A stretch of 64,000 nucleotides of DNA from Akkermansia muciniphila. Lineage in GTDB: Bacteria; Bacillota; Clostridia; Oscillospirales; CAG-272. A program made the translations under genes and the position numbers. A model generated the notes under the pieces. That model did no database searches. It worked only from the letters and a program-made list of their open reading frames with translations, and was not told the DNA's origin. This document shows, in pieces, positions 1-64,000 of this stretch (position 1 is its first letter; each line of letters begins with the position of its first letter). The stretch covers positions 11,602 to 75,601 of the forward strand of contig CAVDSZ010000009.1 in the NCBI GenBank assembly GCA_963611795.1, in the 5' to 3' direction.

Positions 1-148
1 ATGAAGCGCCACACGCCGAAGAACTTCGGGAAAGTATTAGAAACATTAAAAACTATTGTGCCGAGCGGCGGGGGCGGTTGGGTAAATGCGGAGAATGCCC
101 GATCAAAATCGCCTGTTTGAATATCATTCCGTTATGGGAGGATTGAAT

Positions 149-622
149 ATGTGCAAAGCAAAGTGTCCGCAGTGCGGCTTTGAATTTGAAGTGCAGAAAC
201 CGCCCACGGTTTCAAATCTGCGGTGGACGCAAGAGGAAGAAACCGCCCTCCTTCGCCTGTATCAGGCGGAGCGCAGAACCATTCCGCAGATTGCGGAGGA
301 ACTGAACCGCACGCAGGACGCGGTGCGAAATCATCTGTTCAAACTTCGGGGAGCAGGGAGAAAGCCGGACACCGTAACCGTTGCTGTCACTATGACCGCC
401 GAAGAATACAGCAGAATGCAAAGCGCAGCCGAGAGGGAGAGCAACGCAAAGCACCGTGCCACGGTTGCGGAATCACAGGCGAACCGCATTGCGGGAGCGG
501 CGGCAATGCTGGTTTCCCTTATACGAACGGCGGATACACCGAAAACAGACATCGAAAAAGCGACGCAGAACGTGGAGGCGGAAATCCGTCATATGGCAAT
601 GCGGCAAAAGACTTTTATTTGA
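149..622 (+). CDS. Zinc-ribbon plus Myb/SANT-like HTH protein (putative phage early regulator)
   Basis: ORF 86..622. The start was moved to ATG 149, which lies 6 nt after a GGGAGGA RBS. It has a CPQCGFEF zinc-ribbon-like motif. WTQEEETALLRLY...IAEELNRTQDAVRNHLFKLR resembles a Myb/SANT HTH. Confidence 0.5.
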   Translation: MCKAKCPQCGFEFEVQKPPTVSNLRWTQEEETALLRLYQAERRTIPQIAEELNRTQDAVRNHLFKLRGAGRKPDTVTVAVTMTAEEYSRMQSAAERESNAKHRATVAESQANRIAGAAAMLVSLIRTADTPKTDIEKATQNVEAEIRHMAMRQKTFI

Positions 623-634
623 AAGGAATAGAAC

Positions 635-817
635 ATGATCGAACTGATGACAAGTTCACAATTTACAAACTACAAAAAGGCAATGAAGGAACACTGCCCG
701 GATTTCGACCACGGGTGCGATGGCACGCCACTATGTGCAGATAAAAAAGAATACCGCCCTGTATCTACTATAAGGACGGCGATTGCACACAGCCGCGCAT
801 TCTTGAATATCGGCTGA
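635..817 (+). CDS. Hypothetical small phage protein (60 aa, Cys/His-rich)
   Basis: ORF with an AAAGGA RBS just upstream, same strand and tightly packed after the preceding gene. No recognisable motif. Confidence 0.4.
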   Translation: MIELMTSSQFTNYKKAMKEHCPDFDHGCDGTPLCADKKEYRPVSTIRTAIAHSRAFLNIG

Positions 818-881
818 TTATCAGGAATGCGGCATACGAGAGGAAAACCGCAAAACGGTACATAGCAAGGGAGAAACAAAA

Positions 882-1025
882 ATGAAAAAACTGCTTGCGG
901 CAGTCAAGGCGTTTTTCAATGTGTTTGCACTCATGCTTGGCGCAGATTGTGAAATTCGCAGAAACGCCGTTGACGACGGAATCTGTGATTTCAGCGGTCA
1001 GGGGCGTGACAAATACGGCAGATAG
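882..1025 (+). CDS. Small ORF, 47 aa, with a hydrophobic N-terminus (below the ORF-track cutoff)
   Basis: Hand-translated as MKKLLAAVKAFFNVFALMLGADCEIRRNAVDDGICDFSGQGRDKYGR. An AAGGGAGA RBS lies 7 nt upstream of ATG 882. The stop is TAG at 1023-1025. Confidence 0.4.
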   Translation: MKKLLAAVKAFFNVFALMLGADCEIRRNAVDDGICDFSGQGRDKYGR

Positions 1026-1067
1026 TAAATCAACCGGAATCAGGATGGCGGAAAGAACGCCAAATCA

Positions 1068-1101
1068 TAAAAAACAACCCGTCCGATAACGGCGGACGGG
1101 T
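1068..1101 (-). terminator. Rho-independent terminator, minus strand
   Basis: A 9-bp GC-rich stem ACCCGTCCG/CGGACGGGT (1077-1085 / 1093-1101). On the minus strand it is followed by TTGTTTTTTA. Confidence 0.6.
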
Positions 1102-1137
1102 CAGAGGGAAACGGCTGTTGCCGCTTGTGCTGAACAC
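1068..1137 (-). ncRNA. Candidate ~70-nt antisense/counter-transcript sRNA
   Basis: Bounded by a minus-strand near-consensus promoter (1172-1144) and a minus-strand intrinsic terminator (stem 1101-1077 plus U-run). No ORF. The predicted RNA contains a single-stranded UUUCCCUCUG segment that looks anti-Shine-Dalgarno-like. The TSS position is inferred, not observed. Confidence 0.45.
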
Positions 1138-1143
1138 ATTTAT

Positions 1144-1172
1144 ATTATAGCACAACAGCGGTGAAAAGTCAA
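1144..1172 (-). promoter_or_regulatory. Sigma-A-type promoter, minus strand: TTGACT-17 nt-TATAAT with a TGn extended -10
   Basis: The minus strand reads TTGACT (1172-1167), a 17-nt spacer ending in TGC, then TATAAT (1149-1144). Confidence 0.6.
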
Positions 1173-1272
1173 GACAGAAGCGGGATATTTTGCCCGCTTG
1201 TCGGCCTTGTATTGTATAGTATTTCAACGACGAAAGCAAGGCAAAACAGATTTTTCAAGGAGTGCTGAAACA

Positions 1273-1713
1273 ATGACACAAACAAATGCAATTTTTTCTT
1301 CCGAACAGAAGTCAGGTCGCAGTCAAAGTCAAGTCCCGTCGGGTTCATTTTATGAGGTTCTGCAAGCTGTGCGGGATCAGATCAACATTGAATGCTTTTT
1401 CCGCGAGGACTGGGATCAGGTAAATGAACTTTTTCTGATAATCGCAGAGATGTACAAACTGCCGCCGCTGGCGGAGGTGCAAATCAACGGTCAAAAACTG
1501 CCTGCGTCTTTGGTGCAGGAAGTGTACTTGCTTTTAACGGAAGACCACATCCGCCGGGTGATACAGAATTTTGAAGCGGCGACCTATACCGTCAAGTTCA
1601 AAAAGACATACATTCGGACGGCTCTTTACAACGTGGTTTTTGAATACGAAAGCGGGAATGTCAACGATTTTCGGACAGATTTTCCGGAATTCCCGACACA
1701 CCGCCACGGATAA
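1273..1713 (+). CDS. Hypothetical phage early protein (146 aa)
   Basis: ORF 1198..1713. The start was moved to ATG 1273 behind an AAGGAG RBS. It lies directly upstream of the Rep-like gene. No motif recognised. Confidence 0.55.
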   Translation: MTQTNAIFSSEQKSGRSQSQVPSGSFYEVLQAVRDQINIECFFREDWDQVNELFLIIAEMYKLPPLAEVQINGQKLPASLVQEVYLLLTEDHIRRVIQNFEAATYTVKFKKTYIRTALYNVVFEYESGNVNDFRTDFPEFPTHRHG

Positions 1714-1725
1714 CGGGAGGCGGAT

Positions 1726-2607
1726 ATGCAGCGAGAAAAACGGACAAGAAGCGGTCGCCTGCTTGAAATAGACTTTTACCCCGTGTTTTCAGACGGCCGG
1801 CGAATGCCGACGAGAAAACCGAAAACAGCGCCGACAACAGAAGCACAGGCACGTTACAACCATAATCAAGCCGTAAAAAAGGCCGTGCGGCTTATCAATG
1901 AAAATTTTGACACAGGCGACATTCTTATGCACCCAACATACAGACCGGAGGACGCACCGCAAAGCGAGGAAGAAGCAAAACGGGATTTTGCAAACTACAT
2001 TCGCCGCGTAAAGACCAAACGAGCGGCTGAACTGAAACGCTACACAGCACTGTGCATGAAATATCCGGATAACGATTCATACAAACAAGCAAAAAAGAAA
2101 CTGGAACAGCCGTTCGTCTATTATTGCGCGCTGGAGGAAGTCATATACAAGAGCGGCAGAAACAAGGGGCGGAGCAACTGGCACTTTCACTTGTTCATGA
2201 CGGGCGGGGTTGACCGCGACACATTGGAGGATTTGTGGCCGTCCCGCTCCCGTGTCAATGCCGACCGTTTTCAACCGGAACGGTTCGGGCCGGAAGCCGC
2301 CGCAAAATATATCACAAAGGATTTGCACGGGCAAAGGAAGATCCTTCGGTCGAAGAATCTGCGCACGCCGAAGCCACCGCAAATACGGGATGGGAAAATC
2401 ACAGCGCACGGCGTGGAACGCCTTGTGAAACTACGCGCCGACGATCGGGAATATTGGGAACGGAAATTCAAGGGGTATCGTTTTGTGCGTACATATGCGC
2501 GATACAACGAATACAACGGTCATTGGTACTTGTCCGTGGTCATGTACAAAACGGCAGGAAAAGGCGCTTTGCCGCCGTGGGAGGTTGAAGAATGGATAGA
2601 CGAATAA
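1726..2607 (+). CDS. Putative HUH-superfamily rolling-circle replication initiator (Rep-like)
   Basis: Three ordered motifs typical of Rep_1/Rep_2-type HUH endonucleases: ILMHPTY (motif 1-like), NWHFHLFMT (HUH, H-hydrophobic-H) and EAAAKYITKD (catalytic YxxK). A GGGAGG RBS is present. Confidence 0.5.
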   Translation: MQREKRTRSGRLLEIDFYPVFSDGRRMPTRKPKTAPTTEAQARYNHNQAVKKAVRLINENFDTGDILMHPTYRPEDAPQSEEEAKRDFANYIRRVKTKRAAELKRYTALCMKYPDNDSYKQAKKKLEQPFVYYCALEEVIYKSGRNKGRSNWHFHLFMTGGVDRDTLEDLWPSRSRVNADRFQPERFGPEAAAKYITKDLHGQRKILRSKNLRTPKPPQIRDGKITAHGVERLVKLRADDREYWERKFKGYRFVRTYARYNEYNGHWYLSVVMYKTAGKGALPPWEVEEWIDE

Positions 2608-4316
2608 CGCTTGGAAGTCTGTTTGACGGAATCGGAGGTTTCCCTCTCTGCGCCGTCCTTTCGGGAGTAACGCCAATATGGGCGGCAGAGGTTGACGCAG
2701 CGTGTGTTGCCCTGACGAAACAGCGCTTTCCCAGTATGCGTCATTATGGGGATGTTTCTAAAATCAACGGGGCGGATTTGCCGCCTGTGGACATTATCAC
2801 ATTCGGTTCACCGTGTCAGGATTTAAGTGTGGCAGGTAAACGGGCCGGTATCAAGAATACAAGCAAAGGCGACGGCGAAACGACCCGCAGCGGGCTTTTC
2901 GTCGAAGCAATCAGAATCATTTATGAAATGAGGGAGGCAACACATGGTAGGTATCCAACTTTCATTGTTTGGGAGAACGTACCCGGCGCATTCATTAGTC
3001 ATCATGGACACGATTTTCAAACCGTGCTTGAAGAAATCACAAAAACCGATATTCCAATGCCTGCAAGTGGAAAATGGGCAAGCGCAGGAATGGTTCGAGG
3101 GGGGGCAATCTGCGCCGCTTGGCGATTGTTTGACGCTCAATATTGGGGAGTGCCCCAGCGAAGGAAGCGAATCTACCTTGTCGGAAGTTTTGGAAGTGAT
3201 TGTGCCGCGGAAATACTATTTAAGCCGGACAGCGTGCGACGGTATCTTACGCCGAGCGGAGCGCAGAGGGCGGACGTTGGACGAAATTCTGACGCAGGCG
3301 CTGAAAGAAGCCAATTCGTTTTTGACGGTCGTGGAAACGGAAACGGACGGGTTGCACCGACCATGATGGGAGATCATAACAACCGAATCACTGATTATTC
3401 GGCAATCGTCCTACAATCCTTCGGTTTTCACGGCTGGAACAGCGTGACGGCGGCGGGGTTGGAACTGCGAAAGGAGCAAGCACCGACACTAACCGCAAAG
3501 AAGCAGGCCGACGCGCTTATAAAAACATACGGTTTCCCGCTTGGATTCAGACCGGAGAACACCCGCCTATACGAAGAAAAAGCGACAACTATTTGCAACG
3601 GTACACGTCCGGGGTTTTGCAACGGCGTTGTGGTTGGTGTAGATACATACAATCAGACAGTCACAGGCGAAAAGGCAAAAACACTTCTTGCCAAACATCA
3701 AGACGCAGACGGACTTCCGTGTGTGGTATATGCCGTTGATCGAGCGGCTTTCAATCAGGGAGAAAATGCGCTTTATGATTTCAGTATTTCGCAAAGCGGT
3801 GTCGCACAAACAGTCATTGCAAAGGAGCCGTCTGCCGTCGCTTACTCTTTGCAAGGGTCAATGTTCGGGCGTGAAGATCAAAACGGGCCGAACGGAAACG
3901 GCGTGAATAAGGATGTGTGCTTTACGCTGAACACGGCAGACCGACACGGTGTAGCATACGAAATGACGGTTGAAGAATTTGTGTATTGGTGCGTGCGGCG
4001 GCTGACACCGAAAGAGTGCGAACGCTTGCAGGGCTATCCGGATTTTTGGACGGTTCTCCGGAAGATCGCAACCATGACTGACGAAGAATACGAATTTTAC
4101 AAAGCCACATACATCACCGACAAAGAAATCAAAGGGAAAACGGTCAGGAGAATTCCGACCAAAAAGCAGTTGATCAATTGGCATAACAAACTGGACGTGG
4201 ACGGCACACGATACCGCCAGCTTGGAAATTCTCTTGCTATTCCCTGCGCATTGCGGGTGATTGGATATATCGCAGATTACATCAGAGAGGGAGCGGGTCA
4301 GGATGAAGGACAATGA
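2592..4316 (+). CDS. DNA (cytosine-5)-methyltransferase, orphan, with an enlarged target-recognition region
   Basis: Motif I LFDGIGGF, motif IV GSPCQDLSVAG, motif VI ENVPG, motif VIII QRRKRIYLVG, motif IX RRLTPKECERLQGYP and motif X YRQLGNSLAIP are all present in order. About 270 aa separate motifs VIII and IX. Confidence 0.9.
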   Translation: MDRRITLGSLFDGIGGFPLCAVLSGVTPIWAAEVDAACVALTKQRFPSMRHYGDVSKINGADLPPVDIITFGSPCQDLSVAGKRAGIKNTSKGDGETTRSGLFVEAIRIIYEMREATHGRYPTFIVWENVPGAFISHHGHDFQTVLEEITKTDIPMPASGKWASAGMVRGGAICAAWRLFDAQYWGVPQRRKRIYLVGSFGSDCAAEILFKPDSVRRYLTPSGAQRADVGRNSDAGAERSQFVFDGRGNGNGRVAPTMMGDHNNRITDYSAIVLQSFGFHGWNSVTAAGLELRKEQAPTLTAKKQADALIKTYGFPLGFRPENTRLYEEKATTICNGTRPGFCNGVVVGVDTYNQTVTGEKAKTLLAKHQDADGLPCVVYAVDRAAFNQGENALYDFSISQSGVAQTVIAKEPSAVAYSLQGSMFGREDQNGPNGNGVNKDVCFTLNTADRHGVAYEMTVEEFVYWCVRRLTPKECERLQGYPDFWTVLRKIATMTDEEYEFYKATYITDKEIKGKTVRRIPTKKQLINWHNKLDVDGTRYRQLGNSLAIPCALRVIGYIADYIREGAGQDEGQ

Positions 4317-4764
4317 ATTTGACGAATGGCTGAAAGCATTACAAACCGGAACGGACACACAGGCAAAGCCGCCGGGAGCGGTTCACCACCGCGAAGTGCA
4401 ACACGAAGCAATGGAACAAGCGGCGCTGTTTCAATGGGCTTTCACAGTACGACAAACATTTCCGGAACTGCGCCTGATGTACCACATTCCAAACGGCGGT
4501 AAACGAAATCGTTTTGAAGCGGCAAACCTGAAACGGCAAGGCGTAAAGGCAGGAGTTCCGGACATCTGCTTGCCTGTTGCCCGTGGCGGCTTTCATGGGC
4601 TGTACATCGAACTGAAAGCCGGAAAGAACAAAACCACCGACAAGCAGAACGAATGGCTGTCTGATCTGATGGCACAGGGCTATTCCGCGCACGTTTGCGT
4701 CGGTTGGGAGAATGCAAAGGACACAATCACAAAATATCTTGGAATGAGAGGGACAGACAAATGA
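4303..4764 (+). CDS. VRR-NUC domain nuclease
   Basis: ORF 4261..4764. The start was moved to ATG 4303 (MKDNEF). IPNGG...GVKAGVPDICLP...GLYIELKAGKNKTTDKQNEWL matches the VRR-NUC (PD-(D/E)xK-type) pattern. Confidence 0.75.
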   Translation: MKDNEFDEWLKALQTGTDTQAKPPGAVHHREVQHEAMEQAALFQWAFTVRQTFPELRLMYHIPNGGKRNRFEAANLKRQGVKAGVPDICLPVARGGFHGLYIELKAGKNKTTDKQNEWLSDLMAQGYSAHVCVGWENAKDTITKYLGMRGTDK

Positions 4765-5051
4765 CAAATATAACGAATTACGGCATAATTCATGCGCTGA
4801 AAATCGAACCGAACTATTTCAGTGACATCATCGACGGCAAAAAGGCATTTGAAATCCGGGAAAATGACCGGAACTTCGTGGTTGACGACTATTTGGCACT
4901 GAATGAATTGGACGATTCAAGAACCGGATATAGCGGGCGTTCCGTTCTTGTCCGCATTACCCACATCGTGGATGACGAGCGGTTCTGCAAAAAAGGCTTT
5001 GTTGTAATGGGCTTTTCTGTATGCGAAGTGAAAGAGAGGACGGAAGAATGA
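4761..5051 (+). CDS. ASCH / DUF3850-like (PUA-fold) domain protein
   Basis: The start at ATG 4761 overlaps the preceding stop (ATGA). HALKIEPNYFSDIIDGKKAFEIRENDRNFVVDDYLAL matches the DUF3850/ASCH N-terminal signature. Confidence 0.65.
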   Translation: MTNITNYGIIHALKIEPNYFSDIIDGKKAFEIRENDRNFVVDDYLALNELDDSRTGYSGRSVLVRITHIVDDERFCKKGFVVMGFSVCEVKERTEE

Positions 5052-5437
5052 ATGTTGTTGCAATCAGCGGACGCATAACAAGCGACCCGGAATTGAAGCA
5101 GACGCAGGACGGAACTTCCGTATGCCGTTTTTCGGTTGCGGTACGCCGCCCGAACGTCAAAGACAAAACGGATTTTATTGACTGCATTGCGTGGCGGCAA
5201 AAGGCTGAATTCGTTTCACGCTTTTTCCGAAAGGGACAGCGAATTGAAGTAACAGGCTATCTGACAGCGCGCAAATGGGAAGATAAGCACGGCGCAAAGC
5301 GTGTTTCGCACGAGGTCATTTGTGACGAAGTGACTTTCGGGGACACGAAAAAAGAAGCCGGAGTGGAAAGCGACGACGAAATCACGCCTTCTGTCGAATA
5401 CGAAGAAATACCAAACAACGGCGATTTGCCGTTTTAG
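5048..5437 (+). CDS. ssb: Single-stranded DNA-binding protein
   Basis: MNVVAISGRITSDPELKQTQDGTSVCRFSVAV...FIDCIAWRQKAE is an OB-fold SSB signature. The acidic C-terminal tail ends in DLPF. The start was moved to ATG 5048. Confidence 0.9.
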   Translation: MNVVAISGRITSDPELKQTQDGTSVCRFSVAVRRPNVKDKTDFIDCIAWRQKAEFVSRFFRKGQRIEVTGYLTARKWEDKHGAKRVSHEVICDEVTFGDTKKEAGVESDDEITPSVEYEEIPNNGDLPF

Positions 5438-5445
5438 GAGGAACT

Positions 5446-6066
5446 ATGAAAATCAAGAAAATAATTGACCTTTGCAAGAAACGCGGGATTTTCCGCCTTT
5501 ATGCAGGCGAAAGCGTCCAGTGGATTTCCGACGGGTGTGCATTGTACCCGCTGTACAATCTTCCGGAATTTGACAAAGAAACGCTGTACCGCGTATTCGA
5601 CATTACAGAAAAGCAGCAGGACAAGATTTCATTTCGGTATGAACTGCACTTGCCGTCAACAATTTGCAATGACGATTATGTGCAAGGCGAAGCACTGTGC
5701 GAAAAAGGAATGATGGTGATCGGGGCCGGCGGGAAAAACATCATTCCGTTCAAGACTTCACAAGGGGTGCTGTTCATCGACGAAAAATACCTTGCGCCAT
5801 TGGAAGATACACGGGATTATATCGAAGTGTACGAAAGAACCGGAGAGGGCGGCAGAATTTACTTTGCGGTCAAATCGGGATTTATGCTTCTTGCAATTGT
5901 TCTTCCGTATGACGCAATCAACGAACTGTTTGTGAACGGACTGAAAGAATTGTCGCAGCAATGCGAAATAGCGCTGTTCAATAAGCGGACGCAGGAAAAG
6001 CAGGCGGAGCAACAAACAATTTTCGGAACGGGCGAAGAAAAAACACAAACGGAGGAAATCGAATGA
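5446..6066 (+). CDS. Hypothetical phage protein (206 aa)
   Basis: Long ORF with an AGGAGG RBS, packed in the early operon. No motif recognised. Confidence 0.6.
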   Translation: MKIKKIIDLCKKRGIFRLYAGESVQWISDGCALYPLYNLPEFDKETLYRVFDITEKQQDKISFRYELHLPSTICNDDYVQGEALCEKGMMVIGAGGKNIIPFKTSQGVLFIDEKYLAPLEDTRDYIEVYERTGEGGRIYFAVKSGFMLLAIVLPYDAINELFVNGLKELSQQCEIALFNKRTQEKQAEQQTIFGTGEEKTQTEEIE

Positions 6067-6263
6067 ACGTCAATTTTGATTATAACGCCTTGCTTGATAC
6101 CGCAATCAGCAACAAGCTGGCCGGGAGCGGAAAAACCGATGACAAAATGACAGCGGAAATACTGGCGGTGTTCGGGAAATACGGGGTTCATTCGCTTGAA
6201 GCGGTTCGGCTTTTGCTTGAACTGATGACAGTACTGGAACGGTACAGGAAAATCAGCCGATAA
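6063..6263 (+). CDS. Hypothetical small phage protein (66 aa)
   Basis: ATGA overlap with the upstream gene and a GGAGGA RBS. No motif recognised. Confidence 0.5.
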   Translation: MNVNFDYNALLDTAISNKLAGSGKTDDKMTAEILAVFGKYGVHSLEAVRLLLELMTVLERYRKISR

Positions 6264-6277
6264 GAACGGAGGGAGAA

Positions 6278-6742
6278 ATGGAAAGGGATTTCACAAAGGT
6301 GTACATAACCGAAGCGTTCCGCCTGTATGCCCGCTTGGGCTGTCCGTCCTATGAACGGGCGCGGGAAATTGCTTACGAAAAAGAATTGGAAAAGCGCAGG
6401 CTTGCCCCGCCTGACTTGGCGATCGCACAGGCGGAAAAAGCTGTGGAGCGGCAAACGCCCATGCTTCTTGACGTGCTGGCTGTGGAAAGCACGCTTTCAC
6501 TTTTGGACAAGGGAGAAAAGGGCAATATTATTGCGGCGGTGAAAGCAGTATATTTTGTGAATCCTTCCTTCCCTCTGCGTCGCGGCGATATATCAAACAG
6601 GGTTCGGCGGTTTGCAATCACCTATCCGACGGATGAAAGAACGGTGTACAGATGGCTGAAATATGCCCGGCTTTTGTGTGCCGCCGTTCGGGGGCTTCGC
6701 ATATCGGACGCAGACGAAAGAAAATACCGCCCCGTTTTGTAA
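6278..6742 (+). CDS. Putative phage late-gene transcriptional regulator (C-terminal HTH-like)
   Basis: It sits immediately upstream of HNH/terminase, where ArpU/RinA-type activators usually lie. The C-terminal TDERTVYRWLKYARLL segment looks like an HTH recognition helix. The assignment rests on position and weak similarity only. Confidence 0.35.
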   Translation: MERDFTKVYITEAFRLYARLGCPSYERAREIAYEKELEKRRLAPPDLAIAQAEKAVERQTPMLLDVLAVESTLSLLDKGEKGNIIAAVKAVYFVNPSFPLRRGDISNRVRRFAITYPTDERTVYRWLKYARLLCAAVRGLRISDADERKYRPVL

Positions 6743-6877
6743 GTTGTCAGTAGTGCGACGTATTTATATGCTATACTTTGTACGATGATAAGAATATACA
6801 GAGCCGTGAAGCAATTCGCGGTTCTGTTGTTTTATAGGGCTAACGCGCCACATTACGGAACGCGAGGGGTGGGAGCA

Positions 6878-7204
6878 GTGGCGAAAGATTATGCGAAGGC
6901 ATTCTATCTTTCCGAAGCGTGGCAAAGGACACGCAAGGCATACTACATAAGCAAGTGCGGACTGTGTGAGCGGTGCGGCGCGCCGGGCGACATTGTTCAC
7001 CACAGGCGATACATTACACCGCAGAACATCCACGATCCGCATATCACTTTGGATTTTCGGAATCTTGAACTGCTTTGTATCGACTGCCACAACAAGGAGC
7101 ATTCGGGCAAGCCGACGCGGTATTCGTTTGACAAGAGCGGAAACATAATCCCCCCCACCCTTCCGGAAAACACACCGAAAAAGGAAACCGGAGATTGGAC
7201 CTGA
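6878..7204 (+). CDS. HNH endonuclease (terminase-associated)
   Basis: CERCGAPGDIVHHRRY...LELLCIDCHNKEH is an HNH motif. The start was moved to in-frame GTG 6878 (VAKDYAKAFY, a typical N-terminus for this family) behind a GAGGGGTGGGAG RBS. The gene is adjacent to TerS/TerL. Confidence 0.85.
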   Translation: MAKDYAKAFYLSEAWQRTRKAYYISKCGLCERCGAPGDIVHHRRYITPQNIHDPHITLDFRNLELLCIDCHNKEHSGKPTRYSFDKSGNIIPPTLPENTPKKETGDWT

Positions 7205-7280
7205 ATTTTCCTCTGCGGGCGCACGCACAACGGGTGTAGCATGAGGGGGTGGGGTGTGTAGTCAGAAAGGGGGTGTTTTT

Positions 7281-7637
7281 ATGGACGGCAAGAAAGAGTT
7301 GTCGAAAGATCAAAAAATCAAGAAAGAAGTTGCCCGGTTGAAGCGCGCTTTGGCTGATCTTGACCGGAACAAACTTGCGGTTGTTTTGCCGCTTATCAAC
7401 GCCGCCGCGTTCATGGCAGTTTCGCTTGCGGAACTGGAACGGGCGGTCAATGAAAACGGCTATACGGTCGAATATCAGAACGGCGAAAACCAATTTGGCA
7501 CAAGGCAATCCGACGAAGTAAAAACACTTCTTGCCATGCAAAAAAATCTTACAGCCGCCATAAAGACGCTTGCAGATATTGCCCCGGCTTCCAAACCGAA
7601 GAAAAGCCGCCTGCAGGATTTGATGGGGCGGGATTAA
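7281..7637 (+). CDS. Terminase small subunit (P27-family-like)
   Basis: Located directly upstream of TerL. MDGKKELSKDQKIKKE...GYTVEYQNGENQFGTRQSDEVKTLLAMQKNL resembles P27-family small terminase. The start is ATG 7281 after an AAAGGGGG RBS. Confidence 0.7.
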   Translation: MDGKKELSKDQKIKKEVARLKRALADLDRNKLAVVLPLINAAAFMAVSLAELERAVNENGYTVEYQNGENQFGTRQSDEVKTLLAMQKNLTAAIKTLADIAPASKPKKSRLQDLMGRD

Positions 7638-9299
7638 ATGCCGTTCGCAAATTATATCTACGAATACGCAGACGCAATCCGGACGGGGCGTGTCACGGTC
7701 GGCAAGTGGATAGACGCGATTTACCGGATTTTGATTGCCGGGCTTCAAGAAAAAAAGTGGTATTTTGACGCAAAAAAAGCGAATAAAGCAATCAAATTCA
7801 TTGAAAATTTTTGTCACCATTCGGAAGGTCGAAGCGATCTTTTGAAACTGGAACTGTGGCAAAAAGCGATTGTGTCCGCTATCTTTGGCATTGTGGACGC
7901 AGGCGGTTTCCGGCAGTTCCGGGAAGTCTTTATCATAGTAGCCCGCAAAAACGGAAAGACGCTTTTTGCGGCGGCAATCATTGCATACATGACATATCTT
8001 GACGGCGAATACGGCGCAAAAGTGTACTGCCTTGCCCCGAAGCTGGAACAAGCTGATCTTGTATATGACGCATTTTATCAAATCGTGCAATCTGATGACG
8101 AGTTGGACGAAATGGCAAAAAAGCGGCGTTCGGATATTTACATCGAACAGACAAATACAAGTATTCGTCGCCTTGCGTTCAATTCCAAAAAATCAGACGG
8201 TTTCAATCCGCATTTGGCGGTGTGTGATGAAATCGAAGCGTGGCCGGGCGAACAAGGGCTGAAACAGTATGAAGTCATGAAATCTGCGCTTGGCGCACGG
8301 AAACAGCCGTTGATTTTGAGCATTTCCACAGCCGGATATATCAACGACGGTATATTTGACGAACTGGTAAAGCGCGCCACAGCATTTTTGAAAGGAAATA
8401 GCGACGAAATGCGCCTGTTGCCGTTCCTCTACATGATTGACGATGTGGAAAAATGGGACGACATCGAGGAAATCAAGAAAGCAAACCCGAATTTGGGCGT
8501 TTCGGTTTCTGTGGAATTCTACATCGAAGAAATCAAAATTGCCCGGCTTTCCCTTTCAAAAAAAGCGGAATTCCTTTGCAAATACTGCAATATCAAGCAG
8601 AATTCCTCCGTTGCGTGGCTTGACTTCGGAGACGTGGAACAGGCGTGCGGCGCGGCGCTGACACTTGATGATTTCCGGGGGTGCTATTGCGTGGCAGGCA
8701 TTGACCTATCCCGCACAACAGACCTGACGGCGGCTTCTATTGTCATTGAGAAGGACGGAAAGTTCTATATCTTCACACAATTCTTTATGCCGCGTGACCG
8801 TCTGGAACAAGCAACCGAGGAGGAAAATGTACCGTATGGAATCTTTGAAAAGCAAGGCGTTCTGACCGTTTCAGGCGACCATTTTGTAAACTATCGGGAT
8901 GTGTACAACTGGTTTGTTATGCTTCTAAAGGTTTACAAAATAAAGCCGCTGTATGTCGGATATGACCGCTATTCGGCACAGTATCTGATTCAGGACTTGC
9001 AGAATTCCGGATTTCATACCGATGATGTATTTCAGGGGACAAACCTTTCCCCGCTGCTGGATGAATTCGAAGGAAAATTGAAAGACGGAAGCGTGCGGAT
9101 AGGAAACAATAATTTACTGAAATCACACCTTCTGAACGTCGCCGTTCAGATCAACAGCGGCGACGGTCGGAAAAAGCCCGTAAAGATTGAGCAACGTATG
9201 CATATAGACGGGTTTGTGTCCGTCATTGACGCCTTCACCGTGCGTTCAAAGTATTATTCGCAGATTGCCCGGCAACTTGCGAACGAAAAGAGGGGGTAA
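7638..9299 (+). CDS. Terminase large subunit
   Basis: 553 aa. Walker A-like IVARKNGKT and Walker B-like LAVCDEIEAW are present. The C-terminal half is nuclease-like. Position is canonical. Confidence 0.9.
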   Translation: MPFANYIYEYADAIRTGRVTVGKWIDAIYRILIAGLQEKKWYFDAKKANKAIKFIENFCHHSEGRSDLLKLELWQKAIVSAIFGIVDAGGFRQFREVFIIVARKNGKTLFAAAIIAYMTYLDGEYGAKVYCLAPKLEQADLVYDAFYQIVQSDDELDEMAKKRRSDIYIEQTNTSIRRLAFNSKKSDGFNPHLAVCDEIEAWPGEQGLKQYEVMKSALGARKQPLILSISTAGYINDGIFDELVKRATAFLKGNSDEMRLLPFLYMIDDVEKWDDIEEIKKANPNLGVSVSVEFYIEEIKIARLSLSKKAEFLCKYCNIKQNSSVAWLDFGDVEQACGAALTLDDFRGCYCVAGIDLSRTTDLTAASIVIEKDGKFYIFTQFFMPRDRLEQATEEENVPYGIFEKQGVLTVSGDHFVNYRDVYNWFVMLLKVYKIKPLYVGYDRYSAQYLIQDLQNSGFHTDDVFQGTNLSPLLDEFEGKLKDGSVRIGNNNLLKSHLLNVAVQINSGDGRKKPVKIEQRMHIDGFVSVIDAFTVRSKYYSQIARQLANEKRG

Positions 9300-9302
9300 A
9301 CC

Positions 9303-10583
9303 GTGAACTGGTTTCAAAGGTTCGTTTCAAGGTTCAAACGGACAGTCAAAATCATATTCAGCCGAGCGGAATATATGCCGAGCGGCACACTTTACGACAA
9401 CGATATTGTGGGCGCAGTGGCAAATGCAATTGCCTCCAATGTGGCGAAGCTGTCACCGCAGGTTATACGCCGGGACGCAAGCGGAATGACTGTCAAAAAC
9501 GACAGGCTTTCAAGGTTGCTGACGCTTCGGCCGTGTCCCGAAGCGTCCACCTACGATTGGCTTTACAAAATGACAGATACCCTTTTGAGGACATCAAACG
9601 CATTCGCCGTCATTTTCTACAACGAGGACTATACAGAAGTAACCCGCATACAGCCCGTAACCGTCCGCAACCACCGGATTTTTGAGGACGACGCGGGAAA
9701 TTTGCTGTTTCGCTTCGTGTGGGATTTTGACGGGCAAGAATACACCGTACCGTATCAGTTTGTCATTCACCTGAAATCCCGATACAACAAAAAACGATTC
9801 TTGGGTACGTCCCCGGATTCTGAATTGCGCTGTTCGACGGAACTTTTGGAAACAACCTACGAAGGCATACGCCGAGCGGTGCAGAGTTCTGCAACCCTGC
9901 GCGGGTACTTGAAATACAACAACTTCGCAGACGATGATGAATTAAAGCAAAAAGCGGAAGAATTCAAACGGGCGTACTTTTCCGCCGAAAATGAAGGCGG
10001 GATTGCTGCGCTGGACAACACATACGAATTCCGCGAACTGACGCAACAGCCGAAAGCGATTCCGACGGCGCAAGTAACATTCTTTCGGGAAAATATTTAC
10101 CGCTATTATGGCGTGAATGAAAAAATTCTGAATTCCAACTACACGGAAGCAGAATGGAACAGCTTCTATGAAGCGGTAATTGAACCGATCGCCATTCAGC
10201 TTTCGCTGGAATGCACATTCAAACTGTTTTCCGAGAGGGCGCGGGGGTACGGAAACAAAATTATTTTCACGTCCAACCGCCTGCAATATGCCACGTTGCA
10301 AACACGTTCTGCTATCGGACAGGCAATGTTCGACCGTGGGACAATTACAGTCAACGAATACCGCGAATTGATGTATTTACCGCCGATTGAGGGCGGCGAC
10401 GTGCGTCAAGTGTCGCTGAATTATGTAAAGGCAGACGACCAAACCGCCTACCAAACGGGCAGAGACGACGGGGCCGGCAATAAAGCCCCGCCTGCACTGA
10501 CGGAAAGTGTCGGCGGTGTATCGCAGTATATCGAATACCGTTTGAAAGGAGGACGCAGGAATGAAGAAAGTACCGAAAGATAG
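9303..10583 (+). CDS. Portal protein (HK97 family)
   Basis: 426 aa, immediately after TerL and before the ClpP-like protease. Size and order are typical of HK97-family portals. GTG start. Confidence 0.8.
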   Translation: MNWFQRFVSRFKRTVKIIFSRAEYMPSGTLYDNDIVGAVANAIASNVAKLSPQVIRRDASGMTVKNDRLSRLLTLRPCPEASTYDWLYKMTDTLLRTSNAFAVIFYNEDYTEVTRIQPVTVRNHRIFEDDAGNLLFRFVWDFDGQEYTVPYQFVIHLKSRYNKKRFLGTSPDSELRCSTELLETTYEGIRRAVQSSATLRGYLKYNNFADDDELKQKAEEFKRAYFSAENEGGIAALDNTYEFRELTQQPKAIPTAQVTFFRENIYRYYGVNEKILNSNYTEAEWNSFYEAVIEPIAIQLSLECTFKLFSERARGYGNKIIFTSNRLQYATLQTRSAIGQAMFDRGTITVNEYRELMYLPPIEGGDVRQVSLNYVKADDQTAYQTGRDDGAGNKAPPALTESVGGVSQYIEYRLKGGRRNEESTER

Positions 10584-11292
10584 CCTGAAACAGTTTTTAT
10601 CCGTAAAGAATGAAACGCTGACAAGCGCAGACTTGTTCTTTTACGGCGACATTGTTTCCGACTGGTGGGGTGCATGGAACGATACCGACCAATACCCCGA
10701 AGCAATCCGCGAATTTCTCAAAGGGTGTGAAGGTAAAGATTTGAATATCTACATCAACAGTGCGGGTGGTTCGGTTTTTGCCGGAATTGCAATTTACAAT
10801 ATGCTGTCACGGCACAAGGGCTTCAAAACAGTTCACGTGGACGGCATGGCGGCTTCCATTGCGTCCGTGATCGCACTTGCTGGCGATCGCGTGATTGTGC
10901 CGTCAAATGCGTTTTTGATGATCCACAAGCCATGGGCGGAATGCACCGGGAATGCGGACGATTGCCGCAAAATGGCGGACGATCTGGACGCAGTGGAAGC
11001 AGGCATTTTGAATGTCTATAAAGCACACCTTGCGGAAGGCGCAACCATTGAGGACATCCAACGAATGGTCGCAGAAGAAACATGGCTGAACGGCGAAGAA
11101 GCGGCGAAATATTTTGCCGTTGAAACCGGAGAAGCAAAAGCGTATGCCGCAAAAATCACAGAAACAGCGCAGACATACGGAAAAATCCCTGATCAGATTA
11201 TCAAATCCGCGCAAGCGGCAAGAGATAATACCGCAGAAATGCGGGAAAAAATTACACGCCTTGAATTACAGGCAATTACGAAAGGAGCATAA
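10561..11292 (+). CDS. Head maturation protease, ClpP-like (S14)
   Basis: INSAGGSVFAGIAIYNML...VDGMAASIASVIALAGDRVIVPSNAFLMIHKPW matches the ClpP-family catalytic core. Confidence 0.9.
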   Translation: MKKVPKDSLKQFLSVKNETLTSADLFFYGDIVSDWWGAWNDTDQYPEAIREFLKGCEGKDLNIYINSAGGSVFAGIAIYNMLSRHKGFKTVHVDGMAASIASVIALAGDRVIVPSNAFLMIHKPWAECTGNADDCRKMADDLDAVEAGILNVYKAHLAEGATIEDIQRMVAEETWLNGEEAAKYFAVETGEAKAYAAKITETAQTYGKIPDQIIKSAQAARDNTAEMREKITRLELQAITKGA

Positions 11293-11296
11293 CACA

Positions 11297-12493
11297 ATGA
11301 AAACCATCAAGGAACTGAAAGCACGCTTGTGCGAAATCGGAGTGCAGGCGAAGGAGGTTGCCCCCGGCGACGTGGAAAAGCTGAATGTGCTTCTTGCGGA
11401 AGCAAGAGACATTGAAGCAAAGATTGCGGAGGCGGAAGATCGCGCACGCCTCCAGCAGATTGCAGACGGCGCGGCAGAGGGAGCGGCGCAGGCCGCCGGA
11501 GAGGGCGCACAGAACCCGCAGGACACCGCAACGAAGCGCGGCAATGCATTGAAAGCGGGCGGCAAGGTAAAGCGTTCCTTTGGTGTGAAAAACACCATCA
11601 CTTCGTCCTCTACCGTGATGACACAGCACACGGCAAATGATGTGCTTCCGGGCTTCAATCCGACATCAAGCCTTGTTGACCGCGTGCGCATTGTCCCCCT
11701 CCCCGGCGGTGAAAGCTACAAGCGCGGCTTTGCCAAAAGCTACGGCACGGGCGATTATACCGCAGAGGGAGCGGCAGCGGCAACCGCTGAACCTGTGTTC
11801 GGTTATGCGGAGATGACAAAAACGAAAATCACTGCATATTGCGAAGAACCGGAAGAAATCGCCAAACTTGCCCCTGCCGATTATGACCGCGCGATTGGCG
11901 ATTCCGTCGAAGTAGCGGTGCGCAAGAAGCTGAATATCGAAATCATGAAGGGCGCAGGCGGGGCCGGCAAGCTGTACGGCATTTTCTACAATCCTACCTC
12001 CGCCGCCGATGACATCATCGACAGAAACACAGACCTTTCCATTTCGGCAATCGACGAAAACACCCTTGACGACATCATTTACAACTACGGCGGTGATGAA
12101 AACGTCGAGGACGCGGCGGTGCTGATTCTGAACAAACAGGATTTGAAGGCATTTGCGAAATGCCGCAAGACCAACGGCGACAAGGCGTACAAGGTCGTGA
12201 ACAACGGCAACACCGGGTATATTGACGGCGTGCCGTACATCATCAATTCTGCGTGCGCTGCGGTCACTGCTACCGCAACCGCCGCCGGAACGTACTGCAT
12301 GGCATACGGTCATCTTTCCCATTACGAAATGCCCGTATTTTCCGACATGGAAGTGCAGAGATCGACCGAATACAAATTCAAGGAAGGTCAGATTGCGCAC
12401 AAGGGTGAAATCTTCGCGGGCGGAAATGTCGCGTCCTATAACGGCTTTATCCGCGTCAAGAAGGCGGCGGCTTCGTCCACGACCGGAAAGTAA
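11297..12493 (+). CDS. Major capsid protein (HK97-like)
   Basis: ORF 11114..12493. The start was moved to ATG 11297 (MKTIKELKAR) after an AAAGGAG RBS. An N-terminal coiled-coil delta-like region is followed by the capsid body. The gene follows the prohead protease. Confidence 0.85.
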   Translation: MKTIKELKARLCEIGVQAKEVAPGDVEKLNVLLAEARDIEAKIAEAEDRARLQQIADGAAEGAAQAAGEGAQNPQDTATKRGNALKAGGKVKRSFGVKNTITSSSTVMTQHTANDVLPGFNPTSSLVDRVRIVPLPGGESYKRGFAKSYGTGDYTAEGAAAATAEPVFGYAEMTKTKITAYCEEPEEIAKLAPADYDRAIGDSVEVAVRKKLNIEIMKGAGGAGKLYGIFYNPTSAADDIIDRNTDLSISAIDENTLDDIIYNYGGDENVEDAAVLILNKQDLKAFAKCRKTNGDKAYKVVNNGNTGYIDGVPYIINSACAAVTATATAAGTYCMAYGHLSHYEMPVFSDMEVQRSTEYKFKEGQIAHKGEIFAGGNVASYNGFIRVKKAAASSTTGK

Positions 12494-12505
12494 CGGGAGG
12501 CGGCT

Positions 12506-12793
12506 ATGATTACGCAGGAACTGTTGAGCGCCGCAAAACTGCGCCTGCGCAAGACGCAAAGCAACATCCTTGACGGGGATATTGAACAGCTTGCAGAAGT
12601 AGCCATTGCAGACCTGAAACGGATCGGCGTATCGGACAGATTTTTGACCGACTGCGCCGACCCGATCATAAAAGAAGCAGTTCTGACCTACATCAACGCA
12701 AATTTCGGGAATAATCCGGAAAGTGAACGTCTGATGGCTTCGTATAATATGCTTTTGACAAAAATCAAGGGAGGACGGTACTTTGACGAATGA
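12506..12793 (+). CDS. Head-tail connector / DNA-packaging protein (gp6-like)
   Basis: 95 aa directly after the capsid gene. ...ILDGDIEQLAEVAIADLKRIGV... resembles the Phage_connect_1 family. Confidence 0.65.
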   Translation: MITQELLSAAKLRLRKTQSNILDGDIEQLAEVAIADLKRIGVSDRFLTDCADPIIKEAVLTYINANFGNNPESERLMASYNMLLTKIKGGRYFDE

Positions 12794-13119
12794 ACACAGT
12801 ACGAAACAATTTGTCCGAGGACTGCACCGTAACGCTGATTGCAAGCATTGATGACGAAACCGAAGAGCGGACAGAAATTCTTGCTACACGGGAGAGCGCC
12901 GGGCAAAAAGAATTTTTTGCAGCCGCACAAAGCGGGTTCAAGGCGGAATGCAAACTGACCGTCCGGTATGAGGAATACGAAGGACAGGAATTTGCAGAAC
13001 TGCTTCTGCACGGTCGGAAACGTCGCTTGTATGTTTATCGGACATACGACCGCGACGACGGCAAAACAGAATTGTATCTGACAAGCAAGGCGGGTGTTTT
13101 CGGTGGCAATCAGTGTTGA
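12790..13119 (+). CDS. Head-closure / head-tail adaptor protein
   Basis: 109 aa, overlaps the upstream stop, in the canonical position. Assigned by synteny. Confidence 0.55.
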   Translation: MNTVRNNLSEDCTVTLIASIDDETEERTEILATRESAGQKEFFAAAQSGFKAECKLTVRYEEYEGQEFAELLLHGRKRRLYVYRTYDRDDGKTELYLTSKAGVFGGNQC

Positions 13120-13489
13120 TAAACTGGCGGCAGAACTGGCGAATACCCTTTCCGCTTACACAGGAGAAATCGCCGAGGAAGTCAAAGAAGCGGTTGACAC
13201 CACGGCGCAGGAACTGCTTGACAATATTCGGGCAGACGCTCCAAAACGCACCGGAAAATACAGAAAGGCAATGGCGGTGAAAACGGTCAGCGAAAATACA
13301 TACGAGCGAAAAAAACTGTGGTATGTAAAATCGCCACACTACCGACTGCAACATTTGCTTGAACGCGGACACGCCCTCCGCAACGGCGGGAGGTCGAGAG
13401 CATACCCACACATTGCGAAAAACGAAGAAAAGGCGCGGGTTGCCTTTGAGGAACGAGTAGAAAGGATTGTGAAAAATGGCGGAAAGTAA
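13094..13489 (+). CDS. HK97 gp10-family tail-component protein
   Basis: VDKLAAELANTLSAYTGEIAEEVKEAVDTTAQELLDNIRADAPKRTGKYRKAM matches the HK97 gp10-like pattern. The start is uncertain (GTG 13094 or GTG 13103). Confidence 0.7.
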   Translation: MFSVAISVDKLAAELANTLSAYTGEIAEEVKEAVDTTAQELLDNIRADAPKRTGKYRKAMAVKTVSENTYERKKLWYVKSPHYRLQHLLERGHALRNGGRSRAYPHIAKNEEKARVAFEERVERIVKNGGK

Positions 13490-13820
13490 GCAGATAGAAG
13501 AAATACTGAACGCCGTCGGAATTCCGATTGCCTACCGTCAGTTCAAACCTTTCAAGGGAAAACCCATGCCGCCCCCTCCCTATTTGGTGTATTACGCCGA
13601 GAGGGAGAGCGGGCGCGGTGCGGACGGAAAAAACCTTTACAAGCAACTGCATATTGTCGTGGAACTGTACACCGACAAAAAAACGCCGACGCTTGAAAAC
13701 CGCGTCGAGGGCGCAATCAATGAATTTGAATTTGACAAGTACGAAGATTACATCGACGAAGAACGGATGTGGTGCGTATCTTGGGAATTCGACATCTATC
13801 AAAAAATACGGAGGATTTGA
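13476..13820 (+). CDS. Putative tail terminator / tail-completion protein
   Basis: 114 aa between the gp10-like gene and the major tail protein. Assigned by synteny only. Confidence 0.5.
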   Translation: MAESKQIEEILNAVGIPIAYRQFKPFKGKPMPPPPYLVYYAERESGRGADGKNLYKQLHIVVELYTDKKTPTLENRVEGAINEFEFDKYEDYIDEERMWCVSWEFDIYQKIRRI

Positions 13821-13822
13821 AA

Positions 13823-14371
13823 ATGTCAAAGAGATCGGAAACCGAAACCCTGACACTTGGGAGCGGTAAACTTTATATTGACGAATTTTCCGGCACGCTT
13901 CCGGAAAATGCGGCAATCGAAACCGAAGAAAAATTGCTTGGTCTGATTCAGGGCGGAGCAACGCTGGAATACAAGCCTGAATTCTACACCGCCGAAGATG
14001 ATTTCGGGTTGGTACAGAAAACCATTATCACCAAAGAGGAAGTCACGCTGAAATCCGGGCTTTGCACATGGAGCGGAAATACGCTGGCAAAGCTGTGTCA
14101 GACAGCAAGAGTGACGGACGCGGCGGGAAAACGTACCGTAAAAATCGGCGGGCGGGCAAATGACAACGGAAAATCATATGTTCTGCACTTCGTCCACGAG
14201 GACGCAACCGACGGAGATGTGCGCGTTACAATCGTCGGAAAGAATCAGGCGGGGTTCTCCCTTGCTTTTGCAAAGGACAAAGAAACCGTCGTTGACGCAG
14301 AATTCAAAGCACAGCCGCACGACAGCGACGGGACGCTGATCCGTTACGAAGAAGAAACAGGCAATTCATGA
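13823..14371 (+). CDS. Major tail protein
   Basis: ORF 13769..14371. The start was moved to ATG 13823 after a GGAGGA RBS. It is 182 aa and directly precedes the chaperone pair and tape measure. Confidence 0.7.
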   Translation: MSKRSETETLTLGSGKLYIDEFSGTLPENAAIETEEKLLGLIQGGATLEYKPEFYTAEDDFGLVQKTIITKEEVTLKSGLCTWSGNTLAKLCQTARVTDAAGKRTVKIGGRANDNGKSYVLHFVHEDATDGDVRVTIVGKNQAGFSLAFAKDKETVVDAEFKAQPHDSDGTLIRYEEETGNS

Positions 14372-14389
14372 CGGACGGAGGAATGAACC

Positions 14390-14707
14390 ATGCTTGATTA
14401 CACGAAGAAACCGAAAAAGTTCCTTGAAATCAAACTGCTTGACGGGAAGATTGTAAAAATCGGCGCACCGAAAAAGAAGCTGTTCACCCGCCTTGCGGCA
14501 TTGGAAAGTATGCTGAAGGAGGAAGGAACGCCGGAAACCATGTACGACGAGATTCTGACGACAGCCGCCGAAGTGCTTTCCAACAATCCGGAGCAGGAAG
14601 TATTCACGCCGGAAGTCGTGGACGGACTGATGGACATCGAGGACATGGCGCTGCTTCTCCGGGAATATGCGCTGTTTGCTGGAGGGCTGACGAAAGCCCC
14701 AAACTGA
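14390..14707 (+). CDS. Tail assembly chaperone (G-like, zero-frame product)
   Basis: 105 aa, acidic, between the major tail protein and the tape measure. It ends at TGA 14705-14707 right after a slippery heptamer. Confidence 0.75.
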   Translation: MLDYTKKPKKFLEIKLLDGKIVKIGAPKKKLFTRLAALESMLKEEGTPETMYDEILTTAAEVLSNNPEQEVFTPEVVDGLMDIEDMALLLREYALFAGGLTKAPN

Positions 14708-14994
14708 AAATACCGTACTATCCGACAAACGGGGAAAGTGCGGTGCGATACACAACCGTGACGGTCGGTGAAAAACTGGTATCTGATTATACCGGGCTGA
14801 ACTTCCTTGAAATTGAGGAACTGCCGATCGACACATATTTTCTTCTGTTGCGGGACGCTTTTATTTACGATCGGCAAAAAACAGAAGCCGGGCGCGAATA
14901 TTTGGAAAACTGCTGGCGTTTGGAGCAAACCGAGCCGGACAGAAAAGCACTGCGTGAAAGATTTGGAAAGGAGGGGGCAAATGGCGAAGAATAA
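14390..14994 (+). CDS. Tail assembly chaperone fusion (GT-like) via programmed -1 frameshift at 14698-14704
   Basis: The -1 frame entered at C CCA AAC is open and continuous with ORF 14743..14994. 14704 and 14743 are in the same frame and no stop lies between them. Confidence 0.65.
14698..14704 (+). promoter_or_regulatory. -1 ribosomal frameshift slippery heptamer CCCAAAC (X XXY YYZ in the zero frame)
   Basis: The zero-frame codons are GCC CCA AAC TGA. The heptamer C CCA AAC is correctly phased and sits immediately before the stop. Confidence 0.65.
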
Positions 14995-17584
14995 TAGCAC
15001 GATCAAGGGTATCACGATTGAGATTGGCGGCGACGTGTCGCCGCTGTCAAAAGCGCTTGCAGAGGTTAGTCAGGAAGGCAAAAGCATTCAATCGCAATTA
15101 CGGGCCGTGAATGAACTTCTGAAATTTGATCCCGCCAATACCGAAGCGATTGCGCAAAAGCAAAAACTGCTTGCCGAAGCCGCAGAAAACGCAAAAAAGA
15201 AATTGGATATTCTGCGGCAGGCGCAAGCGCAAGTTGAAGCGCAGTTCAAATCCGGAGATATGGGCGAAGCCGAATACAAGGCATTTCAAACCCGTGTTAC
15301 ATACGCCGAAGCAGAGGTCAAAAAAGCAGAATCGGCAGTTGAAAATTTCGGCGATCAATGCAAGGAAAGCGGCAAAGACGCAAAAGGTGCAGGCGACGAT
15401 TCCGAAAAAGCGGGCAAACAGGCAAAGCAATCCGGAGAGGACGCAAAAGATGGCGGGAGTGGTTGGGAAAAATTCGGGAATCTTGCGAAAGCCGCCGGAA
15501 AAGTAGCGGTTGTCGGTATCACGGCGGCAGTGACGGGGACTGTTGCACTTGGGAAGGCAGTCATTGACCAATATTCCGAATTGGAGCAGAATTTAGGCGG
15601 TTCGGAGGCTGTATTCGGAGAGTGCGCCGCAAAACTGCAAAGCATAGGTGAAAACGCCTATAAAGCAATGGGAACATCCCAAAGCGAATATTTGGCAACC
15701 GCAAACAAAATGGGCGCACTGTTTCAGGGGTCAGGCGTTACGCAGGAAAGAAGCCTTGAACTGACAACGCAGGCAATGCAACGTGCCGCTGACATGGCTT
15801 CCGTTATGGGCATTGAAACCTCCGCCGCGTTGGAAGCGGTCACGGGAGCGGCGAAGGGCAATTACACCATGATGGACAATTTGGGCGTTGCCATGAACGC
15901 AACCACTCTTGACGCATACGCCGCAGGTAAAGGCTTTGAAAAGGCGTTCAAAGATATGTCGAATGCCGAAAAAGCTGAAGTTGCAATGGCGTATTTCTTT
16001 GAACAAACGCAGCAGTACGCCGGAAACTTTGAGCGGGAAGCCACCGAGACAATCAGCGGTTCTTTTGGGTTGATGAAAGCTGCCCTGCAATCGTTCGTCG
16101 GCGGGCTTGGCAACGCCAACGCCGACATGACAGTGCTGACACAAAATGTGGTTGACAGCTTCGGGGCAGTGATTCAGAATGTTACGCCGATCGTGGAAAA
16201 CATTGTATCGTCCCTGCCAACGGTTGTAAATGTTCTGATACAGGCGATTTCATCAATGTTCCCGGCGCTTCTATCTACGCTTGGGCAGTTGTTGACGGAA
16301 GTTCAGAACACAATATTGGCGGCATTACCGGGGCTGATACCTGTTGTTTTTGAAGTTTTGCAGGGTGTATTGAATTCTTTGCTTGGTAATACAAAGCAAG
16401 TTGTCAATGTCATCATGCAACTGCTGAAAACGGTTATTAAATTCATCACAACGAACTTGCCGCTGTTTATTTCTGCGGGACTTCAAATTGTTGCCGCACT
16501 GATTACCGGAATTGCGGAAGCATTGCCGGACATCATACAGGCAATTGTTGACATGATACCGGAACTTGTACAGGCCGTAACGGATAACCTACCGCTGATT
16601 ATCTCCGCAGGAATTGCGCTGATTTTGGCATTGACGCAAGGGCTGATTGACGCAATCCCGCAACTGCTGAACGCGATTCCAACAATCATTTCGGCATTGC
16701 TGAACGCCATTCTTGCGGCAATTCCGCAGCTGATAAATGCCGGAATTCAATTGCTGACATCACTTGTCAGCGCACTGCCGACTATTATTCAGGCTATCGT
16801 TGCCGTAATTCCGCAAATCATAAACGGAATTATAACCGCACTGCTTGCAAATCTTCCTTTGATTGTTCAGGCCGGAATTGATTTGCTGGTGGCTTTGGTG
16901 CAGGCACTTCCACAAATTATCACAACAATTGTTGCGGCGATTCCGCAGATTATCACCGGGATTGTGAATGCACTGATCGGGAACATTGACAAGATCATTC
17001 TTGCGGGCGTGCAACTGTTTGTTGCTCTGATTGAAAATCTGCCGACGATCATTGTTGAAGTCGTGAAAGCCGTTCCGCAGATTATCGCGGGCATTGTAAA
17101 ATCCTTTTCAGGGTTCGTTCCCAAGATGGCGGAATGTGGTTTGAATCTGATAAAAGGGCTTTGGAACGGTATTTCAGACGCTGGCGAATGGCTGTGGGAT
17201 AAAATATCCGGATTCTTCGGCGGAGTGGTTGACAGAATTAAAGATTTCTTCGGCATACATTCGCCGTCCACGATGTTCCGCGACATGATCGGTAAAAATC
17301 TTGTAAAAGGAATTGCGGTCGGTTTCGACGTGGAAACGCCGAACCTGCAGGAGCAAATCAACGATAATCTGGACGGTGTAACCGCCGGAATACAGAACAC
17401 GTTCGACATAGAAGCCCGCCGGGGCGCACCGCAGGAAGGTACGTCCCCGGTAAACTTGGGCGGCATTACCTTTTCTATTCAAAACTTCTATAATTCAACC
17501 GACAGAGACGTGCAGGAACTGACGGAGGAAGCAATGGAAGTTGCGGAGGATTATATCAGAAGGCGCGGGGGTGTATTTGCGTGA
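14981..17584 (+). CDS. Tape measure protein
   Basis: ORF 14807..17584. The start was moved to ATG 14981 (MAKNNSTIKG) after a GGAGGGGG RBS. It is 867 aa with an N-terminal coiled-coil region and a long hydrophobic repeat core. Position is canonical. Confidence 0.9.
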   Translation: MAKNNSTIKGITIEIGGDVSPLSKALAEVSQEGKSIQSQLRAVNELLKFDPANTEAIAQKQKLLAEAAENAKKKLDILRQAQAQVEAQFKSGDMGEAEYKAFQTRVTYAEAEVKKAESAVENFGDQCKESGKDAKGAGDDSEKAGKQAKQSGEDAKDGGSGWEKFGNLAKAAGKVAVVGITAAVTGTVALGKAVIDQYSELEQNLGGSEAVFGECAAKLQSIGENAYKAMGTSQSEYLATANKMGALFQGSGVTQERSLELTTQAMQRAADMASVMGIETSAALEAVTGAAKGNYTMMDNLGVAMNATTLDAYAAGKGFEKAFKDMSNAEKAEVAMAYFFEQTQQYAGNFEREATETISGSFGLMKAALQSFVGGLGNANADMTVLTQNVVDSFGAVIQNVTPIVENIVSSLPTVVNVLIQAISSMFPALLSTLGQLLTEVQNTILAALPGLIPVVFEVLQGVLNSLLGNTKQVVNVIMQLLKTVIKFITTNLPLFISAGLQIVAALITGIAEALPDIIQAIVDMIPELVQAVTDNLPLIISAGIALILALTQGLIDAIPQLLNAIPTIISALLNAILAAIPQLINAGIQLLTSLVSALPTIIQAIVAVIPQIINGIITALLANLPLIVQAGIDLLVALVQALPQIITTIVAAIPQIITGIVNALIGNIDKIILAGVQLFVALIENLPTIIVEVVKAVPQIIAGIVKSFSGFVPKMAECGLNLIKGLWNGISDAGEWLWDKISGFFGGVVDRIKDFFGIHSPSTMFRDMIGKNLVKGIAVGFDVETPNLQEQINDNLDGVTAGIQNTFDIEARRGAPQEGTSPVNLGGITFSIQNFYNSTDRDVQELTEEAMEVAEDYIRRRGGVFA
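16210..17110 (+). repeat. Degenerate in-frame tandem repeats (~44 aa / 132 bp units) inside the tape measure
   Basis: Successive 44-aa units, for example ALPTIIQAIVAVIPQIINGIITALLANLPLIVQAGIDLLVALVQ followed by ALPQIITTIVAAIPQIITGIVNALIGNIDKIILAGVQLFVALIE. More diverged copies lie upstream. Confidence 0.8.
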
Positions 17585-18309
17585 TCATTGAAGGAATCAA
17601 TCAGTTTTCGTTTGGCGGTCGCCGTTCCTATGACGATATGGGTCTGATTATCACAGAACCCCCGGTTTTCACGTTCCCTGAACGGGATATTTCGTATATC
17701 GGAATTCCCGGAAAAAGCGGCGACCTGATCCGCGACAACGGAAGATACAAGAATATATCCGGAAGTTACAAAGTGGCAGTTGTGCGGGATGAATTCCTGC
17801 TGGAAACCATGATGACGGAAATCAGATCGTGGCTTGCCGGGAATATCGGGTATTCTGTATTGACAGACACCTACGATCCGCTTTATTACCGTATGGCACA
17901 GTTGGACGGGAAATTGAGTTTTACCGAGATTCTGCGGCAGATTGGGACAGGAACGGTGAAATTCAACTGCAAGCCCTACAAATACCGCATAGATGGTCGC
18001 CATGTGATAACGCTTGCGGGGGCCGGCGCAGTTTTCAACCCGGAACACGCCGAAAGCGCCCCGTACATCAAGATAACCGGAAGCGGAAATATCACGCTGA
18101 CAGTCAATCACGCTTCGTTCCCTTTTACGGATATTGACGGATATATTGAAATTGACAGCGACATCATGGCAGTGTACAAAGGAACGCTACTACAAAACGA
18201 AAAAGCTCACTTTACCGAATTTCCGAAATTCGGAGAGGGAGAAAACAACGTCAGCGTTCAAGGAAGCGTTGCCAAAATAGAAATTATTCCGAGGTGGTGC
18301 GCACTATGA
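17581..18309 (+). CDS. Distal tail protein (Dit, siphovirus tail family)
   Basis: 242 aa. The GTGA start overlaps the tape measure stop. Position is canonical, directly after the tape measure. Confidence 0.7.
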   Translation: MIIEGINQFSFGGRRSYDDMGLIITEPPVFTFPERDISYIGIPGKSGDLIRDNGRYKNISGSYKVAVVRDEFLLETMMTEIRSWLAGNIGYSVLTDTYDPLYYRMAQLDGKLSFTEILRQIGTGTVKFNCKPYKYRIDGRHVITLAGAGAVFNPEHAESAPYIKITGSGNITLTVNHASFPFTDIDGYIEIDSDIMAVYKGTLLQNEKAHFTEFPKFGEGENNVSVQGSVAKIEIIPRWCAL

Positions 18310-21300
18310 TTCCGATTTTGTACACGGCAAACGAAACTGATTTTTCGCACTGTGGAATCGGCGCACTTTCGGAAATGACTTCATGTACAGTTACGGAGGA
18401 ACGAAACGGCGCATTTGAATGCGAATTCAAATACCCTGTTGACGGAAAATTGTTCGCTGAAATACAGGAATCCCGTATTGTCAAGGCAAACCCGAACGAA
18501 ATGTCCGATCCACAGTTGTTCAGGATATACGCTTCATCAAAACCGATAAACGGCATTGTGACTTACCGAGCCGAACACATATCCTATGAATTAAGCGGCT
18601 ATCCTGTGGAAAGTGTTTCTGTTGAGAACGCCACGGCGCGCGCCGCCATGAATGCAATCCTGAACGCAACCTTGATTGCACACCGTTATACGGCACAAAG
18701 CGATATTGAATTACTGAAAAGTACAACGATTGACCGCAAATCCGCCCGTGCCGCATTGGGCGGCGTGGAAGGGTCTGTCCTGTCTCTTTGGGGTGGCGAG
18801 TTTGAATTTGATAACTTTACCGTAAAATTGCATAAGGCAAGAGGACGGAAAACCGGAATCAAAATTGCATACGGGAAAAACATTACCGACATCAAGCAGG
18901 AGGCAAGCGTCGCAGGCGTGTACACTGCGGTTTACCCTTATGCAAAATACACCACGCAGCCGACGGATGGACAGACCGAACCGGAGGAAATCACGGTTTC
19001 ACTGCCTGAAAAAATCCTGTATTCACAGAAAGCGTCAAAAGCCGCCGGGGAGCGGGTTTGTATCAAAGATTTTTCCGAGAGTTTCAACGGGGCAACAGAA
19101 ATCACGGTCGAACAGCTTCGCACAAAGGCTCAAAATTGGGTAGAAACAAGCGGCTTTGATGTGCCGTCGGTCAATATTACAGTTTCTTTTGAAAATCTGT
19201 GGCAAAGCCCTGAATACGAACAATACGCACTTTTGGAGCGGTGCGGGCTGTGCGATACGGTTTCCGTGGAATTTCCGGCACTGAATATTTCCACCACGGC
19301 AAAAATCATCAAGACAAAATATGATGTTTTGAGTGAAAAATATCTGCAAATTACGCTTGGCAGCGCGCGGGCGAACTTCGCTGACACAGTGAAAGACACA
19401 TCGGCGGCAATCGAGCAGACAAAGCAGGAAATCAAGCAATCATCCGCCAAAGTGGAAGTCGATTTCAAAAAAGCCATTGACGACGCAACAAAGGCGATCA
19501 CTGGGCAAAGCGGCGGCTATGTGGTTTTGAACCCTGCAAAGAATCCGCAGGAAATCCTGATTATGGATGCGCCGACCATTGCGGCGGCAAAGCGCGTTTG
19601 GCGTTGGAATAGCGGCGGTCTTGGCTATTCCAAAAACGGCTACAACGGGCCGTTTGAAACTGCGATCACACAGGACGGTGCAATTGTTGCTGATTTTATC
19701 ACAGTCGGACAAATTGCAACGGCGCGTCTTGACGTGCAAGACATCATACGGACAGGTGAAATCGCCGTACTTGGTGATGTTACTGTGGAAACGGAACGTG
19801 CCACAAAGGAAGAAGGTGCGCTGTCCTCCCGCATTACGGCAAATGCAACGGGAATCACCGCCGAGGTAAGCCGCGCGACCGACGCGGAAGGTGCGCTGTC
19901 GTCCCGCATTACCGCAAATGCAACGGAAATCACCGCCGAGGTAAACCGCGCAACCGACGCGGAAGGCACGCTGTCATCCCGCATTACTGCCAACGCAACG
20001 GAAATCACCGCCGAGGTAAGCCGTGCGACCGACGCAGAGGGTGCGCTGTCATCCCGCATTACGGCAAACGCAACGGAAATTGCCGCGAAAGTCAGTACGA
20101 CAGGCGGCGCGGCTTCGTCGTTCGCGTGGTCGCTGACCACATCCGGTTTTGTTCTGACATCCAACAATACCGAGGTTATGAAAGTAACTTCAAGCGGATT
20201 GAACATCACGGGGCGTATTACCTCCACGAGCGGAACGATCGGTGGCTGGATAATCTCAAGCACGGAAATATACAAAGGTTCTGTCGGAATCAATGCAAGC
20301 AATGAGCACACCAAAAATTCGCTTGTCACAACAGGCACATCACCCGTCCGCTTTTATGCCGGGAACGGCGACCGGATAAACGGGAAATTTGTTGTACTGG
20401 ATGATGGCTCTTTGTACGCTTCGGCGGCAAAGATTGAGGGAACGATCACGGCAAACAGCGGAAGTTTCAGCAACTGCACGATTGATGAAACCTGCACGAT
20501 CAAAGGGACATTGACGGCGGACACGATTTGCAACAATGACAAATCCATGCAGGCGGAGGGTTCTATAAATTTTGTCGGTTCGGGCAATACATCGTTGGCG
20601 CAGTATAATATGCGGATCGTTGACAAAAACAGTAGCATGATGAGAGCGTCCTGCTCAGTGTCGGATTCTTCCGGGCTTATGTCAGCGGCGCTGACCTGTA
20701 CATATAAATACACCCTTTCTGGAACGACCGCATACGGAACATGCGGGATTTCCGCAACAGGTGAACTTTGTTCCATTACAGGGCATTATATCGGAATTAC
20801 AGCCGACAAGAGCGGATCGGACTATATCAAGCTGGACGCGACCAGTGTTACGGTAACGGGAAGTTCAACATTTACCGGAAGCGCAACATTTCTTCAATCG
20901 AATTCTTCACAAGGGTTCTTTATTCGCCATAATTACACCGTACAACTGCCAGCAGGCGGAGGATATGCGTTTTTGCAGATGTACACCAAAACCAACCTTG
21001 CCGTTTCACATTACATGGATTATGACGCAGGGCGGTATATGGTGTATTCGTGGAACTACACAATCGGTATCGGTTCTTCAAGCGGTTCAAATCAGCTATA
21101 CGGGACGTGGTATTGTAACGGGTCAGTGATAAACAGTTCCGACCGGAACGCAAAAAACAGCATTGCAGACATTGACGAGAAATACGACACGTTGTTCGAC
21201 GGTTTGCGGGCAAGATTGTATAGGTATAACGACGGCACTTCCGGCAGGCTTCACAGCGGATTTGTGGCGCAGGAAGTGGAAGAAGCCATGCAAGCGGCAA

Positions 21301-21485
21301 ATGTCCCGACAAGCGATTTTGCGGCGTTCTGCGTGGATGGCGCAGGGACAGACAAAGAGCGGTGCGGGCTTCGCTACGAAGAATTTGTGTCGTTGAACAC
21401 ATGGCAAATTCAGAAACTGAAAGCACATTTGCGGGAGGTGGAAAACCGCCTTGCAATACTGGAAAAAACAGAAACAGGAGGATGA
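18306..21485 (+). CDS. Tail-associated / tail fibre protein (Tal-like) with a C-terminal S74 intramolecular chaperone auto-processing domain
   Basis: The start was moved to ATG 18306 (MIPILYTANETDFSHCGIG, typical of the phage minor structural / prophage tail endopeptidase N-terminus). The C-terminus SSDRNAKNSIADI...LYRYNDG...HSGFVAQEVEEAM...RYEEFVSLNTWQIQKL matches the Peptidase_S74 chaperone domain (about 21130-21485). Confidence 0.8.
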   Translation: MIPILYTANETDFSHCGIGALSEMTSCTVTEERNGAFECEFKYPVDGKLFAEIQESRIVKANPNEMSDPQLFRIYASSKPINGIVTYRAEHISYELSGYPVESVSVENATARAAMNAILNATLIAHRYTAQSDIELLKSTTIDRKSARAALGGVEGSVLSLWGGEFEFDNFTVKLHKARGRKTGIKIAYGKNITDIKQEASVAGVYTAVYPYAKYTTQPTDGQTEPEEITVSLPEKILYSQKASKAAGERVCIKDFSESFNGATEITVEQLRTKAQNWVETSGFDVPSVNITVSFENLWQSPEYEQYALLERCGLCDTVSVEFPALNISTTAKIIKTKYDVLSEKYLQITLGSARANFADTVKDTSAAIEQTKQEIKQSSAKVEVDFKKAIDDATKAITGQSGGYVVLNPAKNPQEILIMDAPTIAAAKRVWRWNSGGLGYSKNGYNGPFETAITQDGAIVADFITVGQIATARLDVQDIIRTGEIAVLGDVTVETERATKEEGALSSRITANATGITAEVSRATDAEGALSSRITANATEITAEVNRATDAEGTLSSRITANATEITAEVSRATDAEGALSSRITANATEIAAKVSTTGGAASSFAWSLTTSGFVLTSNNTEVMKVTSSGLNITGRITSTSGTIGGWIISSTEIYKGSVGINASNEHTKNSLVTTGTSPVRFYAGNGDRINGKFVVLDDGSLYASAAKIEGTITANSGSFSNCTIDETCTIKGTLTADTICNNDKSMQAEGSINFVGSGNTSLAQYNMRIVDKNSSMMRASCSVSDSSGLMSAALTCTYKYTLSGTTAYGTCGISATGELCSITGHYIGITADKSGSDYIKLDATSVTVTGSSTFTGSATFLQSNSSQGFFIRHNYTVQLPAGGGYAFLQMYTKTNLAVSHYMDYDAGRYMVYSWNYTIGIGSSSGSNQLYGTWYCNGSVINSSDRNAKNSIADIDEKYDTLFDGLRARLYRYNDGTSGRLHSGFVAQEVEEAMQAANVPTSDFAAFCVDGAGTDKERCGLRYEEFVSLNTWQIQKLKAHLREVENRLAILEKTETGG
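19812..20093 (+). repeat. 75-bp (25-aa) near-perfect tandem repeat, about 3.75 copies, in frame within Tal
   Basis: The unit EGALSSRITANATEITAEVSRATDA starts at 19812, 19887, 19962 and 20037. Only a few silent or conservative differences separate the copies. Confidence 0.9.
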
Positions 21486-21489
21486 AGCA

Positions 21490-21726
21490 ATGAACGAAGC
21501 AAAAAAGCCGCTTGTGCTGGAAATCGACGAAGCGGAGAAAGAAACGGTGAAAGCGGTCAATGAGATTATGGCACGTCATAGTCTGCCTTGCAGTTTCTAT
21601 GAACCGATTATTGCGGAGATTCACAGGCAACTGCGAGAGGGCAAGAAAAACGAACTGTCAGCCGCTACCGAACAGTACCGGGCGGAATGCGAACAAGTAC
21701 ACGCCGACGGAAAAACGGAGGAATAA
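21490..21726 (+). CDS. Hypothetical small phage protein (78 aa)
   Basis: ORF 21451..21726. The start was moved to ATG 21490 (MNEAKK) after a GGAGGA RBS. It lies between the Tal and RBP genes. Confidence 0.5.
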   Translation: MNEAKKPLVLEIDEAEKETVKAVNEIMARHSLPCSFYEPIIAEIHRQLREGKKNELSAATEQYRAECEQVHADGKTEE

Positions 21727-21729
21727 TCA

Positions 21730-23988
21730 ATGGAGTACATCAAGGAAATCTGCGCCGATTTTTCAGGCGAGGGACTGTTTGACTATATCACCGCAGTGCA
21801 AGGCGACAGTGCGCGCGGTGTCCGGATCAAAATTATTGCAAACAATCAGCGGTATATCCCTGAATCAGGGGCAAGCGCCGTTCTCCGGGCAAAGAAACCG
21901 GACGGAACATACATTCTGAACGATGGCGCAATCGAGGACGGCGGAACAATAAAGGCAATGTTCAGCGAACAGATGACCGCCGCTGTCGGAAACTGCCGCT
22001 GTGAACTGACGCTTTACGGCGCAAACGGCGGAACGCTTACAACCGTGAAATTCATCCTGAAGGTGTCCCCTGCGTCCCTTGCACCGGACATCGAAAGCAA
22101 AGACGAATTTCAATCGCTGGAAAATGCACTTACCGACGTGAAAAAATCAAGCGGCATTGCGCAGGCGGCGTTGGAAGCAGCAACGGAAGCGCTGGAAAAG
22201 ACGGGAGAAGTGGAGGCAGAAATCGCTTCCCACATTACGGCGGCAGAACAGGCAACCACTGCCGCAAACGCGGCAGCTGCCAATGCCAACGAAAAAGCGT
22301 CTGCCGCCAACACGGCGGCAGGAACTGCCAACACCGCCGCACAAAATGCGAACAAGAAGGCGGCAGCGGCAAACACTGCGGCGAATGCGGCAAATACCGC
22401 AGCGCAGAACGCAGGCGATAAAGCAACCGCCGCCGATACCGCCGCAGGAACGGCGAACACTGCGGCACAAAATGCAAACAGCAAAGCAAGTGCCGCCAAT
22501 ACCGCTGCAACCAGCGCAACGACCGCCGCAGAACGGGCAAACGCCGCAGCGGAGCAGGCGGAGGAAATCGTCAGGACGGCAGAAGGCATTATTACCCGCT
22601 ACGGCGTACACTTCGGCGGAGCGGCAAACACGGGCGAAACCGTTTCCCGCTTGTATAATGCTGTGGGACTTGTGGCAGGCGTGGGAACAGATACAGAAGC
22701 CCCGCAAAACGACTTTGACAACATCTTCCCATGGAATGCGCGCCGCCGCTGTTGCGGTTATTGGGACGAAAACGGAAACTTTGTTGTAAATGCCTACAAG
22801 GGTGAACCGGGCTATGCCGAGGACGGAACAAACGGTGAAGTATGGATAGAACATTCCCTGTTCTATTTCAAACACGAATACGGCGGGACTGATGAAACAA
22901 TCGTCATTTCTGCGACCAAACTTGCGGGATTTGAGCCTGCGCCGATCTTCCAAAAGAACGGCAACAAAGACGCCCCGTATCAAAAGGCATATACCCCGGC
23001 ATTTCCGATGGCAACCGTGGACAACAAACCGACTTCCCGCGCGGGTGTGTTCTCCGGTCTGTATTCGTTGAATTCGGCAATGACAGACGCAAGGAAGGCA
23101 GGCGCAAACTACACGACCACAACCGCCGCAGAGCAATACACGGAATGCCTGTATATGTGGGTGGAATTTGCTACACGCAATTTGCAAAGCGTAATGGTAG
23201 GCGCAACGGGTATGCCGTACACTGACGGCGGCACGGCGACCGTGGCGGAAACGGGCGTAAACCGCATTATTGTTTCAAATGCCGTTGCTGCAAAATATGT
23301 TGTCGGTCAGACAATCGGTATTGGCGCTTCGCTTGGTTCGACTGCGATTGCAAATAACCGCATTGTAACGGCAATCGAGACATACGACGACGCGAACAAA
23401 GCAATTTCTTTTGACGGCGCGGCGGTCAATATTGCCGTCGGCAATATCATTTTCACACTGGCATGGAAAAACGGTTCTTGTGCGTCCGTCATTGCTTCGA
23501 GCGGTTCACCCGTATCAAATACAAGCGGCAAATATAATTGCGTGTACCGTGGGAAAGAAACACCATATGGAAATTCCTTTGAATGGATTTCGGATATTCT
23601 TTTGAAACGAGAGGGAGCGGGGACGGAAGAAAGCCCCTACACCTACACACCGCAGTACCTGCCGGACGCAACAAAATACGCAAACGGTACAATCACGGAA
23701 GATTATGTGCCGATGAACTTCAAACTGCCGACCGCAGACGGATATGTAAAAAGGCTTGGAATTGACAGTCGTTTCCCGTGGGCGCGCCTGCCCTGCGAAA
23801 CCGGGGCCGGCTCTACCACGTATTACAGCGACTATTACTATTTTCCGCGCTATGCGACGTGCGCGGCGCGTGTCGGCGGCTACTGGTACACCGGGTCGCC
23901 CGCTGGCCCGTGCTACTGGTGCTGCGACACCGCCCCTTCGGGCACGAGTGTGGACTTTCGTGCGCGCCTTTCTTACCACCGGAATTAA
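21730..23988 (+). CDS. Receptor-binding / tail fibre protein with a BppU-like N-terminus and a C-terminal DGR variable region (DGR target protein)
   Basis: The N-terminus MEYIKEICADFSGEGLFDYITAVQGDSARGVRIKI resembles the baseplate upper protein (BppU) N-domain. An Ala/Asn-rich heptad stalk follows. The last ~40 aa (VGGYWYTGSPAGPCYWCCDTAPSGTSVDFRARL) are the VR copy of the downstream template repeat and are typical of C-type-lectin-fold DGR targets. Confidence 0.85.
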   Translation: MEYIKEICADFSGEGLFDYITAVQGDSARGVRIKIIANNQRYIPESGASAVLRAKKPDGTYILNDGAIEDGGTIKAMFSEQMTAAVGNCRCELTLYGANGGTLTTVKFILKVSPASLAPDIESKDEFQSLENALTDVKKSSGIAQAALEAATEALEKTGEVEAEIASHITAAEQATTAANAAAANANEKASAANTAAGTANTAAQNANKKAAAANTAANAANTAAQNAGDKATAADTAAGTANTAAQNANSKASAANTAATSATTAAERANAAAEQAEEIVRTAEGIITRYGVHFGGAANTGETVSRLYNAVGLVAGVGTDTEAPQNDFDNIFPWNARRRCCGYWDENGNFVVNAYKGEPGYAEDGTNGEVWIEHSLFYFKHEYGGTDETIVISATKLAGFEPAPIFQKNGNKDAPYQKAYTPAFPMATVDNKPTSRAGVFSGLYSLNSAMTDARKAGANYTTTTAAEQYTECLYMWVEFATRNLQSVMVGATGMPYTDGGTATVAETGVNRIIVSNAVAAKYVVGQTIGIGASLGSTAIANNRIVTAIETYDDANKAISFDGAAVNIAVGNIIFTLAWKNGSCASVIASSGSPVSNTSGKYNCVYRGKETPYGNSFEWISDILLKREGAGTEESPYTYTPQYLPDATKYANGTITEDYVPMNFKLPTADGYVKRLGIDSRFPWARLPCETGAGSTTYYSDYYYFPRYATCAARVGGYWYTGSPAGPCYWCCDTAPSGTSVDFRARLSYHRN
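22237..22566 (+). repeat. Ala/Asn/Thr-rich heptad repeats (xANTAAx) encoding a predicted coiled-coil stalk in the RBP
   Basis: AANTAAG TANTAAQ NANKKAA AANTAAN AANTAAQ NAGDKAT AADTAAG TANTAAQ NANSKAS AANTAAT has 7-residue periodicity. The low-complexity GC-rich DNA produces several long spurious ORFs on other frames and on the opposite strand. Confidence 0.8.
23858..23975 (+). repeat. DGR variable repeat (VR), at the 3' end of the RBP gene
   Basis: A gap-free 118-bp alignment to 24037-24154 has 105 identities and 13 mismatches. Every mismatch lies opposite an adenine in the TR copy. Confidence 0.92.
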
Positions 23989-23996
23989 CGGGGGTT

Positions 23997-24015
23997 TGGG
24001 GGCGGTCAGCCCCCA
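23997..24015 (+). promoter_or_regulatory. GC-rich hairpin 3' of VR (candidate DGR target-recognition hairpin/cruciform)
   Basis: TGGGGGC (23997-24003), loop GGTCA, GCCCCCA (24009-24015): a perfect 7-bp stem. It lies 22 nt after the end of VR/TR homology. No U-run follows, so it is not a canonical terminator. Confidence 0.6.
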
Positions 24016-24036
24016 TTGCATAGGGATATAATGTGC

Positions 24037-24154
24037 CGTGCGCGGCGCGTGTCGGCGGCAACTGGAACAACGGGTCGAACGCTGGCCCGTGCTACTGGAA
24101 CTGCAACAACGCCCCTTCGGACACGAGTGTGAACTATCGTGCGCGCCATTCTTA
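24037..24154 (+). repeat. DGR template repeat (TR)
   Basis: Non-coding copy of VR. It contains 23 adenines including 8 AAC codons in the VR reading frame. The apparent ORF 24033..24272 is simply this repeat read in frame. Confidence 0.92.
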
Positions 24155-24288
24155 TAGCAACACAACCAAAACGGGAAAACCTTTGCACATTATATTCCTT
24201 GCCGCTTGGCAAAAATTGTTGCTACGGCGGGGTTTAGTAAGCGTTCGTCGCCCAACGACCCCGAAACTATAAGAAAGGAACTGTAAAA

Positions 24289-25551
24289 ATGAAATCTTTT
24301 CATATAGACCGTAATATGAAAGACAAGGTTAAAATACGCCTTGCAATCGAAAAAGTATGTAAAAGCAAAAAGAAGCGAAACGGACGACCGACGAAGAAAT
24401 ACCGTCAGGCGCAGAAAATTCTTGCAAATATTGACCGCTACACGGATTTGATTCATACGATTGTCTGCGAAACCGAGGAAAAAGAACGGGCAATCAAAAG
24501 CGGGACATACCGTGACGGTGATTTTCCGAATGCTTTTGTTCCACACATTTCCGGTTCATTTACCCGCAAGTGTGAAAACGGGAAGGTTCGCGTCATTACA
24601 AGCGTCCCGGTCTTTCCGGATCAGATCATTCACCAGCTTGTCATCAAGTCTGCGGAAAGCGTTTTTATGCGCGGGATGTACCGCTTTTCCTGCGGGTCAA
24701 TTCCAAAGCGAGGGGTTCACAAGGGAAAGCAATACTTGGAACGCTATATCGGCAGAAACAGGCGCAGCAGTGCAATCAAATATGCGGCGCAGTTAGACAT
24801 CCGGAAATGCTATCCGCATATACGGCACGATGTTTTGAAGGAAATGTTGCGTCGAAAATTCCGTGGCAGTCTGTTCCTTTGCTTCTGCTTCTCTATTATC
24901 GACAGTTGCAGCGAAAAGGACGCACCCGGCGTTGGGCTTCCAATCGGCTTCTATACTTCGCAGTGGTTTTGCAATTTTCTTCTGACACCGCTTGATACAT
25001 ATATCAAGCAGGAATTAAAGGTCAAATGTCATGTGCGGTATGTGGATGACATGACGATGTTTTCCAACAACAAGAAGAAACTTCATCGGATTGTTGATTG
25101 TATTATAGAAAAAGCCGCTTCCATGGGGCTTCAAATCAAAGACAACTGGCAAGTGTTCCGGTTCGATCACATTGTGGGATTCCGGGTAAACCCAAAGACG
25201 GGAAAGCAAGAAGAAATCCACAAAGGGCGTGCAATCGACACTTTGGGATTCCGGTTCTTCCGGAACAAAACGATATTGAGAAAGAGGAATGCGCTTTCCA
25301 TTCGTCGCTGTGCGGCACGTCTTGCCAAAGCAAAGAGAATCACGCCACACCGGGCGCGTTCGTTCATGTCAAAAATCGGAGCATTGAAGCACTGCAATTC
25401 CCGGAACTTTTGGCGGAAATACGTCAAGCCGCTTGTAAAAATCAAAAAGTTAAAGGAGATCATCAGAAATGAGGACAGAAAGCAACATCAAACCCGAAGT
25501 GCTGGCGGTGGAAGAATGCGCACAGGGGCTTGCAGAAATTGTTTTGCGTGA
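24289..25551 (+). CDS. DGR-type reverse transcriptase
   Basis: QLDIRKCYPHIRHD (Asp-containing motif A-like), LPIGFYTSQWFCNF (the [I/L/V]GxxxSQ motif characteristic of DGR RTs, nt 24943-24963) and RYVDDMTMF (YxDD catalytic motif, nt 25039-25050). It lies 134 nt downstream of TR. Confidence 0.9.
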   Translation: MKSFHIDRNMKDKVKIRLAIEKVCKSKKKRNGRPTKKYRQAQKILANIDRYTDLIHTIVCETEEKERAIKSGTYRDGDFPNAFVPHISGSFTRKCENGKVRVITSVPVFPDQIIHQLVIKSAESVFMRGMYRFSCGSIPKRGVHKGKQYLERYIGRNRRSSAIKYAAQLDIRKCYPHIRHDVLKEMLRRKFRGSLFLCFCFSIIDSCSEKDAPGVGLPIGFYTSQWFCNFLLTPLDTYIKQELKVKCHVRYVDDMTMFSNNKKKLHRIVDCIIEKAASMGLQIKDNWQVFRFDHIVGFRVNPKTGKQEEIHKGRAIDTLGFRFFRNKTILRKRNALSIRRCAARLAKAKRITPHRARSFMSKIGALKHCNSRNFWRKYVKPLVKIKKLKEIIRNEDRKQHQTRSAGGGRMRTGACRNCFA

Positions 25552-25951
25552 GAATATCACGGAAACACAAAAAGAGGAAGAAACAGTCTATTTGTACGAC
25601 GAATACAGACTGACCGTTCCGACACGTGAAAATCTTGCAAGCGCTGTAAAACAGAATCTTGCCGCTTGGCTGGCACGGGCAAAGGACAGTGAAAAAAGCC
25701 GCCTTGCGGCGGCGATCCGCGAAAAGCGGGACAAACTCTTGAAAGACAGTGACGCAAGAATGTGCCTTGACCGCATGGGCCTTTCTGCACCGAGCGGAAC
25801 GGGCTTCACGGCGTGGCTGGACTTTCTGAAAACGCTTGCAAAAGAGGTCAGCGGCGAATGGGCGAAATATCGGAAAGCGCTGCGCGATCTTCCTGAACAG
25901 CCGGGATTCCCGTACGATGTCACATTTCCAACGCCGCCGGAGGACGAATAA
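25469..25951 (+). CDS. Tail fibre assembly / chaperone-like protein
   Basis: The C-terminal EWAKYRKALRDLPEQPGFPYDVTFPTPPE matches the conserved end of Caudovirales tail-fibre assembly proteins. An AAGGAG RBS lies 8 nt upstream. It overlaps the RT 3' end by 83 nt. Confidence 0.55.
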   Translation: MRTESNIKPEVLAVEECAQGLAEIVLRENITETQKEEETVYLYDEYRLTVPTRENLASAVKQNLAAWLARAKDSEKSRLAAAIREKRDKLLKDSDARMCLDRMGLSAPSGTGFTAWLDFLKTLAKEVSGEWAKYRKALRDLPEQPGFPYDVTFPTPPEDE

Positions 25952-26269
25952 ATGATGATTCAAATTTTCCTCCAATGGTTGATACCGTTTGCCTGCGGCG
26001 CTTTGGTATCGGTTTGCACCGCCCTTTTCACCATGCGCAGGAAAGAGCGGAAGCGCGAAAAAGCCGTTGAAAACGGTGTGCAGTGCCTGCTACGTGCGGA
26101 GATTATACGGCAATATGAAAAATGGGTTGATCGCGGATATTGCCCGATATATGCGGAAGAAGCGTTGCGGATTGGTTATGCCGCATATCATGAATTGGGC
26201 GGGAACGATGTTGCGACGGAACTTTACAAAAAGGTCATGGCACTGCCGACCGATGAAAAAACGAAATAA
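25952..26269 (+). CDS. Membrane-anchored protein in the lysis module (one N-terminal TM), function unknown
   Basis: 105 aa. The hydrophobic N-terminus is IFLQWLIPFACGALVSVCTALF, followed by a basic stretch. It is adjacent to the holin. Confidence 0.5.
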   Translation: MMIQIFLQWLIPFACGALVSVCTALFTMRRKERKREKAVENGVQCLLRAEIIRQYEKWVDRGYCPIYAEEALRIGYAAYHELGGNDVATELYKKVMALPTDEKTK

Positions 26270-26317
26270 TATTCCTGCAGGATATTATGATAAAAAACAA
26301 AGAGAGGTACAAACAAA

Positions 26318-26704
26318 ATGGTAAACTATGCAATTATCCCGGTGATTGTCGTTATCTGCTATGTAGTGATTTCGGCAATTAAGACAACCAACATCAAAAG
26401 CAAGTGGTTTCCGCTGATCTCATGCGCACTTGGCGCGGTGCTTGCGGTTGCCATGTTTTACATTGTCCCGGATTTTGTCGGCGCTGCAACGCTTACAGCG
26501 GCGATCATTTCGGGTGCGGTGTCAGGGCTTGCGGCGACCGGAACCAATCAGATTTTCAAACAGTTGATGAAAGCGGCGGAGAGCGGCGAGGACATCACGA
26601 AAATTGAATTGCCCGGCTTTTCCGAATCCGGAGAGGGGCAGAAAGAGCGCACCCCCGTACATAACGGAGAAAACGCTGGCAACGATACCGGGACGGAAAC
26701 GTAA
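26318..26704 (+). CDS. Putative holin (three hydrophobic segments)
   Basis: 128 aa. The TM-like segments are AIIPVIVVICYVVISAI, FPLISCALGAVLAVAMFYIV and AATLTAAIISGAVSGLAATG, followed by a charged C-terminal tail. It is the last gene of the late operon. Confidence 0.6.
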   Translation: MVNYAIIPVIVVICYVVISAIKTTNIKSKWFPLISCALGAVLAVAMFYIVPDFVGAATLTAAIISGAVSGLAATGTNQIFKQLMKAAESGEDITKIELPGFSESGEGQKERTPVHNGENAGNDTGTET

Positions 26705-26714
26705 TAAACAAAAA

Positions 26715-26745
26715 ACAGCGGAGGCGTATAGCTTCCGCTGTTTTT
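26715..26745. terminator. Bidirectional rho-independent terminator
   Basis: An 11-bp stem ACAGCGGAGGC/GCTTCCGCTGT (one G-U pair) is flanked by an A-run upstream and TTTTT downstream. It lies between the convergent holin and HIRAN genes. Confidence 0.8.
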
Positions 26746-26746
26746 A

Positions 26747-27313
26747 TCATGCTTTATTCAGGCATAAAGTGACTTCACACCCGAAGTTCAGCGGCTGACC
26801 GTTGTCATCTGTACCGCCGCCGTAAATATCGGTGTGGTAAACGCTTCTGATTCTGTCCCAATTGTTGAGGACGAACGCAAGCTGTTCTTTCGGAACATTC
26901 CCCACTTGCTCGCCGTTTGCATATACACCAACGGCGGGTTCGCCGTTATAATCGTATTTTTCAATTGTCCATTCCACAAAATCAAACGGTTCATCGCCCC
27001 ACTTGATTTTCCGAAGGATTGCCTGCCGTGTCTTGCGTCCGTTGTTGAATGTCACCCCCGCAAGCCGGAATTTGAAATAATCGTTGTTTTGCTTTGCCGC
27101 TTCCGCTTTTTTATGAATATCGGCTGACTTTTCAGCGATCACGACGGGCTTTCTTCCGAGGAACAGAAGAATACCGCCGACGGCAATCAATGCGACACTA
27201 CCGAACGCAAGTGCGGCTTTGTCATTTGTATCAGATAACAGCCCAAAAAGCCCGATTACACCGACTATGCACAGAATCAGACCGATAATAAATTTTTTGC
27301 TTTTCTTTTTCAT
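26747..27313 (-). CDS. Membrane-anchored HIRAN-domain protein (two N-terminal TMs)
   Basis: ORF 26747..27355. The start was moved to ATG at 27313 (MKKKSKKF) after a GGGGG RBS. The TMs are FIIGLILCIVGVIGLFGLL and LAFGSVALIAVGGILLFLG. FKFRLAGVTFNNGRKTRQAIL...EPAVGVYANGEQVGNVPKEQLAFVL matches the HIRAN pattern. Confidence 0.7.
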   Translation of the reverse strand: MKKKSKKFIIGLILCIVGVIGLFGLLSDTNDKAALAFGSVALIAVGGILLFLGRKPVVIAEKSADIHKKAEAAKQNNDYFKFRLAGVTFNNGRKTRQAILRKIKWGDEPFDFVEWTIEKYDYNGEPAVGVYANGEQVGNVPKEQLAFVLNNWDRIRSVYHTDIYGGGTDDNGQPLNFGCEVTLCLNKA

Positions 27314-27364
27314 AATACCCCCGAAATTGAAAACAATTCTGTAGTTTATTCGCATTTCTTATCA

Positions 27365-27424
27365 TTAACACAATTATAGACCGAAAGTGTGTTAAAGTCA
27401 AGAGTGATTCCGAACTTTAACACA
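27365..27424. promoter_or_regulatory. Three operator-like half-sites TTAACACA / TGTGTTAA / TTAACACA in the divergent HIRAN-XRE intergenic region
   Basis: TTAACACA at 27365-27372, its inverted copy TGTGTTAA at 27388-27395, and TTAACACA at 27417-27424. Confidence 0.55.
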
Positions 27425-27460
27425 AAATTTCCAAAATCCGATGGAGGAATACATAGAAAA

Positions 27461-27706
27461 ATGAAAATTTACGACTGGAACGGCAAGAAGAATATTTGCG
27501 GCGACCGCGTGCATGAAGCACGGCAACGGTTACGGATGACACAATCCGACTTGGCGGCACAGCTACAAGTTGCAGGAATCATCATGGAACGTGACAGCGT
27601 GAGCCGAATTGAAATCGGAACGCGCTTTGTTGCCGACTATGAATTGTTGATACTTGCAAAATGTCTGAAAGTTTCCCCTGCGTGGCTCTTGGGGATAGAA
27701 CCATAA
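27461..27706 (+). CDS. XRE-family (Cro/CI-type) HTH transcriptional regulator
   Basis: ORF 27389..27706. The start was moved to ATG 27461 after a GGAGGA RBS. RLRMTQSDLAAQLQVAGIIMERDSVSRIEIGTRFV is a classic HTH_3 pattern. Confidence 0.85.
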   Translation: MKIYDWNGKKNICGDRVHEARQRLRMTQSDLAAQLQVAGIIMERDSVSRIEIGTRFVADYELLILAKCLKVSPAWLLGIEP

Positions 27707-27714
27707 AAGCAAAA

Positions 27715-27744
27715 CCGCCGGACACTTCCGGCGGAATTTTTTTA
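27715..27744 (+). terminator. Rho-independent terminator
   Basis: CCGCCGGA (27715-27722), loop CACT, TCCGGCGG (27727-27734), followed by AATTTTTTT. Confidence 0.85.
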
Positions 27745-27773
27745 AAAAATTAAAATTATTTTTGCAAAACCTC

Positions 27774-27802
27774 TTGACATACTATCAATAGTATGTTATA
27801 AT
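27774..27802 (+). promoter_or_regulatory. Perfect consensus sigma-A promoter TTGACA-17 nt-TATAAT with a TGn extended -10
   Basis: TTGACA at 27774-27779, a 17-nt spacer ending in TGT, TATAAT at 27797-27802. An RBS-preceded ATG follows 24 nt downstream. Confidence 0.75.
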
Positions 27803-27825
27803 ATATACAGAAAGGGGGTGAGGAA

Positions 27826-27978
27826 ATGAGAGAAACGAAAGCGCCGATTGGCGAAATAGAAAAAGCCTTGCAGGAAGTGGCAAAAGTGGTTGAATGCAAT
27901 GATTCCGTCGAAAGTATCAAAATTACATTAACCATTAAGAAACCAAAACCAAACAAGGCAACCACCGAAAGCAAGTAA
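27826..27978 (+). CDS. Small ORF, 50 aa (below the ORF-track cutoff), unknown function
   Basis: Hand-translated as MRETKAPIGEIEKALQEVAKVVECNDSVESIKITLTIKKPKPNKATTESK. An AGGGGGTGAGG RBS is present, and the consensus promoter lies directly upstream. The minus-strand ORF 27756..27974 in the track is probably its shadow. Confidence 0.5.
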   Translation: MRETKAPIGEIEKALQEVAKVVECNDSVESIKITLTIKKPKPNKATTESK

Positions 27979-28108
27979 CGCTTTCAATGGCAGGGACGGG
28001 GCGAAAGCCCCTCCCGTAAGACCATTATATCACATTTGCTTGCAGAAGTCAAGCGGGCAGTCGAAAATAGCCGAGCGGACGGCATATTTCCGCAGAATGG
28101 AGGGAAAA

Positions 28109-28276
28109 ATGATTGTTGAAAAGAGCGGCAAACAGTATGAAGTAGCAGAACGAAAAAGGCATTGGTCGGTTGTTTTGAAATCCGGTTCGCTGACAGTAGA
28201 TTTTCAGGTGTCAAAAGACATTTGCGCCACGATCGAAGAATTAAAGGAATACATTCAAAAAGAAGATATGTTTTAA
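28109..28276 (+). CDS. Small ORF, 55 aa, unknown function
   Basis: ORF 28040..28276. The start was moved to ATG 28109 (MIVEKSGKQYEV) after a GGAGGGA RBS. Confidence 0.45.
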   Translation: MIVEKSGKQYEVAERKRHWSVVLKSGSLTVDFQVSKDICATIEELKEYIQKEDMF

Positions 28277-28286
28277 GGATTACAAA

Positions 28287-28478
28287 ATGGAAACGGAGAA
28301 AAGGAAAACGAGGACTTCTGCGGCGGTAAAAGCGCGGTATAACAAAAAAACATACGGGGCCATTACTGCTTATGTACCGAAAGAACTTGCCGCAGCATTC
28401 AAAGAAAAGTGCGCCGCCGAAGGAGTGCCGCAGGCGCAAATCATAAAAAAAGCGATCGAAGATTTTTTGAACAGCTAA
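28287..28478 (+). CDS. Ribbon-helix-helix (Arc/CopG-like) DNA-binding protein
   Basis: 63 aa. ...KARYNKKTYGAITAYVPKELAAAFKEKCAAEGVPQAQIIKKAIEDFL has the beta-strand/helix/helix layout of RHH proteins. It is followed by a hairpin plus T-run (about 28483-28517). Confidence 0.6.
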   Translation: METEKRKTRTSAAVKARYNKKTYGAITAYVPKELAAAFKEKCAAEGVPQAQIIKKAIEDFLNS

Positions 28479-28479
28479 A

Positions 28480-29650
28480 TTCAAGCCCGTTTCTTTGTAG
28501 GAAGCGGGCTTTTCTTTTGCGGAGGGAATCATGCGCAGATTCAAACAATTGACAAAAACCGACCGATTGAGAATAGAAGCCTTTTTGCGGTGCGGTCTGA
28601 CGGCAAAAGAAATTGCCGTCAAAATCGGTGTACATATCAGCACGATTTACAGAGAAGTAAAGCGCGGACAATATGAACATCTGAATTCGGACTGGACGCG
28701 GGAATGGAGATACAGCCCGGATATTGCGGAGGAAAAATATCAACAGAATCTGCGTGCGAAAGGGCCGGCACTGAAAATCGGCAATGACCGCAAGTTGGCG
28801 GAGCATATCGAAAAGAAGATCATTCATGATAAATATTCCCCTGCCGCTGTCCTCGGAGAAATCAGGCGGGACAACATAGAATTCACGGTTACAATCAGTA
28901 TTCCCACTTTATATAGTTACATAGACAAAGGGATTTTTCTGCATCTGACAAATAAAAATTTGCCGGACAAATGCCGGAAAAAGAGAAAGTACAGAAAAAC
29001 AAAAGTTAAACGCCCGCCGCGCGGCGAAAGTATCGAGAACCGCCCTCCCGAAGTAGATACACGGGAAACCTTTGGATTTTGGGAAATGGACACCGTAAAA
29101 GGCAAAAAGAAAAAGAGTAAAAACAATATGCTTGTGCTGACGGAGCGGAAAACACGGCAAGAAATACAAATTAAAATACCGGACGGCACTATGGCAAGCG
29201 TCGTCCGGGCATTGGATATGCTGGAACGGAAATACGGCGACTTGTTCCCGCTGATTTTCAAGTCAATAACGGTTGATAACGGGTCGGAATTCTATGACGA
29301 AGCGGGCATGACACGATCCTGCTTACGAGAGGGAGCGCGGACAAAGTTTTATTTTTGCCATCCGTATTCCTCCTATGAGAGAGGAAGTAACGAAAAGCAA
29401 AACCGCATGATCCGCCGTTTTATACCGAAAGGAACAGACTTTGACGACATGACCGACGACAAAGTGGAGGAAATTACTGCATGGCTAAACAATTACCCGC
29501 GCGGAATTTTTAACTATTACACATCACAATATTTCTTTGACAAAGAAATTCAAGCGATTTTAACCAGTTCACAAAATATTAACAAATAAAATTCGCATTT
29601 ATCTCTTGACAAGAGCGAAATTTTTCTTTTTTCGGGCAGTCGGGTGATTT
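28480..29650 (+). mobile_element. IS30-family insertion sequence (ends not resolved)
   Basis: A single IS30-type transposase gene, noticeably AT-rich compared with its flanks. The terminal inverted repeats could not be identified confidently by eye. Confidence 0.6.
28531..29589 (+). CDS. IS30-family transposase (DDE)
   Basis: N-terminal HTH (LTKTDRLRIEAFLRCGLTAKEIAVKIGVHISTIYREVKRG). The catalytic core has FWEMDTV (D), ITVDNGSEF (D) and ERGSNEKQNRMIRRFIPKG (E), typical of IS30. Confidence 0.9.
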   Translation: MRRFKQLTKTDRLRIEAFLRCGLTAKEIAVKIGVHISTIYREVKRGQYEHLNSDWTREWRYSPDIAEEKYQQNLRAKGPALKIGNDRKLAEHIEKKIIHDKYSPAAVLGEIRRDNIEFTVTISIPTLYSYIDKGIFLHLTNKNLPDKCRKKRKYRKTKVKRPPRGESIENRPPEVDTRETFGFWEMDTVKGKKKKSKNNMLVLTERKTRQEIQIKIPDGTMASVVRALDMLERKYGDLFPLIFKSITVDNGSEFYDEAGMTRSCLREGARTKFYFCHPYSSYERGSNEKQNRMIRRFIPKGTDFDDMTDDKVEEITAWLNNYPRGIFNYYTSQYFFDKEIQAILTSSQNINK

Positions 29651-29661
29651 TGTATCACTTT

Positions 29662-30387
29662 TTACGGATTGGGCGGGATAAAACAGGGGGTAAAATCGAG
29701 TGCGTCTGCAGACGTCAGACAGTAAGCAATGCCGTCCTCAGTGATTTTGCGTGCGCCCGAGACGCCGTGTATATGCCCGAAATAGCATCGGCGGATGCCC
29801 TCCCGCCGGAGCGGCTCGGTGAGGGCAGGGCAGACCACACCGTTCCAGACGGGCGGATAATGAAAGAACGCGATGACCTCACATTCCGGCGTCTCTTCCC
29901 GGAGCTGCCGTGCCGCCGCGAGGCTCATCTCCAGTCGAAGCGCTTCGCGGGCGAGGATTTTCTGCCCTTCGGGGTCGGCTTTTTCCGCGTTGTCCGCCCA
30001 GAGCCAGCCACGTGTCCCGGCGATGATTTTTCCCTCGACGCGACAGGCGTCGTGATACAGGAAAGACAGCGTCGAAAAACCGTTCTGCTTGCAAAAGTTT
30101 TCCAGCTTTTTCATGGACGACCACCAAAAATCATGGTTGCCTTTCATGAGAATTTTTTCCCCCGGGAGGCGGTCGATGAAAGCCAGATCGTCGCGCGCTT
30201 CCGGGAGCGTCAGCGCCCATGAAATGTCGCCCGGTACAATGACGGTATCCTCCGGCGCGACGAGGTGCGTCCAGTTGCGGTACAGCCGTTCGGTATAATT
30301 CGCCCAGCGGTCGCCGAACACCTCCATGGATTTATCGGTTTTGGCGGCGCAGGAGAGGTGTAGGTCAGCGATTACATAAAGAGCCAT
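29662..30387 (-). CDS. Metallophosphoesterase (calcineurin-like)
   Basis: YVIADLHLS, PGDISWA, GNHDFWW and FGHIHG motifs are present in order. Confidence 0.8.
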   Translation of the reverse strand: MALYVIADLHLSCAAKTDKSMEVFGDRWANYTERLYRNWTHLVAPEDTVIVPGDISWALTLPEARDDLAFIDRLPGEKILMKGNHDFWWSSMKKLENFCKQNGFSTLSFLYHDACRVEGKIIAGTRGWLWADNAEKADPEGQKILAREALRLEMSLAAARQLREETPECEVIAFFHYPPVWNGVVCPALTEPLRREGIRRCYFGHIHGVSGARKITEDGIAYCLTSADALDFTPCFIPPNP

Positions 30388-30476
30388 ATCGTCTCCGTTT
30401 TTCAGGTGTAAAAGGGGCGCGCACCGCGCATACTGATAAGGGCAAAGCCCGAAATCTAATATTGCGGAGGCATCCC

Positions 30477-30659
30477 ATGAAGGAAGAAAACAAGTGCGGT
30501 TGCAAACACATCAAAGGCATCGTTTGCAGTGTGGAGAAATGCGTTTATCACGACAAGGCGAATGAATGCACGGCATCGGAGATTGCCGTCGGACCGACGT
30601 CCGCGTGCTGCTCGTCCGAGACGCTGTGCGTGACGTTCCGTCCCAAGACCGAGGGTTAA
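30477..30659 (+). CDS. DUF1540 domain protein
   Basis: The start was moved to ATG 30477 after a GGAGG RBS. CSVEKCVYHDKANECTASEIAVGP...CCSSETLCVTF is the Cys-rich DUF1540 pattern. Confidence 0.7.
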   Translation: MKEENKCGCKHIKGIVCSVEKCVYHDKANECTASEIAVGPTSACCSSETLCVTFRPKTEG

Positions 30660-32146
30660 TCGGCGCTTGAAGCGAAGCGCAGAACCTCTGCCGGCATTTC
30701 GTCGGCGTCTATCACACCGGTGAAACGTATCGTGCGCTCGGCGATATGCCCGAGTGGCGCGGGAATGGCGACACCGGTCTTTTCCGCGAGCATGGTCAGC
30801 GCGGCAAGCCCGTCGGAGGGCGTTTCGTCGAAGAGGGAACGGCACACGTCATAGGCAAACTTATACGGGGAGGCCGTGGAGGCAACGAGAAGCTTTTTCT
30901 TTGCGCCATGGTCTCTTTGGTATTGCCGCGCGGCACCGAGCGCTACGGCGGTGTGGGGGTCGGCGAGATAATGCCTGTCCTCCCATGTCTCGCGCAGGGT
31001 CTTTCGCGTTCCGTCCTCATCGGTGTAGTAGCCGACGAACGTCTTCTGCACAACGGCGAGTTCCGCCGGGGTGAGTTCGTACCGTCCTGTGTCGGCAAGC
31101 GAGCGCATACAGGACGCCGTTCTTTCATACCCGAAGAGCAGGTAGAGCAGGCGTTCGAGATTGGAGGAGATCAGAATGTCCATGGACGGCGACATCGTGG
31201 TATGGAAGGCACGATTGCGGTCGTAGACCCCGGTCGTGAGGAACTCCGTCAGGACGTTGTTAGTGTTGGAGGCGCAGACGAGGCGGTCGATTGGCAGACC
31301 CATGCGCTTCGCCAGATATGCCGCGAAAATGTTCCCGAAATTGCCGGTCGGGACACAGACATCGATTAGTTCACCGAGTTGGATTGCGCCGTTTCTGACC
31401 ATATCGCAGTAGGCGGATACATAATACACAATCTGCGGGGCAAGTCTGCCCCAGTTGATTGAGTTCGCGCTCGAGAGGAAAACGCCGTGTTCGTTCAGCG
31501 TCGCTTTGACGGTCTCGTCGGCAAAAATGCGTTTTACACCGCTCTGGGCATCGTCGAAGTTGCCGCGGATTGCCGCGACGGAAACATTTTTGCCCTCTTG
31601 TGTCATCATTTGCAGTTTCTGCACCGCAGACACGCCGTCGACCGGGTAAAACACCTGAATCTTGGTGCCGGGAATGTCGCGGTAGCCCTCGAGTGCCGCT
31701 TTGCCCGTGTCGCCGGAGGTCGCGACGAGGATTAGCGCCGTGCGCTTTTCCCCCGTCTTGACGAGGGCACGGGAGAGCAGGCGCGGCATGAGTTGGAGTG
31801 CCATGTCCTTGAAAGCGGCGGTCGGACCGTGCCAGAGCTCGAGCACATATGTCTCGTCGTCGAGACGGCGGACAGGCGTCGCCCCGCCGGGGAACCTTGC
31901 TTCGGCATATGCGCCGGAGCAGTCTTCACGCAGTTCTTCGGTGGAGTAGTCCGTGAGGTATTTCCCGAGTATGTATGCCGCCCGCGCCGCGTAACTCTTC
32001 GTGAGGAGCACTTCGATTTCGGCGAGTGTGAGCACGGGGAGTTCCATCGGCATATACAGCCCGCCGTCGGGGGAAAGCCCTTCTTTGATTGCCTCAGCGG
32101 CGGAGACGGTGCGCGTCGAGGGGGTTCTGGTGTCTGTGTAAACCAT
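30656..32146 (-). CDS. thrC: Threonine synthase
   Basis: 496 aa. TAAFKDMALQ is the PLP-lysine motif. GLYMP and SGDTGKAALEG segments are typical of long-form ThrC. Confidence 0.85.
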   Translation of the reverse strand: MVYTDTRTPSTRTVSAAEAIKEGLSPDGGLYMPMELPVLTLAEIEVLLTKSYAARAAYILGKYLTDYSTEELREDCSGAYAEARFPGGATPVRRLDDETYVLELWHGPTAAFKDMALQLMPRLLSRALVKTGEKRTALILVATSGDTGKAALEGYRDIPGTKIQVFYPVDGVSAVQKLQMMTQEGKNVSVAAIRGNFDDAQSGVKRIFADETVKATLNEHGVFLSSANSINWGRLAPQIVYYVSAYCDMVRNGAIQLGELIDVCVPTGNFGNIFAAYLAKRMGLPIDRLVCASNTNNVLTEFLTTGVYDRNRAFHTTMSPSMDILISSNLERLLYLLFGYERTASCMRSLADTGRYELTPAELAVVQKTFVGYYTDEDGTRKTLRETWEDRHYLADPHTAVALGAARQYQRDHGAKKKLLVASTASPYKFAYDVCRSLFDETPSDGLAALTMLAEKTGVAIPAPLGHIAERTIRFTGVIDADEMPAEVLRFASSAD

Positions 32147-32157
32147 AGCGGTATCCT

Positions 32158-33048
32158 TTACTTGTTTTGAGACTGTAACAGGTACGTACCGAGTCGTTTG
32201 TGTGCGTTCCCGTAAAAGAAGCGTTGCGTGAAGTCTTCGCCGTATCTTGCCGTCATGACAGGAAGCAGAACTTTTGTCAAGTCGCCGGCGTCATGCAGGG
32301 AAGCGGCGAGGGTGTCCGTACCGTCGAAATCGCCGCCGACGGCGAGTGCATCCCCGATTCCGAGCGCGACCCCGTGGTCAATATGGGCAAAAAGCGCGGA
32401 GACGTCCGGCGCCCCGCCGGTGTGGGCAGGGACGAGAGACAGTCCGATGACCCCGCCGCTCCGGGCGATTGTCAGGGCTTCCGCGTCCGTAAGATTTCGT
32501 GAATGCGGCGTGACGGCGAAAAAATTGGAATGTGTGGCGAGGAGGGGCAACTTTCGTGTGCGGGCAATCGTTGCCATATCGTCAAAACTCCGCCGCGAGG
32601 CGTGAGAGACGTCGAGGAGCATTCCGAGTGTCATAGCGTCAGCACAGAGTTTCCGTCCGTCAGGCGTCAGCCCTGCCTCGGTATCGTGCGCCCCGCCGAA
32701 TCGGTTGCGACCGCTCCAGAAAGGTGTCAGAATCCGTATTCCGCGGCGCCGTAGTCTCGCCAGTCGCCCCCGCGTCTGTACAGAGAGGATTCGCGCGTCC
32801 TCAACGGAAAAGATGACATGACAGGGCGTATTTTTCAGTTTTTCCGTCGCGTCCTCATACATGGAAAGGCAGGATTGCCATGCGGCTTCGTCACTCTCCC
32901 GTTTGTACGCCCAGAAGGCAAAACACAAGACGGTTCGGTTATAGGGACGCAGAGTGTCCGCACTGACGTGCAACGCGGGATCGGAAAACGATCGTTCCTC
33001 GCGGTACATACGGTAAGGGGTATCGGCGTGCAGAATCCATAAGTTCAT
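32158..33048 (-). CDS. Membrane dipeptidase family (M19)-like protein
   Basis: LDVSHASRRSFDD, LLATHSNFFAVTPHSRNLTD and GGVIGLSL resemble renal-dipeptidase-family motifs. Confidence 0.6.
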   Translation of the reverse strand: MNLWILHADTPYRMYREERSFSDPALHVSADTLRPYNRTVLCFAFWAYKRESDEAAWQSCLSMYEDATEKLKNTPCHVIFSVEDARILSVQTRGRLARLRRRGIRILTPFWSGRNRFGGAHDTEAGLTPDGRKLCADAMTLGMLLDVSHASRRSFDDMATIARTRKLPLLATHSNFFAVTPHSRNLTDAEALTIARSGGVIGLSLVPAHTGGAPDVSALFAHIDHGVALGIGDALAVGGDFDGTDTLAASLHDAGDLTKVLLPVMTARYGEDFTQRFFYGNAHKRLGTYLLQSQNK

Positions 33049-33078
33049 ATCGTTACCTCCGGCATGACAGGATATGTG

Positions 33079-33501
33079 TCAGGTGCGGAAGGCGTCCGAG
33101 TGATGCCGCACGGCGAGCACGGTCGGCTCTTCGTCGACAGGGTCAATATACACTTCGACAATATCGAACAGGGCGACTTTTCGTGTCGGGTGTGCCGCCG
33201 TATAGCGCCGCGCGGCATTTAGGATGTGCCGCCGTTTTTCTGCGGTGACGGCGGTCATCGGGGTGCCGTATCGGCTTTCCGTGCCCGGGACTTGCCGTCT
33301 TGTCTTGACTTCGACGAATCGTCGGGTGGTTCTGTCCTCGGCGACAATATCCAGTTCCTCACGCCCCTCGTATTGTACATTCCGGGCACGGATACGGAAA
33401 CCGTTTTGCTTCAAATAAGCGGCGGCTTGCCGTTCTCCGTAGTCCCCGGTGCGTCGGGGAGGGGATTTTGCCCCTGTTCGCTTGCGAAACAGGCGGAACA
33501 T
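33079..33501 (-). CDS. yraN: YraN-family endonuclease (UPF0102)
   Basis: GERQAAAYLKQNGFRIRARNVQYEGREELDIVAED...FVEVKTRR is the YraN signature. It follows rnhB as in many Firmicutes. Confidence 0.8.
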   Translation of the reverse strand: MFRLFRKRTGAKSPPRRTGDYGERQAAAYLKQNGFRIRARNVQYEGREELDIVAEDRTTRRFVEVKTRRQVPGTESRYGTPMTAVTAEKRRHILNAARRYTAAHPTRKVALFDIVEVYIDPVDEEPTVLAVRHHSDAFRT

Positions 33502-34100
33502 CAGTTTTCGAGGAATTTCAGGAAGGTTTTGCGGTGAATCGGGCAGGGACCGTAAGCACGCAGGGCGGCAATATGTTCTGCCGTGCCGTAACCCTTATGT
33601 TTTGCGAAGCCGTATATCGGATACTGCCGATCGTCTTCGAGACACAGACGGTCTCTCGTGACTTTTGCGAGGATGCTCGCCGCGGCGACGGACATGGAGA
33701 GGGAATCCCCTTTGATGATTGCCCTTGCGGGAATCGGGTAATCGCGGATACAGTTTCCGTCGACCAGCGCGTAGTCCGCCGGTTCTTTCAGTGCGGCAAT
33801 GGCGCGCCGCATGGCGAGCATCGTCGCGTTCAGAATATTGATGCTGTCGATCTCCTCGGGCGTGGCGAATCCGATGGCAAAATCGGTCGCGCGATCGATG
33901 ACGAGATCATAGAGCAGGTCGCGCTTTTTCGGGGTCAGTTTTTTGGAGTCGTTGAGCCCAGGAATTTCGGTGCCCGGCTCCAGCACGCACGCCGCGGCGA
34001 CGACGGGCCCCGAGAGAGGGCCGCGCCCGGCTTCGTCGATGCCGCAGACATGCCGATAGCCGGTGTCACGGGCAGCGAGTTCAAAAGAATAGTCAGGCAT
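33501..34100 (-). CDS. rnhB: Ribonuclease HII
   Basis: CGIDEAGRGPLSGPVVAAA and LNDSKKLTPKKR motifs. Confidence 0.9.
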   Translation of the reverse strand: MPDYSFELAARDTGYRHVCGIDEAGRGPLSGPVVAAACVLEPGTEIPGLNDSKKLTPKKRDLLYDLVIDRATDFAIGFATPEEIDSINILNATMLAMRRAIAALKEPADYALVDGNCIRDYPIPARAIIKGDSLSMSVAAASILAKVTRDRLCLEDDRQYPIYGFAKHKGYGTAEHIAALRAYGPCPIHRKTFLKFLEN

Positions 34101-34101
34101 G

Positions 34102-34977
34102 TCAGACGGCTCCTTTCGGTTTTTCGAGAGAAATCCTGCCTATCTTGCCGGAACGGAATTCGTCGAGCAGAGTTTCCGCCGTGCGGCGAAAATTGACGGC
34201 GCCGCCCGCCATAAGGAAGCCGCGCTTTTTGCCGATTAGTTCGGTCAGGTCGTAAGCGTCGAGATCTTCGTATTCGCCGGGGGCGAGACGGTAGCGTGCC
34301 GCGAGCAGGTCGGGCGCGACTTCGGCGAGCCGCAGGGCGAGAATCATCGCGACTTCTTCCACGTCGAGAATCTGGTCGCGGATAGCACCCGTCGCGGCGA
34401 GATTTTCCCCGACGCGCTTTTCATCGAACTTCGGCCAAAGAACCCCCGGCATATCGAGCAGGGAAAGACCGATATCGGTCGAGACCCATTGTTTCGTGAG
34501 TGTGACGCCCGGGCGGTTTTCCACCTTGGCGTGTTTACCGCCGGCGAGACGGTTGATGAGCGAGGACTTTCCGACGTTCGGGATGCCGACAATCATGGCT
34601 TTGAGCCGTCGACCCTCCATGCCGCGGTCGCGGTAGCGGGCAATTTTGTCGGCGAGCACCTCGCGCACGGTGTTCTTGAGGTCGGTGACGCCCTCTCCCG
34701 TGAGGCAGTCGAGCGTGACACACGGGTTGACGTTCGCCCGGTACCGGCGGCACCAGTCGGCGGTCACGTTCGGGTCGGCGAGTGCCGCTTTGTTGAGAAT
34801 GGTCACGATTGGCTTGTCACCGATGATTTTCTTGATTTCCGGGTTTTTGGAACTGTAGGGGATTCGCGCGTCGAGAAGTTCGAGTACAATATCCACATCG
34901 GGCAGAGACTCTTTCATGAGACGGCGCGTTTTTGCCATGTGCCCCGGGAACCACTGTATCTGCTTAATATCCGGCAT
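34102..34977 (-). CDS. rbgA: Ribosome biogenesis GTPase A (YlqF/RbgA)
   Basis: IQWFPGHMAKTRR, a circularly permuted GTPase (NKAALAD ... GIPNVGKSSLINRL). The lepB-ylqF-rnhB synteny is present. Confidence 0.9.
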   Translation of the reverse strand: MPDIKQIQWFPGHMAKTRRLMKESLPDVDIVLELLDARIPYSSKNPEIKKIIGDKPIVTILNKAALADPNVTADWCRRYRANVNPCVTLDCLTGEGVTDLKNTVREVLADKIARYRDRGMEGRRLKAMIVGIPNVGKSSLINRLAGGKHAKVENRPGVTLTKQWVSTDIGLSLLDMPGVLWPKFDEKRVGENLAATGAIRDQILDVEEVAMILALRLAEVAPDLLAARYRLAPGEYEDLDAYDLTELIGKKRGFLMAGGAVNFRRTAETLLDEFRSGKIGRISLEKPKGAV

Positions 34978-35627
34978 CAGTCGAGCCCTCCGAATTTGTC
35001 AAGCGGCAGAATACGCAGCACCGCCCGCCCGAGGATACAGTCCTCGCTGATAGCGCCGAACACACGGCTGTCGTGGGAATTGAAGCGGTTATCCCCCATG
35101 ACGAAGCACTTACCGTCGCCGACCGAATAGAGGTAGTAAAGTCCCTCCTCGTCCGAATAGAGCGGCATGTCCGATACGGCATAACGTCCGTACAGGCGGT
35201 TGTTGTAGTCGAGGTAATCCGTTCCGGCGGCGACGATTTCACCGTCGACGGAGACACCGTATTGGTCAATACGGACGGTTTGCCCCTCGACGGCGATGAC
35301 GCGCTTGATGAGCGGCTCGTCCAGCCCGGTCTCCACCGCGCTTTCAAAGACGACAATATCGCCGACTTTCGGCGTGTAAAACAGGTCGGAGATAATGAGG
35401 TGTTCGCTGTTTTTGAGGGTTGGCTCCATAGAACTGCCGTCTACCACCGTATGGCGGAAAAGAAACAGTGCGGCGAAGAGGAGAACGCACACGGTGATGA
35501 CGATGAGTTCGACATATTCAAAGAGGGTTCCGGTGACAAGACGGCGACGGTCGGGTGTCACCTGTTTCGGCGGCTCCGGCGGCGTCTCTTCGGGGAAGAA
35601 GGTATCACCGTTTGAGAGATCGGACAT
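34977..35627 (-). CDS. lepB: Signal peptidase I
   Basis: The start was moved to ATG at 35627 (MSDLSNG) after an AAAGGAG RBS. VVDGSSMEPTL (catalytic Ser) and GDNRFNSHDSR motifs are present. Confidence 0.85.
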   Translation of the reverse strand: MSDLSNGDTFFPEETPPEPPKQVTPDRRRLVTGTLFEYVELIVITVCVLLFAALFLFRHTVVDGSSMEPTLKNSEHLIISDLFYTPKVGDIVVFESAVETGLDEPLIKRVIAVEGQTVRIDQYGVSVDGEIVAAGTDYLDYNNRLYGRYAVSDMPLYSDEEGLYYLYSVGDGKCFVMGDNRFNSHDSRVFGAISEDCILGRAVLRILPLDKFGGLD

Positions 35628-35760
35628 AAAAGTCTCCTTTTGTTTGACATAAAACGGCGTTTCCGGGACGAAAACATATCTTATATATAATAACACACGC
35701 ACATGAAAAATACAACTGCGTATCTTTCCGAAAAAACGAAAAACTTTTTTGCGTTACCTA

Positions 35761-35789
35761 TTGATTTTTGTCAAAAATGTCGTTATAAT
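35761..35789 (+). promoter_or_regulatory. Sigma-A-type promoter TTGATT-17 nt-TATAAT upstream of rplS
   Basis: TTGATT at 35761-35766, a 17-nt spacer, TATAAT at 35784-35789. An ~80-nt leader precedes rplS. Confidence 0.55.
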
Positions 35790-35873
35790 GAAATGCGTCG
35801 TGTCAAAACGGCGAGTAGGACAGTCCTCTGCAACTCGGTATGAATGTCCGATATTTTTAAGGAGGGTCTCACA

Positions 35874-36215
35874 ATGGATAAGATTGAGGCTTTTGTGAAC
35901 GAGCAACTCAAGGAAAATGTTCCTGAGTTCAATGTTGGTGATACCGTTCGGGTACACAACAGAATCAAGGAAGGTGCCAAGACCAGAATTCAGATGTATG
36001 AAGGCACGGTCATCGCGAAGCGCGGCGGCGGGATTTCCGCCACCTTTACCGTAAGACGTGTTTCTTACGGGTGCGGCGTTGAGAAAACCTTTCCGCTCCA
36101 CTCTCCCAATGTAGAGAAAGTTGAAGTTGTCCGCCGCGGTTCCGTCCGTCGCGCGAAACTCTTCTATCTGCGTGACAGAGTTGGTAAGGCCGCGAAGGTA
36201 AAAGAGAAGATTTGA
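35874..36215 (+). CDS. rplS: 50S ribosomal protein L19
   Basis: The start was moved to ATG 35874. [43 protein letters not shown] is the L19 signature. Confidence 0.95.
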
Positions 36216-36234
36216 TTTCCTCGTCGGCAAATAG

Positions 36235-36267
36235 AAAACGACCGCTGCTCTGTCGGCGGTCGTTTTC
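36235..36267 (+). terminator. Rho-independent terminator after rplS
   Basis: AAAACGACCGC ... GCGGTCGTTTT stem followed by a T-run. Confidence 0.75.
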
Positions 36268-36341
36268 TGTATCTTCTGTGAAGCGCCGGGGGACTGTCGT
36301 CTGCGGCGTTCATCCGCGCAGTCATAACGCCAACCGTGCGG

Positions 36342-36683
36342 TTACGCCATGCGCTCCGGCAGTTTCACGCCGCCGAGCAGGTGGAAGTGCAGGTGGCGGA
36401 CAGACTGACAGCCGTCTTCACCCACGTTGGTGATGACGCGGTAGCCGTTTGCGAGCCCGAGTGTTTTCGCGACTTCGGGGATTGCCTCCGCGACGTGACG
36501 CACGATATTGCTGTTTGCGGGAGTCACTTCGTCAATGGAAGCGATGTGTTCTTTCGGCACGATGAGGACGTGGACGGGGGCTTGCGGCTGAATATCCCGA
36601 AAAGCGTAAACATAGTCGTTCTCGTACACTTTGGCGGACGGGATTTCCCCCGCGATGATTTTACAAAACAGGCAATCCATCAA
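36342..36683 (-). CDS. HIT-family (histidine triad) protein
   Basis: CLFCKIIAGEIP at the N-terminus and the HLHFHLLGG histidine triad. Confidence 0.9.
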   Translation of the reverse strand: MMDCLFCKIIAGEIPSAKVYENDYVYAFRDIQPQAPVHVLIVPKEHIASIDEVTPANSNIVRHVAEAIPEVAKTLGLANGYRVITNVGEDGCQSVRHLHFHLLGGVKLPERMA

Positions 36684-36755
36684 TTTTGCACCTCGCTTTT
36701 GAATGTGTTTTTAGTCTAGCACACACCGACCGCGGTTTGCAAGGGGGGAAGACTG

Positions 36756-37874
36756 ATGAAATCATATATTTTACCGTCCCCAGAGGGGGTCACGGACGTT
36801 TGGGAGCGCCTGCGGGAGGAGATGCGCCCCTTGGTTGTTTGGGGCATGGGGAACGGCGCCGATAAACTGCTGAACGTTTTTGCCGAGAGAGGGCTGACCG
36901 TTGCCGACTTTGTCGCTTCGGACGGTTTCGTGCGCGGGCAGTCTTTTCACGATAAACGCGTGCTTTCGTTTTCCGAGGTGAGGGAAAAGTATGCGTCACC
37001 GGCGCTCGTCATGGCGTTCGGGACGCGGCGCCCCGAGGTACTGGAATCCGTCCTTTGCCGTATGGGAGAATATCCGCTGTATCTGCCCGACCTGCCGGTT
37101 GCGGGGGAGACGCTGTTCGATACCGCCTATTATCGCGCCCATTATGAAGAGTTCCTTGCGGTTAGTGCTCGGTTCGCCGACGAAACGTCGCGGAATCTCT
37201 TCGCCGCCATGTTCACCTATAAACTCACGGGCGATCCCGCGATTCTATTCGACGCATGGACGCCCGCGGAAGAGACGACGCAGCTGCTCGGGCTCTCTGC
37301 GGTCAAAACCTACATCGACGTGGGTGCCTATACCGGCGACACGCTTACTGAGCTGCTCGAACTGGGGGCGCCGCTGACGCATGCTGTCTGTGTGGAGCCC
37401 GATTGTCGGAATTTCCGGAAACTGATGGCAAGGGCGGAGGCACTCGCGCCGCTCTCCGTCACCTGCATACATGCCGCGTCATGGGACGTGGCAGGGACGG
37501 GGTGCTTTTTCGGGAGTGGGAACCGTAATGCCTCTCTCTGCGGAGCATCGTTTGAGAACCGCCCGGCGGACACCGCCCTGGTTCCCGTTGATACACTTGC
37601 CCGAGGACTGAACCCGGATTATATTAAATTCGATACCGAGGGGGCAGAGCGGCAAGGGCTAATCGGTGCCGCCGCGACAATCGACCGCGCGAGACCGAAG
37701 CTGCGGGTCGCGGCGTATCATCGCACGGAGGATCTGATTGCATTGCCGAAATTGCTCTTATCGTTATGCCCCGATTATGACATTTACCTGCGGCGTAAGC
37801 GTTGCCTCCCCGCGTGGGAGGCGGACCTCATCGCGCTGCCCGAGAAAGGAGTCGCGACACATGAAAACAGCTGA
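36756..37874 (+). CDS. FkbM-family methyltransferase
   Basis: YIDVGAYTGDT is a SAM-binding-like motif. The C-terminal IKFDTEGAE is typical of the FkbM family. Confidence 0.65.
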   Translation: MKSYILPSPEGVTDVWERLREEMRPLVVWGMGNGADKLLNVFAERGLTVADFVASDGFVRGQSFHDKRVLSFSEVREKYASPALVMAFGTRRPEVLESVLCRMGEYPLYLPDLPVAGETLFDTAYYRAHYEEFLAVSARFADETSRNLFAAMFTYKLTGDPAILFDAWTPAEETTQLLGLSAVKTYIDVGAYTGDTLTELLELGAPLTHAVCVEPDCRNFRKLMARAEALAPLSVTCIHAASWDVAGTGCFFGSGNRNASLCGASFENRPADTALVPVDTLARGLNPDYIKFDTEGAERQGLIGAAATIDRARPKLRVAAYHRTEDLIALPKLLLSLCPDYDIYLRRKRCLPAWEADLIALPEKGVATHENS

Positions 37875-39129
37875 CAGACAAGCGCCGGAATTGCTTTCTC
37901 CGGCAGGGAATTTTGAAAAAATGGAGGCGGCGATTCGTTACGGCGCGGATGCGGTCTACCTCGCGGGGCACACTTTCGGTATGCGCTCCGCCGCGGACAA
38001 TTTCAACGATGAAGAACTCGCTGCGGCAATCGCTTACGCACACGAACGCGGCGTGCGGGTCTATGTAACGGTAAACACGGCTCCGCGCGATGCGGAGTAC
38101 CCGGCACTCGCCGCTTATCTGCGGCGCCTCGGAGAGCTCGCCCCCGATGCGTTGATTGTTGCCGACCTCGGTGTGTTCTCCCTTTGTCGGGAACTGATAC
38201 CCGAAATGGAACTGCATATTTCAACCCAAGCGAACAGCGTTTCCGCCGCAGACGTGCGGGCGTGGGGACGGCTTGGGGCGAAGCGCGTGGTACTCTCGCG
38301 GGAACTGACGCTGGAGGAGATTCGTGCCATTCGCGCGGCGGTTCCCCCGGGGACGGAACTCGAATGCTTTATCCACGGTTCCATGTGTATTTCGTACAGT
38401 GGCAGATGCCTTTTGTCCAACTATCTCTGCGGTCGTGACGCGAATCACGGCGCCTGCGCCCAGCCCTGCCGCTGGGAATACAAGATTCGCCCGACGTCTT
38501 ATGAACTGATTGAACGGGAACGCCCCGAGATGCCGATTCCGATTGAGGAGACGGCGGGGGAGACCTTCATCATGTCGAGCCGCGACCTTTCGATGATTGC
38601 CCATGTGCCGGAACTCATCGACGCCGGTATCGCGTCCTTTAAGATTGAGGGGCGTATGAAGAGCGCCTACTATACCGCCGTCGTCACCAATGCCTACCGT
38701 ATGGCAATCGACGCTGCGCTCCGCGGGGAGACACAGCCGAATTCTCTCTGGCTCCGGGAGCTTGAGAGCGTTTCGCACCGAGAATACGATACCGGCTATT
38801 TTTACACTGACTCCCGAAAAGAGGCACTCACCTGTCGGGAAAGCGGCTATATTCGTGAAAAGGCTTATCTTGCGACGGTACTGTCCTATGACCCCGTGAC
38901 CGGGGAAGCCAAGTGCGTGCAGAGAAATAAGGTCTCCGTCGGCGACCCGATGGAACTTCTGACACCGGGCAGAGGCGGGCAGCCTCTTTCCTGCACGGCA
39001 CTCTTTGATGAGGAGCATCAGCCGATACCCTCCACGCCGCATCCGGCGATGATTTTCTACCTGCCCGTGCCGTTCCCGGTACAGTCGGGCGACATTCTCC
39101 GCGGCGGGGAAGTTGTTCCGAAATCGTAA
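37861..39129 (+). CDS. Peptidase U32-family protein
   Basis: ORF 37738..39129. The start was moved to ATG 37861 (MKTADRQAPELLSPAGN). ELLSPAGNFEKMEAAIRYGADAVYLAG and ...ECFIHGSMCISYSGRCLLS match U32. Confidence 0.8.
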   Translation: MKTADRQAPELLSPAGNFEKMEAAIRYGADAVYLAGHTFGMRSAADNFNDEELAAAIAYAHERGVRVYVTVNTAPRDAEYPALAAYLRRLGELAPDALIVADLGVFSLCRELIPEMELHISTQANSVSAADVRAWGRLGAKRVVLSRELTLEEIRAIRAAVPPGTELECFIHGSMCISYSGRCLLSNYLCGRDANHGACAQPCRWEYKIRPTSYELIERERPEMPIPIEETAGETFIMSSRDLSMIAHVPELIDAGIASFKIEGRMKSAYYTAVVTNAYRMAIDAALRGETQPNSLWLRELESVSHREYDTGYFYTDSRKEALTCRESGYIREKAYLATVLSYDPVTGEAKCVQRNKVSVGDPMELLTPGRGGQPLSCTALFDEEHQPIPSTPHPAMIFYLPVPFPVQSGDILRGGEVVPKS

Positions 39130-39202
39130 GAGCGGAGCAAACAAATCCCCGCCTTTGCGAATCCCGCGCTGTGCGACGGTTTCTCGCCGCACGAATAGAA
39201 AG

Positions 39203-39229
39203 AACAGTCCTTTGCTGAGGGCTGTTTTT
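39203..39229. terminator. Hairpin plus T-run between the convergent U32 and ung genes
   Basis: AACAGTCC ... GGGCTGTT stem followed by TTTTC. An A-rich stretch lies on the other side. Confidence 0.55.
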
Positions 39230-39235
39230 CTTGTG

Positions 39236-39916
39236 TTACGGCTGTTCGAGGACGGAATCCCAGCGGATGGGGGTCATTCCGTTTTCAATGAGGAAATGAT
39301 TGCATTTGGAGAAATGCTTACAACCGAAAAAGCCGTTGTAGGCGGAGAGTGGCGAGGGGTGTACTGTTTCCAGAATGAGATGGCGCGGATTCGTAATCAG
39401 GCTCTTTTTTGACCGCGCGTTACCGCCCCAAAGGAGAAAGACAATGGGGTGATCCGCATTGTTCAGTGAACGAATGACGGCGTCGGTGAACGTCTCCCAG
39501 CCGTGCCCCTTGTGGCTTTGCGGGGCGCCCGCACGCACGGTAAGGGTCGTGTTGAGGAGAAGTACGCCTTGGTCTGCCCAGCTTTGGAGGTAGCCGCCCT
39601 TCGGCGTCGGCATACCGATGTCGTCGGCGAGTTCTCGGTAGATATTGCAGAGAGACGGCGGCGGTTCGATTCCGGGCTGGACGGAAAAGCAGAGTCCGTG
39701 CGCCTGTCCGGGGCCGTGGTAGGGGTCCTGCCCGAGAATCACCGCTTTCACCTTGCTGTAAGGCGTGCTTTTCAGGGCGTTGAAGATATGGTACATATCG
39801 GGATAGATGCGCCGTGTTCCGTATTCTTCTTTGAGAAACTCGCGCAGGGCGAGGTAATAGTCCTTATGGAACTCGTCTCCGATGACGTCGTCCCAGTCAT
39901 TTCCGATTTTCGGCAT
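39236..39916 (-). CDS. ung: Uracil-DNA glycosylase
   Basis: VILGQDPYHGPGQAHGLCFSV and HPSPLSA motifs. Confidence 0.95.
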   Translation of the reverse strand: MPKIGNDWDDVIGDEFHKDYYLALREFLKEEYGTRRIYPDMYHIFNALKSTPYSKVKAVILGQDPYHGPGQAHGLCFSVQPGIEPPPSLCNIYRELADDIGMPTPKGGYLQSWADQGVLLLNTTLTVRAGAPQSHKGHGWETFTDAVIRSLNNADHPIVFLLWGGNARSKKSLITNPRHLILETVHPSPLSAYNGFFGCKHFSKCNHFLIENGMTPIRWDSVLEQP

Positions 39917-39973
39917 AAAAATCCCCTCTCCGGCTTTTTTCTCATTGTAGCACAGAGAGGGGGAAAATACAAG

Positions 39974-40912
39974 TCAGCAGAAAACGCTTTCGATGATGCG
40001 CTCACAGCATGACGGGGAATAGCGCCAGGTATCGATATGGGTATGTTCTCGGGTATCGGTAAAGTAACGCATCGGCGTTACCGTACCGCCTGCGGCGGAA
40101 TCAATAATAATCAGTTTGATTTTCATTTTTTCCGGCAGAATGCTTTTGATGTAAACGGCGGCGATTTGATTAACTTCGACCCCCTCTTTCAGTTCCGCGA
40201 GACCGGCGAGGTTGGGTGTCAGTTCCACGAAGATGCCGTATGGCTCAATCGAGCGGACGATGCCGGCGACGGTCTGCCCCGGGGTGAAGAGCGCCGCGTT
40301 CTCTTCCCAGTTGCCGAGCAACTCACGGTGGGAGACGTAAATGCGCCCCTCGTCGTCGATGCTCTTAACGACGGTGAAGATGCGGTCGCCGGGCGAGAAA
40401 CGGACGCGCGGGTGCGAAATGCGGGAGACGGAGATGCTGTCGATAGACAGGAGGGAAACAAGACCGCATCCGATGTCGACGAAAGCGCCGAAGTTTTCGA
40501 GATGCGTGACGGCGGCGGGAATGATGTCGCCCGGGACCAGCCCCGATACGTAATGCTCCATGCAGTCTTTCTGCGCTTCTCGTCGGGAGAGGACGGCAGA
40601 CACCCCGTCGGCATTGCGCTCGAATCCGATGACCTTGAAGCAGACGGGCTTCCCGACGCGTGTCAGAACGGCGATGTCTTTGACGCTCTCGCCCGGGCGG
40701 CAGTACACGACTTCTTCGCGCGGCATTTTTCCGGGCATTCCGCCGAGGTCGAAATGCAGGCAGAAGTCGCTGTCGCAGAGCAGTGCGACGGATTCAAGAA
40801 TCTTTCCGCGTTCCATGGCTTTTTCAAGCCCGGTACGCCCTTGGAGGTATTCCTGGTTTCCGCTCCCTGTGAGCAGAGAGCCTTCCGGTTGATAGGGATA
40901 CATAGCATACAC
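39974..40912 (-). CDS. S1 RNA-binding domain protein (multiple S1 repeats)
   Basis: GDIIPAAVTHLENFGAFVDIGCG and GQTVAGIVRSIEPYGIFVEL are S1/OB-fold signatures. Confidence 0.7.
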   Translation of the reverse strand: MYAMYPYQPEGSLLTGSGNQEYLQGRTGLEKAMERGKILESVALLCDSDFCLHFDLGGMPGKMPREEVVYCRPGESVKDIAVLTRVGKPVCFKVIGFERNADGVSAVLSRREAQKDCMEHYVSGLVPGDIIPAAVTHLENFGAFVDIGCGLVSLLSIDSISVSRISHPRVRFSPGDRIFTVVKSIDDEGRIYVSHRELLGNWEENAALFTPGQTVAGIVRSIEPYGIFVELTPNLAGLAELKEGVEVNQIAAVYIKSILPEKMKIKLIIIDSAAGGTVTPMRYFTDTREHTHIDTWRYSPSCCERIIESVFC

Positions 40913-41004
40913 CTCTTTTTTGTAGTCTTTTGTTTGTGATACATTACCAAGATATGAGAGAGCATGTCCTGCAAGAACCCATTCGACAAAACTAGAAAAA
41001 ACAA

Positions 41005-41035
41005 CAGAAAAAGCACCCGGTTTTGACCGGGTGCT
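41005..41035 (-). terminator. Rho-independent terminator, minus strand
   Basis: AGCACCCGG / CCGGGTGCT stem (41012-41035). On the minus strand it is followed by a T-rich run. Confidence 0.75.
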
Positions 41036-41050
41036 TCGTGTGTATTCTGC

Positions 41051-41767
41051 TTACAGGTCTGCGACTGTGAGGGAGGCTTCTGCATTGATTTCGCCGTCCT
41101 CGCGGAGTGTACAGAAGCCGTAAGATCCGTCGGAGAGCACGGTGCGAAAGACTGTGAGCGTCTCACCGAGTGGCGCATCCTTCTGAAAGCGAATGGAGAA
41201 GCGGGAGATCCACTTGCCCGCCATGTCGAGGAATCCGGCGAACAAATCGGGGTAAAAGGTGTTGTTCAGGTGGCGGTTCTGATCTGTCTGCCCGTAGGTG
41301 ACGGTGTAGGTGCCCACCCGCTCCATGAGGTCTGTGTGCGGGAGGGGGAATCGTTTCATACGGTATGCGGGCAGTGGCATCGGCTCGAACCTGGCGGGGT
41401 AGTCCTCATAGCGTTGCAGCGCCTTGGTCTCGATGTCGATTAGTCCGAACTGACCGAGTCCCACGGCGACCGTTCCGTCCTTATCATGCAGAGCGTAATA
41501 GCGGGGAAAGAGAAAGCCGCGCCCCACGCAACCGCAACTCTCGCTATCCAGTTCTTCATATGTGCGGACGGGGCGGTTTAGGGTGACATCAATGGCAGTC
41601 AGGACAAAGGCTTTCCCCATGGCACGCATTTCTTCATTGGAAGGTCCCTCACCGTGCAGTTGTCCGTTTGCGGCAATCTGCAGATAACGCAGAATGGCAG
41701 AGGGGCGGCAGATACCATTATAATCTTCGTCGTGAATATCAGCGACGATGTGACTGATCCAACTCAT
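41051..41767 (-). CDS. Acyl-ACP thioesterase-like protein
   Basis: 238 aa with a double-hotdog-like layout. The N-terminal pattern YNGICRPSAILRYLQIAA and overall length fit the Acyl-ACP_TE family. Assigned by similarity from memory only. Confidence 0.5.
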   Translation of the reverse strand: MSWISHIVADIHDEDYNGICRPSAILRYLQIAANGQLHGEGPSNEEMRAMGKAFVLTAIDVTLNRPVRTYEELDSESCGCVGRGFLFPRYYALHDKDGTVAVGLGQFGLIDIETKALQRYEDYPARFEPMPLPAYRMKRFPLPHTDLMERVGTYTVTYGQTDQNRHLNNTFYPDLFAGFLDMAGKWISRFSIRFQKDAPLGETLTVFRTVLSDGSYGFCTLREDGEINAEASLTVADL

Positions 41768-41842
41768 ATAATCCTCCGATTGACCGGGAAATGAACGATA
41801 TGAGTATAGTCGTTTGTGTCCGCAAAGTCAAGTCGCACAACG

Positions 41843-42301
41843 TCAAATGTTCGGTTTGACAGCGTTCGGGGGTGTGGGAGGCGGAGGCGGTGCCACGGTG
41901 TGCGGCGTCAGACCGAAGCTGACGGAAATGGCGCTGTCCACCCGTTGCATCAGCGCATCGGGCAGATGTCCCATCTTCTCGCGCAGACGCTGTTTGTCAA
42001 GGGTGCGTATCTGTTCCAGCAGAATGACGGAATCCCTCGTCAATCCTACGTCGGCGGCAAAAATGTCGATGTGGGTAGGTAGTTTTGCCTTACCGAGTTT
42101 GCTTGTAATAGCGGCGGCAATCACGGTCGGGCTGTATCGGTTTCCGACGTCGTTCTGTACAATCAGAACAGGGCGCAATCCGCCCTGTTCACTGCCGACG
42201 ACGGGAGAAAGATCCGCATAGTATATATCACCGCGTTTTATGTTCATCATAGCGTTTTGCGCGTAACGTATTCCTTTCTGTGATTCCGGTATCCCGTGCA
42301 T
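41843..42301 (-). CDS. mazF: MazF/PemK-family endoribonuclease toxin, with no adjacent antitoxin gene
   Basis: [47 protein letters not shown]...LPTH matches MazF/EndoA closely. It has an unusual Pro-rich C-terminal tail ([14 protein letters not shown]). The start is either ATG 42301 (AAAGGA RBS) or ATG 42250. Confidence 0.85.
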
Positions 42302-42384
42302 TCAGTCTGTCCTTTGCGGGGGACTTTTAATCACGATTTGAGAAATCTTCTTAGTATTAGATTATTTTTCCTCTGTCCGAAGTG

Positions 42385-42430
42385 TGAAAAAAGACCGTCC
42401 CTCGGAGGAATCCCGCCGGTGGACGGTCTT
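42385..42430 (-). terminator. Hairpin plus T-run terminating the DUF378 gene, minus strand
   Basis: AAGACCGTCC (42391-42400) pairs with GGACGGTCTT (42421-42430). On the minus strand it is followed by TTTTTTC. Confidence 0.55.
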
Positions 42431-42435
42431 GCGGT

Positions 42436-42651
42436 TTATTCTGCTCCCGTGACCGCCTCTTCGCGAGGACGGAAGAGCAGAGAAATGCACCAGATCCCCG
42501 CGAGTGCGACGACCGTGTAGATGATCCGCGCCACGACCGAGCCCTGCCCGCCGCAGATCCATGCGACGATGTCAAAAGAGAAAAGACCGATGCTGCCCCA
42601 GTTCAGAGCGCCGATGATGGTCAGGATCAATGCGATTCTGTCAAGAACCAT
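42436..42651 (-). CDS. DUF378 small membrane protein
   Basis: IALILTIIGALNWGSIGLFSFDIVAWI is the DUF378 signature. Confidence 0.8.
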   Translation of the reverse strand: MVLDRIALILTIIGALNWGSIGLFSFDIVAWICGGQGSVVARIIYTVVALAGIWCISLLFRPREEAVTGAE

Positions 42652-42747
42652 GATACTATCCCCCTAAAAAGAAATACGAAACGATGTTCGTCGGGGATAG
42701 TATGCTTGCGCTTGGGCAGCGTTATACATAACGTTTCATTCATCTTC

Positions 42748-43434
42748 TTAATCTGTGATTTCTCCCCGAAGAGCCTCCAGTGCCTTTTTTTCAATACGGG
42801 AGACATAGGAGCGGGAGATACCGAGGTGTTTTGCTACTTCACGTTGCGTTTTCGGTGCGGTGCCCGATAGACCGTATCGCAGACAAATGATTTCCCGTTC
42901 GCGATCGTCCAGTACGTGAAATAGCAGACGCCGGATTTTTTCATTTGTCATTTTTCGGTCCAATTCTTCGGGAATGTCGCACTCATCGGAGATAATGTCG
43001 ATGTAGGTCAGGGGATTTCCGTCGCGATCGACGTCGATCGTTTCCGAGAGGGAAACCTCAAGGTTCTGCTTCTTTTGCGAACGAAAATACATTAGAATTT
43101 CGTTCTGAATACATTTTGCCCCATACGTTGCAAATCTTGCACCGTTGCCGGAGCGAAAAGAGTCGATCGCTTTGATAAGGCCAATGGAACCGATTGAAAT
43201 GAGTTCGTCAGGGTTTGGTGCGTTTGTGTAATACTTTCGCACAATGTGTGCCACGAGGCGTAAATTGTGTTCAATCAGCGTTGCGCGTGCATCGGCATCG
43301 TGCGTTGCCTCAACTTTGCGAAACAGTTCATTTTCTTCCTCGCGCCCGAGCGGGGGCGGAAAGTTTTGCCCGGTCGATATGCCGAGAATGACAGACGCGA
43401 AAAAGTGAATGATACGCTCGAGAAATGCAAGCAT
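42748..43434 (-). CDS. sigK: Sporulation sigma factor SigK (pro-sigma-K, uninterrupted)
   Basis: FPPPLGREEE, IEHNLRLVAHIVRKY and LGISRSYVSRIEKKAL closely parallel B. subtilis sigma-K rather than sigma-E (IERNLRLVVYIARK). A short hydrophobic pro-sequence is present. Confidence 0.75.
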   Translation of the reverse strand: MLAFLERIIHFFASVILGISTGQNFPPPLGREEENELFRKVEATHDADARATLIEHNLRLVAHIVRKYYTNAPNPDELISIGSIGLIKAIDSFRSGNGARFATYGAKCIQNEILMYFRSQKKQNLEVSLSETIDVDRDGNPLTYIDIISDECDIPEELDRKMTNEKIRRLLFHVLDDREREIICLRYGLSGTAPKTQREVAKHLGISRSYVSRIEKKALEALRGEITD

Positions 43435-43493
43435 GACAACCTCCCTAAAAAAGAATCCGCATACGACACAACGTATGCGGATATGTGCTTGTA

Positions 43494-44192
43494 TTAATAC
43501 GGGCGTAAACGAACTTCTTCCTCGGTCAGGAGTCGGTAACCGCCGCTATCCGAGAGAATGATGTGATAGCCAAGCGTGTTTTGTGCTTTCAGATTGATTC
43601 GGTATACATGACTGGCAATATTGCCGATTGTCGGTGAAGTGCCCGGCTTGGTACAATAACGTTGCAACTCTTTTGCCGAAACGGGATGGTATGCCGCGAC
43701 AATCAGATGGCGGAAGATATTGCGCTCAATCGGCGTCATGTGGACGGCGATGCTGTTAAAGGTAGGAGCATCATCAAGCAAGTGGTCACGTGCTGTACCG
43801 AGTTGGAACAGTGCGACATCACGGCGGTGATGTTTGGACAGCGTGAGCAGTAACTCATCAATGAGTTTACCACTCGGCAAACTGCTGTCAATCAAAATGT
43901 CGGCATTCCACAGTGAGGTGGAGTCGTCTTTGAGCGGTTGTTTAAAAGCAATTACGGGGATGTTCGGATTTCGTTTGCGGAACGTATAAACGAAACCATC
44001 AGGCAGACGACTGTCATACGGATTTTCCAAAATCAAACCGTAAACCGTTTCATCAAACTTGACGGTCAACAGTTCGGAATAAGGGAGCGTAATGGTCATG
44101 ATACCGGCGGCATACAACATTCGGCGCGTGCGAAGAAGCACTTCTTCATCGGAATCGGATAGAATTAGCATAATGACCTCCAACACATTCAC
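43494..44192 (-). CDS. Winged-helix (OmpR/PhoB-type) transcriptional regulator with a degenerate receiver-like N-domain
   Basis: The C-terminal MTPIERNIFRHLIV...VSAKEL...IASHVYRINLK...GGYRL resembles Trans_reg_C. The N-terminal half lacks a clear phospho-acceptor context. Confidence 0.55.
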   Translation of the reverse strand: MNVLEVIMLILSDSDEEVLLRTRRMLYAAGIMTITLPYSELLTVKFDETVYGLILENPYDSRLPDGFVYTFRKRNPNIPVIAFKQPLKDDSTSLWNADILIDSSLPSGKLIDELLLTLSKHHRRDVALFQLGTARDHLLDDAPTFNSIAVHMTPIERNIFRHLIVAAYHPVSAKELQRYCTKPGTSPTIGNIASHVYRINLKAQNTLGYHIILSDSGGYRLLTEEEVRLRPY

Positions 44193-44267
44193 TGAAACTT
44201 AACAATTTGTCCATTATTTTAGCACGTTCGAATCAATTTTGCAACTATATTTTCTATAATACTTTGC

Positions 44268-44296
44268 TTGACATGACTAAATCAGCAGATTATAAT
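44268..44296 (+). promoter_or_regulatory. Consensus sigma-A promoter TTGACA-17 nt-TATAAT
   Basis: TTGACA at 44268-44273, a 17-nt spacer, TATAAT at 44291-44296, upstream of the SDR gene. Confidence 0.7.
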
Positions 44297-44331
44297 AAAG
44301 CGAAAAAATCAAAAGCGGAAGGATTGTGAAT

Positions 44332-45048
44332 ATGGCACATATCTTCGTGACCGGAGGTTCCCGCGGTATCGGCTCTGCCATGGTCGAGAGGTTCGCAGAA
44401 CGTGGCGACCGGGTCTCGTTTACTTATCTGAAAAACAATACTGCCGCTGACGCGTTGGCTGAACGAACGGGGGCACAGGCGTTCCGTGCCGACAGTCGTG
44501 ATTCGGAGGCAATCCGTGAGGCTGTAGGCTTGGCGCGCGCCAAGAGCGGTCCGGTGGATGTCCTGGTGAATAATGCGGGTATTTCGTCTTTCCGCCTGTT
44601 TGATGAGATAACGACAGAAGAATGGCGCGAGATGTTCAGCGTTCATGTTGAGGGAGCATTTCATTTTATCCAGAGCGTTTTGCCGGACATGATTCACCGC
44701 AAAGCGGGGAAAATCATTAATATTTCTTCCATTTGGGGGATTACCGGCGCCTCTTGTGAAGTGCACTATTCAGCGGCAAAAGCGGCGCTCATCGGAATGA
44801 CGCGCGCTCTCGCAAAAGAGCTCGGACCGTCCGGTATTACGGTGAATTGCGTTGCGCCCGGCGTCGTTGATACGGAAATGAACCGTGCGTTGTCACAGGA
44901 GGACTATCGGGCGCTTTGCGATGAGACACCACTCGGGCGCATTGCCACGCCGGGGGAAATCGCGGAGTCTGTCCTTTTCCTCGCGTCCTCTGCGGCAGAT
45001 TTTATTACCGGTCAGGTGCTCAGTCCGAACGGCGGTATCTGCATTTGA
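44332..45048 (+). CDS. SDR-family oxidoreductase (FabG-like)
   Basis: VTGGSRGIGSA (TGxxxGxG), NNAG and YSAAKAA (YxxxK) motifs. The start was moved to ATG 44332. Confidence 0.85.
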   Translation: MAHIFVTGGSRGIGSAMVERFAERGDRVSFTYLKNNTAADALAERTGAQAFRADSRDSEAIREAVGLARAKSGPVDVLVNNAGISSFRLFDEITTEEWREMFSVHVEGAFHFIQSVLPDMIHRKAGKIINISSIWGITGASCEVHYSAAKAALIGMTRALAKELGPSGITVNCVAPGVVDTEMNRALSQEDYRALCDETPLGRIATPGEIAESVLFLASSAADFITGQVLSPNGGICI

Positions 45049-45109
45049 CGGCGCAAGCGTTTACCCTATCAGAGATATGTTCTGAAAGACAAAAAACGGA
45101 GAGAGAAAG

Positions 45110-45412
45110 ATGTATATTCCAAAACCGATCGATACGAGTTATATCGAGTTGCCGGAAGATTTGCTTGCACTGACGGAAAAAATCGCGGAAAATGTCCACG
45201 AAGTATGGTCGCAGAGTCGAATTGCGGAGGGGTGGACCTACGGCGAGCACCGTGACGACGCCCAAAAGCAGACTCCGTGTCTTGTCCCATACGCCGAATT
45301 GCTGGAGGAAGAGCGCGAATATGACCGAAAAACGGCACTGAACACGCTGCGGCTTGTCATTGCGCTTGGTTACACGATTCAAAAAGAAACGGATTGCACG
45401 GAAGAAAAATAA
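45110..45412 (+). CDS. RyR (ryanodine-receptor-like) domain protein
   Basis: LTEKIAENVHEVWSQSRIAEGWTYGEHRDDAQKQTPCLVPYAELLEEEREYDRKTALNTL matches the bacterial RyR domain pattern. Confidence 0.7.
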   Translation: MYIPKPIDTSYIELPEDLLALTEKIAENVHEVWSQSRIAEGWTYGEHRDDAQKQTPCLVPYAELLEEEREYDRKTALNTLRLVIALGYTIQKETDCTEEK

Positions 45413-45470
45413 CGGATAGGGCACGAAAGTCGGCATAAGCGCGCGTTTTCGTGTCAGAGAGGACCACCGG

Positions 45471-46067
45471 ATGTTTTTATCGGAAACAGAGCCGTCGTTA
45501 CTCACGGACGGGCAGATCAATCGACTGCTGTTTGACATAGATCCAGAATGTGTACGTAAGTGCGATATCGCGATTCTGCAGGGGACCGCACCAAAGTATG
45601 CAATGCAACGGGCAGAGATTGCCGCGTCGTTCTATTTTTTGGGCGGAGCAAAGAAAATAATCGTAACAGGCGCCGCCGTGACGGATCCGACGGTGACCGA
45701 GTGTGAGGCCATGCGGAGGGAACTGGTAGCAAAAGGTGTATCGCAGACGGCAATCGTGGATGAACCCCATGCAACGACAACGGTAGAGAATATGGTTTAT
45801 TCTCTCGGCGTGATGAGTACTCTTTGCGATGTGACGCACATTCACCGCGTGACGATTATCACAGAACCTTTTCATATCCGTCGGAGCCTTGTCTTGGCGA
45901 AAGTGCTTTTGCTCCGATATATGGAAGTGTTCGGGTTCACGGGATCACTGCGTGATCAGCGTGACGCATGGAAAAACAACGAGCGCCTTTATCGCAGTGT
46001 GAAGAACGAAATATCGGTGCTTCGCGGATTGATTTGCGACGGTGTGATATCGGATATAGCACTGTAA
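45471..46067 (+). CDS. YdcF/DUF218-family protein
   Basis: DIAILQG...RAEIAASFYFLGGAKKIIVTGA...TECEAMRRELVAKGV...ATTTVEN fits DUF218. Confidence 0.65.
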   Translation: MFLSETEPSLLTDGQINRLLFDIDPECVRKCDIAILQGTAPKYAMQRAEIAASFYFLGGAKKIIVTGAAVTDPTVTECEAMRRELVAKGVSQTAIVDEPHATTTVENMVYSLGVMSTLCDVTHIHRVTIITEPFHIRRSLVLAKVLLLRYMEVFGFTGSLRDQRDAWKNNERLYRSVKNEISVLRGLICDGVISDIAL

Positions 46068-46187
46068 AGTCTATAGTGCTCTCTTCGACAAAAACAGAAT
46101 TGACGGATTGCACCGAATGTGTTATAATGTATAGCGCAAACGCGGGATATGCCGTACAGTTTCCCGTTATCGGAAAGGATTGATTTT

Positions 46188-46643
46188 ATGAAGAGAATTT
46201 TGGCTTTTTCGTTGGCAGCATTCATGCTCGCGTCGCTTTTGCTCTTGACGGGGTGCAAAAAGGACGTTGTCATTGATTACGATCAATTCCGTCAAACCGT
46301 TAAATCGACGAGTGTCAGCCGGGCTTCTTTCGTCAATGAGAAAGAATGCGGCAAAAATTATATTTTGGTGTTTGTATCCGTCGAGAATGAAATGAAAGAC
46401 GCGGTCATTGTACGAAAGGGAGACTACACGCTTATCGTCAACGGTGAAGAAATCGCGTCCGAAGGGTATGTGACGAAGGTAGATCTTCAGTCGGGTACCA
46501 TGGGGAGCAATCGGCTCTACACGTCGGACTACGAAACCGTACCGAAAAAAGATACGCGCACACTGGGGATTCTGTTCTTCTGCGATGCGGAAGAAAACGT
46601 TGATTATACGTTGCGGTTCCACGACAGAGAAATTTCTCGCTGA
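46188..46643 (+). CDS. Lipoprotein (DUF4352-like)
   Basis: The start was moved to ATG 46188. The signal peptide carries the lipobox LLLTGC. Confidence 0.65.
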   Translation: MKRILAFSLAAFMLASLLLLTGCKKDVVIDYDQFRQTVKSTSVSRASFVNEKECGKNYILVFVSVENEMKDAVIVRKGDYTLIVNGEEIASEGYVTKVDLQSGTMGSNRLYTSDYETVPKKDTRTLGILFFCDAEENVDYTLRFHDREISR

Positions 46644-46656
46644 AACCGAATATTCC

Positions 46657-46682
46657 GGGCGGGCTTGATACCCGCCCTTTTT
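46657..46682 (+). terminator. Rho-independent terminator
   Basis: GGGCGGG (46657-46663), a 7-nt loop, CCCGCCC (46671-46677), then TTTTT. Confidence 0.85.
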
Positions 46683-46808
46683 ATGTCGAACGCCGGGTTG
46701 CGTGTTGCAATCACGACGCATTCATGGTAAAATAAAGCACATAACGATTACGGTGTTCGGTCGCTTTGCCGACACCGTGCGTGAAACCGAAGTCCGAGGA
46801 GGCGTTTT

Positions 46809-49163
46809 ATGGCACTTCTGACACTCGAAAATATAGGGAAGATATATGTATCGGAGGGCGCCGTCTCCGTCGGGATACGCGGCGTGAATCTCTCGTTTGA
46901 TGCCGGCGAATTCGTTGCGGTCACAGGGAAGTCGGGGAGCGGTAAAACGACACTGCTCAATACCATTAGCGGTATGGATTCCTATGAGGAGGGTGAACTG
47001 TATATCGACGGTCAGCCTACCTCACATTATACCCAAGCGGACTGGGAAGCGTACCGTGAAAAATACATATCGTTTATTTTCCAGGATTACAACATTATCG
47101 ACAGTTTTACCGTTTTGCAGAATGTGGAACTCGCCCTAATGTATATCCCCTCGCGACACGAACGTCGGCGGCGCGCTCTTGCCCTCATCGACCGTGTCGG
47201 CATGACGCCGTTCCGCCACCACCGCGGCTCGAAGCTTTCCGGCGGACAGAAGCAAAGAACGGTGATTGCCAGAGCGCTTGCGAAGGATAGTCCGATTATT
47301 CTTGCAGACGAGCCGACCGGGAACCTTGACAGCGAGTCGGCGAAAGAGGTAATCGCGCTCTTAAAAGAGGTGTCTGCCGATAAGCTTGTGATTGTCGTTA
47401 CGCACAACTTTGATCAGTTAGCCGAGTGTGCGACGCGCGAGATTCGTGTTTTCGACGGGCAAATCGAACGCGATGAGCGAATCCGTGAAACGACCCCTGT
47501 CACCCCGCGCCGCACGGAGGCAAAGCCGGCGACAAAGGGAGATACGCTCCGTCGCGGTATTGTTCTCGGTTGGCATCGTTTTCGTGCAACGCCACGCCTA
47601 ACTACGTTTATCTGTTTTGTGATGCTCCTTGCACTGCTCGGTACTTTTGCGCTGACATCTTACCTGATAGCGGGAACAGATTCGGATACGGAACGACCGC
47701 TGTTTGGATATGTGCCGGGACGTCTGGTTCTTTCACACCGTGACGGAGGCGCTTTTTCAGACGAGGAACTCGCGGCGCTTGCAAAAGTGACGAAGGCAGA
47801 ACGTACCATGCGATACGATTATCTGCTCGATCAAGAAGGAACGCTTTACATGACGATTCCCAATACGTCGAGTTCCTTGGAACTTGAGTATCGTTTTTCT
47901 TGCGATTTCGGAGAGATTACCTCGCACCCGAATGCATTCACGCCCGACGCAGGGACTATGCCGACGGCGAAAGACGAAGCCTTTCTGTATCTCCCGATTT
48001 CCTGGGAACAGATATACGGGCGTGGAACGTTGCAATCGGACACTATCACGGTGTTGAGCGGCTCCAAGACGTTAAAAGTCGCAGGAGTGAAGTATTACTA
48101 CAATAACAGAAAAACAGCTGTGGTATATATGACGACCGAGGCGTTTGAAAACTTCAGCGCGGAACAGGTTCTGAACGCCGGTGGAGACGACCAATATGAA
48201 GTCACGTTGTCGTATCCGTTGGAGCGAGACGAGACAGAAGACGAAAAGCAGGCGCTTACGGTTGTGGATAACAACTCATTCGGTGCCATTCGGTGCGATG
48301 AAAGTCTTGCTATCGGTACGGTTGCGGTTGCAATGTACGGTTTTGAGCAGTTTGCCGAAAATGTGCCGGGCATGGTCGAACTGCGCGTGAATCTTTTGAA
48401 AAACGCGTATCTTTATGATAGCGATACATCACTGATTTACAGGAACGCCGCGACGGCGGTTGATATCGCCAGATCGCGGGAACTGTCCGAAAGCCTGAAT
48501 ACAAATTGGTATGGTATAAATGTCCTCTATGTCAGTGCGGATATTTGGAAAGACATTTTTGCCGCAGCTGCTGCAAATTACGGGCAGGCAAGCCTGTTTT
48601 TCTCAAGCGATCGTGCCGCCGGCAATGCCGCAAAGATGCTGGCGGATCTCACTGCTGACGCGACAACAGAGCTGACGGAGGAAGAGAAAGGCACCTTGGA
48701 AAGCGGCTATTTTGCCGTTCGGAGTGATGCATACTATACGGACGCGAATCTTGTCATCAGTACATTCTTTACCCGGGTGTTTAAATATGTCGCATGGCTT
48801 CTTCTGATTCTGTTCCTGAGTCTTTTCCTGACGCTGTGTTATACACGTGGGGTGAATGCGCTGCGGGGAGATCTCGGGATTTTGCGCTCCATGGGAATTT
48901 CCGCAGGCGTGATTCGGGTATCTTCGTATGCACAAACATTTTACGCAATGACGCCGGCTGTCATTGCACTTGGCATGACCGCTTTTGTCCTTTATCGCCT
49001 ACCGAAAACCAACGCGATTTTCCCGTTCCTCGGCGCGGGGCACTACCTCCTGATTCTGCTGGGCGCTGTGATCCTTTGCTTACGCGTCTCCGGGCGGTAT
49101 AACCGAAAGATCTTTTCGCAGAGTGTGCGAAAAACACTGAGAGGAGGTGCCGCAAATGATTGA
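46809..49163 (+). CDS. Fused ABC transporter ATP-binding / FtsX-like permease protein
   Basis: N-terminal GKSGSGKTTLLN (Walker A), LSGGQKQR (signature) and [11 protein letters not shown] (Walker B). These are followed by a TM, a large extracytoplasmic region and C-terminal FtsX-type TMs. Confidence 0.85.
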   Translation: MALLTLENIGKIYVSEGAVSVGIRGVNLSFDAGEFVAVTGKSGSGKTTLLNTISGMDSYEEGELYIDGQPTSHYTQADWEAYREKYISFIFQDYNIIDSFTVLQNVELALMYIPSRHERRRRALALIDRVGMTPFRHHRGSKLSGGQKQRTVIARALAKDSPIILADEPTGNLDSESAKEVIALLKEVSADKLVIVVTHNFDQLAECATREIRVFDGQIERDERIRETTPVTPRRTEAKPATKGDTLRRGIVLGWHRFRATPRLTTFICFVMLLALLGTFALTSYLIAGTDSDTERPLFGYVPGRLVLSHRDGGAFSDEELAALAKVTKAERTMRYDYLLDQEGTLYMTIPNTSSSLELEYRFSCDFGEITSHPNAFTPDAGTMPTAKDEAFLYLPISWEQIYGRGTLQSDTITVLSGSKTLKVAGVKYYYNNRKTAVVYMTTEAFENFSAEQVLNAGGDDQYEVTLSYPLERDETEDEKQALTVVDNNSFGAIRCDESLAIGTVAVAMYGFEQFAENVPGMVELRVNLLKNAYLYDSDTSLIYRNAATAVDIARSRELSESLNTNWYGINVLYVSADIWKDIFAAAAANYGQASLFFSSDRAAGNAAKMLADLTADATTELTEEEKGTLESGYFAVRSDAYYTDANLVISTFFTRVFKYVAWLLLILFLSLFLTLCYTRGVNALRGDLGILRSMGISAGVIRVSSYAQTFYAMTPAVIALGMTAFVLYRLPKTNAIFPFLGAGHYLLILLGAVILCLRVSGRYNRKIFSQSVRKTLRGGAAND

Positions 49164-51726
49164 AGTACGTCATCTCGATAAGTATTACGCGAAAGGTTCT
49201 CAAAAAGAGGTCCATGCCGTTCGCGATACGACCCTACAACTCCCCGATACGGGCATTGTTGCACTTTTCGGTGCTTCCGGGTGTGGGAAGACGACCCTTT
49301 TGAATATCATCGGCGGTTTGGATACGGCAGACAGCGGGGAAGTCTTGCTTGACGGCGCTCGTGTCACTCCGAAAGCCACGGAAACGCGCAATCGTCGTAT
49401 CGGTTACATTTTTCAGAACTACCATCTGATTGCCGATGAGACGGTTTATGAAAATGTGGCACTTTCCCTGCGCTTATGCGGAGTTTCGGACACCGCGGAG
49501 ATTGAGGCGCGCACCATGGCAGCGCTGGAAGCCGTGGATATGGCAATGTACCGTCGGCGTTTACCGGGTACGCTCTCGGGCGGACAGCAGCAGCGCGTCG
49601 CCATTGCCCGCGCACTTGTCAAGGATCCGCAGCTGATACTTGCCGATGAACCGACGGGAAATCTGGATGAACAGAATACCGTCATGGTAATGGAACTTCT
49701 GCGTCAGGTGGCGCGGAATCATCTCATCCTGCTTGTCACGCACGAACACGATTTACTTCCGTATTACTGCGATAAAATCATAGAAATCTCGGACGGTACC
49801 GTTATTTCGGAGAGAGAAAACGATACGGGTGACGGGTATCGCTCACAGAATAAATCCGATATTTTTCTCGGAGATCTTCCGCACACATCCGGGGCGGTCG
49901 GTACGACTTTTGTCGAGTTTTTCGGAGACAATGACGCGGCGCCGCAGTCGTTGCGTCTGATTTCGCACGGCGGCACGCTGTATATCGCCGCTCCCTCCGG
50001 TGTTCGGCTTCGCGTGTTGGATTCTTCGGCAGAAATACGGGTATATGAGGGATCTTTTCACCCGGAGGAGCATAAGCCGCAAAAACCGCTTCCTCCGGTA
50101 TTGCTGACGGCGCCGACCGACAGAGGCAGAAAATGCGGTCGAATGTATGGCTTCCGAAACGCGATTGCGTCCGGGTTCCGTTCTCATTTCGGACGGGTCA
50201 AACGAGGGAAGAAGGTACTCATCACGGGGCTGTTTATTTTCGCCCTCACGTTCGTTATGATGATTTCCTATTTCGGTACCGATATTCGCACTTTACAGGA
50301 AGTCAGGTATCAGTATAATACCGATATGGTGTATGTGCCCGTCGGGGCACTCGCGCCGGAGAGTCTTTCCGAAATGCGCTCGCGCGGGTTAATAGACAGT
50401 GTGACTTTCGGGGCGATTCGGGAGTATGACGGGAGTTACTATGTAGGTGCGACTTCCTATCAGAGTGCATGGCGTTTGGATTTGGGTGTTTTGGGGGCTT
50501 CCGCAACGGTGACCCAGGGTCAGGAGGCGCAACTGCTGGATGTTGCTGCCTTGACCGAGAGAAAGATAACATCGACTTCTCCCCGGGGGAAATACACGGA
50601 TTTTTCGGAAGGAGAAGTGGTGATTTCCACCGGATTTGCCGACGCATTGCTGAAGGCGTCCGGGATGAGCTTTTTGCGTACCTATGATGATCTTATGTAT
50701 CATCAACTGACGAAACTCGGCGACTATGCTTATACATACAATGACAGTATTGAGAGTTACGGCAGAGATATCAGCAGTAGAATCACTGCCGCACAAAAAG
50801 CATCTTTGACAATTGTCGGGATAGCCGAGGATCGGAACCCGTGCCTTTATGTCACGCCGCCGTTTCTTTCCGCGAATTTTACGGGGCCTGCCAAACTTGA
50901 CGTGTCCTATCTGCCCAATGACACGTGGGAGGCACTCGGCATTGATCCACCGCAACCGGGAACGGTATATGCGCGATATAAAGAGTCTGCATCCGCTTCC
51001 GGGGCTAAGACAATCCTGACACAAACCTATCGGGTCGATGATACGACTCTCCCGGCGCTGGATAGCAGCGAATTGACCGAACAGCAACAGACGGTGCTCG
51101 ACAGCCTGACCGGTCAATACTACATGGCAGCTGAGGATTATATTACGCTCCCCGACTATGCCTCTTATGCTTTCGCGTCCGCGGTCAATCCGACGTTTAC
51201 CCATTTTGCGCTGCATTCCCCAAATGTCCATGCGCTCCTTGGCTATATGGAAGAGAAACAAATTGACAGCGGTGTGTTTACACCCCATGATTTGTATTTG
51301 ATTGCGCGCGGCCAATATATTGGCGAATTGATTGCTACATTAATCACCGCCGTGGTATATCTTTTGCTCATGGTGCTTTGCCTGTTCCTCATTATGCGGA
51401 GCGGACTCATGGCATCCGTCCGCCAAATCGGCATCTTGCGGGCGATTGGTGTCAGCAGAGGGAATCTGCTGTTCCGGTTCTTTACAGAATCACTTGTTGT
51501 CTTTACGTTGACGGTGCTGCCTGGGTATCTGATTGCTTCCGGCTCGCTCGCGTGGATGACAGGGAAGGCTACCGCTATTATGTCGATGATTTTCTACTAT
51601 CCGTTTTGGCTTGCCGCCATAACACTCCTTTTCCTGCTCGGTGTCACGGTGGTATGCGGTGTGCTCCCGATTCTTTCGCTGACACGTAAGACGCCGGCAG
51701 CGATTATCGCAAAGTATGATATTTAA
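49156..51726 (+). CDS. Fused ABC transporter ATP-binding / FtsX-like permease protein (second paralog)
   Basis: The start was moved to ATG 49156 after a [30 protein letters not shown] and [12 protein letters not shown] are present, with a C-terminal FtsX-like membrane domain. Confidence 0.85.
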
Positions 51727-51765
51727 GAACAGAATTGCAGACAATCGGCACAATTAAATAAAGAG

Positions 51766-51790
51766 AGCCGCGCCCGATTCGGGCGCGGCT
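51766..51790. terminator. Bidirectional hairpin terminator between convergent genes
   Basis: AGCCGCGCCCG (51766-51776), loop ATT, CGGGCGCGGCT (51780-51790): a perfect 11-bp stem. Confidence 0.75.
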
Positions 51791-51811
51791 TTCAAATCGT
51801 AACGGGATAAT

Positions 51812-52036
51812 TCACAAATCGTTGTCCACGAGCGCTTCTGTCAAATGGCAGGAAGAGCGCAGTCGCAGGGGGCGTCGCTTGGTGAGATCATAGACATAGG
51901 CGGAGCAAGAGGTGCGCCCGGCGATGCATTTTTGATGTTTCTCGCAGAAGACTCGGTCGCCCTCCGAGATACGGGCACATTCGCAAAATGAGCAGGACGC
52001 GAGTGGGTCGCGGTCTGCCGGATTGGTTTTTCTCAC
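51812..52036 (-). CDS. Small Cys-rich hypothetical protein (74 aa)
   Basis: ORF 51812..52081. The start was moved to GTG at 52036, which lies 7 nt after an AAGGAGGG RBS. CSFCEC...FCEKHQKC...C spacing suggests metal binding. Confidence 0.5.
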   Translation of the reverse strand: MRKTNPADRDPLASCSFCECARISEGDRVFCEKHQKCIAGRTSCSAYVYDLTKRRPLRLRSSCHLTEALVDNDL

Positions 52037-52084
52037 GTTTCTGCCCTCCTTTTTCCTACATTGTAGCACGGTGTTTTGCATTCG

Positions 52085-52978
52085 TCAAGTGGCAATGTGC
52101 AAGAATAGTGCCGTCAGCGCTGCGCCGATAACACCGCCCACCGCCTTGCAAACCATGGCGGGAAAGATACGTATGTTTTCCTCGGATGCAAAAGATGCGG
52201 TTTGGAGCTGCACCGAAAGCCCTGAACAAATGACTGCGAATGCGGTGAGGGGTAAGCTCCCGGGAAAAGCGGCGAGTGTGTGGCAAGCCGTTCCCACTTC
52301 GAGCATGGCGGCGATGAGCGGAAAGAGCCGTGCTGAGCAGAAAGTATGTATCACCGACAGAAGCCCGGAGAAAAATGCGATATAAGCAGTTACGGTCAGA
52401 GCGGCACCGACGGCGCTGTGCATTGCGTCGGTAAAACGTGGGAACGGTGTCGCCGGTCTGCACACGGTGGTGTACGTTTTTTCTTTACGATGCCGTGCGG
52501 ATAAAACAATACCGGTGATCAGCGCAACCAGCGTCTGTACGCAGAATAAAAGAATGCCGTCTCGGATATGACCGCGCATGGAGCCGCCGACACCGGCAAC
52601 GAGAAATGCGAGCCCGGTATTGTTGCAAAAGCAGAGCATACGTTCTGCGTCGCGGCGTGACCAAAGCCCCTGCTTGGCACCGTCGCAGGCGACCTTGGCG
52701 CCGAGCGGAAAGCCGCAAAGCAACCCGACAATCAACGGAACGGTCGCCTGCGGCAATTTTAAGCGTCCACTGCCGTTCGGCGACATGGCAGATAGAAGAT
52801 AGGGAGAGAGCAGGGCAAACGGAAACAGTGCGGGGAGCACGGCGTGGGAGGAAAGCGAGAGCCCTGCCAGAATTCCTTCGCTGAGCGCCGCGTTCTTCCA
52901 TAGAAGAAGAATGATCAGCGCTATCAGCGGTGGCAAAATCATATAGCGTTGCCTTGGCTTTTCTGTGCTTGCGGTCAT
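52085..52978 (-). CDS. Polytopic membrane protein, YlbJ-like (nucleoside-recognition/Gate domain, sporulation-associated)
   Basis: The start was moved to ATG at 52978 after an AAAGGAG RBS. There are multiple TMs. The similarity to YlbJ is by eye and weak. Confidence 0.45.
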   Translation of the reverse strand: MTASTEKPRQRYMILPPLIALIILLLWKNAALSEGILAGLSLSSHAVLPALFPFALLSPYLLSAMSPNGSGRLKLPQATVPLIVGLLCGFPLGAKVACDGAKQGLWSRRDAERMLCFCNNTGLAFLVAGVGGSMRGHIRDGILLFCVQTLVALITGIVLSARHRKEKTYTTVCRPATPFPRFTDAMHSAVGAALTVTAYIAFFSGLLSVIHTFCSARLFPLIAAMLEVGTACHTLAAFPGSLPLTAFAVICSGLSVQLQTASFASEENIRIFPAMVCKAVGGVIGAALTALFLHIAT

Positions 52979-53040
52979 AGAGTCAGCGGCTCCTTTCATA
53001 AAATAGGACAGTTCAATATACCGGAAGGGGACTTGCACTT

Positions 53041-53337
53041 ATGCACAAAAAAACAAAAAAAGCGAAGGCAGAATGCCCGCCGCCACTTCAACTGTCCCCC
53101 GGAACCTTTCGTGTGGAAGTGCGTCCCGCGGGTGGGGGTAGAAAGCGGGTGCTGATATGCGCCTGTGACGAGATCTGCGCGTATAGCCGTGAAGAAGTTT
53201 GTTTTCGGCATAGTCACGAGGTCGTGTCGGTTACAGGTGAGGGGCTATGGTGTCGCACCTACGCCTACCGTACGGCAGAGGTCATTGGCAATGTTAGCGG
53301 CATTGCTTTTGGCGGAGAGAGAGCGGGGGAGCCATGA
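53041..53337 (+). CDS. yqfC: Sporulation protein YqfC-like
   Basis: A small ORF immediately upstream of, and overlapping, yqfD. The ...AYSREEVCFRHSHEVVSVTGEGLWCRTYAYRTAEVIGNVSGIAF layout parallels YqfC. The start is uncertain. Confidence 0.5.
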   Translation: MHKKTKKAKAECPPPLQLSPGTFRVEVRPAGGGRKRVLICACDEICAYSREEVCFRHSHEVVSVTGEGLWCRTYAYRTAEVIGNVSGIAFGGERAGEP

Positions 53338-54485
53338 GAGAACGCTTGGGATACTACACTTATACAGTTGCGGCCGATCAGAGGCTCGATATTCTGAATC
53401 TCGCGCTCGCTTATGGGATTGAAACATACGGGGAGAGCGAAATGAGCGGATACTGCTCTGTACGCATCTCTTATTTTGATTCTTCTCAATGGGAACTGGC
53501 ATTGAAAACAGCCGGAATTTGCTATGTGAGGGGAGAATTACGGGGGCTGATGGGGCTCTTGCGTCGTATCGGAAAACATCCGGGTCTGATTGCGGGAGTG
53601 GCAGTGGCACTGTTTCTTTATGTGTGGCTCGGCGGAGTCGTGTGGGAAGTACGTATTCAATCGGAGAATGACATAGACGAAGATATCATACTTTCGGAAC
53701 TGGCGGAATCGGGACTTTACGAGGGGGTATGGGCGGCAAAGGTAGACCCCGACAGAGTGGTGGCAGAATTTTTAAGCAAAGACAGCGATGTCGCATTCGC
53801 GACTGTCCATATGCGCGGCGTCGTTGCGGAAGTGGAGCTGATACAAAGAGATACACCTCCGAAAACAGAACCGACGCGCGCCCCCTGCAATTTGGTGGCA
53901 TCACGCGATGCCGTGATTACCGACATGACCATTTATGCCGGAAAACCGTCGGTTAAAATAGGGCAGACCGTGGCTTTGGGAGACTTACTTGTGACCGGGG
54001 TACTGACAGACGTCGGTGGAACGCGACTGCTCCCCGCCGCCGCAACGATCATGGGACGTGTGGAAGATACGGTTGAAATCAAGGTACCGTTTTCTTCGGA
54101 GGGATACCGTGTAGTATCATCGCACCCTGCCTTTTGCTCCCTGACGCTGTTCGGGCATACTTTGACGATTGGTCGGCGCGAGAGCGCCGATTGCGTCAGG
54201 GAACGTCGACTGTTCCTTTTCGACCGTATACGTCTTCCGTTCGTCGCGAGAATCGGCTATCGAACCGAGACGGCATCGGTGACGGTCGTACGCTCTGAAG
54301 AAGAGGCGAAGAATATCGCGGAAGCGGAACTGCGCCGCAGCCTTTCCGTCATGCTGGAGGAGGGGGCGCTCGACAGTTGTGAAACAATCTTTTCGTCCGA
54401 AGAGGGGGAACTGATTCTTCGCGCGAGGGTGATTTATGAGACCAATATTGCAAAAGCGCTTGCATTTGACGCGCAAACTCAGTAA
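53334..54485 (+). CDS. yqfD: Sporulation protein YqfD
   Basis: 383 aa with a central TM (LIAGVAVALFLYVWLGGVVWEV). The yqfC-yqfD-phoH-ybeY-era-recO synteny matches Bacillus. Confidence 0.7.
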   Translation: MRERLGYYTYTVAADQRLDILNLALAYGIETYGESEMSGYCSVRISYFDSSQWELALKTAGICYVRGELRGLMGLLRRIGKHPGLIAGVAVALFLYVWLGGVVWEVRIQSENDIDEDIILSELAESGLYEGVWAAKVDPDRVVAEFLSKDSDVAFATVHMRGVVAEVELIQRDTPPKTEPTRAPCNLVASRDAVITDMTIYAGKPSVKIGQTVALGDLLVTGVLTDVGGTRLLPAAATIMGRVEDTVEIKVPFSSEGYRVVSSHPAFCSLTLFGHTLTIGRRESADCVRERRLFLFDRIRLPFVARIGYRTETASVTVVRSEEEAKNIAEAELRRSLSVMLEEGALDSCETIFSSEEGELILRARVIYETNIAKALAFDAQTQ

Positions 54486-54523
54486 AATATAGTGTAAAAG
54501 AACTATTAAGCAGGAGTCGATTC

Positions 54524-55555
54524 ATGTCGGAAAAAATCGTAACGACCGTATCCGCCGCGCAAACCGCCGCTCTGTTCGGCGCGGCGGACGCACATATCAG
54601 ACTGCTCGAGGAACGTTTCGGGGTAACGGTTTGGAACGCGGGCGGTAGCGGTGCGGACACGGGAGACGCGTTGATCGTCACGGGGGAGGAACCGGGGCTC
54701 GGGCGCGCCGTCGCAGTGTTGGAGTATTTAAAACGCATGACCGCTTCCGGTGATACACTGGACGAGCAGAGCGTTGAATACGTACTGGGCATGGTATCGG
54801 ACGGTCATGCAGATGAACTCGAATCACTCGGGAGCGACGTGGTCTGTATCACCAGCCGCGGTAAACCGATACGACCGAAGACGGTCGGACAGCGCCGCTA
54901 TGTGGAGGCTGTGCGGAAAAATACCGTCGTCCTCGGTGTCGGTCCTGCCGGTACGGGTAAAACGTTTCTCGCCGTCGCGATGGCGGTCGAGGCTCTCAGG
55001 GACAAGCAGGTGTCACGCATTATTCTGACGCGCCCGGCAGTGGAGGCAGGGGAGAAACTTGGGTTTTTGCCCGGGGACTTGCAGAATAAGATTGACCCGT
55101 ATCTGCGCCCGTTGTATGACGCCCTATTTGAAATGATGGGGAGTGAAAACTTCGCGCGGCATATGGAACGCGGCACCATTGAAATAGCGCCGCTGGCTTA
55201 CATGCGCGGCAGAACGCTGGATGATTCGTTTATCATTCTGGACGAGGCGCAGAACACGACCGGGGAGCAGATGAAAATGTTTCTGACGCGTCTCGGATAC
55301 CGCTCCAAAGTGGTTGTGACGGGGGATCCGTCACAGACAGACTTGCCCTACGGGAAAAAGAGCGGTCTCGCCGTCGCGGCACGGATCCTGCGCGGCATCG
55401 ACGGCATCGCTGTCCATGAATTTACGGAACGCGATGTTGTCCGTCATCACCTCGTACAAAAGATCATCAAAGCGTATGAGCGGTATGAACGCGAAACGCC
55501 GAAAACGCAAACGGGGCATCGGTTCACGCACCGACCCGGGGAGGGGAAAAAGTGA
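54524..55555 (+). CDS. phoH: PhoH-family ATPase
   Basis: GPAGTGKTFLAVAMAV Walker A, FIILDEAQN Walker B and VVTGDPSQTDLP. Confidence 0.9.
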   Translation: MSEKIVTTVSAAQTAALFGAADAHIRLLEERFGVTVWNAGGSGADTGDALIVTGEEPGLGRAVAVLEYLKRMTASGDTLDEQSVEYVLGMVSDGHADELESLGSDVVCITSRGKPIRPKTVGQRRYVEAVRKNTVVLGVGPAGTGKTFLAVAMAVEALRDKQVSRIILTRPAVEAGEKLGFLPGDLQNKIDPYLRPLYDALFEMMGSENFARHMERGTIEIAPLAYMRGRTLDDSFIILDEAQNTTGEQMKMFLTRLGYRSKVVVTGDPSQTDLPYGKKSGLAVAARILRGIDGIAVHEFTERDVVRHHLVQKIIKAYERYERETPKTQTGHRFTHRPGEGKK

Positions 55556-56061
55556 AGCACTATCTTGCGAGACCCTATCGCGTCTCCATTGATTTCGGTG
55601 CTGACGGAAAAACGACAAATATCACTTATGCGCTGAAACTTGCCTGCCGTCATGCCATTGAAGAAACGCTCGATTATGAGCATTTTGGCAAGGATGCGGA
55701 AGTGTCCGTGACTTTCGTTGACAACGAGCGGATTCATACGCTGAATCGCACCTATCGGGATAAAGACAGAGCGACCGATGTTCTTTCCTTCCCGCAGTAT
55801 GAGCCCGGTGAAGCTGCGCGGGAGATTGATACGCCCGTTATGCTAGGGGATATTGTGATTTCGCTCGAACGTGCGGCGGAACAGGCGCAGGAGGTCGGGC
55901 ATCCTTTTCTTGACGAGGTCGCGTTCCTATGTATTCATTCCACCCTGCATCTGCTCGGTTATGACCATGAACGGTCTCAGGAGGACGAGGAAAACATGTG
56001 CCGACGTCAACGTGAGATCGTTGCGCTACTCGAACAAAAATACAAAGCGAAGGAACGGTAA
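55552..56061 (+). CDS. ybeY: rRNA maturation endoribonuclease YbeY
   Basis: HSTLHLLGYDH zinc-binding motif. Confidence 0.9.
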   Translation: MKHYLARPYRVSIDFGADGKTTNITYALKLACRHAIEETLDYEHFGKDAEVSVTFVDNERIHTLNRTYRDKDRATDVLSFPQYEPGEAAREIDTPVMLGDIVISLERAAEQAQEVGHPFLDEVAFLCIHSTLHLLGYDHERSQEDEENMCRRQREIVALLEQKYKAKER

Positions 56062-56064
56062 ATT

Positions 56065-56952
56065 ATGCGTAGAACGGCATTTATCGCTATCGTCGGACGC
56101 CCGAATGTCGGGAAGTCCACTCTTCTCAATCATATTCTCGGGGAAAAAGTCGCCATTGTATCCAAGCGCCCGCAGACGACGAGAAACCGCATTACGGGCG
56201 TACATACGGTCGGTGACGACCAGTATGTGTTTCTTGATACACCCGGTGTGCATCATCCTCGCACCAAACTCGGAGATTACATGGTAAAGGCGGCGGCGGG
56301 GACTCTCGGCGGTGCCGATGCGGCAATCCTTGTCGTAGAGCCGCGCGAAGCGGTCGGGGATATTGAAGGAGAGATTCTGAACAATATCCGCGCGGCAGGC
56401 TTGCCCGCGATTCTCGTGGTCAATAAAACAGACGCTGTTACCGCTGCCAATGTGGTGAAGACGATTGCCGCCTATGCCGAGGCTTTTCCGTTCGATGCCG
56501 TCGTGCCGACTGCCGCCAAGAGCGGGAAGGGCGTCGAAACGGTTGTTTCGGAGTGCGAACGATATCTTACGGAAAGCGAATGGTTCTTTCCGGATGATAT
56601 TGTTACCGATCAGACCGAGCGGCAGATTGCGGCGGAAATCGTCCGCGAAAAACTGCTACGAGTGCTTTCCGACGAAGTGCCGCACGGAACTGCCGTTTCA
56701 ATCGAAGAATTTCGCGACGCAGGAAAAATGGTTCGTATCCGCGCGGAAATCTATTGTGAGCGCGCATCGCACAAGGGAATCATCATCGGGAAAAACGGGG
56801 CGACACTCAAGCGCATCGGCATGATGGCGCGTGAGGATCTTGAAAAATTCTACGGGACAAAGGTATTTCTCGATTTGTGGGTCAAAGTCAAGGAGAACTG
56901 GCGCGACAGCCAGTTTAATCTGAACGATCTCGGGTATCGGGAGGACACATGA
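56065..56952 (+). CDS. era: GTPase Era
   Basis: GRPNVGKSTLLN (G1), DTPG (G3), NKTD (G4) and a C-terminal KH domain (IIIGKNGATLKRIG). Confidence 0.95.
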   Translation: MRRTAFIAIVGRPNVGKSTLLNHILGEKVAIVSKRPQTTRNRITGVHTVGDDQYVFLDTPGVHHPRTKLGDYMVKAAAGTLGGADAAILVVEPREAVGDIEGEILNNIRAAGLPAILVVNKTDAVTAANVVKTIAAYAEAFPFDAVVPTAAKSGKGVETVVSECERYLTESEWFFPDDIVTDQTERQIAAEIVREKLLRVLSDEVPHGTAVSIEEFRDAGKMVRIRAEIYCERASHKGIIIGKNGATLKRIGMMAREDLEKFYGTKVFLDLWVKVKENWRDSQFNLNDLGYREDT

Positions 56953-57737
56953 GAGCCCCGGAGAGCACCGTCGAAGTGCATGGTATCGTCGTCAACACGA
57001 TCGATATCGGCGAGCGCGATCGTCTCTTTCAGCTTTTGACCGCGGAGCGCGGATTGTTGACGGTGTATGCGAACGGGGCACGCACCCTGAAAAATCGTTA
57101 TCTCACGACAACGCAGCTTTTCTGCTACGGCAGGTATTTCCTTGCCGAGAAAAACGATCGATATACCGTACAGGACGTGACATTGGAGGAATCCTTTTAC
57201 GATCTGCGCCGTGAGGTGGATCGGGCCGCACTCGGTGCCTATATCTGCGAGGTCGCGACCTACACGGGGACGGAAGTGCCGGACACAGAACTTCTGCGGC
57301 TGATTCTCAACACCTTGTATGCGGTATCGCGAGGACTGTTTCATCTGGTGCTCATCAAAGCGGCGTTTGAATTCCGCATGGCGGCGGAACTGGGGTTCAT
57401 GCCGGATGTAACCGCCTGTGCCGTGTGCGGCATCACCGAAGGAGAGTTTATCTTTGACTTGTCCGCAGGGAATTTGATTTGCCGTGATTGCCGTGATACG
57501 CTGACCGCGCGTGCGCTGTACGAGGAAGGAATGGGTGAACACCGCATCGAGATGCTGACGCCCGGTGTGCGCGCTGCCGTGGAATACGTGTTGTCAGCAC
57601 CGCCCGAGCGCCTCTTTTCTTTCCGATTGGAAGAGGATGATTTGCACATCTTCGCGCATGCGGCGGAGGATTATCTCGTTTGGCACACCGACCACCAATT
57701 TTCCACGCTGGAATTCTATCACCAGGTGGCACTTTAA
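56949..57737 (+). CDS. recO: DNA repair protein RecO
   Basis: Follows era with an ATGA overlap. It has an OB-fold N-terminus and a CAVCG...CRDC zinc motif. Confidence 0.85.
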   Translation: MRAPESTVEVHGIVVNTIDIGERDRLFQLLTAERGLLTVYANGARTLKNRYLTTTQLFCYGRYFLAEKNDRYTVQDVTLEESFYDLRREVDRAALGAYICEVATYTGTEVPDTELLRLILNTLYAVSRGLFHLVLIKAAFEFRMAAELGFMPDVTACAVCGITEGEFIFDLSAGNLICRDCRDTLTARALYEEGMGEHRIEMLTPGVRAAVEYVLSAPPERLFSFRLEEDDLHIFAHAAEDYLVWHTDHQFSTLEFYHQVAL

Positions 57738-57744
57738 GAAAAAT

Positions 57745-60132
57745 ATGATTTTTACCGAAAAAACTAGAGCCATATTGGAATTTGACAAAATTGTACGTCT
57801 GCTTGCCGATTCCTGCAGTACCGCCGGGGCGAAAGCCCGGGCGCTTGCGCTGTCTCCGACAGATGATGAGGTGCTGGTTTCGCGGCGACTTGCGAGGACG
57901 AGCGACGCGTGCCGTCTCGTCGATGTAAAAGGGTACCCAGGGTTTGATGCCTGCGAGGATGTGCCGGATGCCGCGGAGCGCGCAGAAAAGGGCGCGACGC
58001 TGACGACGACGGAACTGCTGCATATCGCGTCCATGCTTCGCTCGGTCGCCGGTTGCATTTCTTACGCGAAAGAGAATCATCCGTTTGATACAACGTTGGA
58101 CGAAGTGTTCGACCGACTGTTGCCGAATCCGACACTGGAACGGAAGATTACAAGGAGCATCATCTCGCCGGAACTTATCTCCGATGACGCGAGCCCGGCA
58201 CTCGCAGACATTCGACGCCAGATCCGCGCGGCACAGAACCGCATCAAAGAGGCGCTTCTCAGCTATGTGACCGGCTCCCGGCAACGTGCGCTTCAGGAAA
58301 ATATCGTGACGATTCGCGACGGTCGCTACGTAATTCCCGTCAAGCAGGAATACAAAGGGGAAGTCAAGGGAATCGTCCATGATACGTCCTCTTCCGGTGC
58401 TACGGTCTTCATTGAACCCATGGCGGTCGTGGACGCGAACAACGACCTGCGCGCCCTGGAAATCAAAGAGACACGCGAGATCGAGCGGATCCTTGCGGAG
58501 CTCAGCGCCGATTGTGCTGCGTTCGGCGGCTCCATCCGGCAGGATTATTACAATATAACAGATTTGGCATTCACCTTCGGCTGTGCATCGCTTTCCGAGC
58601 GCATGAGTGGTTGTGCCCCTCGTCTGTCCGACCGACGGATGCTCGATCTGCGTCGGGCTCGGCACCCTTTGATTGATAAAGATCGGGTCGTTCCGGTTGA
58701 TGTTTCGCTTGGCGTGGATTTTGATACGCTGATTATTACCGGACCCAATACGGGTGGTAAAACCGTAACGCTCAAAACAATGGGGCTTTTCGCCGCGATG
58801 ACGCAGTCCGGGCTTCATATCCCGGTTTCCCCGGATTCGACTGTTGGGGTATTTGACGCGATTTTGGTGGATATCGGTGACGAGCAGAGTATTGAGCAGT
58901 CACTCTCCACATTTTCGTCTCACATGGTGAATGAAGTGCAGATGCTGCGGGATACCACCCCGCGATCTCTCGTGCTCTTTGACGAACTGGGGGCAGGTAC
59001 CGATCCCGTAGAGGGAGCGGCACTGGCTATCTCGATTTTGGAAGAATGTCGTAATGCCGGTGCGCTTGCCGCCGCAACGACTCACTATACGGAACTGAAA
59101 ATGTACGCGCTCGACACACCGGGTGTCAGGAACGCTAGTTGCGAGTTCGACGTAGAGACGCTTCGGCCGACGTATCGACTGATGATCGGTGCACCCGGAA
59201 AATCAAATGCTTTTGCCATTTCGGAAAAGCTCGGACTGCCGAGGGAAGTGGTCAATCGTGCGCGCGAGTTGGTGAGTGCGGATAACCGTCGCTTCGAGAC
59301 AATCCTGGAAGAGCTTGAAAAAACTCGCTTCGAAATGGAGCGTGAGCGAGAAGAGGCAGCTAAGTTACGTCGTGAATACGAAGCGCACAAAACGCGCGCG
59401 GAGGCAGATCTCGCTCGCCGTCTGCGCGAAGGAGAAGAAGCCATTAAGCGTGATCGCGACCGTGCCCGTCAACTTCTCGACAGCGCCCGTGTATCCAGCG
59501 AATTTGTGTTTCACCAACTGGAAGAACTCCGCAAAAAAGAAGATGCGAAGAGTCGTGCGGCAGCGCTTGAGGCAACAAGACGTGCCGTGCGCGAGCAGAT
59601 GCGATCGGCGGAAAAAACATGGTCGGAAACGGAGTTCGAGGGGACGGAATCGGAAGAAAAATATGTACTGCCGCGTCCGCTCCGCATCGGAGATAAAATC
59701 TATATTGTCTCCTACCGAGCAGAGGGCGAGGTCACGGCACTTCCGAGAGGCAAAGACGTTGAAGTGCGTGCGGGCGTATTTCGCGGCAAGGTGCCGATTT
59801 CCGATGTGCGCTTGCTCAGCGATATGAAAAAACGCGAGGCACCGAAGCCGAAAAGCGAAACAAAAGTCGCCCGAGGCGGCGTTGCCGCATTTACGCCGGA
59901 ACTCGATGTGCGTGGCAGATACGGCGATGATGCATGGTTTGAGGTAGATCGATACCTTGACGAGGCGGTGCTCGCCGGCGTGGAAACGGTTAGGATTATT
60001 CACGGAAAGGGGACCGGGGCGCTACGCGTGGCACTCCATCGGGAACTGAAAGCGGATTCGCGGGTTAAATCGTTCCGCCTCGGAGAACTCGGCGAGGGGG
60101 ATTCGGGCGTAACGGTCGTGACGCTGAAATAA
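57745..60132 (+). CDS. mutS2: Endonuclease MutS2 (with C-terminal Smr domain)
   Basis: ORF 57565..60132. The start was moved to ATG 57745 (MIFTEKTRAILEFDKI). TGPNTGGKTVTLKT Walker A is present. The C-terminal LDVRGRYGDDAW...IIHGKGTGALR is an Smr domain. Confidence 0.9.
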   Translation: MIFTEKTRAILEFDKIVRLLADSCSTAGAKARALALSPTDDEVLVSRRLARTSDACRLVDVKGYPGFDACEDVPDAAERAEKGATLTTTELLHIASMLRSVAGCISYAKENHPFDTTLDEVFDRLLPNPTLERKITRSIISPELISDDASPALADIRRQIRAAQNRIKEALLSYVTGSRQRALQENIVTIRDGRYVIPVKQEYKGEVKGIVHDTSSSGATVFIEPMAVVDANNDLRALEIKETREIERILAELSADCAAFGGSIRQDYYNITDLAFTFGCASLSERMSGCAPRLSDRRMLDLRRARHPLIDKDRVVPVDVSLGVDFDTLIITGPNTGGKTVTLKTMGLFAAMTQSGLHIPVSPDSTVGVFDAILVDIGDEQSIEQSLSTFSSHMVNEVQMLRDTTPRSLVLFDELGAGTDPVEGAALAISILEECRNAGALAAATTHYTELKMYALDTPGVRNASCEFDVETLRPTYRLMIGAPGKSNAFAISEKLGLPREVVNRARELVSADNRRFETILEELEKTRFEMEREREEAAKLRREYEAHKTRAEADLARRLREGEEAIKRDRDRARQLLDSARVSSEFVFHQLEELRKKEDAKSRAAALEATRRAVREQMRSAEKTWSETEFEGTESEEKYVLPRPLRIGDKIYIVSYRAEGEVTALPRGKDVEVRAGVFRGKVPISDVRLLSDMKKREAPKPKSETKVARGGVAAFTPELDVRGRYGDDAWFEVDRYLDEAVLAGVETVRIIHGKGTGALRVALHRELKADSRVKSFRLGELGEGDSGVTVVTLK

Positions 60133-60139
60133 CAGGTAA

Positions 60140-61320
60140 AGATGCCATTGAAACAGCCGCAAAAAATCGCTGAAAGTCAAGGTTTTTTTCAGAAAAAGTC
60201 GAAAAAATTTATTCCGAGGGCGGAAAGCTCGGAAATAAAGAGTTCTTCGGAAGTGTGCCAGCCCAGTAGTTTTCTAGGCATTTGATTGATATAACGGGCG
60301 GTCTCCCGGAGATTGGCGTCGGAATAATGTCGGATCGGAGTACCCTTCTTGATAAAACGGCGGATAATGCGGTTTTGGTTCTCGTTGGATCCGCGCTCGC
60401 CGGAGCGGTACGGGTGACAGAAATAGACCTTCGTCCGGCGGGAATTACCGTCAATCGATAATTCCATGCCGCGATAGTCCGAAAATTCACAACCGTTATC
60501 GCAAGTGATCGTGCGGAAGATCCGCGAAAAGTTCTTTTTGCCGAGCGATCGTTCCAGTCGGTCAAGGCAGTTAACGACCGATGCGGCGGTTTTATCTTTG
60601 GAGCGGAAGATCAGTTCATAGCGCGTTTTGCGCTCGGTAAAGGTCAGGAGCGTCTCTCCCCTTGTTTGCTTGCCGATGACGCTGTCCAGTTCCCAATGCC
60701 CCGCGGTAGATCTCTCTTGGATCTCTGCGGGGCGTTGTTCTATGGAGGTGCCGCGGAGAGGCTGACGTAACGGGCGCGGGTGCTTCTTCTGCTCGCGCCG
60801 TTTCCCCTGCATGAGCAGATTCTTGTTTGATAGGCGCAGGAACACGCCGGAATCTATATAGTGATACAAGGTAGTCACGCAGACGGTCGTGGCTACCTTT
60901 ATCTTTTTTCGTTTGATTTCTGCCAATGCTGCCGCCGGGGAGAGTTTACGATCTACGATCAATTCTTCGATCACGCGGGCAAACTCACGATCTTTGCCGA
61001 TTTTAAGTGGCGCGCCTTTAGCTGTTGCCCGATAATCTGATGTCTGTTGCGCTTTATCTGCCGAATATTTTCGCACCGTTTTCCATGTATCTCCATCTAA
61101 ATGGTCATACAGCCCTAAACGGATTTCCCGATAAATCGCGACATTATGGAAACCGAGTTCTTTCGAGATGGCATACGGATTCATGTGAAAACGGTTATAC
61201 ATGGTTTCGATCCGGACACGGTCGGCATAGGTGATACGGCGGTAGGTTCTGTTCGGCATTCTTGGCGGTTCTGTCCTTTCTTATTGTGTGGAGAGCGGAT
61301 AAGAGACCGTCAGACAAAGC
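60140..61320 (-). mobile_element. Second IS30-family insertion sequence (ends not resolved)
   Basis: A single IS30-type transposase. The 3' flanks of the two IS30 genes share a loose CTTGAC...AGCGA(A/T)TTTT pattern, but no convincing inverted repeats were identified. Confidence 0.55.
60189..61259 (-). CDS. IS30-family transposase (DDE), diverged paralog of 28531..29589
   Basis: HWELDSV (D), ITCDNGCEF (D) and ERGSNENQNRIIRRFIKKG (E). It is colinear with the first copy but clearly different at most positions. Confidence 0.9.
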   Translation of the reverse strand: MPNRTYRRITYADRVRIETMYNRFHMNPYAISKELGFHNVAIYREIRLGLYDHLDGDTWKTVRKYSADKAQQTSDYRATAKGAPLKIGKDREFARVIEELIVDRKLSPAAALAEIKRKKIKVATTVCVTTLYHYIDSGVFLRLSNKNLLMQGKRREQKKHPRPLRQPLRGTSIEQRPAEIQERSTAGHWELDSVIGKQTRGETLLTFTERKTRYELIFRSKDKTAASVVNCLDRLERSLGKKNFSRIFRTITCDNGCEFSDYRGMELSIDGNSRRTKVYFCHPYRSGERGSNENQNRIIRRFIKKGTPIRHYSDANLRETARYINQMPRKLLGWHTSEELFISELSALGINFFDFF

Positions 61321-61712
61321 GGATCGACGGCGCCCGGCGAGGTTTCGCTCGGGCGGCCGTCAATCTCTTTCTTCGTCTGACGGTCAGACAATAGACGCCC
61401 GGCGTTGCCGGGCGGGAATGACGGTTGAGTGTTTCGCCCTCTGCGGAGGGCGATGAGGCTATAAGGTAGTGAAGCCCCGATAGGGCTTCACCGAGGGGAA
61501 CCTCCGTCCGCGGTTCCCCTATTCAATGCAACGCTAACCGCTTTGCGGGTCCGTGCTCCGCACGGGCGTTGCGTCCCCTCCCTGCGAACTTACAAAGTAC
61601 AAAGGGTTACTTCGGCGTTTGCGCCGATGGTACTTTGGTCAGAGATCATAGCGTCGTGCGCGTTCTGTTGACATAACGGCATAACGCGTGAGGGGAGCCT
61701 CGGAGGGGCTCC
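61305..61712. ncRNA. Candidate large structured RNA / hairpin-dense non-coding element (strand and identity unknown)
   Basis: At least 9 GC-rich hairpins lie in ~410 nt with no credible ORF. They include an 11-bp perfect outer stem 61305-61315/61375-61385 enclosing further helices, 8 bp at 61396-61414, 7 bp at 61435-61452, 9 bp at 61469-61491, 9 bp at 61494-61520, a three-way-junction-like 61528-61572, and 8 bp at 61593-61637 enclosing 61613-61626. Confidence 0.5.
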
Positions 61713-61745
61713 GGGGCGGGTTTGTATGGGGGTGCGGTTTTGCCT

Positions 61746-61937
61746 TTATTCCGGTTTGCCGTCTCTCGTCATCGTTTCCGCGATGGCTCTTTGAATAAAG
61801 GCGTTGACACTCTCCCCACGGCTTTCCGCGTGTGCGCGGATAATGTCCTTTTGCCCTTTGGGGAGCGTCAGGTTGACGCGATCGTATTTCTCATTTATGA
61901 ACGAGTTTATATACTTTGATTGATTAAAAGTCGGCAT
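61746..61937 (-). CDS. Ribbon-helix-helix (Arc-like) DNA-binding protein
   Basis: 63 aa. ...EKYDRVNLTLPKGQKDIIRAHAESRGESVNAFIQRAIAETM has the same layout as the RHH protein at 28287..28478. It is divergent from an operator-bearing promoter. Confidence 0.65.
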   Translation of the reverse strand: MPTFNQSKYINSFINEKYDRVNLTLPKGQKDIIRAHAESRGESVNAFIQRAIAETMTRDGKPE

Positions 61938-61986
61938 AAAATCACCTCGATATTAGAATAACAAAAAGCCGCATTTTACGCAATAT

Positions 61987-62071
61987 ACATTATGCACAAA
62001 ATGCAGGCACAATTTTTTATGTTTTTAGTAGAACATTATGCGCAAAATCCTATTGACATTATGCGCATAAT
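61987..62071. promoter_or_regulatory. Three direct copies of a 16-bp operator-like box ACATTATGCRCAWAAT, the last containing a perfect 14-bp palindrome
   Basis: The boxes lie at 61987-62002, 62033-62048 and 62056-62071. ATTATGCGCATAAT (62058-62071) is its own reverse complement and lies in the promoter spacer. Confidence 0.65.
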
Positions 62072-62081
62072 GTATTATAAT
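62053..62081 (+). promoter_or_regulatory. Perfect consensus sigma-A promoter TTGACA-17 nt-TATAAT
   Basis: TTGACA at 62053-62058, a 17-nt spacer, TATAAT at 62076-62081. An AAGGAGG RBS and ATG 62105 follow. Confidence 0.75.
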
Positions 62082-62104
62082 AGTATCAGAAAGGAGGTAA
62101 GAAG

Positions 62105-62239
62105 ATGATACCGGCAGGAGAACAGGAGATGGAAGCCATGACAACAGGCGAAGAACTCCGGCTCATTCAATACTTGCGTGAAGTCGGTTGGTCGGACACG
62201 GCAATTATTAAGCTACTTATCTACATTTTGAGCAGATAA
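62105..62239 (+). CDS. Small ORF, 44 aa (below the ORF-track cutoff)
   Basis: Hand-translated as MIPAGEQEMEAMTTGEELRLIQYLREVGWSDTAIIKLLIYILSR. It has a strong RBS (AAAGGAGGT) and lies behind the consensus promoter. Confidence 0.5.
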   Translation: MIPAGEQEMEAMTTGEELRLIQYLREVGWSDTAIIKLLIYILSR

Positions 62240-62288
62240 AGAAACGACCGCTAGCGATGGTAGCGCGTAGCGGTCACCCGTAAACAAA

Positions 62289-62320
62289 GGGGAGCAAGTC
62301 CTGCCCTTGCTCCCTTAGTT
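62289..62320 (+). terminator. Hairpin followed by a T-rich tail
   Basis: GGGAGCAAG (62289-62297), a 7-nt loop, CTTGCTCCC (62305-62313), then TTAGTTT. The T-run is weak. Confidence 0.45.
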
Positions 62321-62360
62321 TAACAAAGGCAGAAAAGAAAGTCAAGAGGAGACGCCAAAA

Positions 62361-62852
62361 ATGACATACAGATTTTTTCAAAAGGTGGAGACGCTCGAAG
62401 ATCTCCGCGCGCAATATAAAAAACTCGCGATGCAGTACCACCCCGACCGGGGCGGCAGTACGGAGGACTTCCAAGCCCTCGGCGCGGAGTATGAAGAACT
62501 GTTAAAGACCGTCGGCAGCACCCGCCGGAACAAAGACGGCGAGACCTACACAAAGCAAGGCTACAACGCCGCCGCTGACCGGTTCAAGGACATTATCGAC
62601 CGGATCATCCATTACGATGTCACGATCGAGATCTGCGGCTGCTGGGTGTGGGTCGGCAATGCGTACAACTACCGGAAGGAACTGAAAGAAGCGGGCTTCT
62701 TCTGGTGCTCCTCCAAAAAGATGTGGGCATGGGCGGAAGAACCCTACACAACCGCCGTTAAGATCTCTATGGATCGAATCCGCGAGATCTACGGCTCGGA
62801 GGTTGTGAAGCGTGACGACGCCGGGCGGCGGTTGCTCCCGGCGACAGCATAA
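62361..62852 (+). CDS. J-domain (DnaJ-like) protein of mobile-element type
   Basis: LEDLRAQYKKLAMQYHPDRGGSTEDFQALGAEYEELL contains the HPD motif. The C-terminal Trp-rich domain is of unknown function. Confidence 0.8.
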   Translation: MTYRFFQKVETLEDLRAQYKKLAMQYHPDRGGSTEDFQALGAEYEELLKTVGSTRRNKDGETYTKQGYNAAADRFKDIIDRIIHYDVTIEICGCWVWVGNAYNYRKELKEAGFFWCSSKKMWAWAEEPYTTAVKISMDRIREIYGSEVVKRDDAGRRLLPATA

Positions 62853-62888
62853 GGAAGGAGGCGGGCGGCGAAAGCCGCCCGAAACACG

Positions 62889-63356
62889 ATGACGGAGGAA
62901 CTGAAAGACCTGTTTCGGCATGCGGACACCAGCGGCTACATTGACGCATTCGGATGGCATTGCTACATACAAAGACCGGCGCGGATCACTTCGGCGAACA
63001 AGATCCTATCACTTGACCGCACCGCCGCCGAGGGAATCCGATCCGCCGAGGCGGTCATCGAACGGCTGCGGGAATACCGGCTCGCCCTCTATGAACGGCA
63101 CCGGGAGATCCTCGCGAGCAATTACCGGTTACGGTTGCAACTGCGCCGCATCCCCGATTGGACTTCCGGCGTGACCTATACCGTCACGCTCTGCAAAGTC
63201 TTTGACTTGTCCGGCGTTGCAGAGGAGGCGATCATCTCCGAGAAGTACAGCGGGAAAGAGCGGCACAAAGCGATCAACCGATACCGGGATCTACTTCGGC
63301 AGTACCCCGGCATTGATGCCGAGATGGACATACAGAAAAAGAAATGGGAGAGATAA
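62889..63356 (+). CDS. Hypothetical protein (155 aa)
   Basis: ORF following the J-domain gene on the same strand. No motif recognised. Confidence 0.5.
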   Translation: MTEELKDLFRHADTSGYIDAFGWHCYIQRPARITSANKILSLDRTAAEGIRSAEAVIERLREYRLALYERHREILASNYRLRLQLRRIPDWTSGVTYTVTLCKVFDLSGVAEEAIISEKYSGKERHKAINRYRDLLRQYPGIDAEMDIQKKKWER

Positions 63357-63499
63357 AACAGGCACCCGCCGCGGCGGGTGCCTTCTCTATTCGTATTTTG
63401 CAAGGTAACGATTGCCCTTTAAGCCTTTTCGCCCCTTGACAGTCCCGCCGTGGCGAGATAACGATCTTGTTGAAATAAGTTCGAGAGGAGGTGATTCTA

Positions 63500-63586
63500 A
63501 TGCTGCTGTGGTACATTGACGAGTTTATTCGTACGTATAGCGGAATACTTATGAATACGCTGGTCATGCTGTTAACCGCATTATAA
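63500..63586 (+). CDS. 28-aa hydrophobic micro-ORF
   Basis: Hand-translated as MLLWYIDEFIRTYSGILMNTLVMLLTAL. A strong RBS (GAGAGGAGGTG) lies 7 nt upstream of ATG 63500. Confidence 0.35.
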   Translation: MLLWYIDEFIRTYSGILMNTLVMLLTAL

Positions 63587-63674
63587 TCCCCAGCCTCTCT
63601 CACCGGGTAGTATATCACGCCCCGGTGAGATTGTCAAGCCTACATACCTCAATCCTCCCCGTACCGGGAAAAGG

Positions 63675-63989
63675 CTACTTCGGTTCAATCGAGTGTTCGG
63701 TGGGAACGGGCAACTCTGTTTGCGGAGGATCGGCGGCAGGCTCCGGCTTCGCCTTCTGCAAATCGGCGAGGAATTGCCGGAAGGCGGCTTTACACGCTTT
63801 CCGATACGCACGGGACACATCGTTCCGCCAAAACAGGACGCCGCGCGGGATATAGTACCGTTTCTTGAAACGCATCTCATAAATCTGACGCGCGTTTTTG
63901 AGAAGTTCGGCACTTAACAGGTCGTCAAGTTCCTGCTTGTATGCCGTCGTGAGGGCGTCGCTCATCGTCTTGTATTGCTTATCCGGCAA
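63675..63989 (-). CDS. Hypothetical protein (104 aa)
   Basis: ORF at the window edge on the minus strand. No motif recognised. The start could be ATG 63989 or the internal MSDAL. Confidence 0.4.
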   Translation of the reverse strand: MPDKQYKTMSDALTTAYKQELDDLLSAELLKNARQIYEMRFKKRYYIPRGVLFWRNDVSRAYRKACKAAFRQFLADLQKAKPEPAADPPQTELPVPTEHSIEPK

Positions 63990-64000
63990 TAACGCACGGT

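What the first reader, a model, noticed from the sequence alone, without database searches (positions are those of the whole stretch)
21730..25551. Complete diversity-generating retroelement (DGR) targeting the prophage receptor-binding protein
All core DGR parts are present and colinear:
- a target gene whose last ~40 codons form the VR;
- a GC hairpin just 3' of VR;
- a non-coding TR 61 bp after VR;
- a 134-nt spacer;
- an RT with the DGR-diagnostic IGFYTSQ ([I/L/V]GxxxSQ) motif and a YVDD catalytic motif.

The target is the distal tail protein, with a BppU-like N-domain, a coiled-coil stalk and a Gly/Trp/Cys-rich C-terminal tip typical of C-type-lectin-fold DGR targets. This makes it a tropism-switching system analogous to Bordetella phage BPP-1 Mtd, but in a Clostridia-type siphovirus prophage with a minimal accessory-free layout. 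It is the most notable system in the window.
Basis: partly seen in the sequence, partly recalled or inferred. Interest (0 to 1): 0.9.

Follow-up and report, generated by a model that had tools for sequence, protein, structure and literature searches.

The report
Active DGR diversifying phage tail fibre
A prophage in a gut Clostridiales-type bacterium carries a complete and evidently active diversity-generating retroelement that rewrites the tip of its receptor-binding tail protein; this kind of system is well known, but here its template RNA has a conserved fold (Rfam RT-18) that had no assigned function.

Summary
VR (23859-23975) and TR (24038-24154) are an ungapped 117-nt repeat with 13 differences, all at TR adenines and all at codon positions 1 or 2.

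Six near-identical phages from other assemblies keep the TR (99%) and flanks (95-100%), but their VRs are only 82-87% identical. In that set, 98 of 100 VR/TR substitutions sit at TR adenines.

The RT's best solved relative is the Bordetella phage BPP-1 DGR RT, and it carries IGFYTSQ and YVDD. No Avd or other accessory gene was found. This layout is already described (architecture A of Wu et al. 2018).

New detail: the "134-nt spacer" is not inert.
- It holds Rfam RT-18 RNA (24200-24276).
- A 15-bp helix (24022-24036 with 24185-24199) clamps the TR and shows strong covariation across 31 loci.
- The arrangement mirrors the BPP-1 "cPRT Stop" module but lacks the Avd-binding stem-loop.

The C-type-lectin fold of the target tip could not be verified.

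Verdict: a real, active DGR and a new member of a known kind. Interest is moderate to low, raised slightly by the RNA finding.

The parts
21730..23988 (+). DGR target gene: receptor-binding / distal tail protein (752 aa). BppU_N domain covers aa 19-138 (nt 21784-22143). Ala-rich repeat stalk covers about aa 140-285. The C-terminal domain carries the VR.
   Evidence: ORF list. Pfam BppU_N E 4e-11. PHROG 17147 and 5302 'tail protein'. 534 homologues of the C-terminal part.
23859..23975 (+). Variable region (VR), codons 711-749 of the target. The mutagenised span is 23859-23957. The invariant GC-rich 3' end is 23958-23975 (TCGTGCGCGCCTTTCTTA), an IMH-like segment with fixed T23969 opposite TR A24148.
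23990..24014 (+). Conserved element just after the stop codon: GGGGG-TTT-GGGGG followed by a hairpin. The stem is 23998-24003 / 24009-24014 (6 bp) and the loop is GGTCA. It is the presumed target-recognition hairpin.
   Evidence: Sequence. The G-run/G-run/loop/C-run pattern occurs in 40 of 54 unique related loci, and G-run/loop/C-run in 45 of 54. The closing pair covaries (C-G, T-A, A-T) and loops are 4-5 nt.
24022..24036 (+). Upstream strand of the TR-clamping RNA helix (AGGGAUAUAAUGUGC). It ends 1 nt before the TR.
   Evidence: RNAalifold predicted the helix unprompted.
24038..24154 (+). Template region (TR), non-coding. It has 21 mutable adenines, all at codon position 1 or 2, and 8 AAC codons. 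No stop codon is reachable. About 2.6e12 peptide variants are possible.
   Evidence: TR is 99.1% identical in five relatives, whereas VR is 82-87%.
24155..24184 (+). A-rich 30-nt linker between the TR and the helix. It has no stem-loop comparable to the BPP-1 Avd-binding element. By analogy it is the expected location of the priming nucleotide, but that site has not been identified.
   Evidence: The test for a conserved TR:linker duplex was negative.
24185..24199 (+). Downstream strand of the TR-clamping helix (GCACAUUAUAUUCCU). It forms 15 bp with 24022-24036, including a conserved G.U pair that fixes the strand as the + strand RNA.
24200..24276 (+). Rfam RT-18 RNA (RF03021). P1 hairpin UGCC-GCUU-GGCA is at 24200-24211. 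The invariant AAAU is at 24213-24216. A long stem with a UAGUA (sarcin-ricin-type) internal loop spans 24228-24263. The 3' tail runs into the RT ribosome-binding site.
   Evidence: 52.5 bits against a gathering score of 41.3. The same family lies between TR and RT in 46 of 53 related loci scanned. The sarcin-ricin assignment for RF03021 comes from PMC13085918.
24289..25551 (+). DGR reverse transcriptase (420 aa). IGFYTSQ is at nt 24943-24963 and YVDD at nt 25039-25050. The 3' end overlaps the next gene.
25469..25951 (+). Tail-fibre assembly chaperone gene (context, not a DGR part). The TR-RT cassette sits between the fibre gene and its chaperone.
   Evidence: Pfam Phage_tail_APC E 3e-13. PHROG tail fibre assembly. 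The order is the same in L003 and L004.

Best explanation
This is an active, Avd-less diversity-generating retroelement of a temperate siphovirus-like prophage. It diversifies 13 codons at the C-terminal tip of the phage's receptor-binding tail protein.

**Shown by computation**
- The TR is an invariant master copy.
- The VR differs from it only at adenines.
- VRs differ between otherwise near-identical phages.
- A VR follows its own TR at non-adenine positions.
- The RT is of the DGR type.
- The TR is clamped by a conserved, covarying 15-bp RNA helix. This is followed by a 4-bp tetraloop hairpin, an invariant AAAU and the RT-18 stem-loop.
- A conserved G-rich hairpin follows the VR.

**Inferred mechanism**
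1. A + strand transcript covers about 24020-24290. It probably arises by read-through of the tail operon, since no promoter was predicted.
2. The transcript folds so that the helix, P1 and the A-run form a module equivalent to the BPP-1 'cPRT Stop'. The RT-18 stem-loop binds the RT.
3. The RT primes within or near the 30-nt linker 3' of the TR (site unknown).
4. It copies the TR 3' to 5', misincorporating opposite adenines, and stops at the helix. The helix end coincides with the 5' end of VR/TR homology.
5. The cDNA replaces the VR. It is directed there by the invariant GC-rich VR end and the downstream hairpin, both absent from the TR side.
6. The result is up to about 2.6e12 tail-tip variants and hence altered host-receptor specificity.
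For: - **VR/TR pattern:** 13 of 13 mismatches are at TR-A and at codon positions 1/2; P about 6.6e-10.
- **Population comparison:** 98 of 160 A cells differ against 2 of 640 non-A cells across seven loci. VR is 82-87% identical while the target flank is 95-98%, TR 99.1%, spacer 98.5-100% and RT 97-99%.
- **VR follows its own TR:** the L004 TR carries 4 non-A substitutions that its own VR shares.
- **RT class:** best PDB hit is the 328-aa RT of 8ub7, E 1.4e-12. BLASTP to Brt gives E 1e-17 with aligned IGxxxSQ and YxDD. PHROG 1423 gives E 4e-72.
- **Conserved layout:** 67 of 94 related loci show an A-biased VR/TR pair in the same VR-TR-RT order.
- **RNA family:** RT-18 scores above gathering in the window and in 46 of 53 relatives.
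- **Helix:** alifold predicted it unprompted. 93.5% of cells are paired against 72.9% in shuffles and 31-48% when slid. There are 131 double-sided changes against 37.5 expected. The covariation score is 0.611 against 0.213, with 0 of 500 shuffles reaching it.
- **BPP-1 parallel:** an upstream:Sp duplex, then a short tetraloop hairpin, then A-minor adenosines, then an RT-binding stem (Handa et al., bioRxiv 10.1101/2023.10.23.563531).
- **VR-3' hairpin:** conserved in 45 of 54 unique loci.
Against: - No experiment or read-level data were available. Activity is inferred from differences between assemblies.
- The priming site is unknown, and a test for a conserved TR-3':linker duplex gave mean z = 0.03.
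- No promoter was predicted for the DGR RNA.
- The target tip could not be shown to be a C-type lectin fold.
- Two related VRs (L001/L008 and L003) carry in-frame 3- and 6-nt deletions. Two non-A substitutions were also seen (L007 G>T, L003 T>C), which simple A-mutagenesis does not produce.
- Absence of Avd rests on weak-sensitivity searches for a poorly conserved protein, and only within this 64-kb window.
Confidence: 0.93

Rival explanations
1. Relic DGR. The cassette was once active, but the VR/TR differences are historical and the element no longer homes.
For: The window shows only one snapshot. Some related VRs carry in-frame deletions and rare non-A changes, as a decaying VR might.
Against: - The RT ORF is intact with its catalytic motifs and is 97-99% conserved.
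- TR, spacer RNA and hairpin are more conserved than the coding flanks, even in the 85%-identical relative L004.
- Phages whose flanks differ by 1-5% have VRs differing by 13-18%, almost only at A sites. This implies repeated recent homing.
Confidence: 0.05
2. The RT belongs to another prokaryotic RT class (retron, group II intron, Abi/DRT defence RT), and the nearby repeat is a coincidental duplication of the gene's 3' end.
For: NCBIfam and PADLOC list weak hits to Drt3a, group II and retron RT models. This is expected for any RT palm domain.
Against: - All those hits are far below family cut-offs (56 bits against 200-600 required).
- The best solved relative is the RT of 8ub7 (taken to be BPP-1 bRT), not a group II RT.
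- No intron RNA domains or retron msr/msd were found. Rfam finds only RT-18.
- Adenine-only mismatches recur in 67 related loci.
Confidence: 0.01
3. The conserved helix and RT-18 are real RNA structures, but they serve to regulate RT expression (translational control or transcript stability) rather than to scaffold and stop cDNA synthesis.
For: The RT-18 3' tail runs into the RT ribosome-binding site. No priming duplex was detected. The function is assigned only by analogy with BPP-1.
Against: - The helix brackets the TR exactly. Its end lies 1 nt from the 5' limit of VR/TR homology, which a purely translational element has no reason to do.
- The order helix, then tetraloop hairpin, then invariant adenosines, then long stem with internal loops reproduces the BPP-1 RNP architecture element by element.
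- RF03022 (BPP-1) and RF03021 both contain sarcin-ricin-type loops.
Confidence: 0.15

Closest known systems
Bordetella phage BPP-1 DGR (mtd-avd-TR-brt; Rfam RF03022 Phage_DGR RNA)
   Same: - Phage tail receptor-binding protein as the target.
- VR in the last ~40 codons, with an AAC-rich TR.
- Adenine-only changes.
- Invariant GC-rich VR end plus a downstream GC hairpin.
- Related RT (24% identity, E 1e-17, shared IGxxxSQ/YxDD).
- DGR RNA in which a duplex between sequences 5' and 3' of the TR is followed by a short tetraloop hairpin, unpaired adenosines and a long RT-binding stem.
- The VR peptide motif aligns to Mtd 337-377.
   Different: - No avd gene and no Avd-binding stem-loop in the RNA. 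The TR-to-helix linker is 30 nt, against 58 nt in BPP-1.
- The RNA belongs to a different Rfam family. RF03021 matches here and RF03022 does not.
- The helix is 15 bp against 11 bp in BPP-1. P1 has 4 bp and an NCUU loop, against 2 bp and UNCG in BPP-1.
- The upstream helix strand is intergenic rather than inside avd.
- The target has a BppU_N anchor and an Ala-rich stalk instead of the Mtd architecture.
- The host is a Gram-positive-type Clostridiales bacterium.
Accessory-less DGRs: 'Architecture A1' and the RT 'Lineage 3' that lacks avd, in Wu et al. 2018 (PMC5758913)
   Same: A TR-RT core with an adjacent upstream target and no accessory gene. Wu et al. report this for 29% of 372 DGRs and infer an Avd-independent mechanism.
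   Different: I could not place this RT on their tree, so membership of Lineage 3 specifically is untested. That survey did not analyse RNA structure ('RNA structure' and 'hairpin' each occur 0 times in its main text).
Rfam RT-18 RNA (RF03021; Weinberg et al. 2017, PMC5737381)
   Same: The window's 24200-24276 is a full-length member (52.5 bits against a gathering score of 41.3).
   Different: The family was described only as 'near RT genes'. Its authors assigned RT-10 to the BPP-1 DGR and merely speculated that other RT motifs serve DGRs. Here RT-18 always lies between a TR and a DGR RT, and it is preceded by a TR-clamping helix that is not part of the Rfam model.
Cultured phages with the nearest RTs: Butyrivibrio phages Arawn and Idris (36%), Lactobacillus phage LBR48 (33%), Faecalibacterium phage FP_Epona (30%)
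   Same: - The RT lies downstream of tail genes.
- Arawn has a VR/TR pair with 9 of 9 mismatches at A, plus the G5-N-G5-loop-C5 element.
- LBR48 has RT-18 just upstream of its RT.
   Different: All share under 40% RT identity. No cultured phage in the 50,697-record collection reaches 60%. The window's phage is known only from metagenome assemblies and from the MAG Clostridiales bacterium UBA7573.

Membership tests
Diversity-generating retroelement (DGR) | TR/VR repeat pair whose differences are confined to adenines of the TR | tested here: met
   13 of 13 in the window. 98 of 100 substitutions across seven close relatives.
Diversity-generating retroelement (DGR) | Reverse transcriptase of the DGR clade ([I/L/V]GxxxSQ in motif 4, YxDD; closer to known DGR RTs than to other RT classes) | tested here: met
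   IGFYTSQ and YVDD are present. The best PDB hit is the 328-aa RT of 8ub7 at E 1.4e-12, against 1e-6 for a group II RT. BLASTP to Brt gives E 1e-17. Other RT family models fall below their cut-offs. No full phylogeny against a curated RT set was run.
Diversity-generating retroelement (DGR) | VR lies in a protein-coding target, with mutable positions at codon positions 1/2 and no stop codons reachable | tested here: met
   21 mutable A, all at codon position 1 or 2. There are 8 AAC codons and no stop is reachable.
Diversity-generating retroelement (DGR) | Ongoing diversification: VR varies and TR does not among closely related genomes | tested here: met
   VR 82-87% against TR 99.1% and flanks 95-100%. 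The L004 VR follows its own TR at non-A sites. The comparison is between assemblies, not within one population.
Diversity-generating retroelement (DGR) | Directional target-recognition elements: IMH at the VR 3' end differing from IMH* in the TR, plus a GC-rich inverted repeat downstream of the VR | tested here: met
   - The invariant GC-rich end is 23958-23975, with a fixed T/A difference.
- VR and TR diverge after 23975/24154.
- The hairpin 23998-24014 is present after the VR only, and is conserved in 45 of 54 loci.
- Function was not tested.
Diversity-generating retroelement (DGR) | Variable residues displayed on a C-type lectin (or Ig) fold | tested here: inconclusive
   - AF2 models had mean pLDDT of 47 and 49, with the VR part below 50.
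- Foldseek found nothing.
- There was no Pfam CLec, FGE or DUF1566 hit in 66 family members.
- hhalign aligns only the VR motif to Mtd (probability 45%, E 2e-4).
BPP-1-type DGR (avd-dependent, architecture B) | avd accessory gene adjacent to the TR | tested here: not met
   - There is no ORF between VR and TR (62 nt).
- Pfam and NCBIfam show nothing Avd- or HRDC-like in 27 phage ORFs.
- phmmer of BPP-1 Avd against 705 window ORFs gave a best E of 0.17.
- The same gap without an ORF occurs in related loci.
Rfam RF03022 Phage_DGR RNA (BPP-1 type) | Covariance-model score at or above gathering (50 bits) | tested here: not met
   No hit in the window, even at E <= 1 in 23700-24400. BPP-1 itself scores 104.7 bits.
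Rfam RF03021 RT-18 RNA | Covariance-model score at or above gathering (41.3 bits) | tested here: met
   52.5 bits over the full model length, at 24200-24276.
Retron / group II intron / defence RT (DRT, Abi) | Score above the curated family cut-off, plus the associated RNA or effector | tested here: not met
   Best NCBIfam scores are 56 bits against cut-offs of 200-600. PADLOC gives only generic RT hits of 69 bits or less. Rfam finds no intron or retron RNA.

The most novel reading that the evidence does not exclude
RT-18 RNA, together with the TR-clamping helix, is the dedicated DGR RNA scaffold of a large Avd-independent phage DGR lineage. It keeps the BPP-1 'stop duplex / tetraloop hairpin / A-minor adenosines / RT-binding stem' core but has lost, or never had, the Avd-binding stem-loop. 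In this reading the RT alone, guided by the RNA, primes and terminates cDNA synthesis. That would give a minimal two-component (RNA + RT) adenine mutator and would assign a function to an orphan Rfam family.
Probability: 0.55. Interest if true: 0.5.

Novelty: new member of a known kind. Interest (0 to 1): 0.35.

Why it matters
As a DGR on a phage receptor-binding protein it is ordinary. Such cassettes are catalogued by the thousand in gut viromes, and the accessory-free layout is already a named architecture.

Two points give it some value.
- It is a clean natural example of ongoing diversification. Near-identical prophages from different samples each carry a different VR over an unchanged TR.
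- It links the orphan Rfam family RT-18 to DGR function. It also shows that an Avd-less lineage keeps the RNA 'stop' architecture recently solved for BPP-1, while lacking the Avd-binding hairpin.

This makes the open question of how Avd-independent DGRs prime and terminate cDNA synthesis directly testable with a small RNA + RT system. Compact RT + RNA mutators are also of practical interest for targeted in vivo mutagenesis tools.

Tried and rejected
- **Exact-protein look-up of the window RT:** not on record.
- **Exact TR/VR pattern in viral contigs:** 0 hits. Relatives were then found through the RT protein instead.
- **Own promoter for the DGR RNA:** none predicted on the + strand in 23600-25700. 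The perfect TATAAT at 24027-24032 turned out to be one strand of the covarying helix, not a -10 box.
- **Hairpin as an intrinsic terminator:** rejected, because no T-run follows it.
- **Template:primer duplex between the TR 3' end and the linker, as in BPP-1:** no signal (mean z 0.03 over 30 loci).
- **C-type lectin fold of the tip:**
  - Two AlphaFold jobs gave pLDDT 47.1 and 48.7.
  - Foldseek against PDB gave a best E of 4.6.
  - phmmer and hmmsearch against PDB gave only coiled-coil noise.
  - Pfam scans of 66 family members gave no lectin family.
- **Avd:** phmmer with BPP-1 Avd found nothing.
- **Rfam Clostridiales-2:** it matched over the VR-3' hairpin at only 19 bits against 58.6 required. 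It was not found at gathering in 53 related loci, so it is treated as unproven.
- **Additional VRs (remote targets) in the window:** none.

Full report
**1. Observation**

- ORF 21730-23988 encodes a 752-aa protein with a Pfam BppU_N domain at residues 19-138 (E 4e-11).
- Its last codons contain a 117-nt segment, 23859-23975. This recurs ungapped at 24038-24154, at offset 179.
- The two copies differ at 13 positions. At every one the downstream copy has A (13 of its 23 adenines). Every one falls on codon position 1 or 2 of the target frame.
- If mismatches fell at random along the repeat, 13 of 13 at A has probability about 6.6e-10.
- A degenerate search with N at the A positions finds only these two copies in 64 kb, with none expected in shuffles.
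  - The VR-TR gap is 62 nt.
  - The TR-RT distance is 134 nt.
  - The hairpin is GGGGGC-GGTCA-GCCCCC at 23998-24014.
  - The RT ORF is 24289-25551, with IGFYTSQ at nt 24943-24963 and YVDD at nt 25039-25050.

**2. RT identity**

- Pfam RVT_1 gives E 5e-16 and PHROG 1423 'reverse transcriptase' gives E 4e-72.
- Against all PDB sequences, the best match is the 328-aa reverse transcriptase of entries 8ub7-8ube (E 1.4e-12). By its length and by its match to Brt, I take this to be BPP-1 bRT. It ranks ahead of the group II intron RT GsI-IIC (1e-6).
- I fetched BPP-1 (AY029185, locus L095). Direct BLASTP of the window RT against Brt gives 24% identity over about 300 residues, E 1e-17. GLPIGFYTSQ aligns to GIPIGSLTSQ, and YVDD aligns to YMDD.
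- NCBIfam models for Drt3a, group II, retron, AbiA and others score at most 56 bits against cut-offs of 200-600.
- PADLOC gives only generic RT hits of 69 bits or less.
- Rfam finds no intron or retron RNA.
- The refutation condition 'clusters with group II, retron or Abi RTs' is therefore not met. A full curated phylogeny was not run.

**3. Population test**

RT homologues led to near-identical prophages in other assemblies:
- L001: Clostridiales bacterium UBA7573 MAG, RT 99%.
- L003 and L004.
- L007, L008 and L009.

An alignment of the seven TRs and seven VRs gives the following:
- Six TRs are identical, apart from one A/G site in the window's copy.
- L004's TR has four non-A substitutions, and its own VR shares them.
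- Over all seven VR/TR pairs, 98 of 160 TR-adenine cells differ, against 2 of 640 non-adenine cells.

Identity of the window to the five closest relatives:

| Segment | Identity |
|---|---|
| Target gene just upstream of VR | 95-98% |
| VR-TR intergenic stretch | 98-100% |
| TR | 99.1% |
| Spacer | 98.5-100% |
| RT | 97-99% |
| VR | 82-87% |

It compares assemblies rather than reads within one sample.

One window mismatch (TR A24148 / VR T23969) is T in all seven VRs. It is best read as a fixed IMH/IMH* difference, so the mutagenised span is 23859-23957.

The TR design is classical. It has 21 mutable adenines, none at a third codon position, and eight AAC codons. No stop codon is reachable, and about 2.6e12 peptides are possible.

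**4. The wider family**

- A profile of 16 RT homologues (A2) found 379 relatives in IMG/VR, of which 80 were fetched.
- A script found an adenine-biased repeat pair (at least 80% of mismatches at TR-A) in 67 of 94 loci.
- The order is always target-VR, then 50-230 nt, then TR, then about 140 nt, then RT, all on one strand. L069 and L070 have a longer VR-TR gap of 895 nt.
- Most of the remaining loci lack upstream sequence.
- The nearest cultured phages share under 40% RT identity: Butyrivibrio phages Arawn and Idris, Lactobacillus phage LBR48 and Faecalibacterium phage Epona. Arawn has a 9 of 9 adenine VR/TR pair.

**5. The 'spacer' is a structured RNA**

- Rfam places RT-18 RNA (RF03021) at 24200-24276, at 52.5 bits against a gathering score of 41.3.
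- The same family lies directly 5' of the RT in 46 of 53 related loci scanned, and also in phage LBR48.
- Its authors described RT-1 to RT-19 only as motifs near RT genes. They assigned RT-10 to the BPP-1 DGR and speculated that others might serve DGRs (PMC5737381).
- RT-10 is now Rfam 'Phage_DGR' (RF03022). It matches BPP-1 at 104.7 bits but does not match the window.
- Full-text searches found no paper linking RT-18 to DGRs.

**6. A helix that clamps the TR**

The flanks of the TR looked complementary, with both strands changing together between loci. I aligned 31 non-redundant loci from 40 nt upstream of the TR to the RT start (A3).

RNAalifold, with no guidance, predicted only two elements:
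- a long-range helix joining the sequence just 5' of the TR to a sequence about 30 nt 3' of it;
- the 4-bp P1 hairpin that begins RT-18.

Counting pairs for the 15-bp helix plus P1 gave the following:

| Measure | Observed | Control |
|---|---|---|
| Cells paired | 93.5% | 72.9% shuffled; 31-48% slid by 1-3 columns |
| Cells with changes on both sides | 131 | 37.5 expected |
| Covariation score | 0.611 | 0.213 (0 of 500 shuffles reach it) |
| Pairs with compensatory changes | 16 of 19 | - |

- In the window the helix is 24022-24036 (AGGGAUAUAAUGUGC) with 24185-24199 (GCACAUUAUAUUCCU).
- A G.U pair is conserved in 28 of 30 sequences. It would be a C-A mismatch on the other strand, so the structure belongs to the + strand transcript.
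- The 'TATAAT' at 24027-24032 is therefore a helix strand, not a promoter.
- The helix ends 1 nt before the 5' limit of VR/TR homology.

**7. Comparison with the solved BPP-1 RNP**

Handa et al. (bioRxiv 10.1101/2023.10.23.563531) describe these elements in the BPP-1 DGR RNA:
- an 11-bp duplex between the sequence upstream of the TR and Sp 59-70;
- immediately after it, a 2-bp UNCG hairpin;
- then adenosines making A-minor contacts to G:C pairs of the duplex (together, the 'cPRT Stop');
- then a single-stranded 'thumb ring';
- then a long bRT-binding stem with internal loops.

cDNA synthesis ends just before the duplex. Upstream in Sp lie an Avd-binding stem-loop (Sp 3-33) and the primer strand (Sp 47-56).

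The window family has the corresponding series:
- a 15-bp duplex;
- immediately after it, P1 (4 bp, NCUU loop; stem covaries with 100% of cells paired);
- then an invariant AAAU (24213-24216), next to near-invariant G:C pairs at the P1-proximal end of the helix;
- then the RT-18 stem with a UAGUA internal loop.

An independent survey scores the RT-18 loop as a strong sarcin-ricin motif and also flags a loop in RF03022 (PMC13085918).

The Avd-binding stem-loop is missing here. The TR-to-helix linker is only 30 nt and A-rich, against 58 nt in BPP-1. This matches the absence of avd. Handa et al. surveyed RNA elements only in DGRs that have Avd.

The functional reading (stop module plus RT-binding scaffold) is inference by analogy.

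I looked for a conserved primer:template duplex between the end of the linker and the TR 3' end. I found none (mean z 0.03), so the priming site is unknown.

**8. Target-recognition side**

- Directly after the stop codon lies GGGGG-TTT-GGGGG-CGGTCAG-CCCCC.
- The G-run/G-run/loop/C-run pattern occurs in 40 of 54 unique related loci, even though their VRs differ. G-run/loop/C-run occurs in 45 of 54.
- The sixth stem pair covaries (C-G, T-A, A-T). Loops are 4-5 nt and include GAAA.
- No T-run follows, so it is not an intrinsic terminator.
- It is absent after the TR.
- It corresponds to the GC-rich inverted repeat downstream of IMH in BPP-1 (Wu et al. 2018 introduction; Guo et al. 2011, PMC3240598, listed and not read).
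- The role of the conserved first G-run is unexplained.

**9. Accessory genes and context**

- There is no ORF between VR and TR.
- Pfam, NCBIfam and PADLOC scans of 27 phage ORFs show nothing Avd-, HRDC- or MutS-like.
- phmmer with BPP-1 Avd against all 705 ORFs of at least 50 aa gives nothing below E 0.17. Avd is poorly conserved, so this is weak evidence. However, the layout is constant across the family.
- It matches 'Architecture A' of Wu et al. 2018 (29% of 372 DGRs), for which those authors infer Avd-independent homing.
- The cassette lies in a siphovirus-like late operon in this order:
  - TerS, TerL and portal;
  - protease, major capsid protein, connector and HK97 gp10-like protein;
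  - tape measure, Dit and Tal;
  - the target, TR-RT, tail-fibre assembly chaperone and holin.
- An IS30-like transposase (28531-29589) and bacterial genes (threonine synthase, M19 dipeptidase) follow.
- Related contigs reach 89-139 kb, so this is an integrated prophage.

**10. The target tip**

The claim of a C-type lectin fold could not be verified.
- No PDB sequence match.
- Two AlphaFold2 models with mean pLDDT 47.1 and 48.7, with the VR segment below 50.
- Foldseek found nothing.
- No Pfam lectin, FGE or DUF1566 hit in any of 66 family members.

Supporting hints only:
- hhalign aligns the VR segment to Mtd 337-377 (probability 45%, E 2e-4). The shared pattern is GGxW...G...PS...GAR.
- The family shows a 'YRGxExxxGNxWxx' motif upstream. 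From my own knowledge, this resembles the GNVWEW signature of FGE/CLec domains.
- Wu et al. note that some CLec VR classes escape sequence detection.

**11. Verdict**

It is a new member of a known kind. Phage DGRs on tail proteins, including accessory-free ones, are well described.

The added finding is that RT-18, together with a TR-clamping helix, forms the DGR RNA of this Avd-less lineage. It parallels the BPP-1 stop module while lacking the Avd-binding hairpin. This is a modest, testable advance, so I set interest at 0.35.

Noticed in passing
L001 about 5590 (and the identical L008 VR); L003 about 3830; alignment A1 columns 37-39 and 82-87: Two related VRs carry in-frame deletions relative to their own TR: 3 nt (one AAC codon) in L001/L008, and 6 nt (AACAAC) in L003. 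Two non-adenine changes were also seen (L007 G>T, L003 T>C). Plain adenine mutagenesis does not produce these. They may reflect slippage at AAC repeats during cDNA synthesis or integration.
   Followed up: partly
window 23990-23997 (first GGGGG-TTT, before the hairpin): A second G5 run, 3 nt upstream of the hairpin's G5 arm, is conserved in 40 of 54 unique related loci. It could pair alternatively with the single C5 run. Its role is unexplained.
   Followed up: partly
window 23982-24062: There is a weak match (19 bits; gathering score 58.6) to Rfam Clostridiales-2 RNA. That family's consensus (GGGGG-U-G..GGGG-loop-CCCC ... GUCGAAGGGAAC) resembles the VR-3' hairpin plus the start of a TR. Clostridiales-2 might therefore be the VR-TR intergenic element of another DGR lineage. 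It was not found at gathering in 53 related loci.
   Followed up: partly
window 19797-20095 (inside the Tal gene, 18294-21485): There are tandem 75-nt repeats encoding about 25-aa units (…EGALSSRITANATEITAEVSRATDA…). The length of the repeat tract, as seen in self-BLAST, differs between the window and relatives L001, L007, L008 and L009.
   Followed up: no
window 22240-22540 (target gene stalk): The stalk contains diverged Ala/Asn-rich 63-nt periodic repeats. Homologous targets come in 661-, 752- and 767-aa versions, which suggests stalk-length variation.
   Followed up: no
window 26747-27355 (-): A 202-aa ORF lies on the opposite strand, between the holin and an HTH gene at the prophage end. 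It has an N-terminal membrane segment and a weak TIR-like ThsB match (PADLOC E 2.5e-4). It may be a prophage-borne defence moron. It is conserved in L003.
   Followed up: no
window 28531-29589 (+): An IS30-like transposase (HTH_38 + rve) lies at the apparent right edge of the prophage, just before bacterial genes (threonine synthase 30656-32146, M19 dipeptidase 32158-33048).
   Followed up: no
window 25400-27700: None of the ORFs scanned next to the holin (26318-26704) has a recognisable endolysin domain. The 105-aa ORF 25952-26269 and the 202-aa ORF 26747-27355 have no Pfam hit.
   Followed up: partly
window 25469-25551: The RT ORF overlaps the following tail-fibre chaperone ORF by 83 nt as listed. 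Gene calls in relatives start the chaperone later, giving a 44-nt overlap. The TR-RT cassette thus sits between a fibre gene and its chaperone.
   Followed up: partly
window 24120 (TR) and 23941 (VR): The window's TR has G where five close relatives have A, a rare TR polymorphism that removes one mutable site. The window's VR also has G there.
   Followed up: yes
L029 7030-7376 (-): A tmRNA gene lies about 3 kb downstream of the RT in one related viral contig. This suggests that prophage is integrated next to ssrA.
   Followed up: no
window 2592-4316 (+): A phage-encoded C-5 cytosine DNA methylase (574 aa) lies in the early region.
   Followed up: no

Follow-up and report, generated by a model that had tools for sequence, protein, structure and literature searches.

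A DGR with an RT-18 spacer RNA in a Clostridiales prophage of the siphovirus type

Introduction

To our knowledge, prokaryotes and the viruses that infect them have no natural machinery of targeted protein hypermutation other than diversity-generating retroelements (DGRs). The Avd protein accompanies about 74% of them and is, therefore, not universal. In the prototype Bordetella element, BPP-1, the order is mtd-avd-TR-brt, with the variable repeat (VR) at the C-terminus of the phage receptor-binding protein and the template repeat (TR) followed by the reverse transcriptase (RT) gene on the same strand. A template:primer duplex is formed in its RNA by the 3' end of TR and the spacer; it ends at the priming adenosine and is located 5' of the strand of a stop duplex, in a nested arrangement (bioRxiv 10.1101/2023.10.23.563531). 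This stop duplex joins a sequence upstream of TR to one downstream of it and is accompanied by a stem-loop and A-minor adenosines (Handa et al., bioRxiv 10.1101/2023.10.23.563531). In the collection of 372 curated DGRs analyzed by Wu et al. (2018, NAR 46:11, PMC5758913), 29% were assigned to Architecture A. The same survey distinguished one RT lineage without avd ("Lineage 3") and is silent on the structure of spacer RNA (PMC5758913). As for the structured motif RT-18, in the paper that reported its discovery only RT-10 was tied to a DGR, and the presence of other RT motifs in DGRs was a matter of speculation (Weinberg et al. 2017, PMC5737381). A cultured example from phages of Firmicutes is given by Faecalibacterium phage FP_Lagaffe (MG711461).

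Here we describe a locus found in a 64-kb stretch of DNA, which is called the window throughout; positions are counted from its first letter and all features listed below belong to the plus strand. It is carried by a prophage of the siphovirus type in a Clostridiales bacterium, which makes the host different from that of BPP-1, and like FP_Lagaffe it represents phages of gut Clostridia with an Mtd-like target. DGR parts follow each other on one strand in the expected order: target gene with VR, TR, RT-18 spacer and RT.

Results

VR (23858..23975) and TR (24037..24154) are aligned without gaps along 118 nt at a fixed offset of 179 nt. The earlier note, made by eye, had claimed a gap-free 118-bp alignment with 13 mismatches confined to template adenines, and computational re-alignment bore this out exactly. 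All 13 mismatches (VR positions 23881, 23887, 23891, 23899, 23900, 23920, 23921, 23926, 23930, 23942, 23953, 23957 and 23969) have A in TR, while indels or mismatches at other TR bases are absent from the alignment of the window repeats. Given the base content of TR (23 A, 37 C, 37 G and 21 T), the probability of such coincidence by chance, which the note had left to be calculated, is 1.6e-11 (hypergeometric, C(23,13)/C(118,13)). Substitutions from TR to VR are distributed as A>T (5), A>C (4) and A>G (4). They change 11 codons, eight of which are AAC in TR, as the note had counted, and these eight are all AAC codons that TR has. In the frame of VR all 23 adenines of TR occupy codon positions 1 and 2 and none occupies position 3. 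The repeat finder could extend the pair by 6 nt in the 5' direction (23852/24031) with two non-A mismatches, which mark the edge of homology and do not conflict with the adenine specificity. No second VR/TR pair was found in the 64-kb window. Adenine-only mismatches and an AAC-rich TR are shared with BPP-1, and the window TR agrees with the one annotated in that element at 76.5% of nucleotides; with TR of FP_Lagaffe the similarity is 78% over 75 nt. A gap of only 61 nt separates the end of VR from TR, which does not code for protein; this short distance is a difference from BPP-1.

The comparison with related genomes, also suggested in the earlier note, involved five public loci, L004–L008, which are 95.5–98% identical to the window. 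Their TRs are identical to each other and differ from the window TR only at position 24120, while VR is hypervariable: six near-identical prophage copies contain five distinct alleles (that of the window and four further). Thus, 23 columns are polymorphic in VR and only one in TR. Adenines of the window TR correspond to 21 of these 23 columns; one more, 23941, falls where TRs of the relatives have A, and a single column (23870, G/T) is polymorphic at a non-adenine site. The TR base specific for the window, G24120, is matched by G23941 in VR, while the relatives have A at both positions. This base was transferred from TR to VR, hence at least one homing event took place after the window TR had diverged from the otherwise identical TRs. 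Since the alleles differ almost only at the sites of TR adenines and this G is mirrored in VR, the data indicate retrohoming, presumably RT-dependent and adenine-mutagenic, since these lineages split, as far as it can be judged from sequences. The mutagenic homing that the note had assumed for this lineage thus gained support from independent population data of five close relatives. In L004 and L007 VR has also lost 3 nt opposite an AAC codon; indels opposite AAC have been illustrated for DGRs (Wu et al. 2018, PMC5758913). In proteins P0001–P0003 variation was registered only at AAC-encoded positions.

The same pattern recurs in diverged loci having the gene order of the window: all 11 VR/TR mismatches are at A in L001, and 17 are at A with one non-A in L003. 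RTs of relatives with conserved target-TR-RT synteny are 52–58% identical to the window RT. In L002 no VR/TR pair was found; it has one VR/TR hybrid fused to the spacer, which is either a collapsed cassette or an assembly collapse. Scanning of viral contigs with the VR/TR pattern gave no match, and scanning of genome contigs with only two weak N-terminal RT patterns gave just two loci.

The target gene (21730..23988) is an ORF for a 752-aa tail receptor-binding protein assigned to PHROG tail protein families. As in BPP-1, its C-terminal end contains VR, which encodes the last ~43 residues with the diversified span at 23881–23969. The N-terminus has a baseplate-attachment domain BppU_N (aa 19–138, Pfam 4.3e-11) and is followed by an Ala-rich stalk with 21-nt periodicity (22226–22551) and a C-terminal variable-protein domain of ~450 aa (22627–23985). 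Unlike the target of BPP-1, the protein has BppU_N and lacks the Pfam domains Mtd_N and mtd_2nd. BppU_N is typical of siphophages of Gram-positive bacteria. The baseplate of FP_Lagaffe is, in contrast, P2-like, and its target matches Pfam FGE-sulfatase, which the window target does not. No Pfam family was obtained for the C-terminal domain in any of 53 homologues, and phmmer search of the target against PDB gave no match. Modelling with AF2 from a wrong domain boundary, which took in just the final 273 residues, gave a low pLDDT of 70 (under 50 in VR) and no significant Foldseek match; with the start at aa 300 the model of residues 300–752 reached pLDDT 93.6. Its best PDB match in Foldseek is the DGR variable protein of Thermus aquaticus (TaqVP, 5vf4; E 2e-8, prob 1.00), followed, weakly, by Mtd. 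Global TM to TaqVP is only 0.40–0.46. Among the BFVD matches tail collar fibre proteins of gut phages stand out (TMq 0.85–0.87), and tail fibres of crAss-like phages as well as proteins labelled FGE-like and TvpA-like are also present. Thus, TaqVP and the BFVD tail collar fibre proteins are the best structural matches to the modelled C-terminal half, with sequence identity to the target of 11–24%; the target differs from them by an extra beta-rich insertion and by the long N-terminal half composed of BppU_N and stalk. A profile search also gave a weak match to 5vf4 (E 0.012), which includes the VR segment. Based on the predicted structure, the CLec (C-type-lectin, FGE-like) variable-protein fold is supported for the C-terminal half.

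The 3' end of VR (23959..23985) contains the GC-rich block CGTGCGCGCC, then TTTCTTA and then VR-specific sequence. The block is invariant among relatives, TTTCTTA that follows it is common to VR and TR up to 23975, and the repeats diverge at 23975/24154. Nine nt after the stop codon of the target there is a GC-rich inverted repeat (23997..24015) with a 7-bp stem TGGGGGC/GCCCCCA and a 5-nt loop. L001 and L003 keep it in the corresponding position, with the loop-closing pair C:G replaced by T:A in a compensatory manner. This hairpin is present after VR and absent after TR; no U-tract follows it and a terminator was not called there. Both the GC-rich repeat end and a GC hairpin restricted to the VR side are features of BPP-1. 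The likeness to IMH proposed in the earlier note for the 3' segment is plausible, a GC-rich block and a conserved hairpin downstream of VR being present; their participation in homing is suggested only by analogy: the block would function like that of BPP-1 (PMC5758913), and the hairpin is probably the counterpart of its homing-promoting hairpin/cruciform.

The RT gene (24289..25551) starts 134 nt after TR and encodes an intact protein of 420 aa (328 aa in BPP-1), recognized by Pfam RVT_1 (5e-16) and PHROG 1423 (4e-72). Its best PDB relative is the Bordetella bRT 8ub7 (1.4e-12; 2e-15 with the profile), which is ahead of retron and group II RTs. The motif LPIGFYTSQW, i.e. IGxxxSQ corresponding to the DGR signature [I/L/V]GxxxSQ, and the catalytic YVDD are conserved. 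The ORF is also intact in L004 and L008, with ratios of synonymous to nonsynonymous differences from the window of 11:5 and 24:11, and by these counts RT is under purifying selection. In NCBIfam the RTs of Drt3a, group II introns and retrons were matched weakly and below threshold, with 56 bits where the cut-offs are 200–300, and the exact-protein look-up of RT yielded no record.

Unlike BPP-1, the cassette has no avd gene: among ORFs of at least 60 aa within 21451–28478, RT included, there was no match to Avd with Pfam bAvd, NCBIfam or PHROG, while Pfam bAvd detects the Avd proteins of both BPP-1 and FP_Lagaffe. In the latter phage, unlike the window, the Avd-like protein (Pfam bAvd 1.3e-13) is encoded between target and TR. 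Tblastn with these two proteins gave no match either, but this search is uninformative, since they do not find each other. The element is thus of Architecture A of Wu et al. (A1, target-TR-RT without an accessory gene), with the target immediately upstream of the TR-RT core. The 3' end of RT is overlapped by a gene for a protein like tail-fibre assembly chaperones (25469..25951; Pfam Phage_tail_APC 3e-13, PHROG tail fibre assembly), the start codon of which is uncertain. The same ORF follows RT in L003, and an ORF of similar size is found there in L001 and L002. We consider this gene a syntenic neighbour, which does not imply its membership in the DGR. In FP_Lagaffe, like in the window, RT is followed by lysis genes.

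The spacer between TR and RT contains the RNA motif RT-18 (Rfam RF03021; 24200..24276), for which cmscan gave 52.5 bits (gathering score 41.3) over the full length of the model (positions 1–84). It was found at the same place in L001–L004 with 47.3–56.2 bits, above the gathering threshold in every case, and its internal stems covary. No other Rfam family was registered at the locus. Structured RNA between TR and RT is again a feature of BPP-1, which has been reported, however, with RT-10 (PMC5737381). Here RT-18 is located precisely between a verified TR and its RT.

Two long-range helices connect this spacer with TR and its flank. The 5' flank of TR (24019..24036) contains the motif CATAGGGAT (24019–24027), which is conserved between the window and both L001 and L003. 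It also includes ATATAATGTGC (24026–24036), immediately upstream of TR, which serves as the 5' strand of helix H_a. The complementary strand of H_a is GCACATTATAT (24185..24195). All 11 pairs of this helix are kept in three lineages (100% paired), with compensatory changes at 6 pairs. Helix H_b is formed by the 3' end of TR, TTCTTATAG (24149..24157), and by CTATAAGAA (24267–24275) from the single-stranded 3' tail of RT-18, which runs into the Shine-Dalgarno sequence of RT. It has 9 pairs, is A/U-rich, with 94% of cells paired and only two compensatory pairs (4 sequences), and ends in adenosines followed by G. The Rfam model does not include these interactions, in which the unpaired tail of RT-18 contacts the 3' end of TR and the sequence just 5' of the motif contacts the 5' flank of TR. 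In BPP-1, too, one helix joins the 3' end of TR to the spacer and another joins the upstream flank of TR to the spacer (bioRxiv 10.1101/2023.10.23.563531). H_a appears analogous to its upstream:downstream "cPRT Stop" duplex, and for H_b we propose a correspondence to the TR:Sp duplex of template and primer, in which TTCTTATAG would be the template strand. The topology is nevertheless different: helices of BPP-1 are nested, whereas H_a and H_b are crossed as in a pseudoknot, with the spacer strand of H_b being 3' of that of H_a. Inspection of the linker 24158–24184 by eye revealed no conserved complementarity for a primer-type duplex in the nested position known for BPP-1. Scanning of the region 23700–24400 for promoters and terminators gave neither a plus-strand promoter nor a terminator. 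The hexamer TATAAT at 24028–24033 was not called a promoter because it belongs to H_a and lacks conservation in both L001 and L003.

At the prophage edge there is an IS30 copy with its transposase. The window prophage has no endolysin beside the holin, unlike L001 and L003, and together with IS30 at the edge this means that it may be defective. The match of L004 to the window stops at 29626. The arrangement from holin to IS30 is common to L004 and L008, although their VR alleles are different.

Discussion

There is very little doubt that the repeat pair represents VR and TR of a DGR in a Clostridiales siphovirus-type prophage. In the scheme that best accounts for the data, RNA running from the short 5' flank through TR and the 134-nt RT-18 spacer would be bound by RT encoded just downstream. 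RT would copy TR into cDNA from a point near A24148, probably being primed in cis from the adenosine at the end of H_b, if the parallel with BPP-1 holds, and would misincorporate at template adenines. The resulting cDNA would replace VR in the 3' end of the gene for the receptor-binding protein, being targeted by the common GC-rich IMH-like end and by the GC hairpin unique to the VR side. Since adenines of TR are in codon positions 1 and 2 and eight of its codons are AAC, each round might change up to ~14 residues of the ligand-binding face without introducing a stop codon. The changed face presumably alters the choice of the host surface receptor that the phage can bind.

An ordinary segmental duplication, where adenine-only differences appeared by chance, by strand-biased mutation such as deamination or by recombination of alleles, would explain the bare existence of a direct repeat and nothing more. 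The chance probability of 1.6e-11, the constancy of one copy with hypervariability of the other among relatives and the substitution spectrum effectively refute it; deamination does not fit, since A is changed to T, C and G about equally. RT of the DGR type and a DGR-associated RNA directly adjoin the repeats, and the pattern is found again in diverged L001 and L003, so that we give this explanation almost no credence. Hardly any greater chance remains for RT having come from another system (a retron, an Abi/DRT defence RT or a group II intron) to stand beside the repeat by coincidence. The weak NCBIfam similarities that could suggest it are all far under the curated cut-offs, while the Bordetella DGR RT is the best solved relative both by single sequence and by profile, and the DGR-specific SQ motif is present. 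Neither maturase nor intron RNA was found, with RT-18 being the only Rfam result, and target-TR-RT synteny is kept in relatives with RTs as distant as 52–58% identity.

More attention deserves the idea that VR was diversified in the past but the DGR is now inert in this genome, leaving VR as a frozen allele, either because the prophage is defective or because some unlinked required factor is absent. The lack of endolysin after the holin in comparison with L001 and L003, IS30 transposase at the prophage edge, the end of the L004 match at 29626 and the absence of Avd can all be interpreted in this way. We nevertheless find it improbable. RT remains intact with its YVDD and shows a synonymous excess in comparison with L004 and L008; neither TR and RT-18 nor the hairpin and the IMH-like block are disrupted, and G24120 specific for the window TR has already been copied into VR. 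Moreover, L004 and L008 have the same holin-to-IS30 layout and yet differ in VR alleles. We therefore consider the locus a clear and, judging by sequence variation, recently active example of the well-known DGR system in a Clostridiales prophage.

How such an element may operate without Avd can be approached only tentatively. One possibility, which we rate well below the identification of the DGR itself, is that in the RT-18-associated lineage reverse transcription, cis-primed and adenine-mutagenic, proceeds without any Avd-like protein, and that the RT-18 fold with a pseudoknotted pair of long-range duplexes positions template and primer, a task of Avd and the nested duplexes in the Bordetella phage. 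H_a may then enclose TR, and H_b may join the 3' end of TR to the tail of RT-18 beside the ribosome-binding site of RT. As a variant, the small tail-fibre-chaperone ORF overlapping the 3' end of RT may be the missing accessory factor.

In gut and anaerobic communities it is common to find DGRs on phages, where they retarget receptor-binding proteins, so that one further example leaves this picture unchanged. The locus is, however, an unusually clean natural experiment: TR stays constant across six near-identical copies that have five VR alleles between them, and a point change of TR is mirrored in VR. It also connects RT-18, an orphan motif of Rfam, with a verified DGR, in exactly the position that the essential spacer RNA occupies in the Bordetella element. 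We know of no study of the mechanism in the Avd-less class of DGRs, and the covarying helices offer concrete, mutable predictions for priming and termination without Avd. A compact two-part system of RT and RNA would also appeal for engineered targeted diversification.

Adenine-specific differences between the two repeats

Computational alignment of the variable repeat (VR, 23858-23975, plus strand), which lies at the 3' end of the target ORF 21730-23988, with the template repeat (TR, 24037-24154, plus strand) turned out to be gapless with a constant offset of 179 nt. It confirmed the claim of the earlier note, made from the sequence alone, that this 118-bp pair has 13 mismatches, all of them at template adenines. 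The bases found at these positions in the VR were T (5), C (4) and G (4), and with 23 adenines per 118 nt of TR the probability that 13 of 13 mismatches fall on adenines, which the note proposed to calculate, is p = 1.6e-11. In the frame of the target ORF every one of the 23 adenines occupies codon position 1 or 2. The differences alter 11 codons, and the eight of them that read AAC are all the AAC codons of the template, so that on recount the figures previously given by hand (13 of 23 adenines changed, 8 of 11 codons AAC) were all correct. The repeat finder added six bases to the 5' end of the pair, including two non-A mismatches; this extension is the edge of homology. No third copy of the repeat was found in the 64-kb window. 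The 79-aa GTG-start ORF 24033-24272 was rejected as a gene: it consists of the TR and spacer read in the VR frame, has no family match, overlaps the RT-18 RNA and is a by-product of the TR copying a coding sequence.

Variation among related loci

Genome and metagenome scans provided five close relatives (L004-L008), 95.5-98% identical to the window across 3-10 kb; L004 belongs to a MAG labelled 'Clostridiales bacterium UBA7573'. All five TRs are mutually identical and differ from the window TR only at 24120 (G in the window, A in relatives), while their VRs represent four further alleles, one common to L004 and L007. This shared allele lacks one codon opposite an AAC, and such indels were illustrated by Wu et al. 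(PMC5758913). Comparison with relatives, also suggested in the earlier note, thus revealed a hypervariable VR against a near-constant TR: across the six sequences 23 columns are polymorphic in the VR and one in the TR. As many as 21 of these 23 VR columns coincide with adenines of the window TR, another (23941) is located where other TRs have A, and only 23870 (G/T) is non-adenine. The window VR carries G at 23941, as does its own TR at 24120, while relatives have A in both copies, which is a signature of TR-to-VR information flow after the TR mutation arose. Together with the adenine-site alleles of the relatives, this mirrored base supports the proposal of mutagenic homing in this lineage and shows both its direction and recent activity. 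The same substitution takes one mutable adenine (AAC to GAC) out of the template of the window strain. The G/T polymorphism at 23870, the only non-adenine one among relatives, was registered in the 5' part of the VR in L006 and L008, where the TR has G; it is consistent either with cDNA replacement whose 5' boundary varies or with occasional errors at bases other than A.

In the protein clusters P0001-P0003 (91-93% identity), too, the variable residues are the ones encoded by these AAC codons. Two more distant loci, L001 and L003 (RT 57-58% identical), share the order of BppU_N target, VR, TR, RT, chaperone-like ORF, holin and endolysin, and their VR/TR mismatches fall on A in 11 of 11 cases in L001 and in 17 cases, plus one non-A, in L003. 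In another locus, L002, a single VR/TR hybrid was observed (5740-6000), with a diversified 5' part fused directly to the TR 3' flank, RT-18 and RT; protein P0035 is a chimera resembling it. Both may be due either to VR-TR recombination deleting the intervening DNA or to assembly collapse across the repeat.

Prophage context and the target protein

The first ~29.6 kb of the window are a siphovirus-type prophage with GC of ~0.49 versus ~0.56 in the flanking chromosome. In map order its genes are a replication initiator (starting at 1726), DNA methyltransferase (2592), large terminase (7638), portal (9303), major head protein (11114), tape measure (14807), Dit (17581), Tal with endopeptidase (18294), the 752-aa ORF carrying the VR (21730) and, beyond the TR (24037), the 420-aa reverse transcriptase (24289), a tail-fibre assembly chaperone-like ORF (25469), a small PHROG-4105 protein (25952) and holin (26318-26704). 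Within the Tal gene (18294-21485) there is a 75-bp tandem repeat (19812-20080, 3.6 copies, 89% matches). By BLAST coordinates this region is 75 nt shorter in L005 and longer in L004, and its copy number therefore varies among near-identical prophages. For L003, belonging to a contig of Clostridiales bacterium GWF2_38_85, a tmRNA gene (8498-8844, minus strand) was found ~2.3 kb downstream of the lysis genes, suggesting integration of that prophage next to ssrA.

At its N-terminus the VR-bearing protein has a BppU_N domain, a baseplate-attachment module in receptor-binding proteins of Gram-positive siphophages. Between it and the variable domain there is a stalk with a run of 21-nt-periodic, alanine-rich repeats (22226-22551; heptad-like, AANTAAG-type). 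The C-terminal half has more than 170 homologues and matches no Pfam family. Its model, built from residue 300 with 53 homologues (pLDDT 93.6), showed the best solved match to the Thermus aquaticus DGR variable protein 5VF4 (E 2e-8, probability 1.00, TM 0.40-0.46), followed by Bordetella Mtd variants with weak E-values. The viral structure library returned gut-phage 'tail collar fibre' proteins and crAss-like tail fibres (TMq up to 0.87), as well as entries labelled FGE-like and Treponema variable protein.

Reverse transcriptase and the lack of Avd

The reverse transcriptase matches Pfam RVT_1 and PHROG 1423 (4e-72) and contains the DGR motif-4 signature LPIGFYTSQW and catalytic YVDD. It is full-length in L004 and L008, with synonymous to nonsynonymous changes of 11:5 and 24:11, respectively. 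The TR found the annotated 'template repeat' of Bordetella phage BPP-1 (76.5% identity) and the DGR region of Faecalibacterium phage Lagaffe in a nucleotide search. The VR-TR gap is just 61 nt, and neither the RT nor any ORF of at least 60 aa in 21451-28478 matched Pfam bAvd, NCBIfam or Avd-PHROG models of the accessory protein, while the Pfam bAvd model detected both positive controls, the Avd proteins of BPP-1 and Lagaffe. No Avd was found in L001 and L003 either. Architecture A of Wu et al., to which the window element corresponds, is the layout of 29% of the curated DGRs, among them an RT lineage without avd (PMC5758913); the missing Avd is therefore a variation already known and does not count against DGR membership.

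RNA structures around the template

A GC-rich block, CGTGCGCGCC, and then T/ATTCTTA close the repeats, which diverge past 23975/24154. Nine bases beyond the target stop codon there is a 7-bp GC hairpin (23997-24015). L001 and L003 have it at the same site, where its loop-closing pair has changed in a compensatory manner. It lacks a U-tract and was not called as a terminator. In type and place it resembles the homing-promoting inverted repeat of BPP-1 (PMC5758913).

In the 134-nt TR-RT spacer, the Rfam RT-18 RNA (24200-24276) reached 52.5 bits, above its gathering score of 41.3; it occupies the equivalent place in L001-L004, and its fold is evident from covarying stems. Weinberg et al. tied only RT-10, from the BPP-1 spacer, to a DGR and speculated on such a role for other RT motifs (PMC5737381); the window locus shows this link for RT-18. 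Helix H_a pairs the 11 nt directly 5' of the TR (24026-24036) with 24185-24195, directly 5' of RT-18. Across three lineages its sequences are entirely different, while 11 of 11 pairs are kept, six with changes on both sides, which demonstrates this helix. The motif CATAGGGAT (24019-24027), directly 5' of H_a and overlapping it, is retained in the window, L001 and L003 though the adjoining helix sequence wholly differs; it may bind a protein or mark where a transcript starts or is processed. A second, putative long-range helix, H_b, joins the TR 3' end (24149-24157) to the single-stranded RT-18 tail (24267-24275) by nine pairs, two of them compensatory.

In the Bordetella ribonucleoprotein, a TR:Sp duplex presents the priming adenosine and an upstream:Sp duplex serves as 'cPRT Stop', and similar upstream and downstream duplexes were predicted in 207 DGRs (bioRxiv 10.1101/2023.10.23.563531). 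H_a fits the latter and H_b may fit the former, but in the window they cross, unlike the BPP-1 duplexes. From H_b, initiation would be expected at A24148; no TR adenine further 3' differs in the VR. By analogy, an RNA that begins at 24019 or further upstream and reaches the RT start would be produced, probably by read-through from the target gene, since the 5' strand of H_a has to be part of the transcript and there is no terminator in between. In this RNA, which would be bound by RT, the TR may form a loop between H_a and H_b; cDNA would be cis-primed from an adenosine at the end of H_b, predicted to be one of A24273-A24276, and halt at H_a. Replacement of the VR by this cDNA, presumably guided by the GC-rich end and hairpin, would give a receptor-binding surface with up to ~14 randomised residues.

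Alternative explanations and significance

Chance or biased mutation as the source of adenine-only differences is effectively excluded by the probability of this pattern, by the spread of VR bases over T, C and G, and by the disproportion in polymorphic columns between VR and TR. The enzyme could also have come from an unrelated RT system; this is effectively excluded too, as its best solved relative is Bordetella bRT (8ub7; 1.4e-12 with a single sequence, 2e-15 with a three-sequence profile), ahead of retron, group II and DRT enzymes, and NCBIfam matches to Drt3a, group II and retron models are far below cut-offs. Rather improbable is that the element is frozen and now inactive in the window genome. 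This idea is favored by the end of the prophage, which abuts an IS30 copy and has no endolysin next to holin, where L001 and L003 have one. Its place (26704-29626) is taken by a minus-strand 202-aa ORF without matches, an Xre-like regulator (27389), an RHH protein (28287) and an IS30-family transposase (28531-29589). The match of L004 to the window ends at 29626, and the genes from holin to IS30 are arranged alike in L008. This end may have undergone rearrangement, or the prophage as a whole may be defective. However, every component of the DGR is intact, and the VR carries a copy of the G specific to the window TR.

This locus of a Clostridiales prophage is a true DGR with recent activity, and it belongs to the target-TR-RT type that has no Avd. 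Tens of thousands of DGR copies have been described, and the remaining interest of this one lies in the assignment of RT-18 and in the testable RNA architecture of an Avd-less DGR.

What the first reader, a model, noticed from the sequence alone, without database searches (positions are those of the whole stretch)
61262..61740. 486-bp ORF-free interval packed with at least 9 GC-rich hairpins: candidate large structured RNA
This stretch lies between the IS30 transposase start and the RHH gene. It folds on paper into a dense series of strong helices:
- (i) An 11-bp perfect stem GACCGTCAGAC/GTCTGACGGTC (61305-61315 / 61375-61385). It encloses an 11-bp bulged helix (61326-61361) and a 4-bp tip.
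- (ii) CGCCCGGC-GTT-GCCGGGCG (61396-61414).
- (iii) CGCCCTC-TGCG-GAGGGCG (61435-61452), whose loop is a UNCG-type tetraloop on the + strand.
- (iv) GTGAAGCCC-CGATA-GGGCTTCAC (61469-61491).
- (v) AGGGGAACC-9 nt-GGTTCCCCT (61494-61520).
- (vi) GCAACGC...GCGTTGC (61528-61572). It encloses two small hairpins, giving a three-way junction.
- (vii) CAAAGTAC...GTACTTTG (61593-61637). It encloses CGGCG-TTTG-CGCCG.
- (viii) CGCGTT...AACGCG (61659-61688).
- (ix) GGAGCC...GGCTCC (61694-61712).

In addition, the segment GTCTGACGGTCAGAC (61375-61389) is itself palindromic and could pair alternatively to helix (i).

This density and regularity far exceed ordinary intergenic DNA or a terminator. The size and the mobile-element context recall the large ornate RNAs ROOL, GOLLD and HEARO, or an intron or ribozyme fragment. 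I could not recognise RNase P, tmRNA, group II intron domain V or riboswitch signatures. Stacked REP/MITE-like palindromes or an IS30 palindromic target cluster are alternative explanations.
Basis: partly seen in the sequence, partly recalled or inferred. Interest (0 to 1): 0.7.

Follow-up and report, generated by a model that had tools for sequence, protein, structure and literature searches.

The report
Hairpin-rich control region of filamentous prophage
The hairpin-packed 486-bp gap is real and strongly conserved, but it lies inside an integrated filamentous (inovirus-like) single-stranded-DNA phage of a gut Clostridia bacterium. It is most likely that phage's non-coding control region rather than a free-standing ornate RNA.

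Summary
All nine helices are at the stated coordinates. The interval folds far better than shuffled sequence on both strands (RNA z -7.9 on + and -10.5 on -; DNA z -9.4 and -11.3). No Rfam family matches, even at E<=10.

The "IS30 transposase" is not a stray insertion sequence. It sits at the very end of an integrated inovirus-like prophage that runs off the window's right edge. Relatives keep the same gene order: Zot, p126, a reverse module, RHH, a ~489-bp gap, then the transposase. After the transposase comes either a Rep_trans gene (circular 11.7-kb form) or unrelated host genes.

Eleven variants of the gap show that stems are protected: 18 of 274 paired columns vary, against 68 of 219 unpaired columns. 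A 163-nt core has only 8 variable columns, while third codon positions of the neighbouring transposase gene are 66-88% identical.

I read the gap as the phage's intergenic control region. It is a set of hairpins on the viral (window minus) strand, probably the complementary-strand origin and the packaging signal, plus a terminator. This is inferred by analogy with Ff phages and sso elements. A phage-encoded structured RNA, or a leader RNA for the transposase, is not excluded. One hairpin is shared with a dispersed repeat found in gut metagenome contigs.

The parts
57565..60132 (+). Host gene mutS2 (context). It marks the host side of the prophage junction.
   Evidence: Pfam MutS_V 1.7e-31 and Smr 7e-23.
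60169..60188 (-). Right terminus of the mobile element. On the minus strand it reads ...CCTTGACTTTCAGC, after which similarity to relatives stops.
   Evidence: The terminus TTGAC(A/T)TT(C/T)(A/G)(C/G) is conserved in relatives whose transposases are 55-92% identical. It is followed by different host DNA, or by the Rep side of the phage in circular forms.
60189..61259 (-). IS30-family DDE transposase (356 aa), used as the phage's integrase.
   Evidence: PHROG 4646 transposase 3e-106 and Pfam HTH_38. Always the last gene before the host junction or before Rep_trans.
61260..61295 (-). Transposase leader with the ribosome-binding site (AAGAAAGGAC). The most variable part of the gap.
   Evidence: 15 of 37 columns vary, but AGAAAGGAC is invariant.
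61305..61385 (-). Hairpin (i): an 81-nt, roughly 32-bp bulged hairpin. Candidate packaging-signal-like element, or an insulator ahead of the transposase.
   Evidence: Covariation across the window, L010, L002 and L015 lineages (4 pairs with double changes). A 63-99-nt stem-loop domain ends 5-50 nt before the estimated transposase start in the eight relatives with 53-58% transposase identity. It is absent from the plain IS copies L111/L117.
61396..61414 (-). Hairpin (ii): intrinsic-terminator-like on the minus strand.
   Evidence: An 8-bp G+C stem followed by TCTATTGTCT. The tail is TCTATTTTT(T/C) in 5 of 11 variants.
61428..61589 (-). Ultra-conserved core holding hairpins (iii) 61434-61453, (iv) 61469-61491, (v) 61494-61520 and the three-way junction (vi) 61528-61572.
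   Evidence: 8 variable columns of 163 among 11 variants, two of which form one compensatory pair (U-A to C-G). A hairpin like (v), with the loop GCGGA(N)RRA, recurs in L072-L076.
61593..61637 (-). Hairpin (vii): the outer helix CAAAGTAC/GTACTTTG encloses CGGCG-loop-CGCCG.
   Evidence: Stems are invariant while the inner loop and the bulge vary (CAAA or CCAT). Homologous segment in L002 (73% identity).
61645..61688 (-). Hairpin (viii), plus a weak promoter-like site (ATGTCA-18-TATGAT) on the minus strand. It contains ATGTCAA, the inverse of the terminal TTGACAT motif.
   Evidence: Promoter scan 9/12. TATGAT is invariant in the 11 variants and ATGTCA is kept in 9 of 11. Partly kept in L002. Whether this is an internal left end of an ancestral IS is unresolved.
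61697..61717 (-). Hairpin (ix), redrawn as CGGAG-NNN-CTCCG with a short outer stem.
   Evidence: Kept in 9 of 11 variants, one of them through a G.U on the minus strand; two single variants each have one A.C mismatch.
61746..61937 (-). Arc/RHH DNA-binding protein (63 aa). Its reading frame runs into the hairpin block.
   Evidence: Pfam Arc 1.6e-4 and PHROG 13890 2.8e-21.

Best explanation
The interval is the principal non-coding intergenic region of an integrated inovirus-like (filamentous, rolling-circle, ssDNA) phage of a gut Clostridia bacterium.

The phage carries an IS30-family transposase as its last gene and uses it for integration. The prophage begins about 20 bp beyond the transposase stop (about 60170) and runs off the right end of the window.

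The hairpins are most likely read on the viral strand. That is the strand encoding Rep, Zot and the transposase, and it is the window's minus strand.

Proposed working (inferred, not shown):
1. After infection or rolling-circle synthesis the genome is single-stranded. The conserved core hairpins (61428-61589) then fold and serve as the complementary-strand origin, where host RNA polymerase or primase makes a primer. One long hairpin, probably (i), serves as the packaging signal recognised by the assembly machinery.
2. In the double-stranded or prophage state the same region is transcribed from the RHH side. Hairpin (ii) terminates that transcript, and the long hairpin (i) shields the transposase gene from read-through.

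Shown: the phage context, the conservation, the selection on stems, and the terminator-like shape of (ii).
Inferred by analogy with the Ff intergenic region and plasmid sso elements: the origin and packaging roles.
For: Context
- L001, identical to the window, continues into a Zot-like gene (Pfam Zot 2e-7).
- L166 is an 11,772-bp contig with a 55-bp terminal repeat, so it is a circular 11.7-kb relative. Its gap is 97% identical by BLAST. It carries Rep_trans (3.7e-31) and Zot (7e-10), in the order Rep...Zot-p132-[reverse module]-RHH-gap-transposase-Rep.
- About 20 loci keep this synteny. Downstream of the transposase lies either Rep_trans (L010, L014, L166, L273, L276) or unrelated host genes: mutS2, AI-2E transporter, GH3, acetate kinase, His_Phos_1, Metallophos/topoisomerase.
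- The junction lies at a conserved terminus.
- Related IS30-like transposases in Clostridia MAGs sit next to G2P-type Rep or Zot genes.
- Inoviruses with IS30/IS3 transposases and with Rep_trans initiators are described in PMC6668415.

Selection
- Among 6 variants the gap core (61393-61689) is 92-99% identical, against 66-88% at transposase third codon positions and about 80% in the RHH gene.
- Among 11 variants the narrower core 61428-61589 has 8 variable columns of 163.
- Paired columns vary in 18 of 274 cases, unpaired in 68 of 219 (Fisher 8e-13). Only 4 non-pairing cells occur among 1507, and 3 pairs show double compensatory changes.

Strand
- z-scores are more extreme on the minus strand.
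- One-sided changes in shared helices keep a G.U/T on minus at 8 pairs, whereas A.C mismatches (which would be G.U on plus) occur at 2 pairs.
- The T-tail of (ii) is on the minus strand only.

Position and analogy
- Apart from the transposase cassette, the gap lies directly upstream of the Rep side. This matches the Ff intergenic region, which lies between gene IV and gene II and whose hairpins direct replication and assembly (PMC10334589; Ff and IKe packaging-signal stems of 24 and 22 bp, bioRxiv 10.1101/2023.12.30.573655).
- sso elements are extensive hairpins on the displaced strand and work in one orientation only (PMC5703833, PMC8860593).
- The nearest deposited inovirus, bajarodino virus 12, also has a 1.5-kb unannotated hairpin-rich stretch after its Zot module, structured mainly on the coding strand.

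No Rfam family matches.
Against: - No experiment or sequence homology links any hairpin to an origin or a packaging signal.
- The ssoA signature is weak. An 8-nt piece of RSB (TTATGCCG, 61684) and CS-6 (TAGCGT, 61536) lie on the right strand. But the 8-mer occurs 10 times and the 6-mer 11 times in the window, their spacing differs from ssoA, and neither is enriched upstream of the transposases in relatives.
- The strand evidence is not decisive. Predicted on its own, the plus strand forms more pairs and has lower absolute energy, and the 8:2 wobble count gives p = 0.055.
- A long hairpin fixed just upstream of the transposase start, and a terminator-like (ii), are RNA-level features and fit a transcript-based role equally well.
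- The Rep nick site (plus-strand origin) is probably not in this gap. A conserved hairpin GTGCCCCCCC-GCTAACA-GGGGGGCAC lies next to Rep instead.
- The left end of the prophage was never seen, so integration of the whole phage by the transposase is inferred from one end only.
Confidence: 0.5

Rival explanations
1. The block is a functional structured RNA made by the phage. One form is a non-coding RNA of about 250-350 nt, or a long structured 3' UTR of the RHH mRNA, starting at or upstream of the weak promoter at 61674-61645 and ending at terminator (ii). The other form is a long leader that attenuates transposase expression.
For: - Stems are protected and change by compensation or G.U.
- The 163-nt core is more conserved than the neighbouring synonymous sites.
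- Hairpin (ii) is terminator-like on the strand that RHH is transcribed from, with a good T-tail in 5 of 11 variants.
- A weak promoter-like site (9/12) has an invariant -10 element in all 11 variants.
- The long hairpin keeps its place just before the transposase start in lineages with 53-92% transposase identity, and is followed by TTTTT in L075 and L076.
Against: - No Rfam hit at E<=10.
- No GNRA or UNCG tetraloops on the minus strand. Most loops there are 3-nt (AAC, GGA, AAA, CCC), which is more usual for DNA hairpins and terminators (sequence; own knowledge).
- The promoter is weak.
- The near-invariance of the core in loops as well as stems suits protein or polymerase recognition sites at least as well.
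- No expression data.
Confidence: 0.3
2. The block is a pile-up of REP/MITE-like palindromic repeats, or a palindromic target cluster favoured by IS30-type insertion. It would then have no phage-specific function.
For: - The 20-mer of hairpin (iii) has exact matches in more than 120 metagenome stretches.
- In about 116 of them it is the last hairpin of an ~85-nt three-hairpin repeat, often lying 80-160 nt after the end of unrelated genes. Several copies occur per assembly.
- L002 and L015 keep the same hairpin at other positions in their gaps, so the modules shuffle.
Against: - Only positions 291-342 of the gap match those contigs; the other hairpins do not.
- There is no second copy of hairpin (iii) in the 64-kb window at up to 3 mismatches.
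- In every locus recovered that carries more than hairpin (iii), the block lies in the phage synteny.
- The core is far more conserved than neutral sites. Inert repeats would not be.
Confidence: 0.07
3. Most of the block is the 5' part of a long IS30-family insertion sequence whose left inverted repeat lies at hairpin (viii). On this reading it belongs to the IS and not to the phage.
For: - ATGTCAA at about 61672-61678 is the inverse of the terminal TTGACAT motif.
- In L072-L076 a similar CTTGTCAAGGG lies about 140 nt upstream of the transposase, just before the long hairpin.
Against: - The shared motif is only 7 nt and overlaps the -35 consensus.
- Plain IS copies of this clade (L111, L117) are 1.18 kb, with about 95 nt of leader and no hairpin block.
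- The prophage-host junction is at the right end only. Phage DNA, not host DNA, follows hairpin (viii) in every locus.
Confidence: 0.08

Closest known systems
Intergenic region of Ff phages (f1/M13/fd) and IKe
   Same: - A single non-coding stretch of about 500 nt in a filamentous ssDNA phage.
- Built of several hairpins, including one long one.
- Lies between the end of the morphogenesis and accessory genes and the replication gene.
- In Ff the hairpins direct packaging and both origins (own knowledge for the five hairpins A-E).
   Different: - No sequence or Rfam relation.
- Here an IS30-type transposase gene lies between the region and Rep.
- The Rep is of the Rep_trans type, not the HUH type of gpII.
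- The host is a Gram-positive-type Clostridia bacterium.
- The functions of the individual hairpins are untested.
Single-strand origins (ssoA/U/T/W) of rolling-circle plasmids of Firmicutes
   Same: - Extensive hairpins on the displaced strand that work in one orientation only.
- Often separated from the rep gene.
- Found on Rep_trans replicons such as pT181.
- A partial RSB and a CS-6 hexamer lie on the expected strand.
   Different: - sso elements are about 160-300 nt and usually form one large hairpin.
- The motif matches here are at chance level, and their spacing is about 148 nt against about 67 nt.
Inoviruses that carry IS30/IS3-family transposases (Vespertiliovirus of Spiroplasma) and the IS30-edged, virus-particle-packaged element in Pumilibacteraceae (bioRxiv 10.64898/2026.07.08.737213)
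   Same: - A filamentous-phage module combined with an IS30-family transposase at the edge of the integrated element.
- Insertion next to ordinary housekeeping genes.
   Different: - This lineage also keeps a Rep_trans initiator.
- Neither source is seen to describe a conserved hairpin block in the passages read.
Bajarodino virus 12 (PQ006185, Inoviridae), the nearest deposited genome
   Same: - Zot 39% identical.
- A 1.5-kb unannotated, hairpin-rich stretch after the Zot module, structured mainly on the coding strand.
   Different: - Annotated with an "integrase" gene and no transposase.
- No sequence similarity in the non-coding region.
Large ornate RNAs (ROOL, GOLLD, HEARO/omega RNA, OLE, raiA)
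   Same: - Several hundred nucleotides long with many helices.
- Mobile-element or phage context.
   Different: No covariance-model match at E<=10.

Membership tests
Rfam structured RNAs (ROOL, GOLLD, HEARO, OLE, raiA, group I/II introns, RNase P, tmRNA, riboswitches) | A covariance-model match to the family. | tested here: not met
   cmscan of 59500-64000, both strands, all 4227 families at E<=10: no hit inside 61262-61745. Gathering-threshold scan of the whole window: only RT-18 at 24200. ARAGORN found no tRNA or tmRNA.
Inovirus-like (Tubulavirales) phage genome, as the host element | A Zot/pI-type morphogenesis ATPase. | tested here: met
   L001 (identical to the window): Pfam Zot 2e-7, PHROG Zot-like 2e-9. 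L166: Zot 7e-10. tblastn hits only Inoviridae records.
Inovirus-like (Tubulavirales) phage genome, as the host element | A small circular genome with a rolling-circle initiator. | tested here: met
   L166 is 11,772 bp with a 55-bp terminal repeat and carries Rep_trans (3.7e-31) plus Rol_Rep_N. This was shown in relatives; the window itself ends before Rep.
Inovirus-like (Tubulavirales) phage genome, as the host element | Coat proteins and filamentous virions. | not testable with these tools
   The candidate structural ORFs (206, 366, 174 and 585 aa) have no Pfam match.
Filamentous-phage intergenic region (Ff type) | The major non-coding, hairpin-rich region lying between the morphogenesis or accessory genes and rep. 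| tested here: met
   Order Zot-p126-[reverse module]-RHH-gap-transposase-Rep in circular forms. The transposase cassette intervenes.
Filamentous-phage intergenic region (Ff type) | Holds the packaging signal, the minus-strand origin and the plus-strand nick site. | not testable with these tools
The likeliest nick hairpin lies next to Rep, outside this gap.
ssoA-type single-strand origin | The RSB sequence and CS-6 (TAGCGT) in a loop, on the displaced strand. | tested here: inconclusive
   TTATGCCG (8 of 17 nt of RSB) at 61684 and TAGCGT at 61536 are both on the minus strand. But the 8-mer occurs 10 times and the 6-mer 11 times in the window, and neither is enriched in relatives. Motif sequences taken from PMC4598088.
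REP/BIME/MITE dispersed palindromic repeats | Many copies dispersed in intergenic regions of one genome. | tested here: not met
   For the block as a whole: single copy in the window, and found only in the phage synteny. For hairpin (iii) alone the feature is met in metagenomes.
IS30-family insertion sequence (is the block part of the IS?) | Lies between the terminal inverted repeats of a unit that moves on its own. | tested here: inconclusive
   The right end is defined. There is an internal ATGTCAA at hairpin (viii), but it is only 7 nt. Plain IS copies have a ~95-nt leader.
Intrinsic terminator (hairpin ii) | A G+C stem followed by a T-run on the transcribed strand. | tested here: met
   The scan lists it on the minus strand. 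The tail is TCTATTTTT(T/C) in 5 of 11 variants and weaker (TCTATTGTCT) in the window.

The most novel reading that the evidence does not exclude
The 163-nt near-invariant core, together with its flanking helices, is a new phage-encoded structured non-coding RNA of about 250-350 nt. It would be made from the RHH side and ended by hairpin (ii), with a function of its own such as lysogeny control, control of the transposase, or an effect on the host. It would then be a new RNA class specific to filamentous phages of gut Clostridia.
Probability: 0.25. Interest if true: 0.7.

Novelty: new variant of a known kind. Interest (0 to 1): 0.5.

Why it matters
- Filamentous phages of Gram-positive gut bacteria are known almost only from metagenomes. 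The packaging signals of integrative filamentous phages are said to be largely unknown, and I know of no mapped origin for this group.
- This region gives a concrete, sharply bounded candidate. It is a 163-nt near-invariant core with defined hairpins, found in a lineage seen both as a circle and inserted at many chromosomal sites.
- It can be tested directly with mini-replicons and packaging assays.
- It also shows how an IS30-type transposase has been built into a rolling-circle phage.
- The shared hairpin hints at a link between phage hairpin modules and a dispersed intergenic repeat seen in gut metagenome contigs.

Tried and rejected
- Similarity searches of the gap: blastn found nothing in phage (INPHARED) or plasmid (PLSDB) records. 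The hairpin (iii) 20-mer has no exact match in IMG/VR.
- Transposase lookup: the exact protein is not on record.
- Hairpin (i) as a pair of transposase-binding ends. Its arms match the window's right terminus at 7 of 9 positions. That is chance level for a scan of this size, and in other lineages the hairpin arms do not follow their own termini. Rejected.
- The dispersed repeat as a TnpB/IscB guide-RNA scaffold. The upstream ORFs are unrelated, apparently ordinary cellular genes, not nucleases, and there is no Rfam family. Rejected.
- ssoA motifs: at chance level.
- Covariance model of hairpin (i). It finds weak hits just upstream of the transposase in L072, L074, L075, L076 and L077 (E 1e-4 to 0.4). 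The pooled alignment mixed both strands and was not used for counting.
- More distant RHH homologues (70% identity or less) belong to other elements. Their downstream gaps are unrelated.
- A mirrored-structure strand test looked decisive (85 mismatches on plus). It is biased, because the structure was predicted on minus. Predicting on plus gives its own G.U-rich fold.
- One long script timed out.
Full report
**1. Observation.**
The sequence shows all nine helices at the coordinates given. Four of them (ii-v) are perfect 8-9-bp stems with loops of 3-9 nt. The 484-nt interval folds far below dinucleotide-preserving shuffles:

| Parameters | + strand z | - strand z |
|---|---|---|
| RNA | -7.86 | -10.51 |
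| DNA | -9.41 | -11.26 |

No shuffle in any of the four tests folded as well. In a GC-corrected scan of 59.9-64 kb, 61301-61600 is the extreme (-4.6 on +, -5.2 on -). In a whole-window scan, 61321-61560 has the lowest raw energy among the 25 windows listed, and adjacent windows also rank near the top on both strands.

Two details need correcting. Helix (ix) is better drawn as CGGAG-NNN-CTCCG (61701-61713), because GGAGCC/GGCTCC is broken in about half of the relatives. Mechanical ORFs of 64 and 42 aa exist on the + strand, but frame-breaking indels among relatives rule them out.

**2. No known RNA family.**
cmscan of 59500-64000 against all 4227 Rfam models at E<=10 gives nothing in the interval. 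The whole window at gathering threshold gives only RT-18 at 24200. There is no tRNA or tmRNA. blastn finds nothing in phage or plasmid records.

**3. Context.**
Close relatives of the transposase (78-92% identity) always lie in the same neighbourhood.
- L010, L014 and L015 read RHH, a ~490-540-bp gap, transposase, then Rol_Rep_N/Rep_trans.
- L015 and L002 have a Zot gene upstream.
- L001, identical to the window, extends it to a Zot-like gene just past 64000.
- L166 is an 11,772-bp contig with a 55-bp terminal repeat, so it is a closed circle of about 11.7 kb. Its gene order is Rep_trans (3.7e-31), 98 aa, DUF3846-like, four larger ORFs, Zot (7e-10), p132, two genes on the other strand (155 aa and DnaJ-like), RHH, the gap (97% identical to the window by BLAST), then the transposase.
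- Thirteen more loci, found through RHH homologues of 71-82% identity, keep the same order. After the transposase they continue into Rep_trans (L273, L276) or into unrelated genes: acetate kinase, His_Phos_1, Metallophos plus topoisomerase, DUF6472, AI-2E transporter.

Similarity always stops at a conserved terminus, TTGAC(A/T)TT(C/T)(A/G)(C/G), about 20 bp after the transposase stop. In the window this is about 60170, with mutS2 ending at 60132.

So the window holds one end of an integrated inovirus-like prophage. That phage uses an IS30-family transposase for low-specificity integration. More distant members of this transposase clade in Clostridia MAGs also sit beside G2P-type Rep or Zot genes. 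The clade also contains plain 1.18-kb insertion sequences (L111 and L117). Inoviruses with IS30/IS3 transposases and with Rep_trans initiators are on record (PMC6668415). A recent preprint describes an IS30-edged element with an inovirus gp2 gene that is packaged in virus-like particles. The nearest deposited genome is bajarodino virus 12 (Inoviridae, Zot 39% identical).

**4. Conservation of the gap.**
Among six variants the core 61393-61689 is 92-99% identical. Third codon positions of the adjacent transposase gene are 66-88% identical, and the RHH gene is about 80%.

Eleven distinct variants were aligned. Variation by segment:

| Segment | Columns | Variable |
|---|---|---|
| Leader 61260-61295 | 37 | 15 |
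| Hairpin (i) 61296-61392 | 98 | 20 |
| 61393-61427 | 35 | 5 |
| Core 61428-61589 | 163 | 8 |
| 61590-61689 | 103 | 21 |
| Distal 61690-61745 | 56 | 23 |

- On the consensus of local helices (137 pairs), only 4 of 1507 cells fail to pair.
- Three pairs carry double compensatory changes: 60:98, 188:196 and 388:429.
- Paired columns vary in 18 of 274 cases against 68 of 219 unpaired columns (Fisher 8e-13).
- Hairpin (i) also covaries in the more distant L002 and L015 lineages (4 pairs).
- The flanks occur as two or three haplotypes that are shuffled among variants, which indicates recombination.

**5. Modules.**
More distant phages keep pieces of the block, but not their order.
- L002 keeps (viii)-(vii) next to its last structural gene, and also hairpins (iii) and (i). 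It has a 28-aa hydrophobic ORF on the other strand in between.
- L015 keeps (iii), a hairpin like (ii), and (i).
- L072-L076 (55-57% transposase identity) have a hairpin with the same CGCA loop as (iii). They also have a GTGAAG...CTTCAC hairpin like (iv), and a hairpin like (v) with the loop GCGGA(N)RRA and a stem lengthened by matched A/T insertions.
- The eight relatives with 53-58% transposase identity (L071-L077, L079) have a 63-99-nt stem-loop domain ending 5-50 nt before the estimated transposase start. L015 and the window have an equivalent 81-nt hairpin, and L002 a shorter one. In L075 and L076 it is followed by TTTTT. The plain IS copies lack it.
- GC-corrected folding energy of the 300 nt upstream of the transposase is below control windows on average (mean -1.7 sd). 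It is lowest in the closest clade (-2.3 to -5.1).

**6. Strand.**
The evidence leans to the minus strand.
- z-scores are more extreme on minus.
- In helices common to both strands, one-sided changes keep a G.U/T on minus at 8 pairs, whereas A.C mismatches (which would be G.U on plus) occur at 2 pairs (binomial p = 0.055).
- The T-tail of (ii) is on minus only.
- All phage core genes are on minus.

It is not decisive. The G+T-rich plus strand, predicted on its own, forms more pairs (154 against 137) with many G.U.

**7. What it most likely is.**
The position matches the Ff intergenic region. Ignoring the transposase cassette, this is the one large non-coding region between the morphogenesis and accessory genes and rep. 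Its size, its hairpin content and its very high conservation match too. In Ff, hairpins direct packaging and replication. It also matches the single-strand origins of Rep_trans and other rolling-circle plasmids. Those are extensive hairpins that work in one orientation only and are read by RNA polymerase.

I therefore propose that the core hairpins act on the single-stranded viral DNA as the complementary-strand origin. One long hairpin, probably (i), would act as the packaging signal. Hairpins (ii) and (i) would also terminate or insulate transcription ahead of the transposase. Only the context, the conservation and the terminator shape are shown. The rest is analogy.

The specific ssoA motifs (a partial RSB and CS-6) are present on the right strand but at chance level. 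The plus-strand nick site is more likely the conserved hairpin next to Rep.

**8. Rivals.**
- A phage-encoded structured RNA or leader fits the terminator, the weak conserved promoter-like site and the fixed place of the long hairpin. It cannot be excluded (0.3).
- REP/MITE stacking is supported for hairpin (iii) only. It is contradicted by single-copy status and by purifying selection (0.07).
- An extended IS whose left end lies at (viii) rests on a 7-nt motif (0.08).

**9. Verdict.**
The most economical reading is the cis-acting control region of a filamentous prophage. This is a new variant of a known kind, of moderate interest, and directly testable.

Noticed in passing
L151-L270 (metagenome contigs); window 61434-61453 for the shared hairpin: An ~85-nt dispersed repeat. 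It begins AAAGTTT, followed by a hairpin with a TTTTCAAAA loop, a second hairpin whose stem covaries freely, then the constant hairpin TCGCCCTCCGCAGAGGGCGA and AA. In many loci it lies 80-160 nt after the end of an unrelated upstream ORF, with several copies per assembly. No Rfam family matches. The phage gap shares only the last hairpin.
   Followed up: partly
L010 2303-2331; also L014 and L166 at the transposase-Rep junction: In the circular forms the right terminus supplies TTGACA and the left end supplies TAATAT 17 nt later (10 of 12 matches). This makes a junction promoter facing Rep_trans that exists only after circularisation, like the junction promoters of IS circles.
   Followed up: partly
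window 63501-63587 (+) and 63609-63637 (-): A 28-aa hydrophobic ORF (MLLWYIDEFIRTYSGILMNTLVMLLTAL) with a strong ribosome-binding site. It is faced by a convergent promoter, TTGACA-17-TATACT (11/12), set inside a hairpin. This looks like a type I toxin/antisense-RNA module. The same peptide lies inside the gap of L002, and similar modules (one or two copies) lie in L072-L076.
   Followed up: partly
window 61985-62081: Three copies of ACATTATGCRCA(A/T)AAT lie between the RHH gene and a perfect promoter (TTGACA-17-TATAAT, 62053-62081, +) for the divergent 44-aa gene. This looks like an operator/promoter switch for the RHH repressor.
   Followed up: no
window 24200-24276 (+) and 24289-25551 (+): An RT-18 RNA (RF03021, 52.5 bits) lies directly upstream of a 420-aa reverse transcriptase ORF (RVT_1 5e-16). 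This is a separate retroelement-type locus in the host part of the window.
   Followed up: partly
L272 5117-6166 (-): A second, different IS30-like gene (349 aa) lies on the opposite strand just beyond the phage's own transposase. IS30-type elements may cluster at this phage end.
   Followed up: no
L271 (bajarodino virus 12) 1980-3531: The deposited inovirus genome has a 1.5-kb unannotated stretch full of G+C-rich hairpins. It is structured mainly on the coding strand (GC-corrected z -3.5 at 2601-2900).
   Followed up: partly
window 22021-22680: The only other place in the window with four perfect hairpins (stem of 7 bp or more) within 480 nt. It lies inside the long ORF 21730-23988.
   Followed up: no
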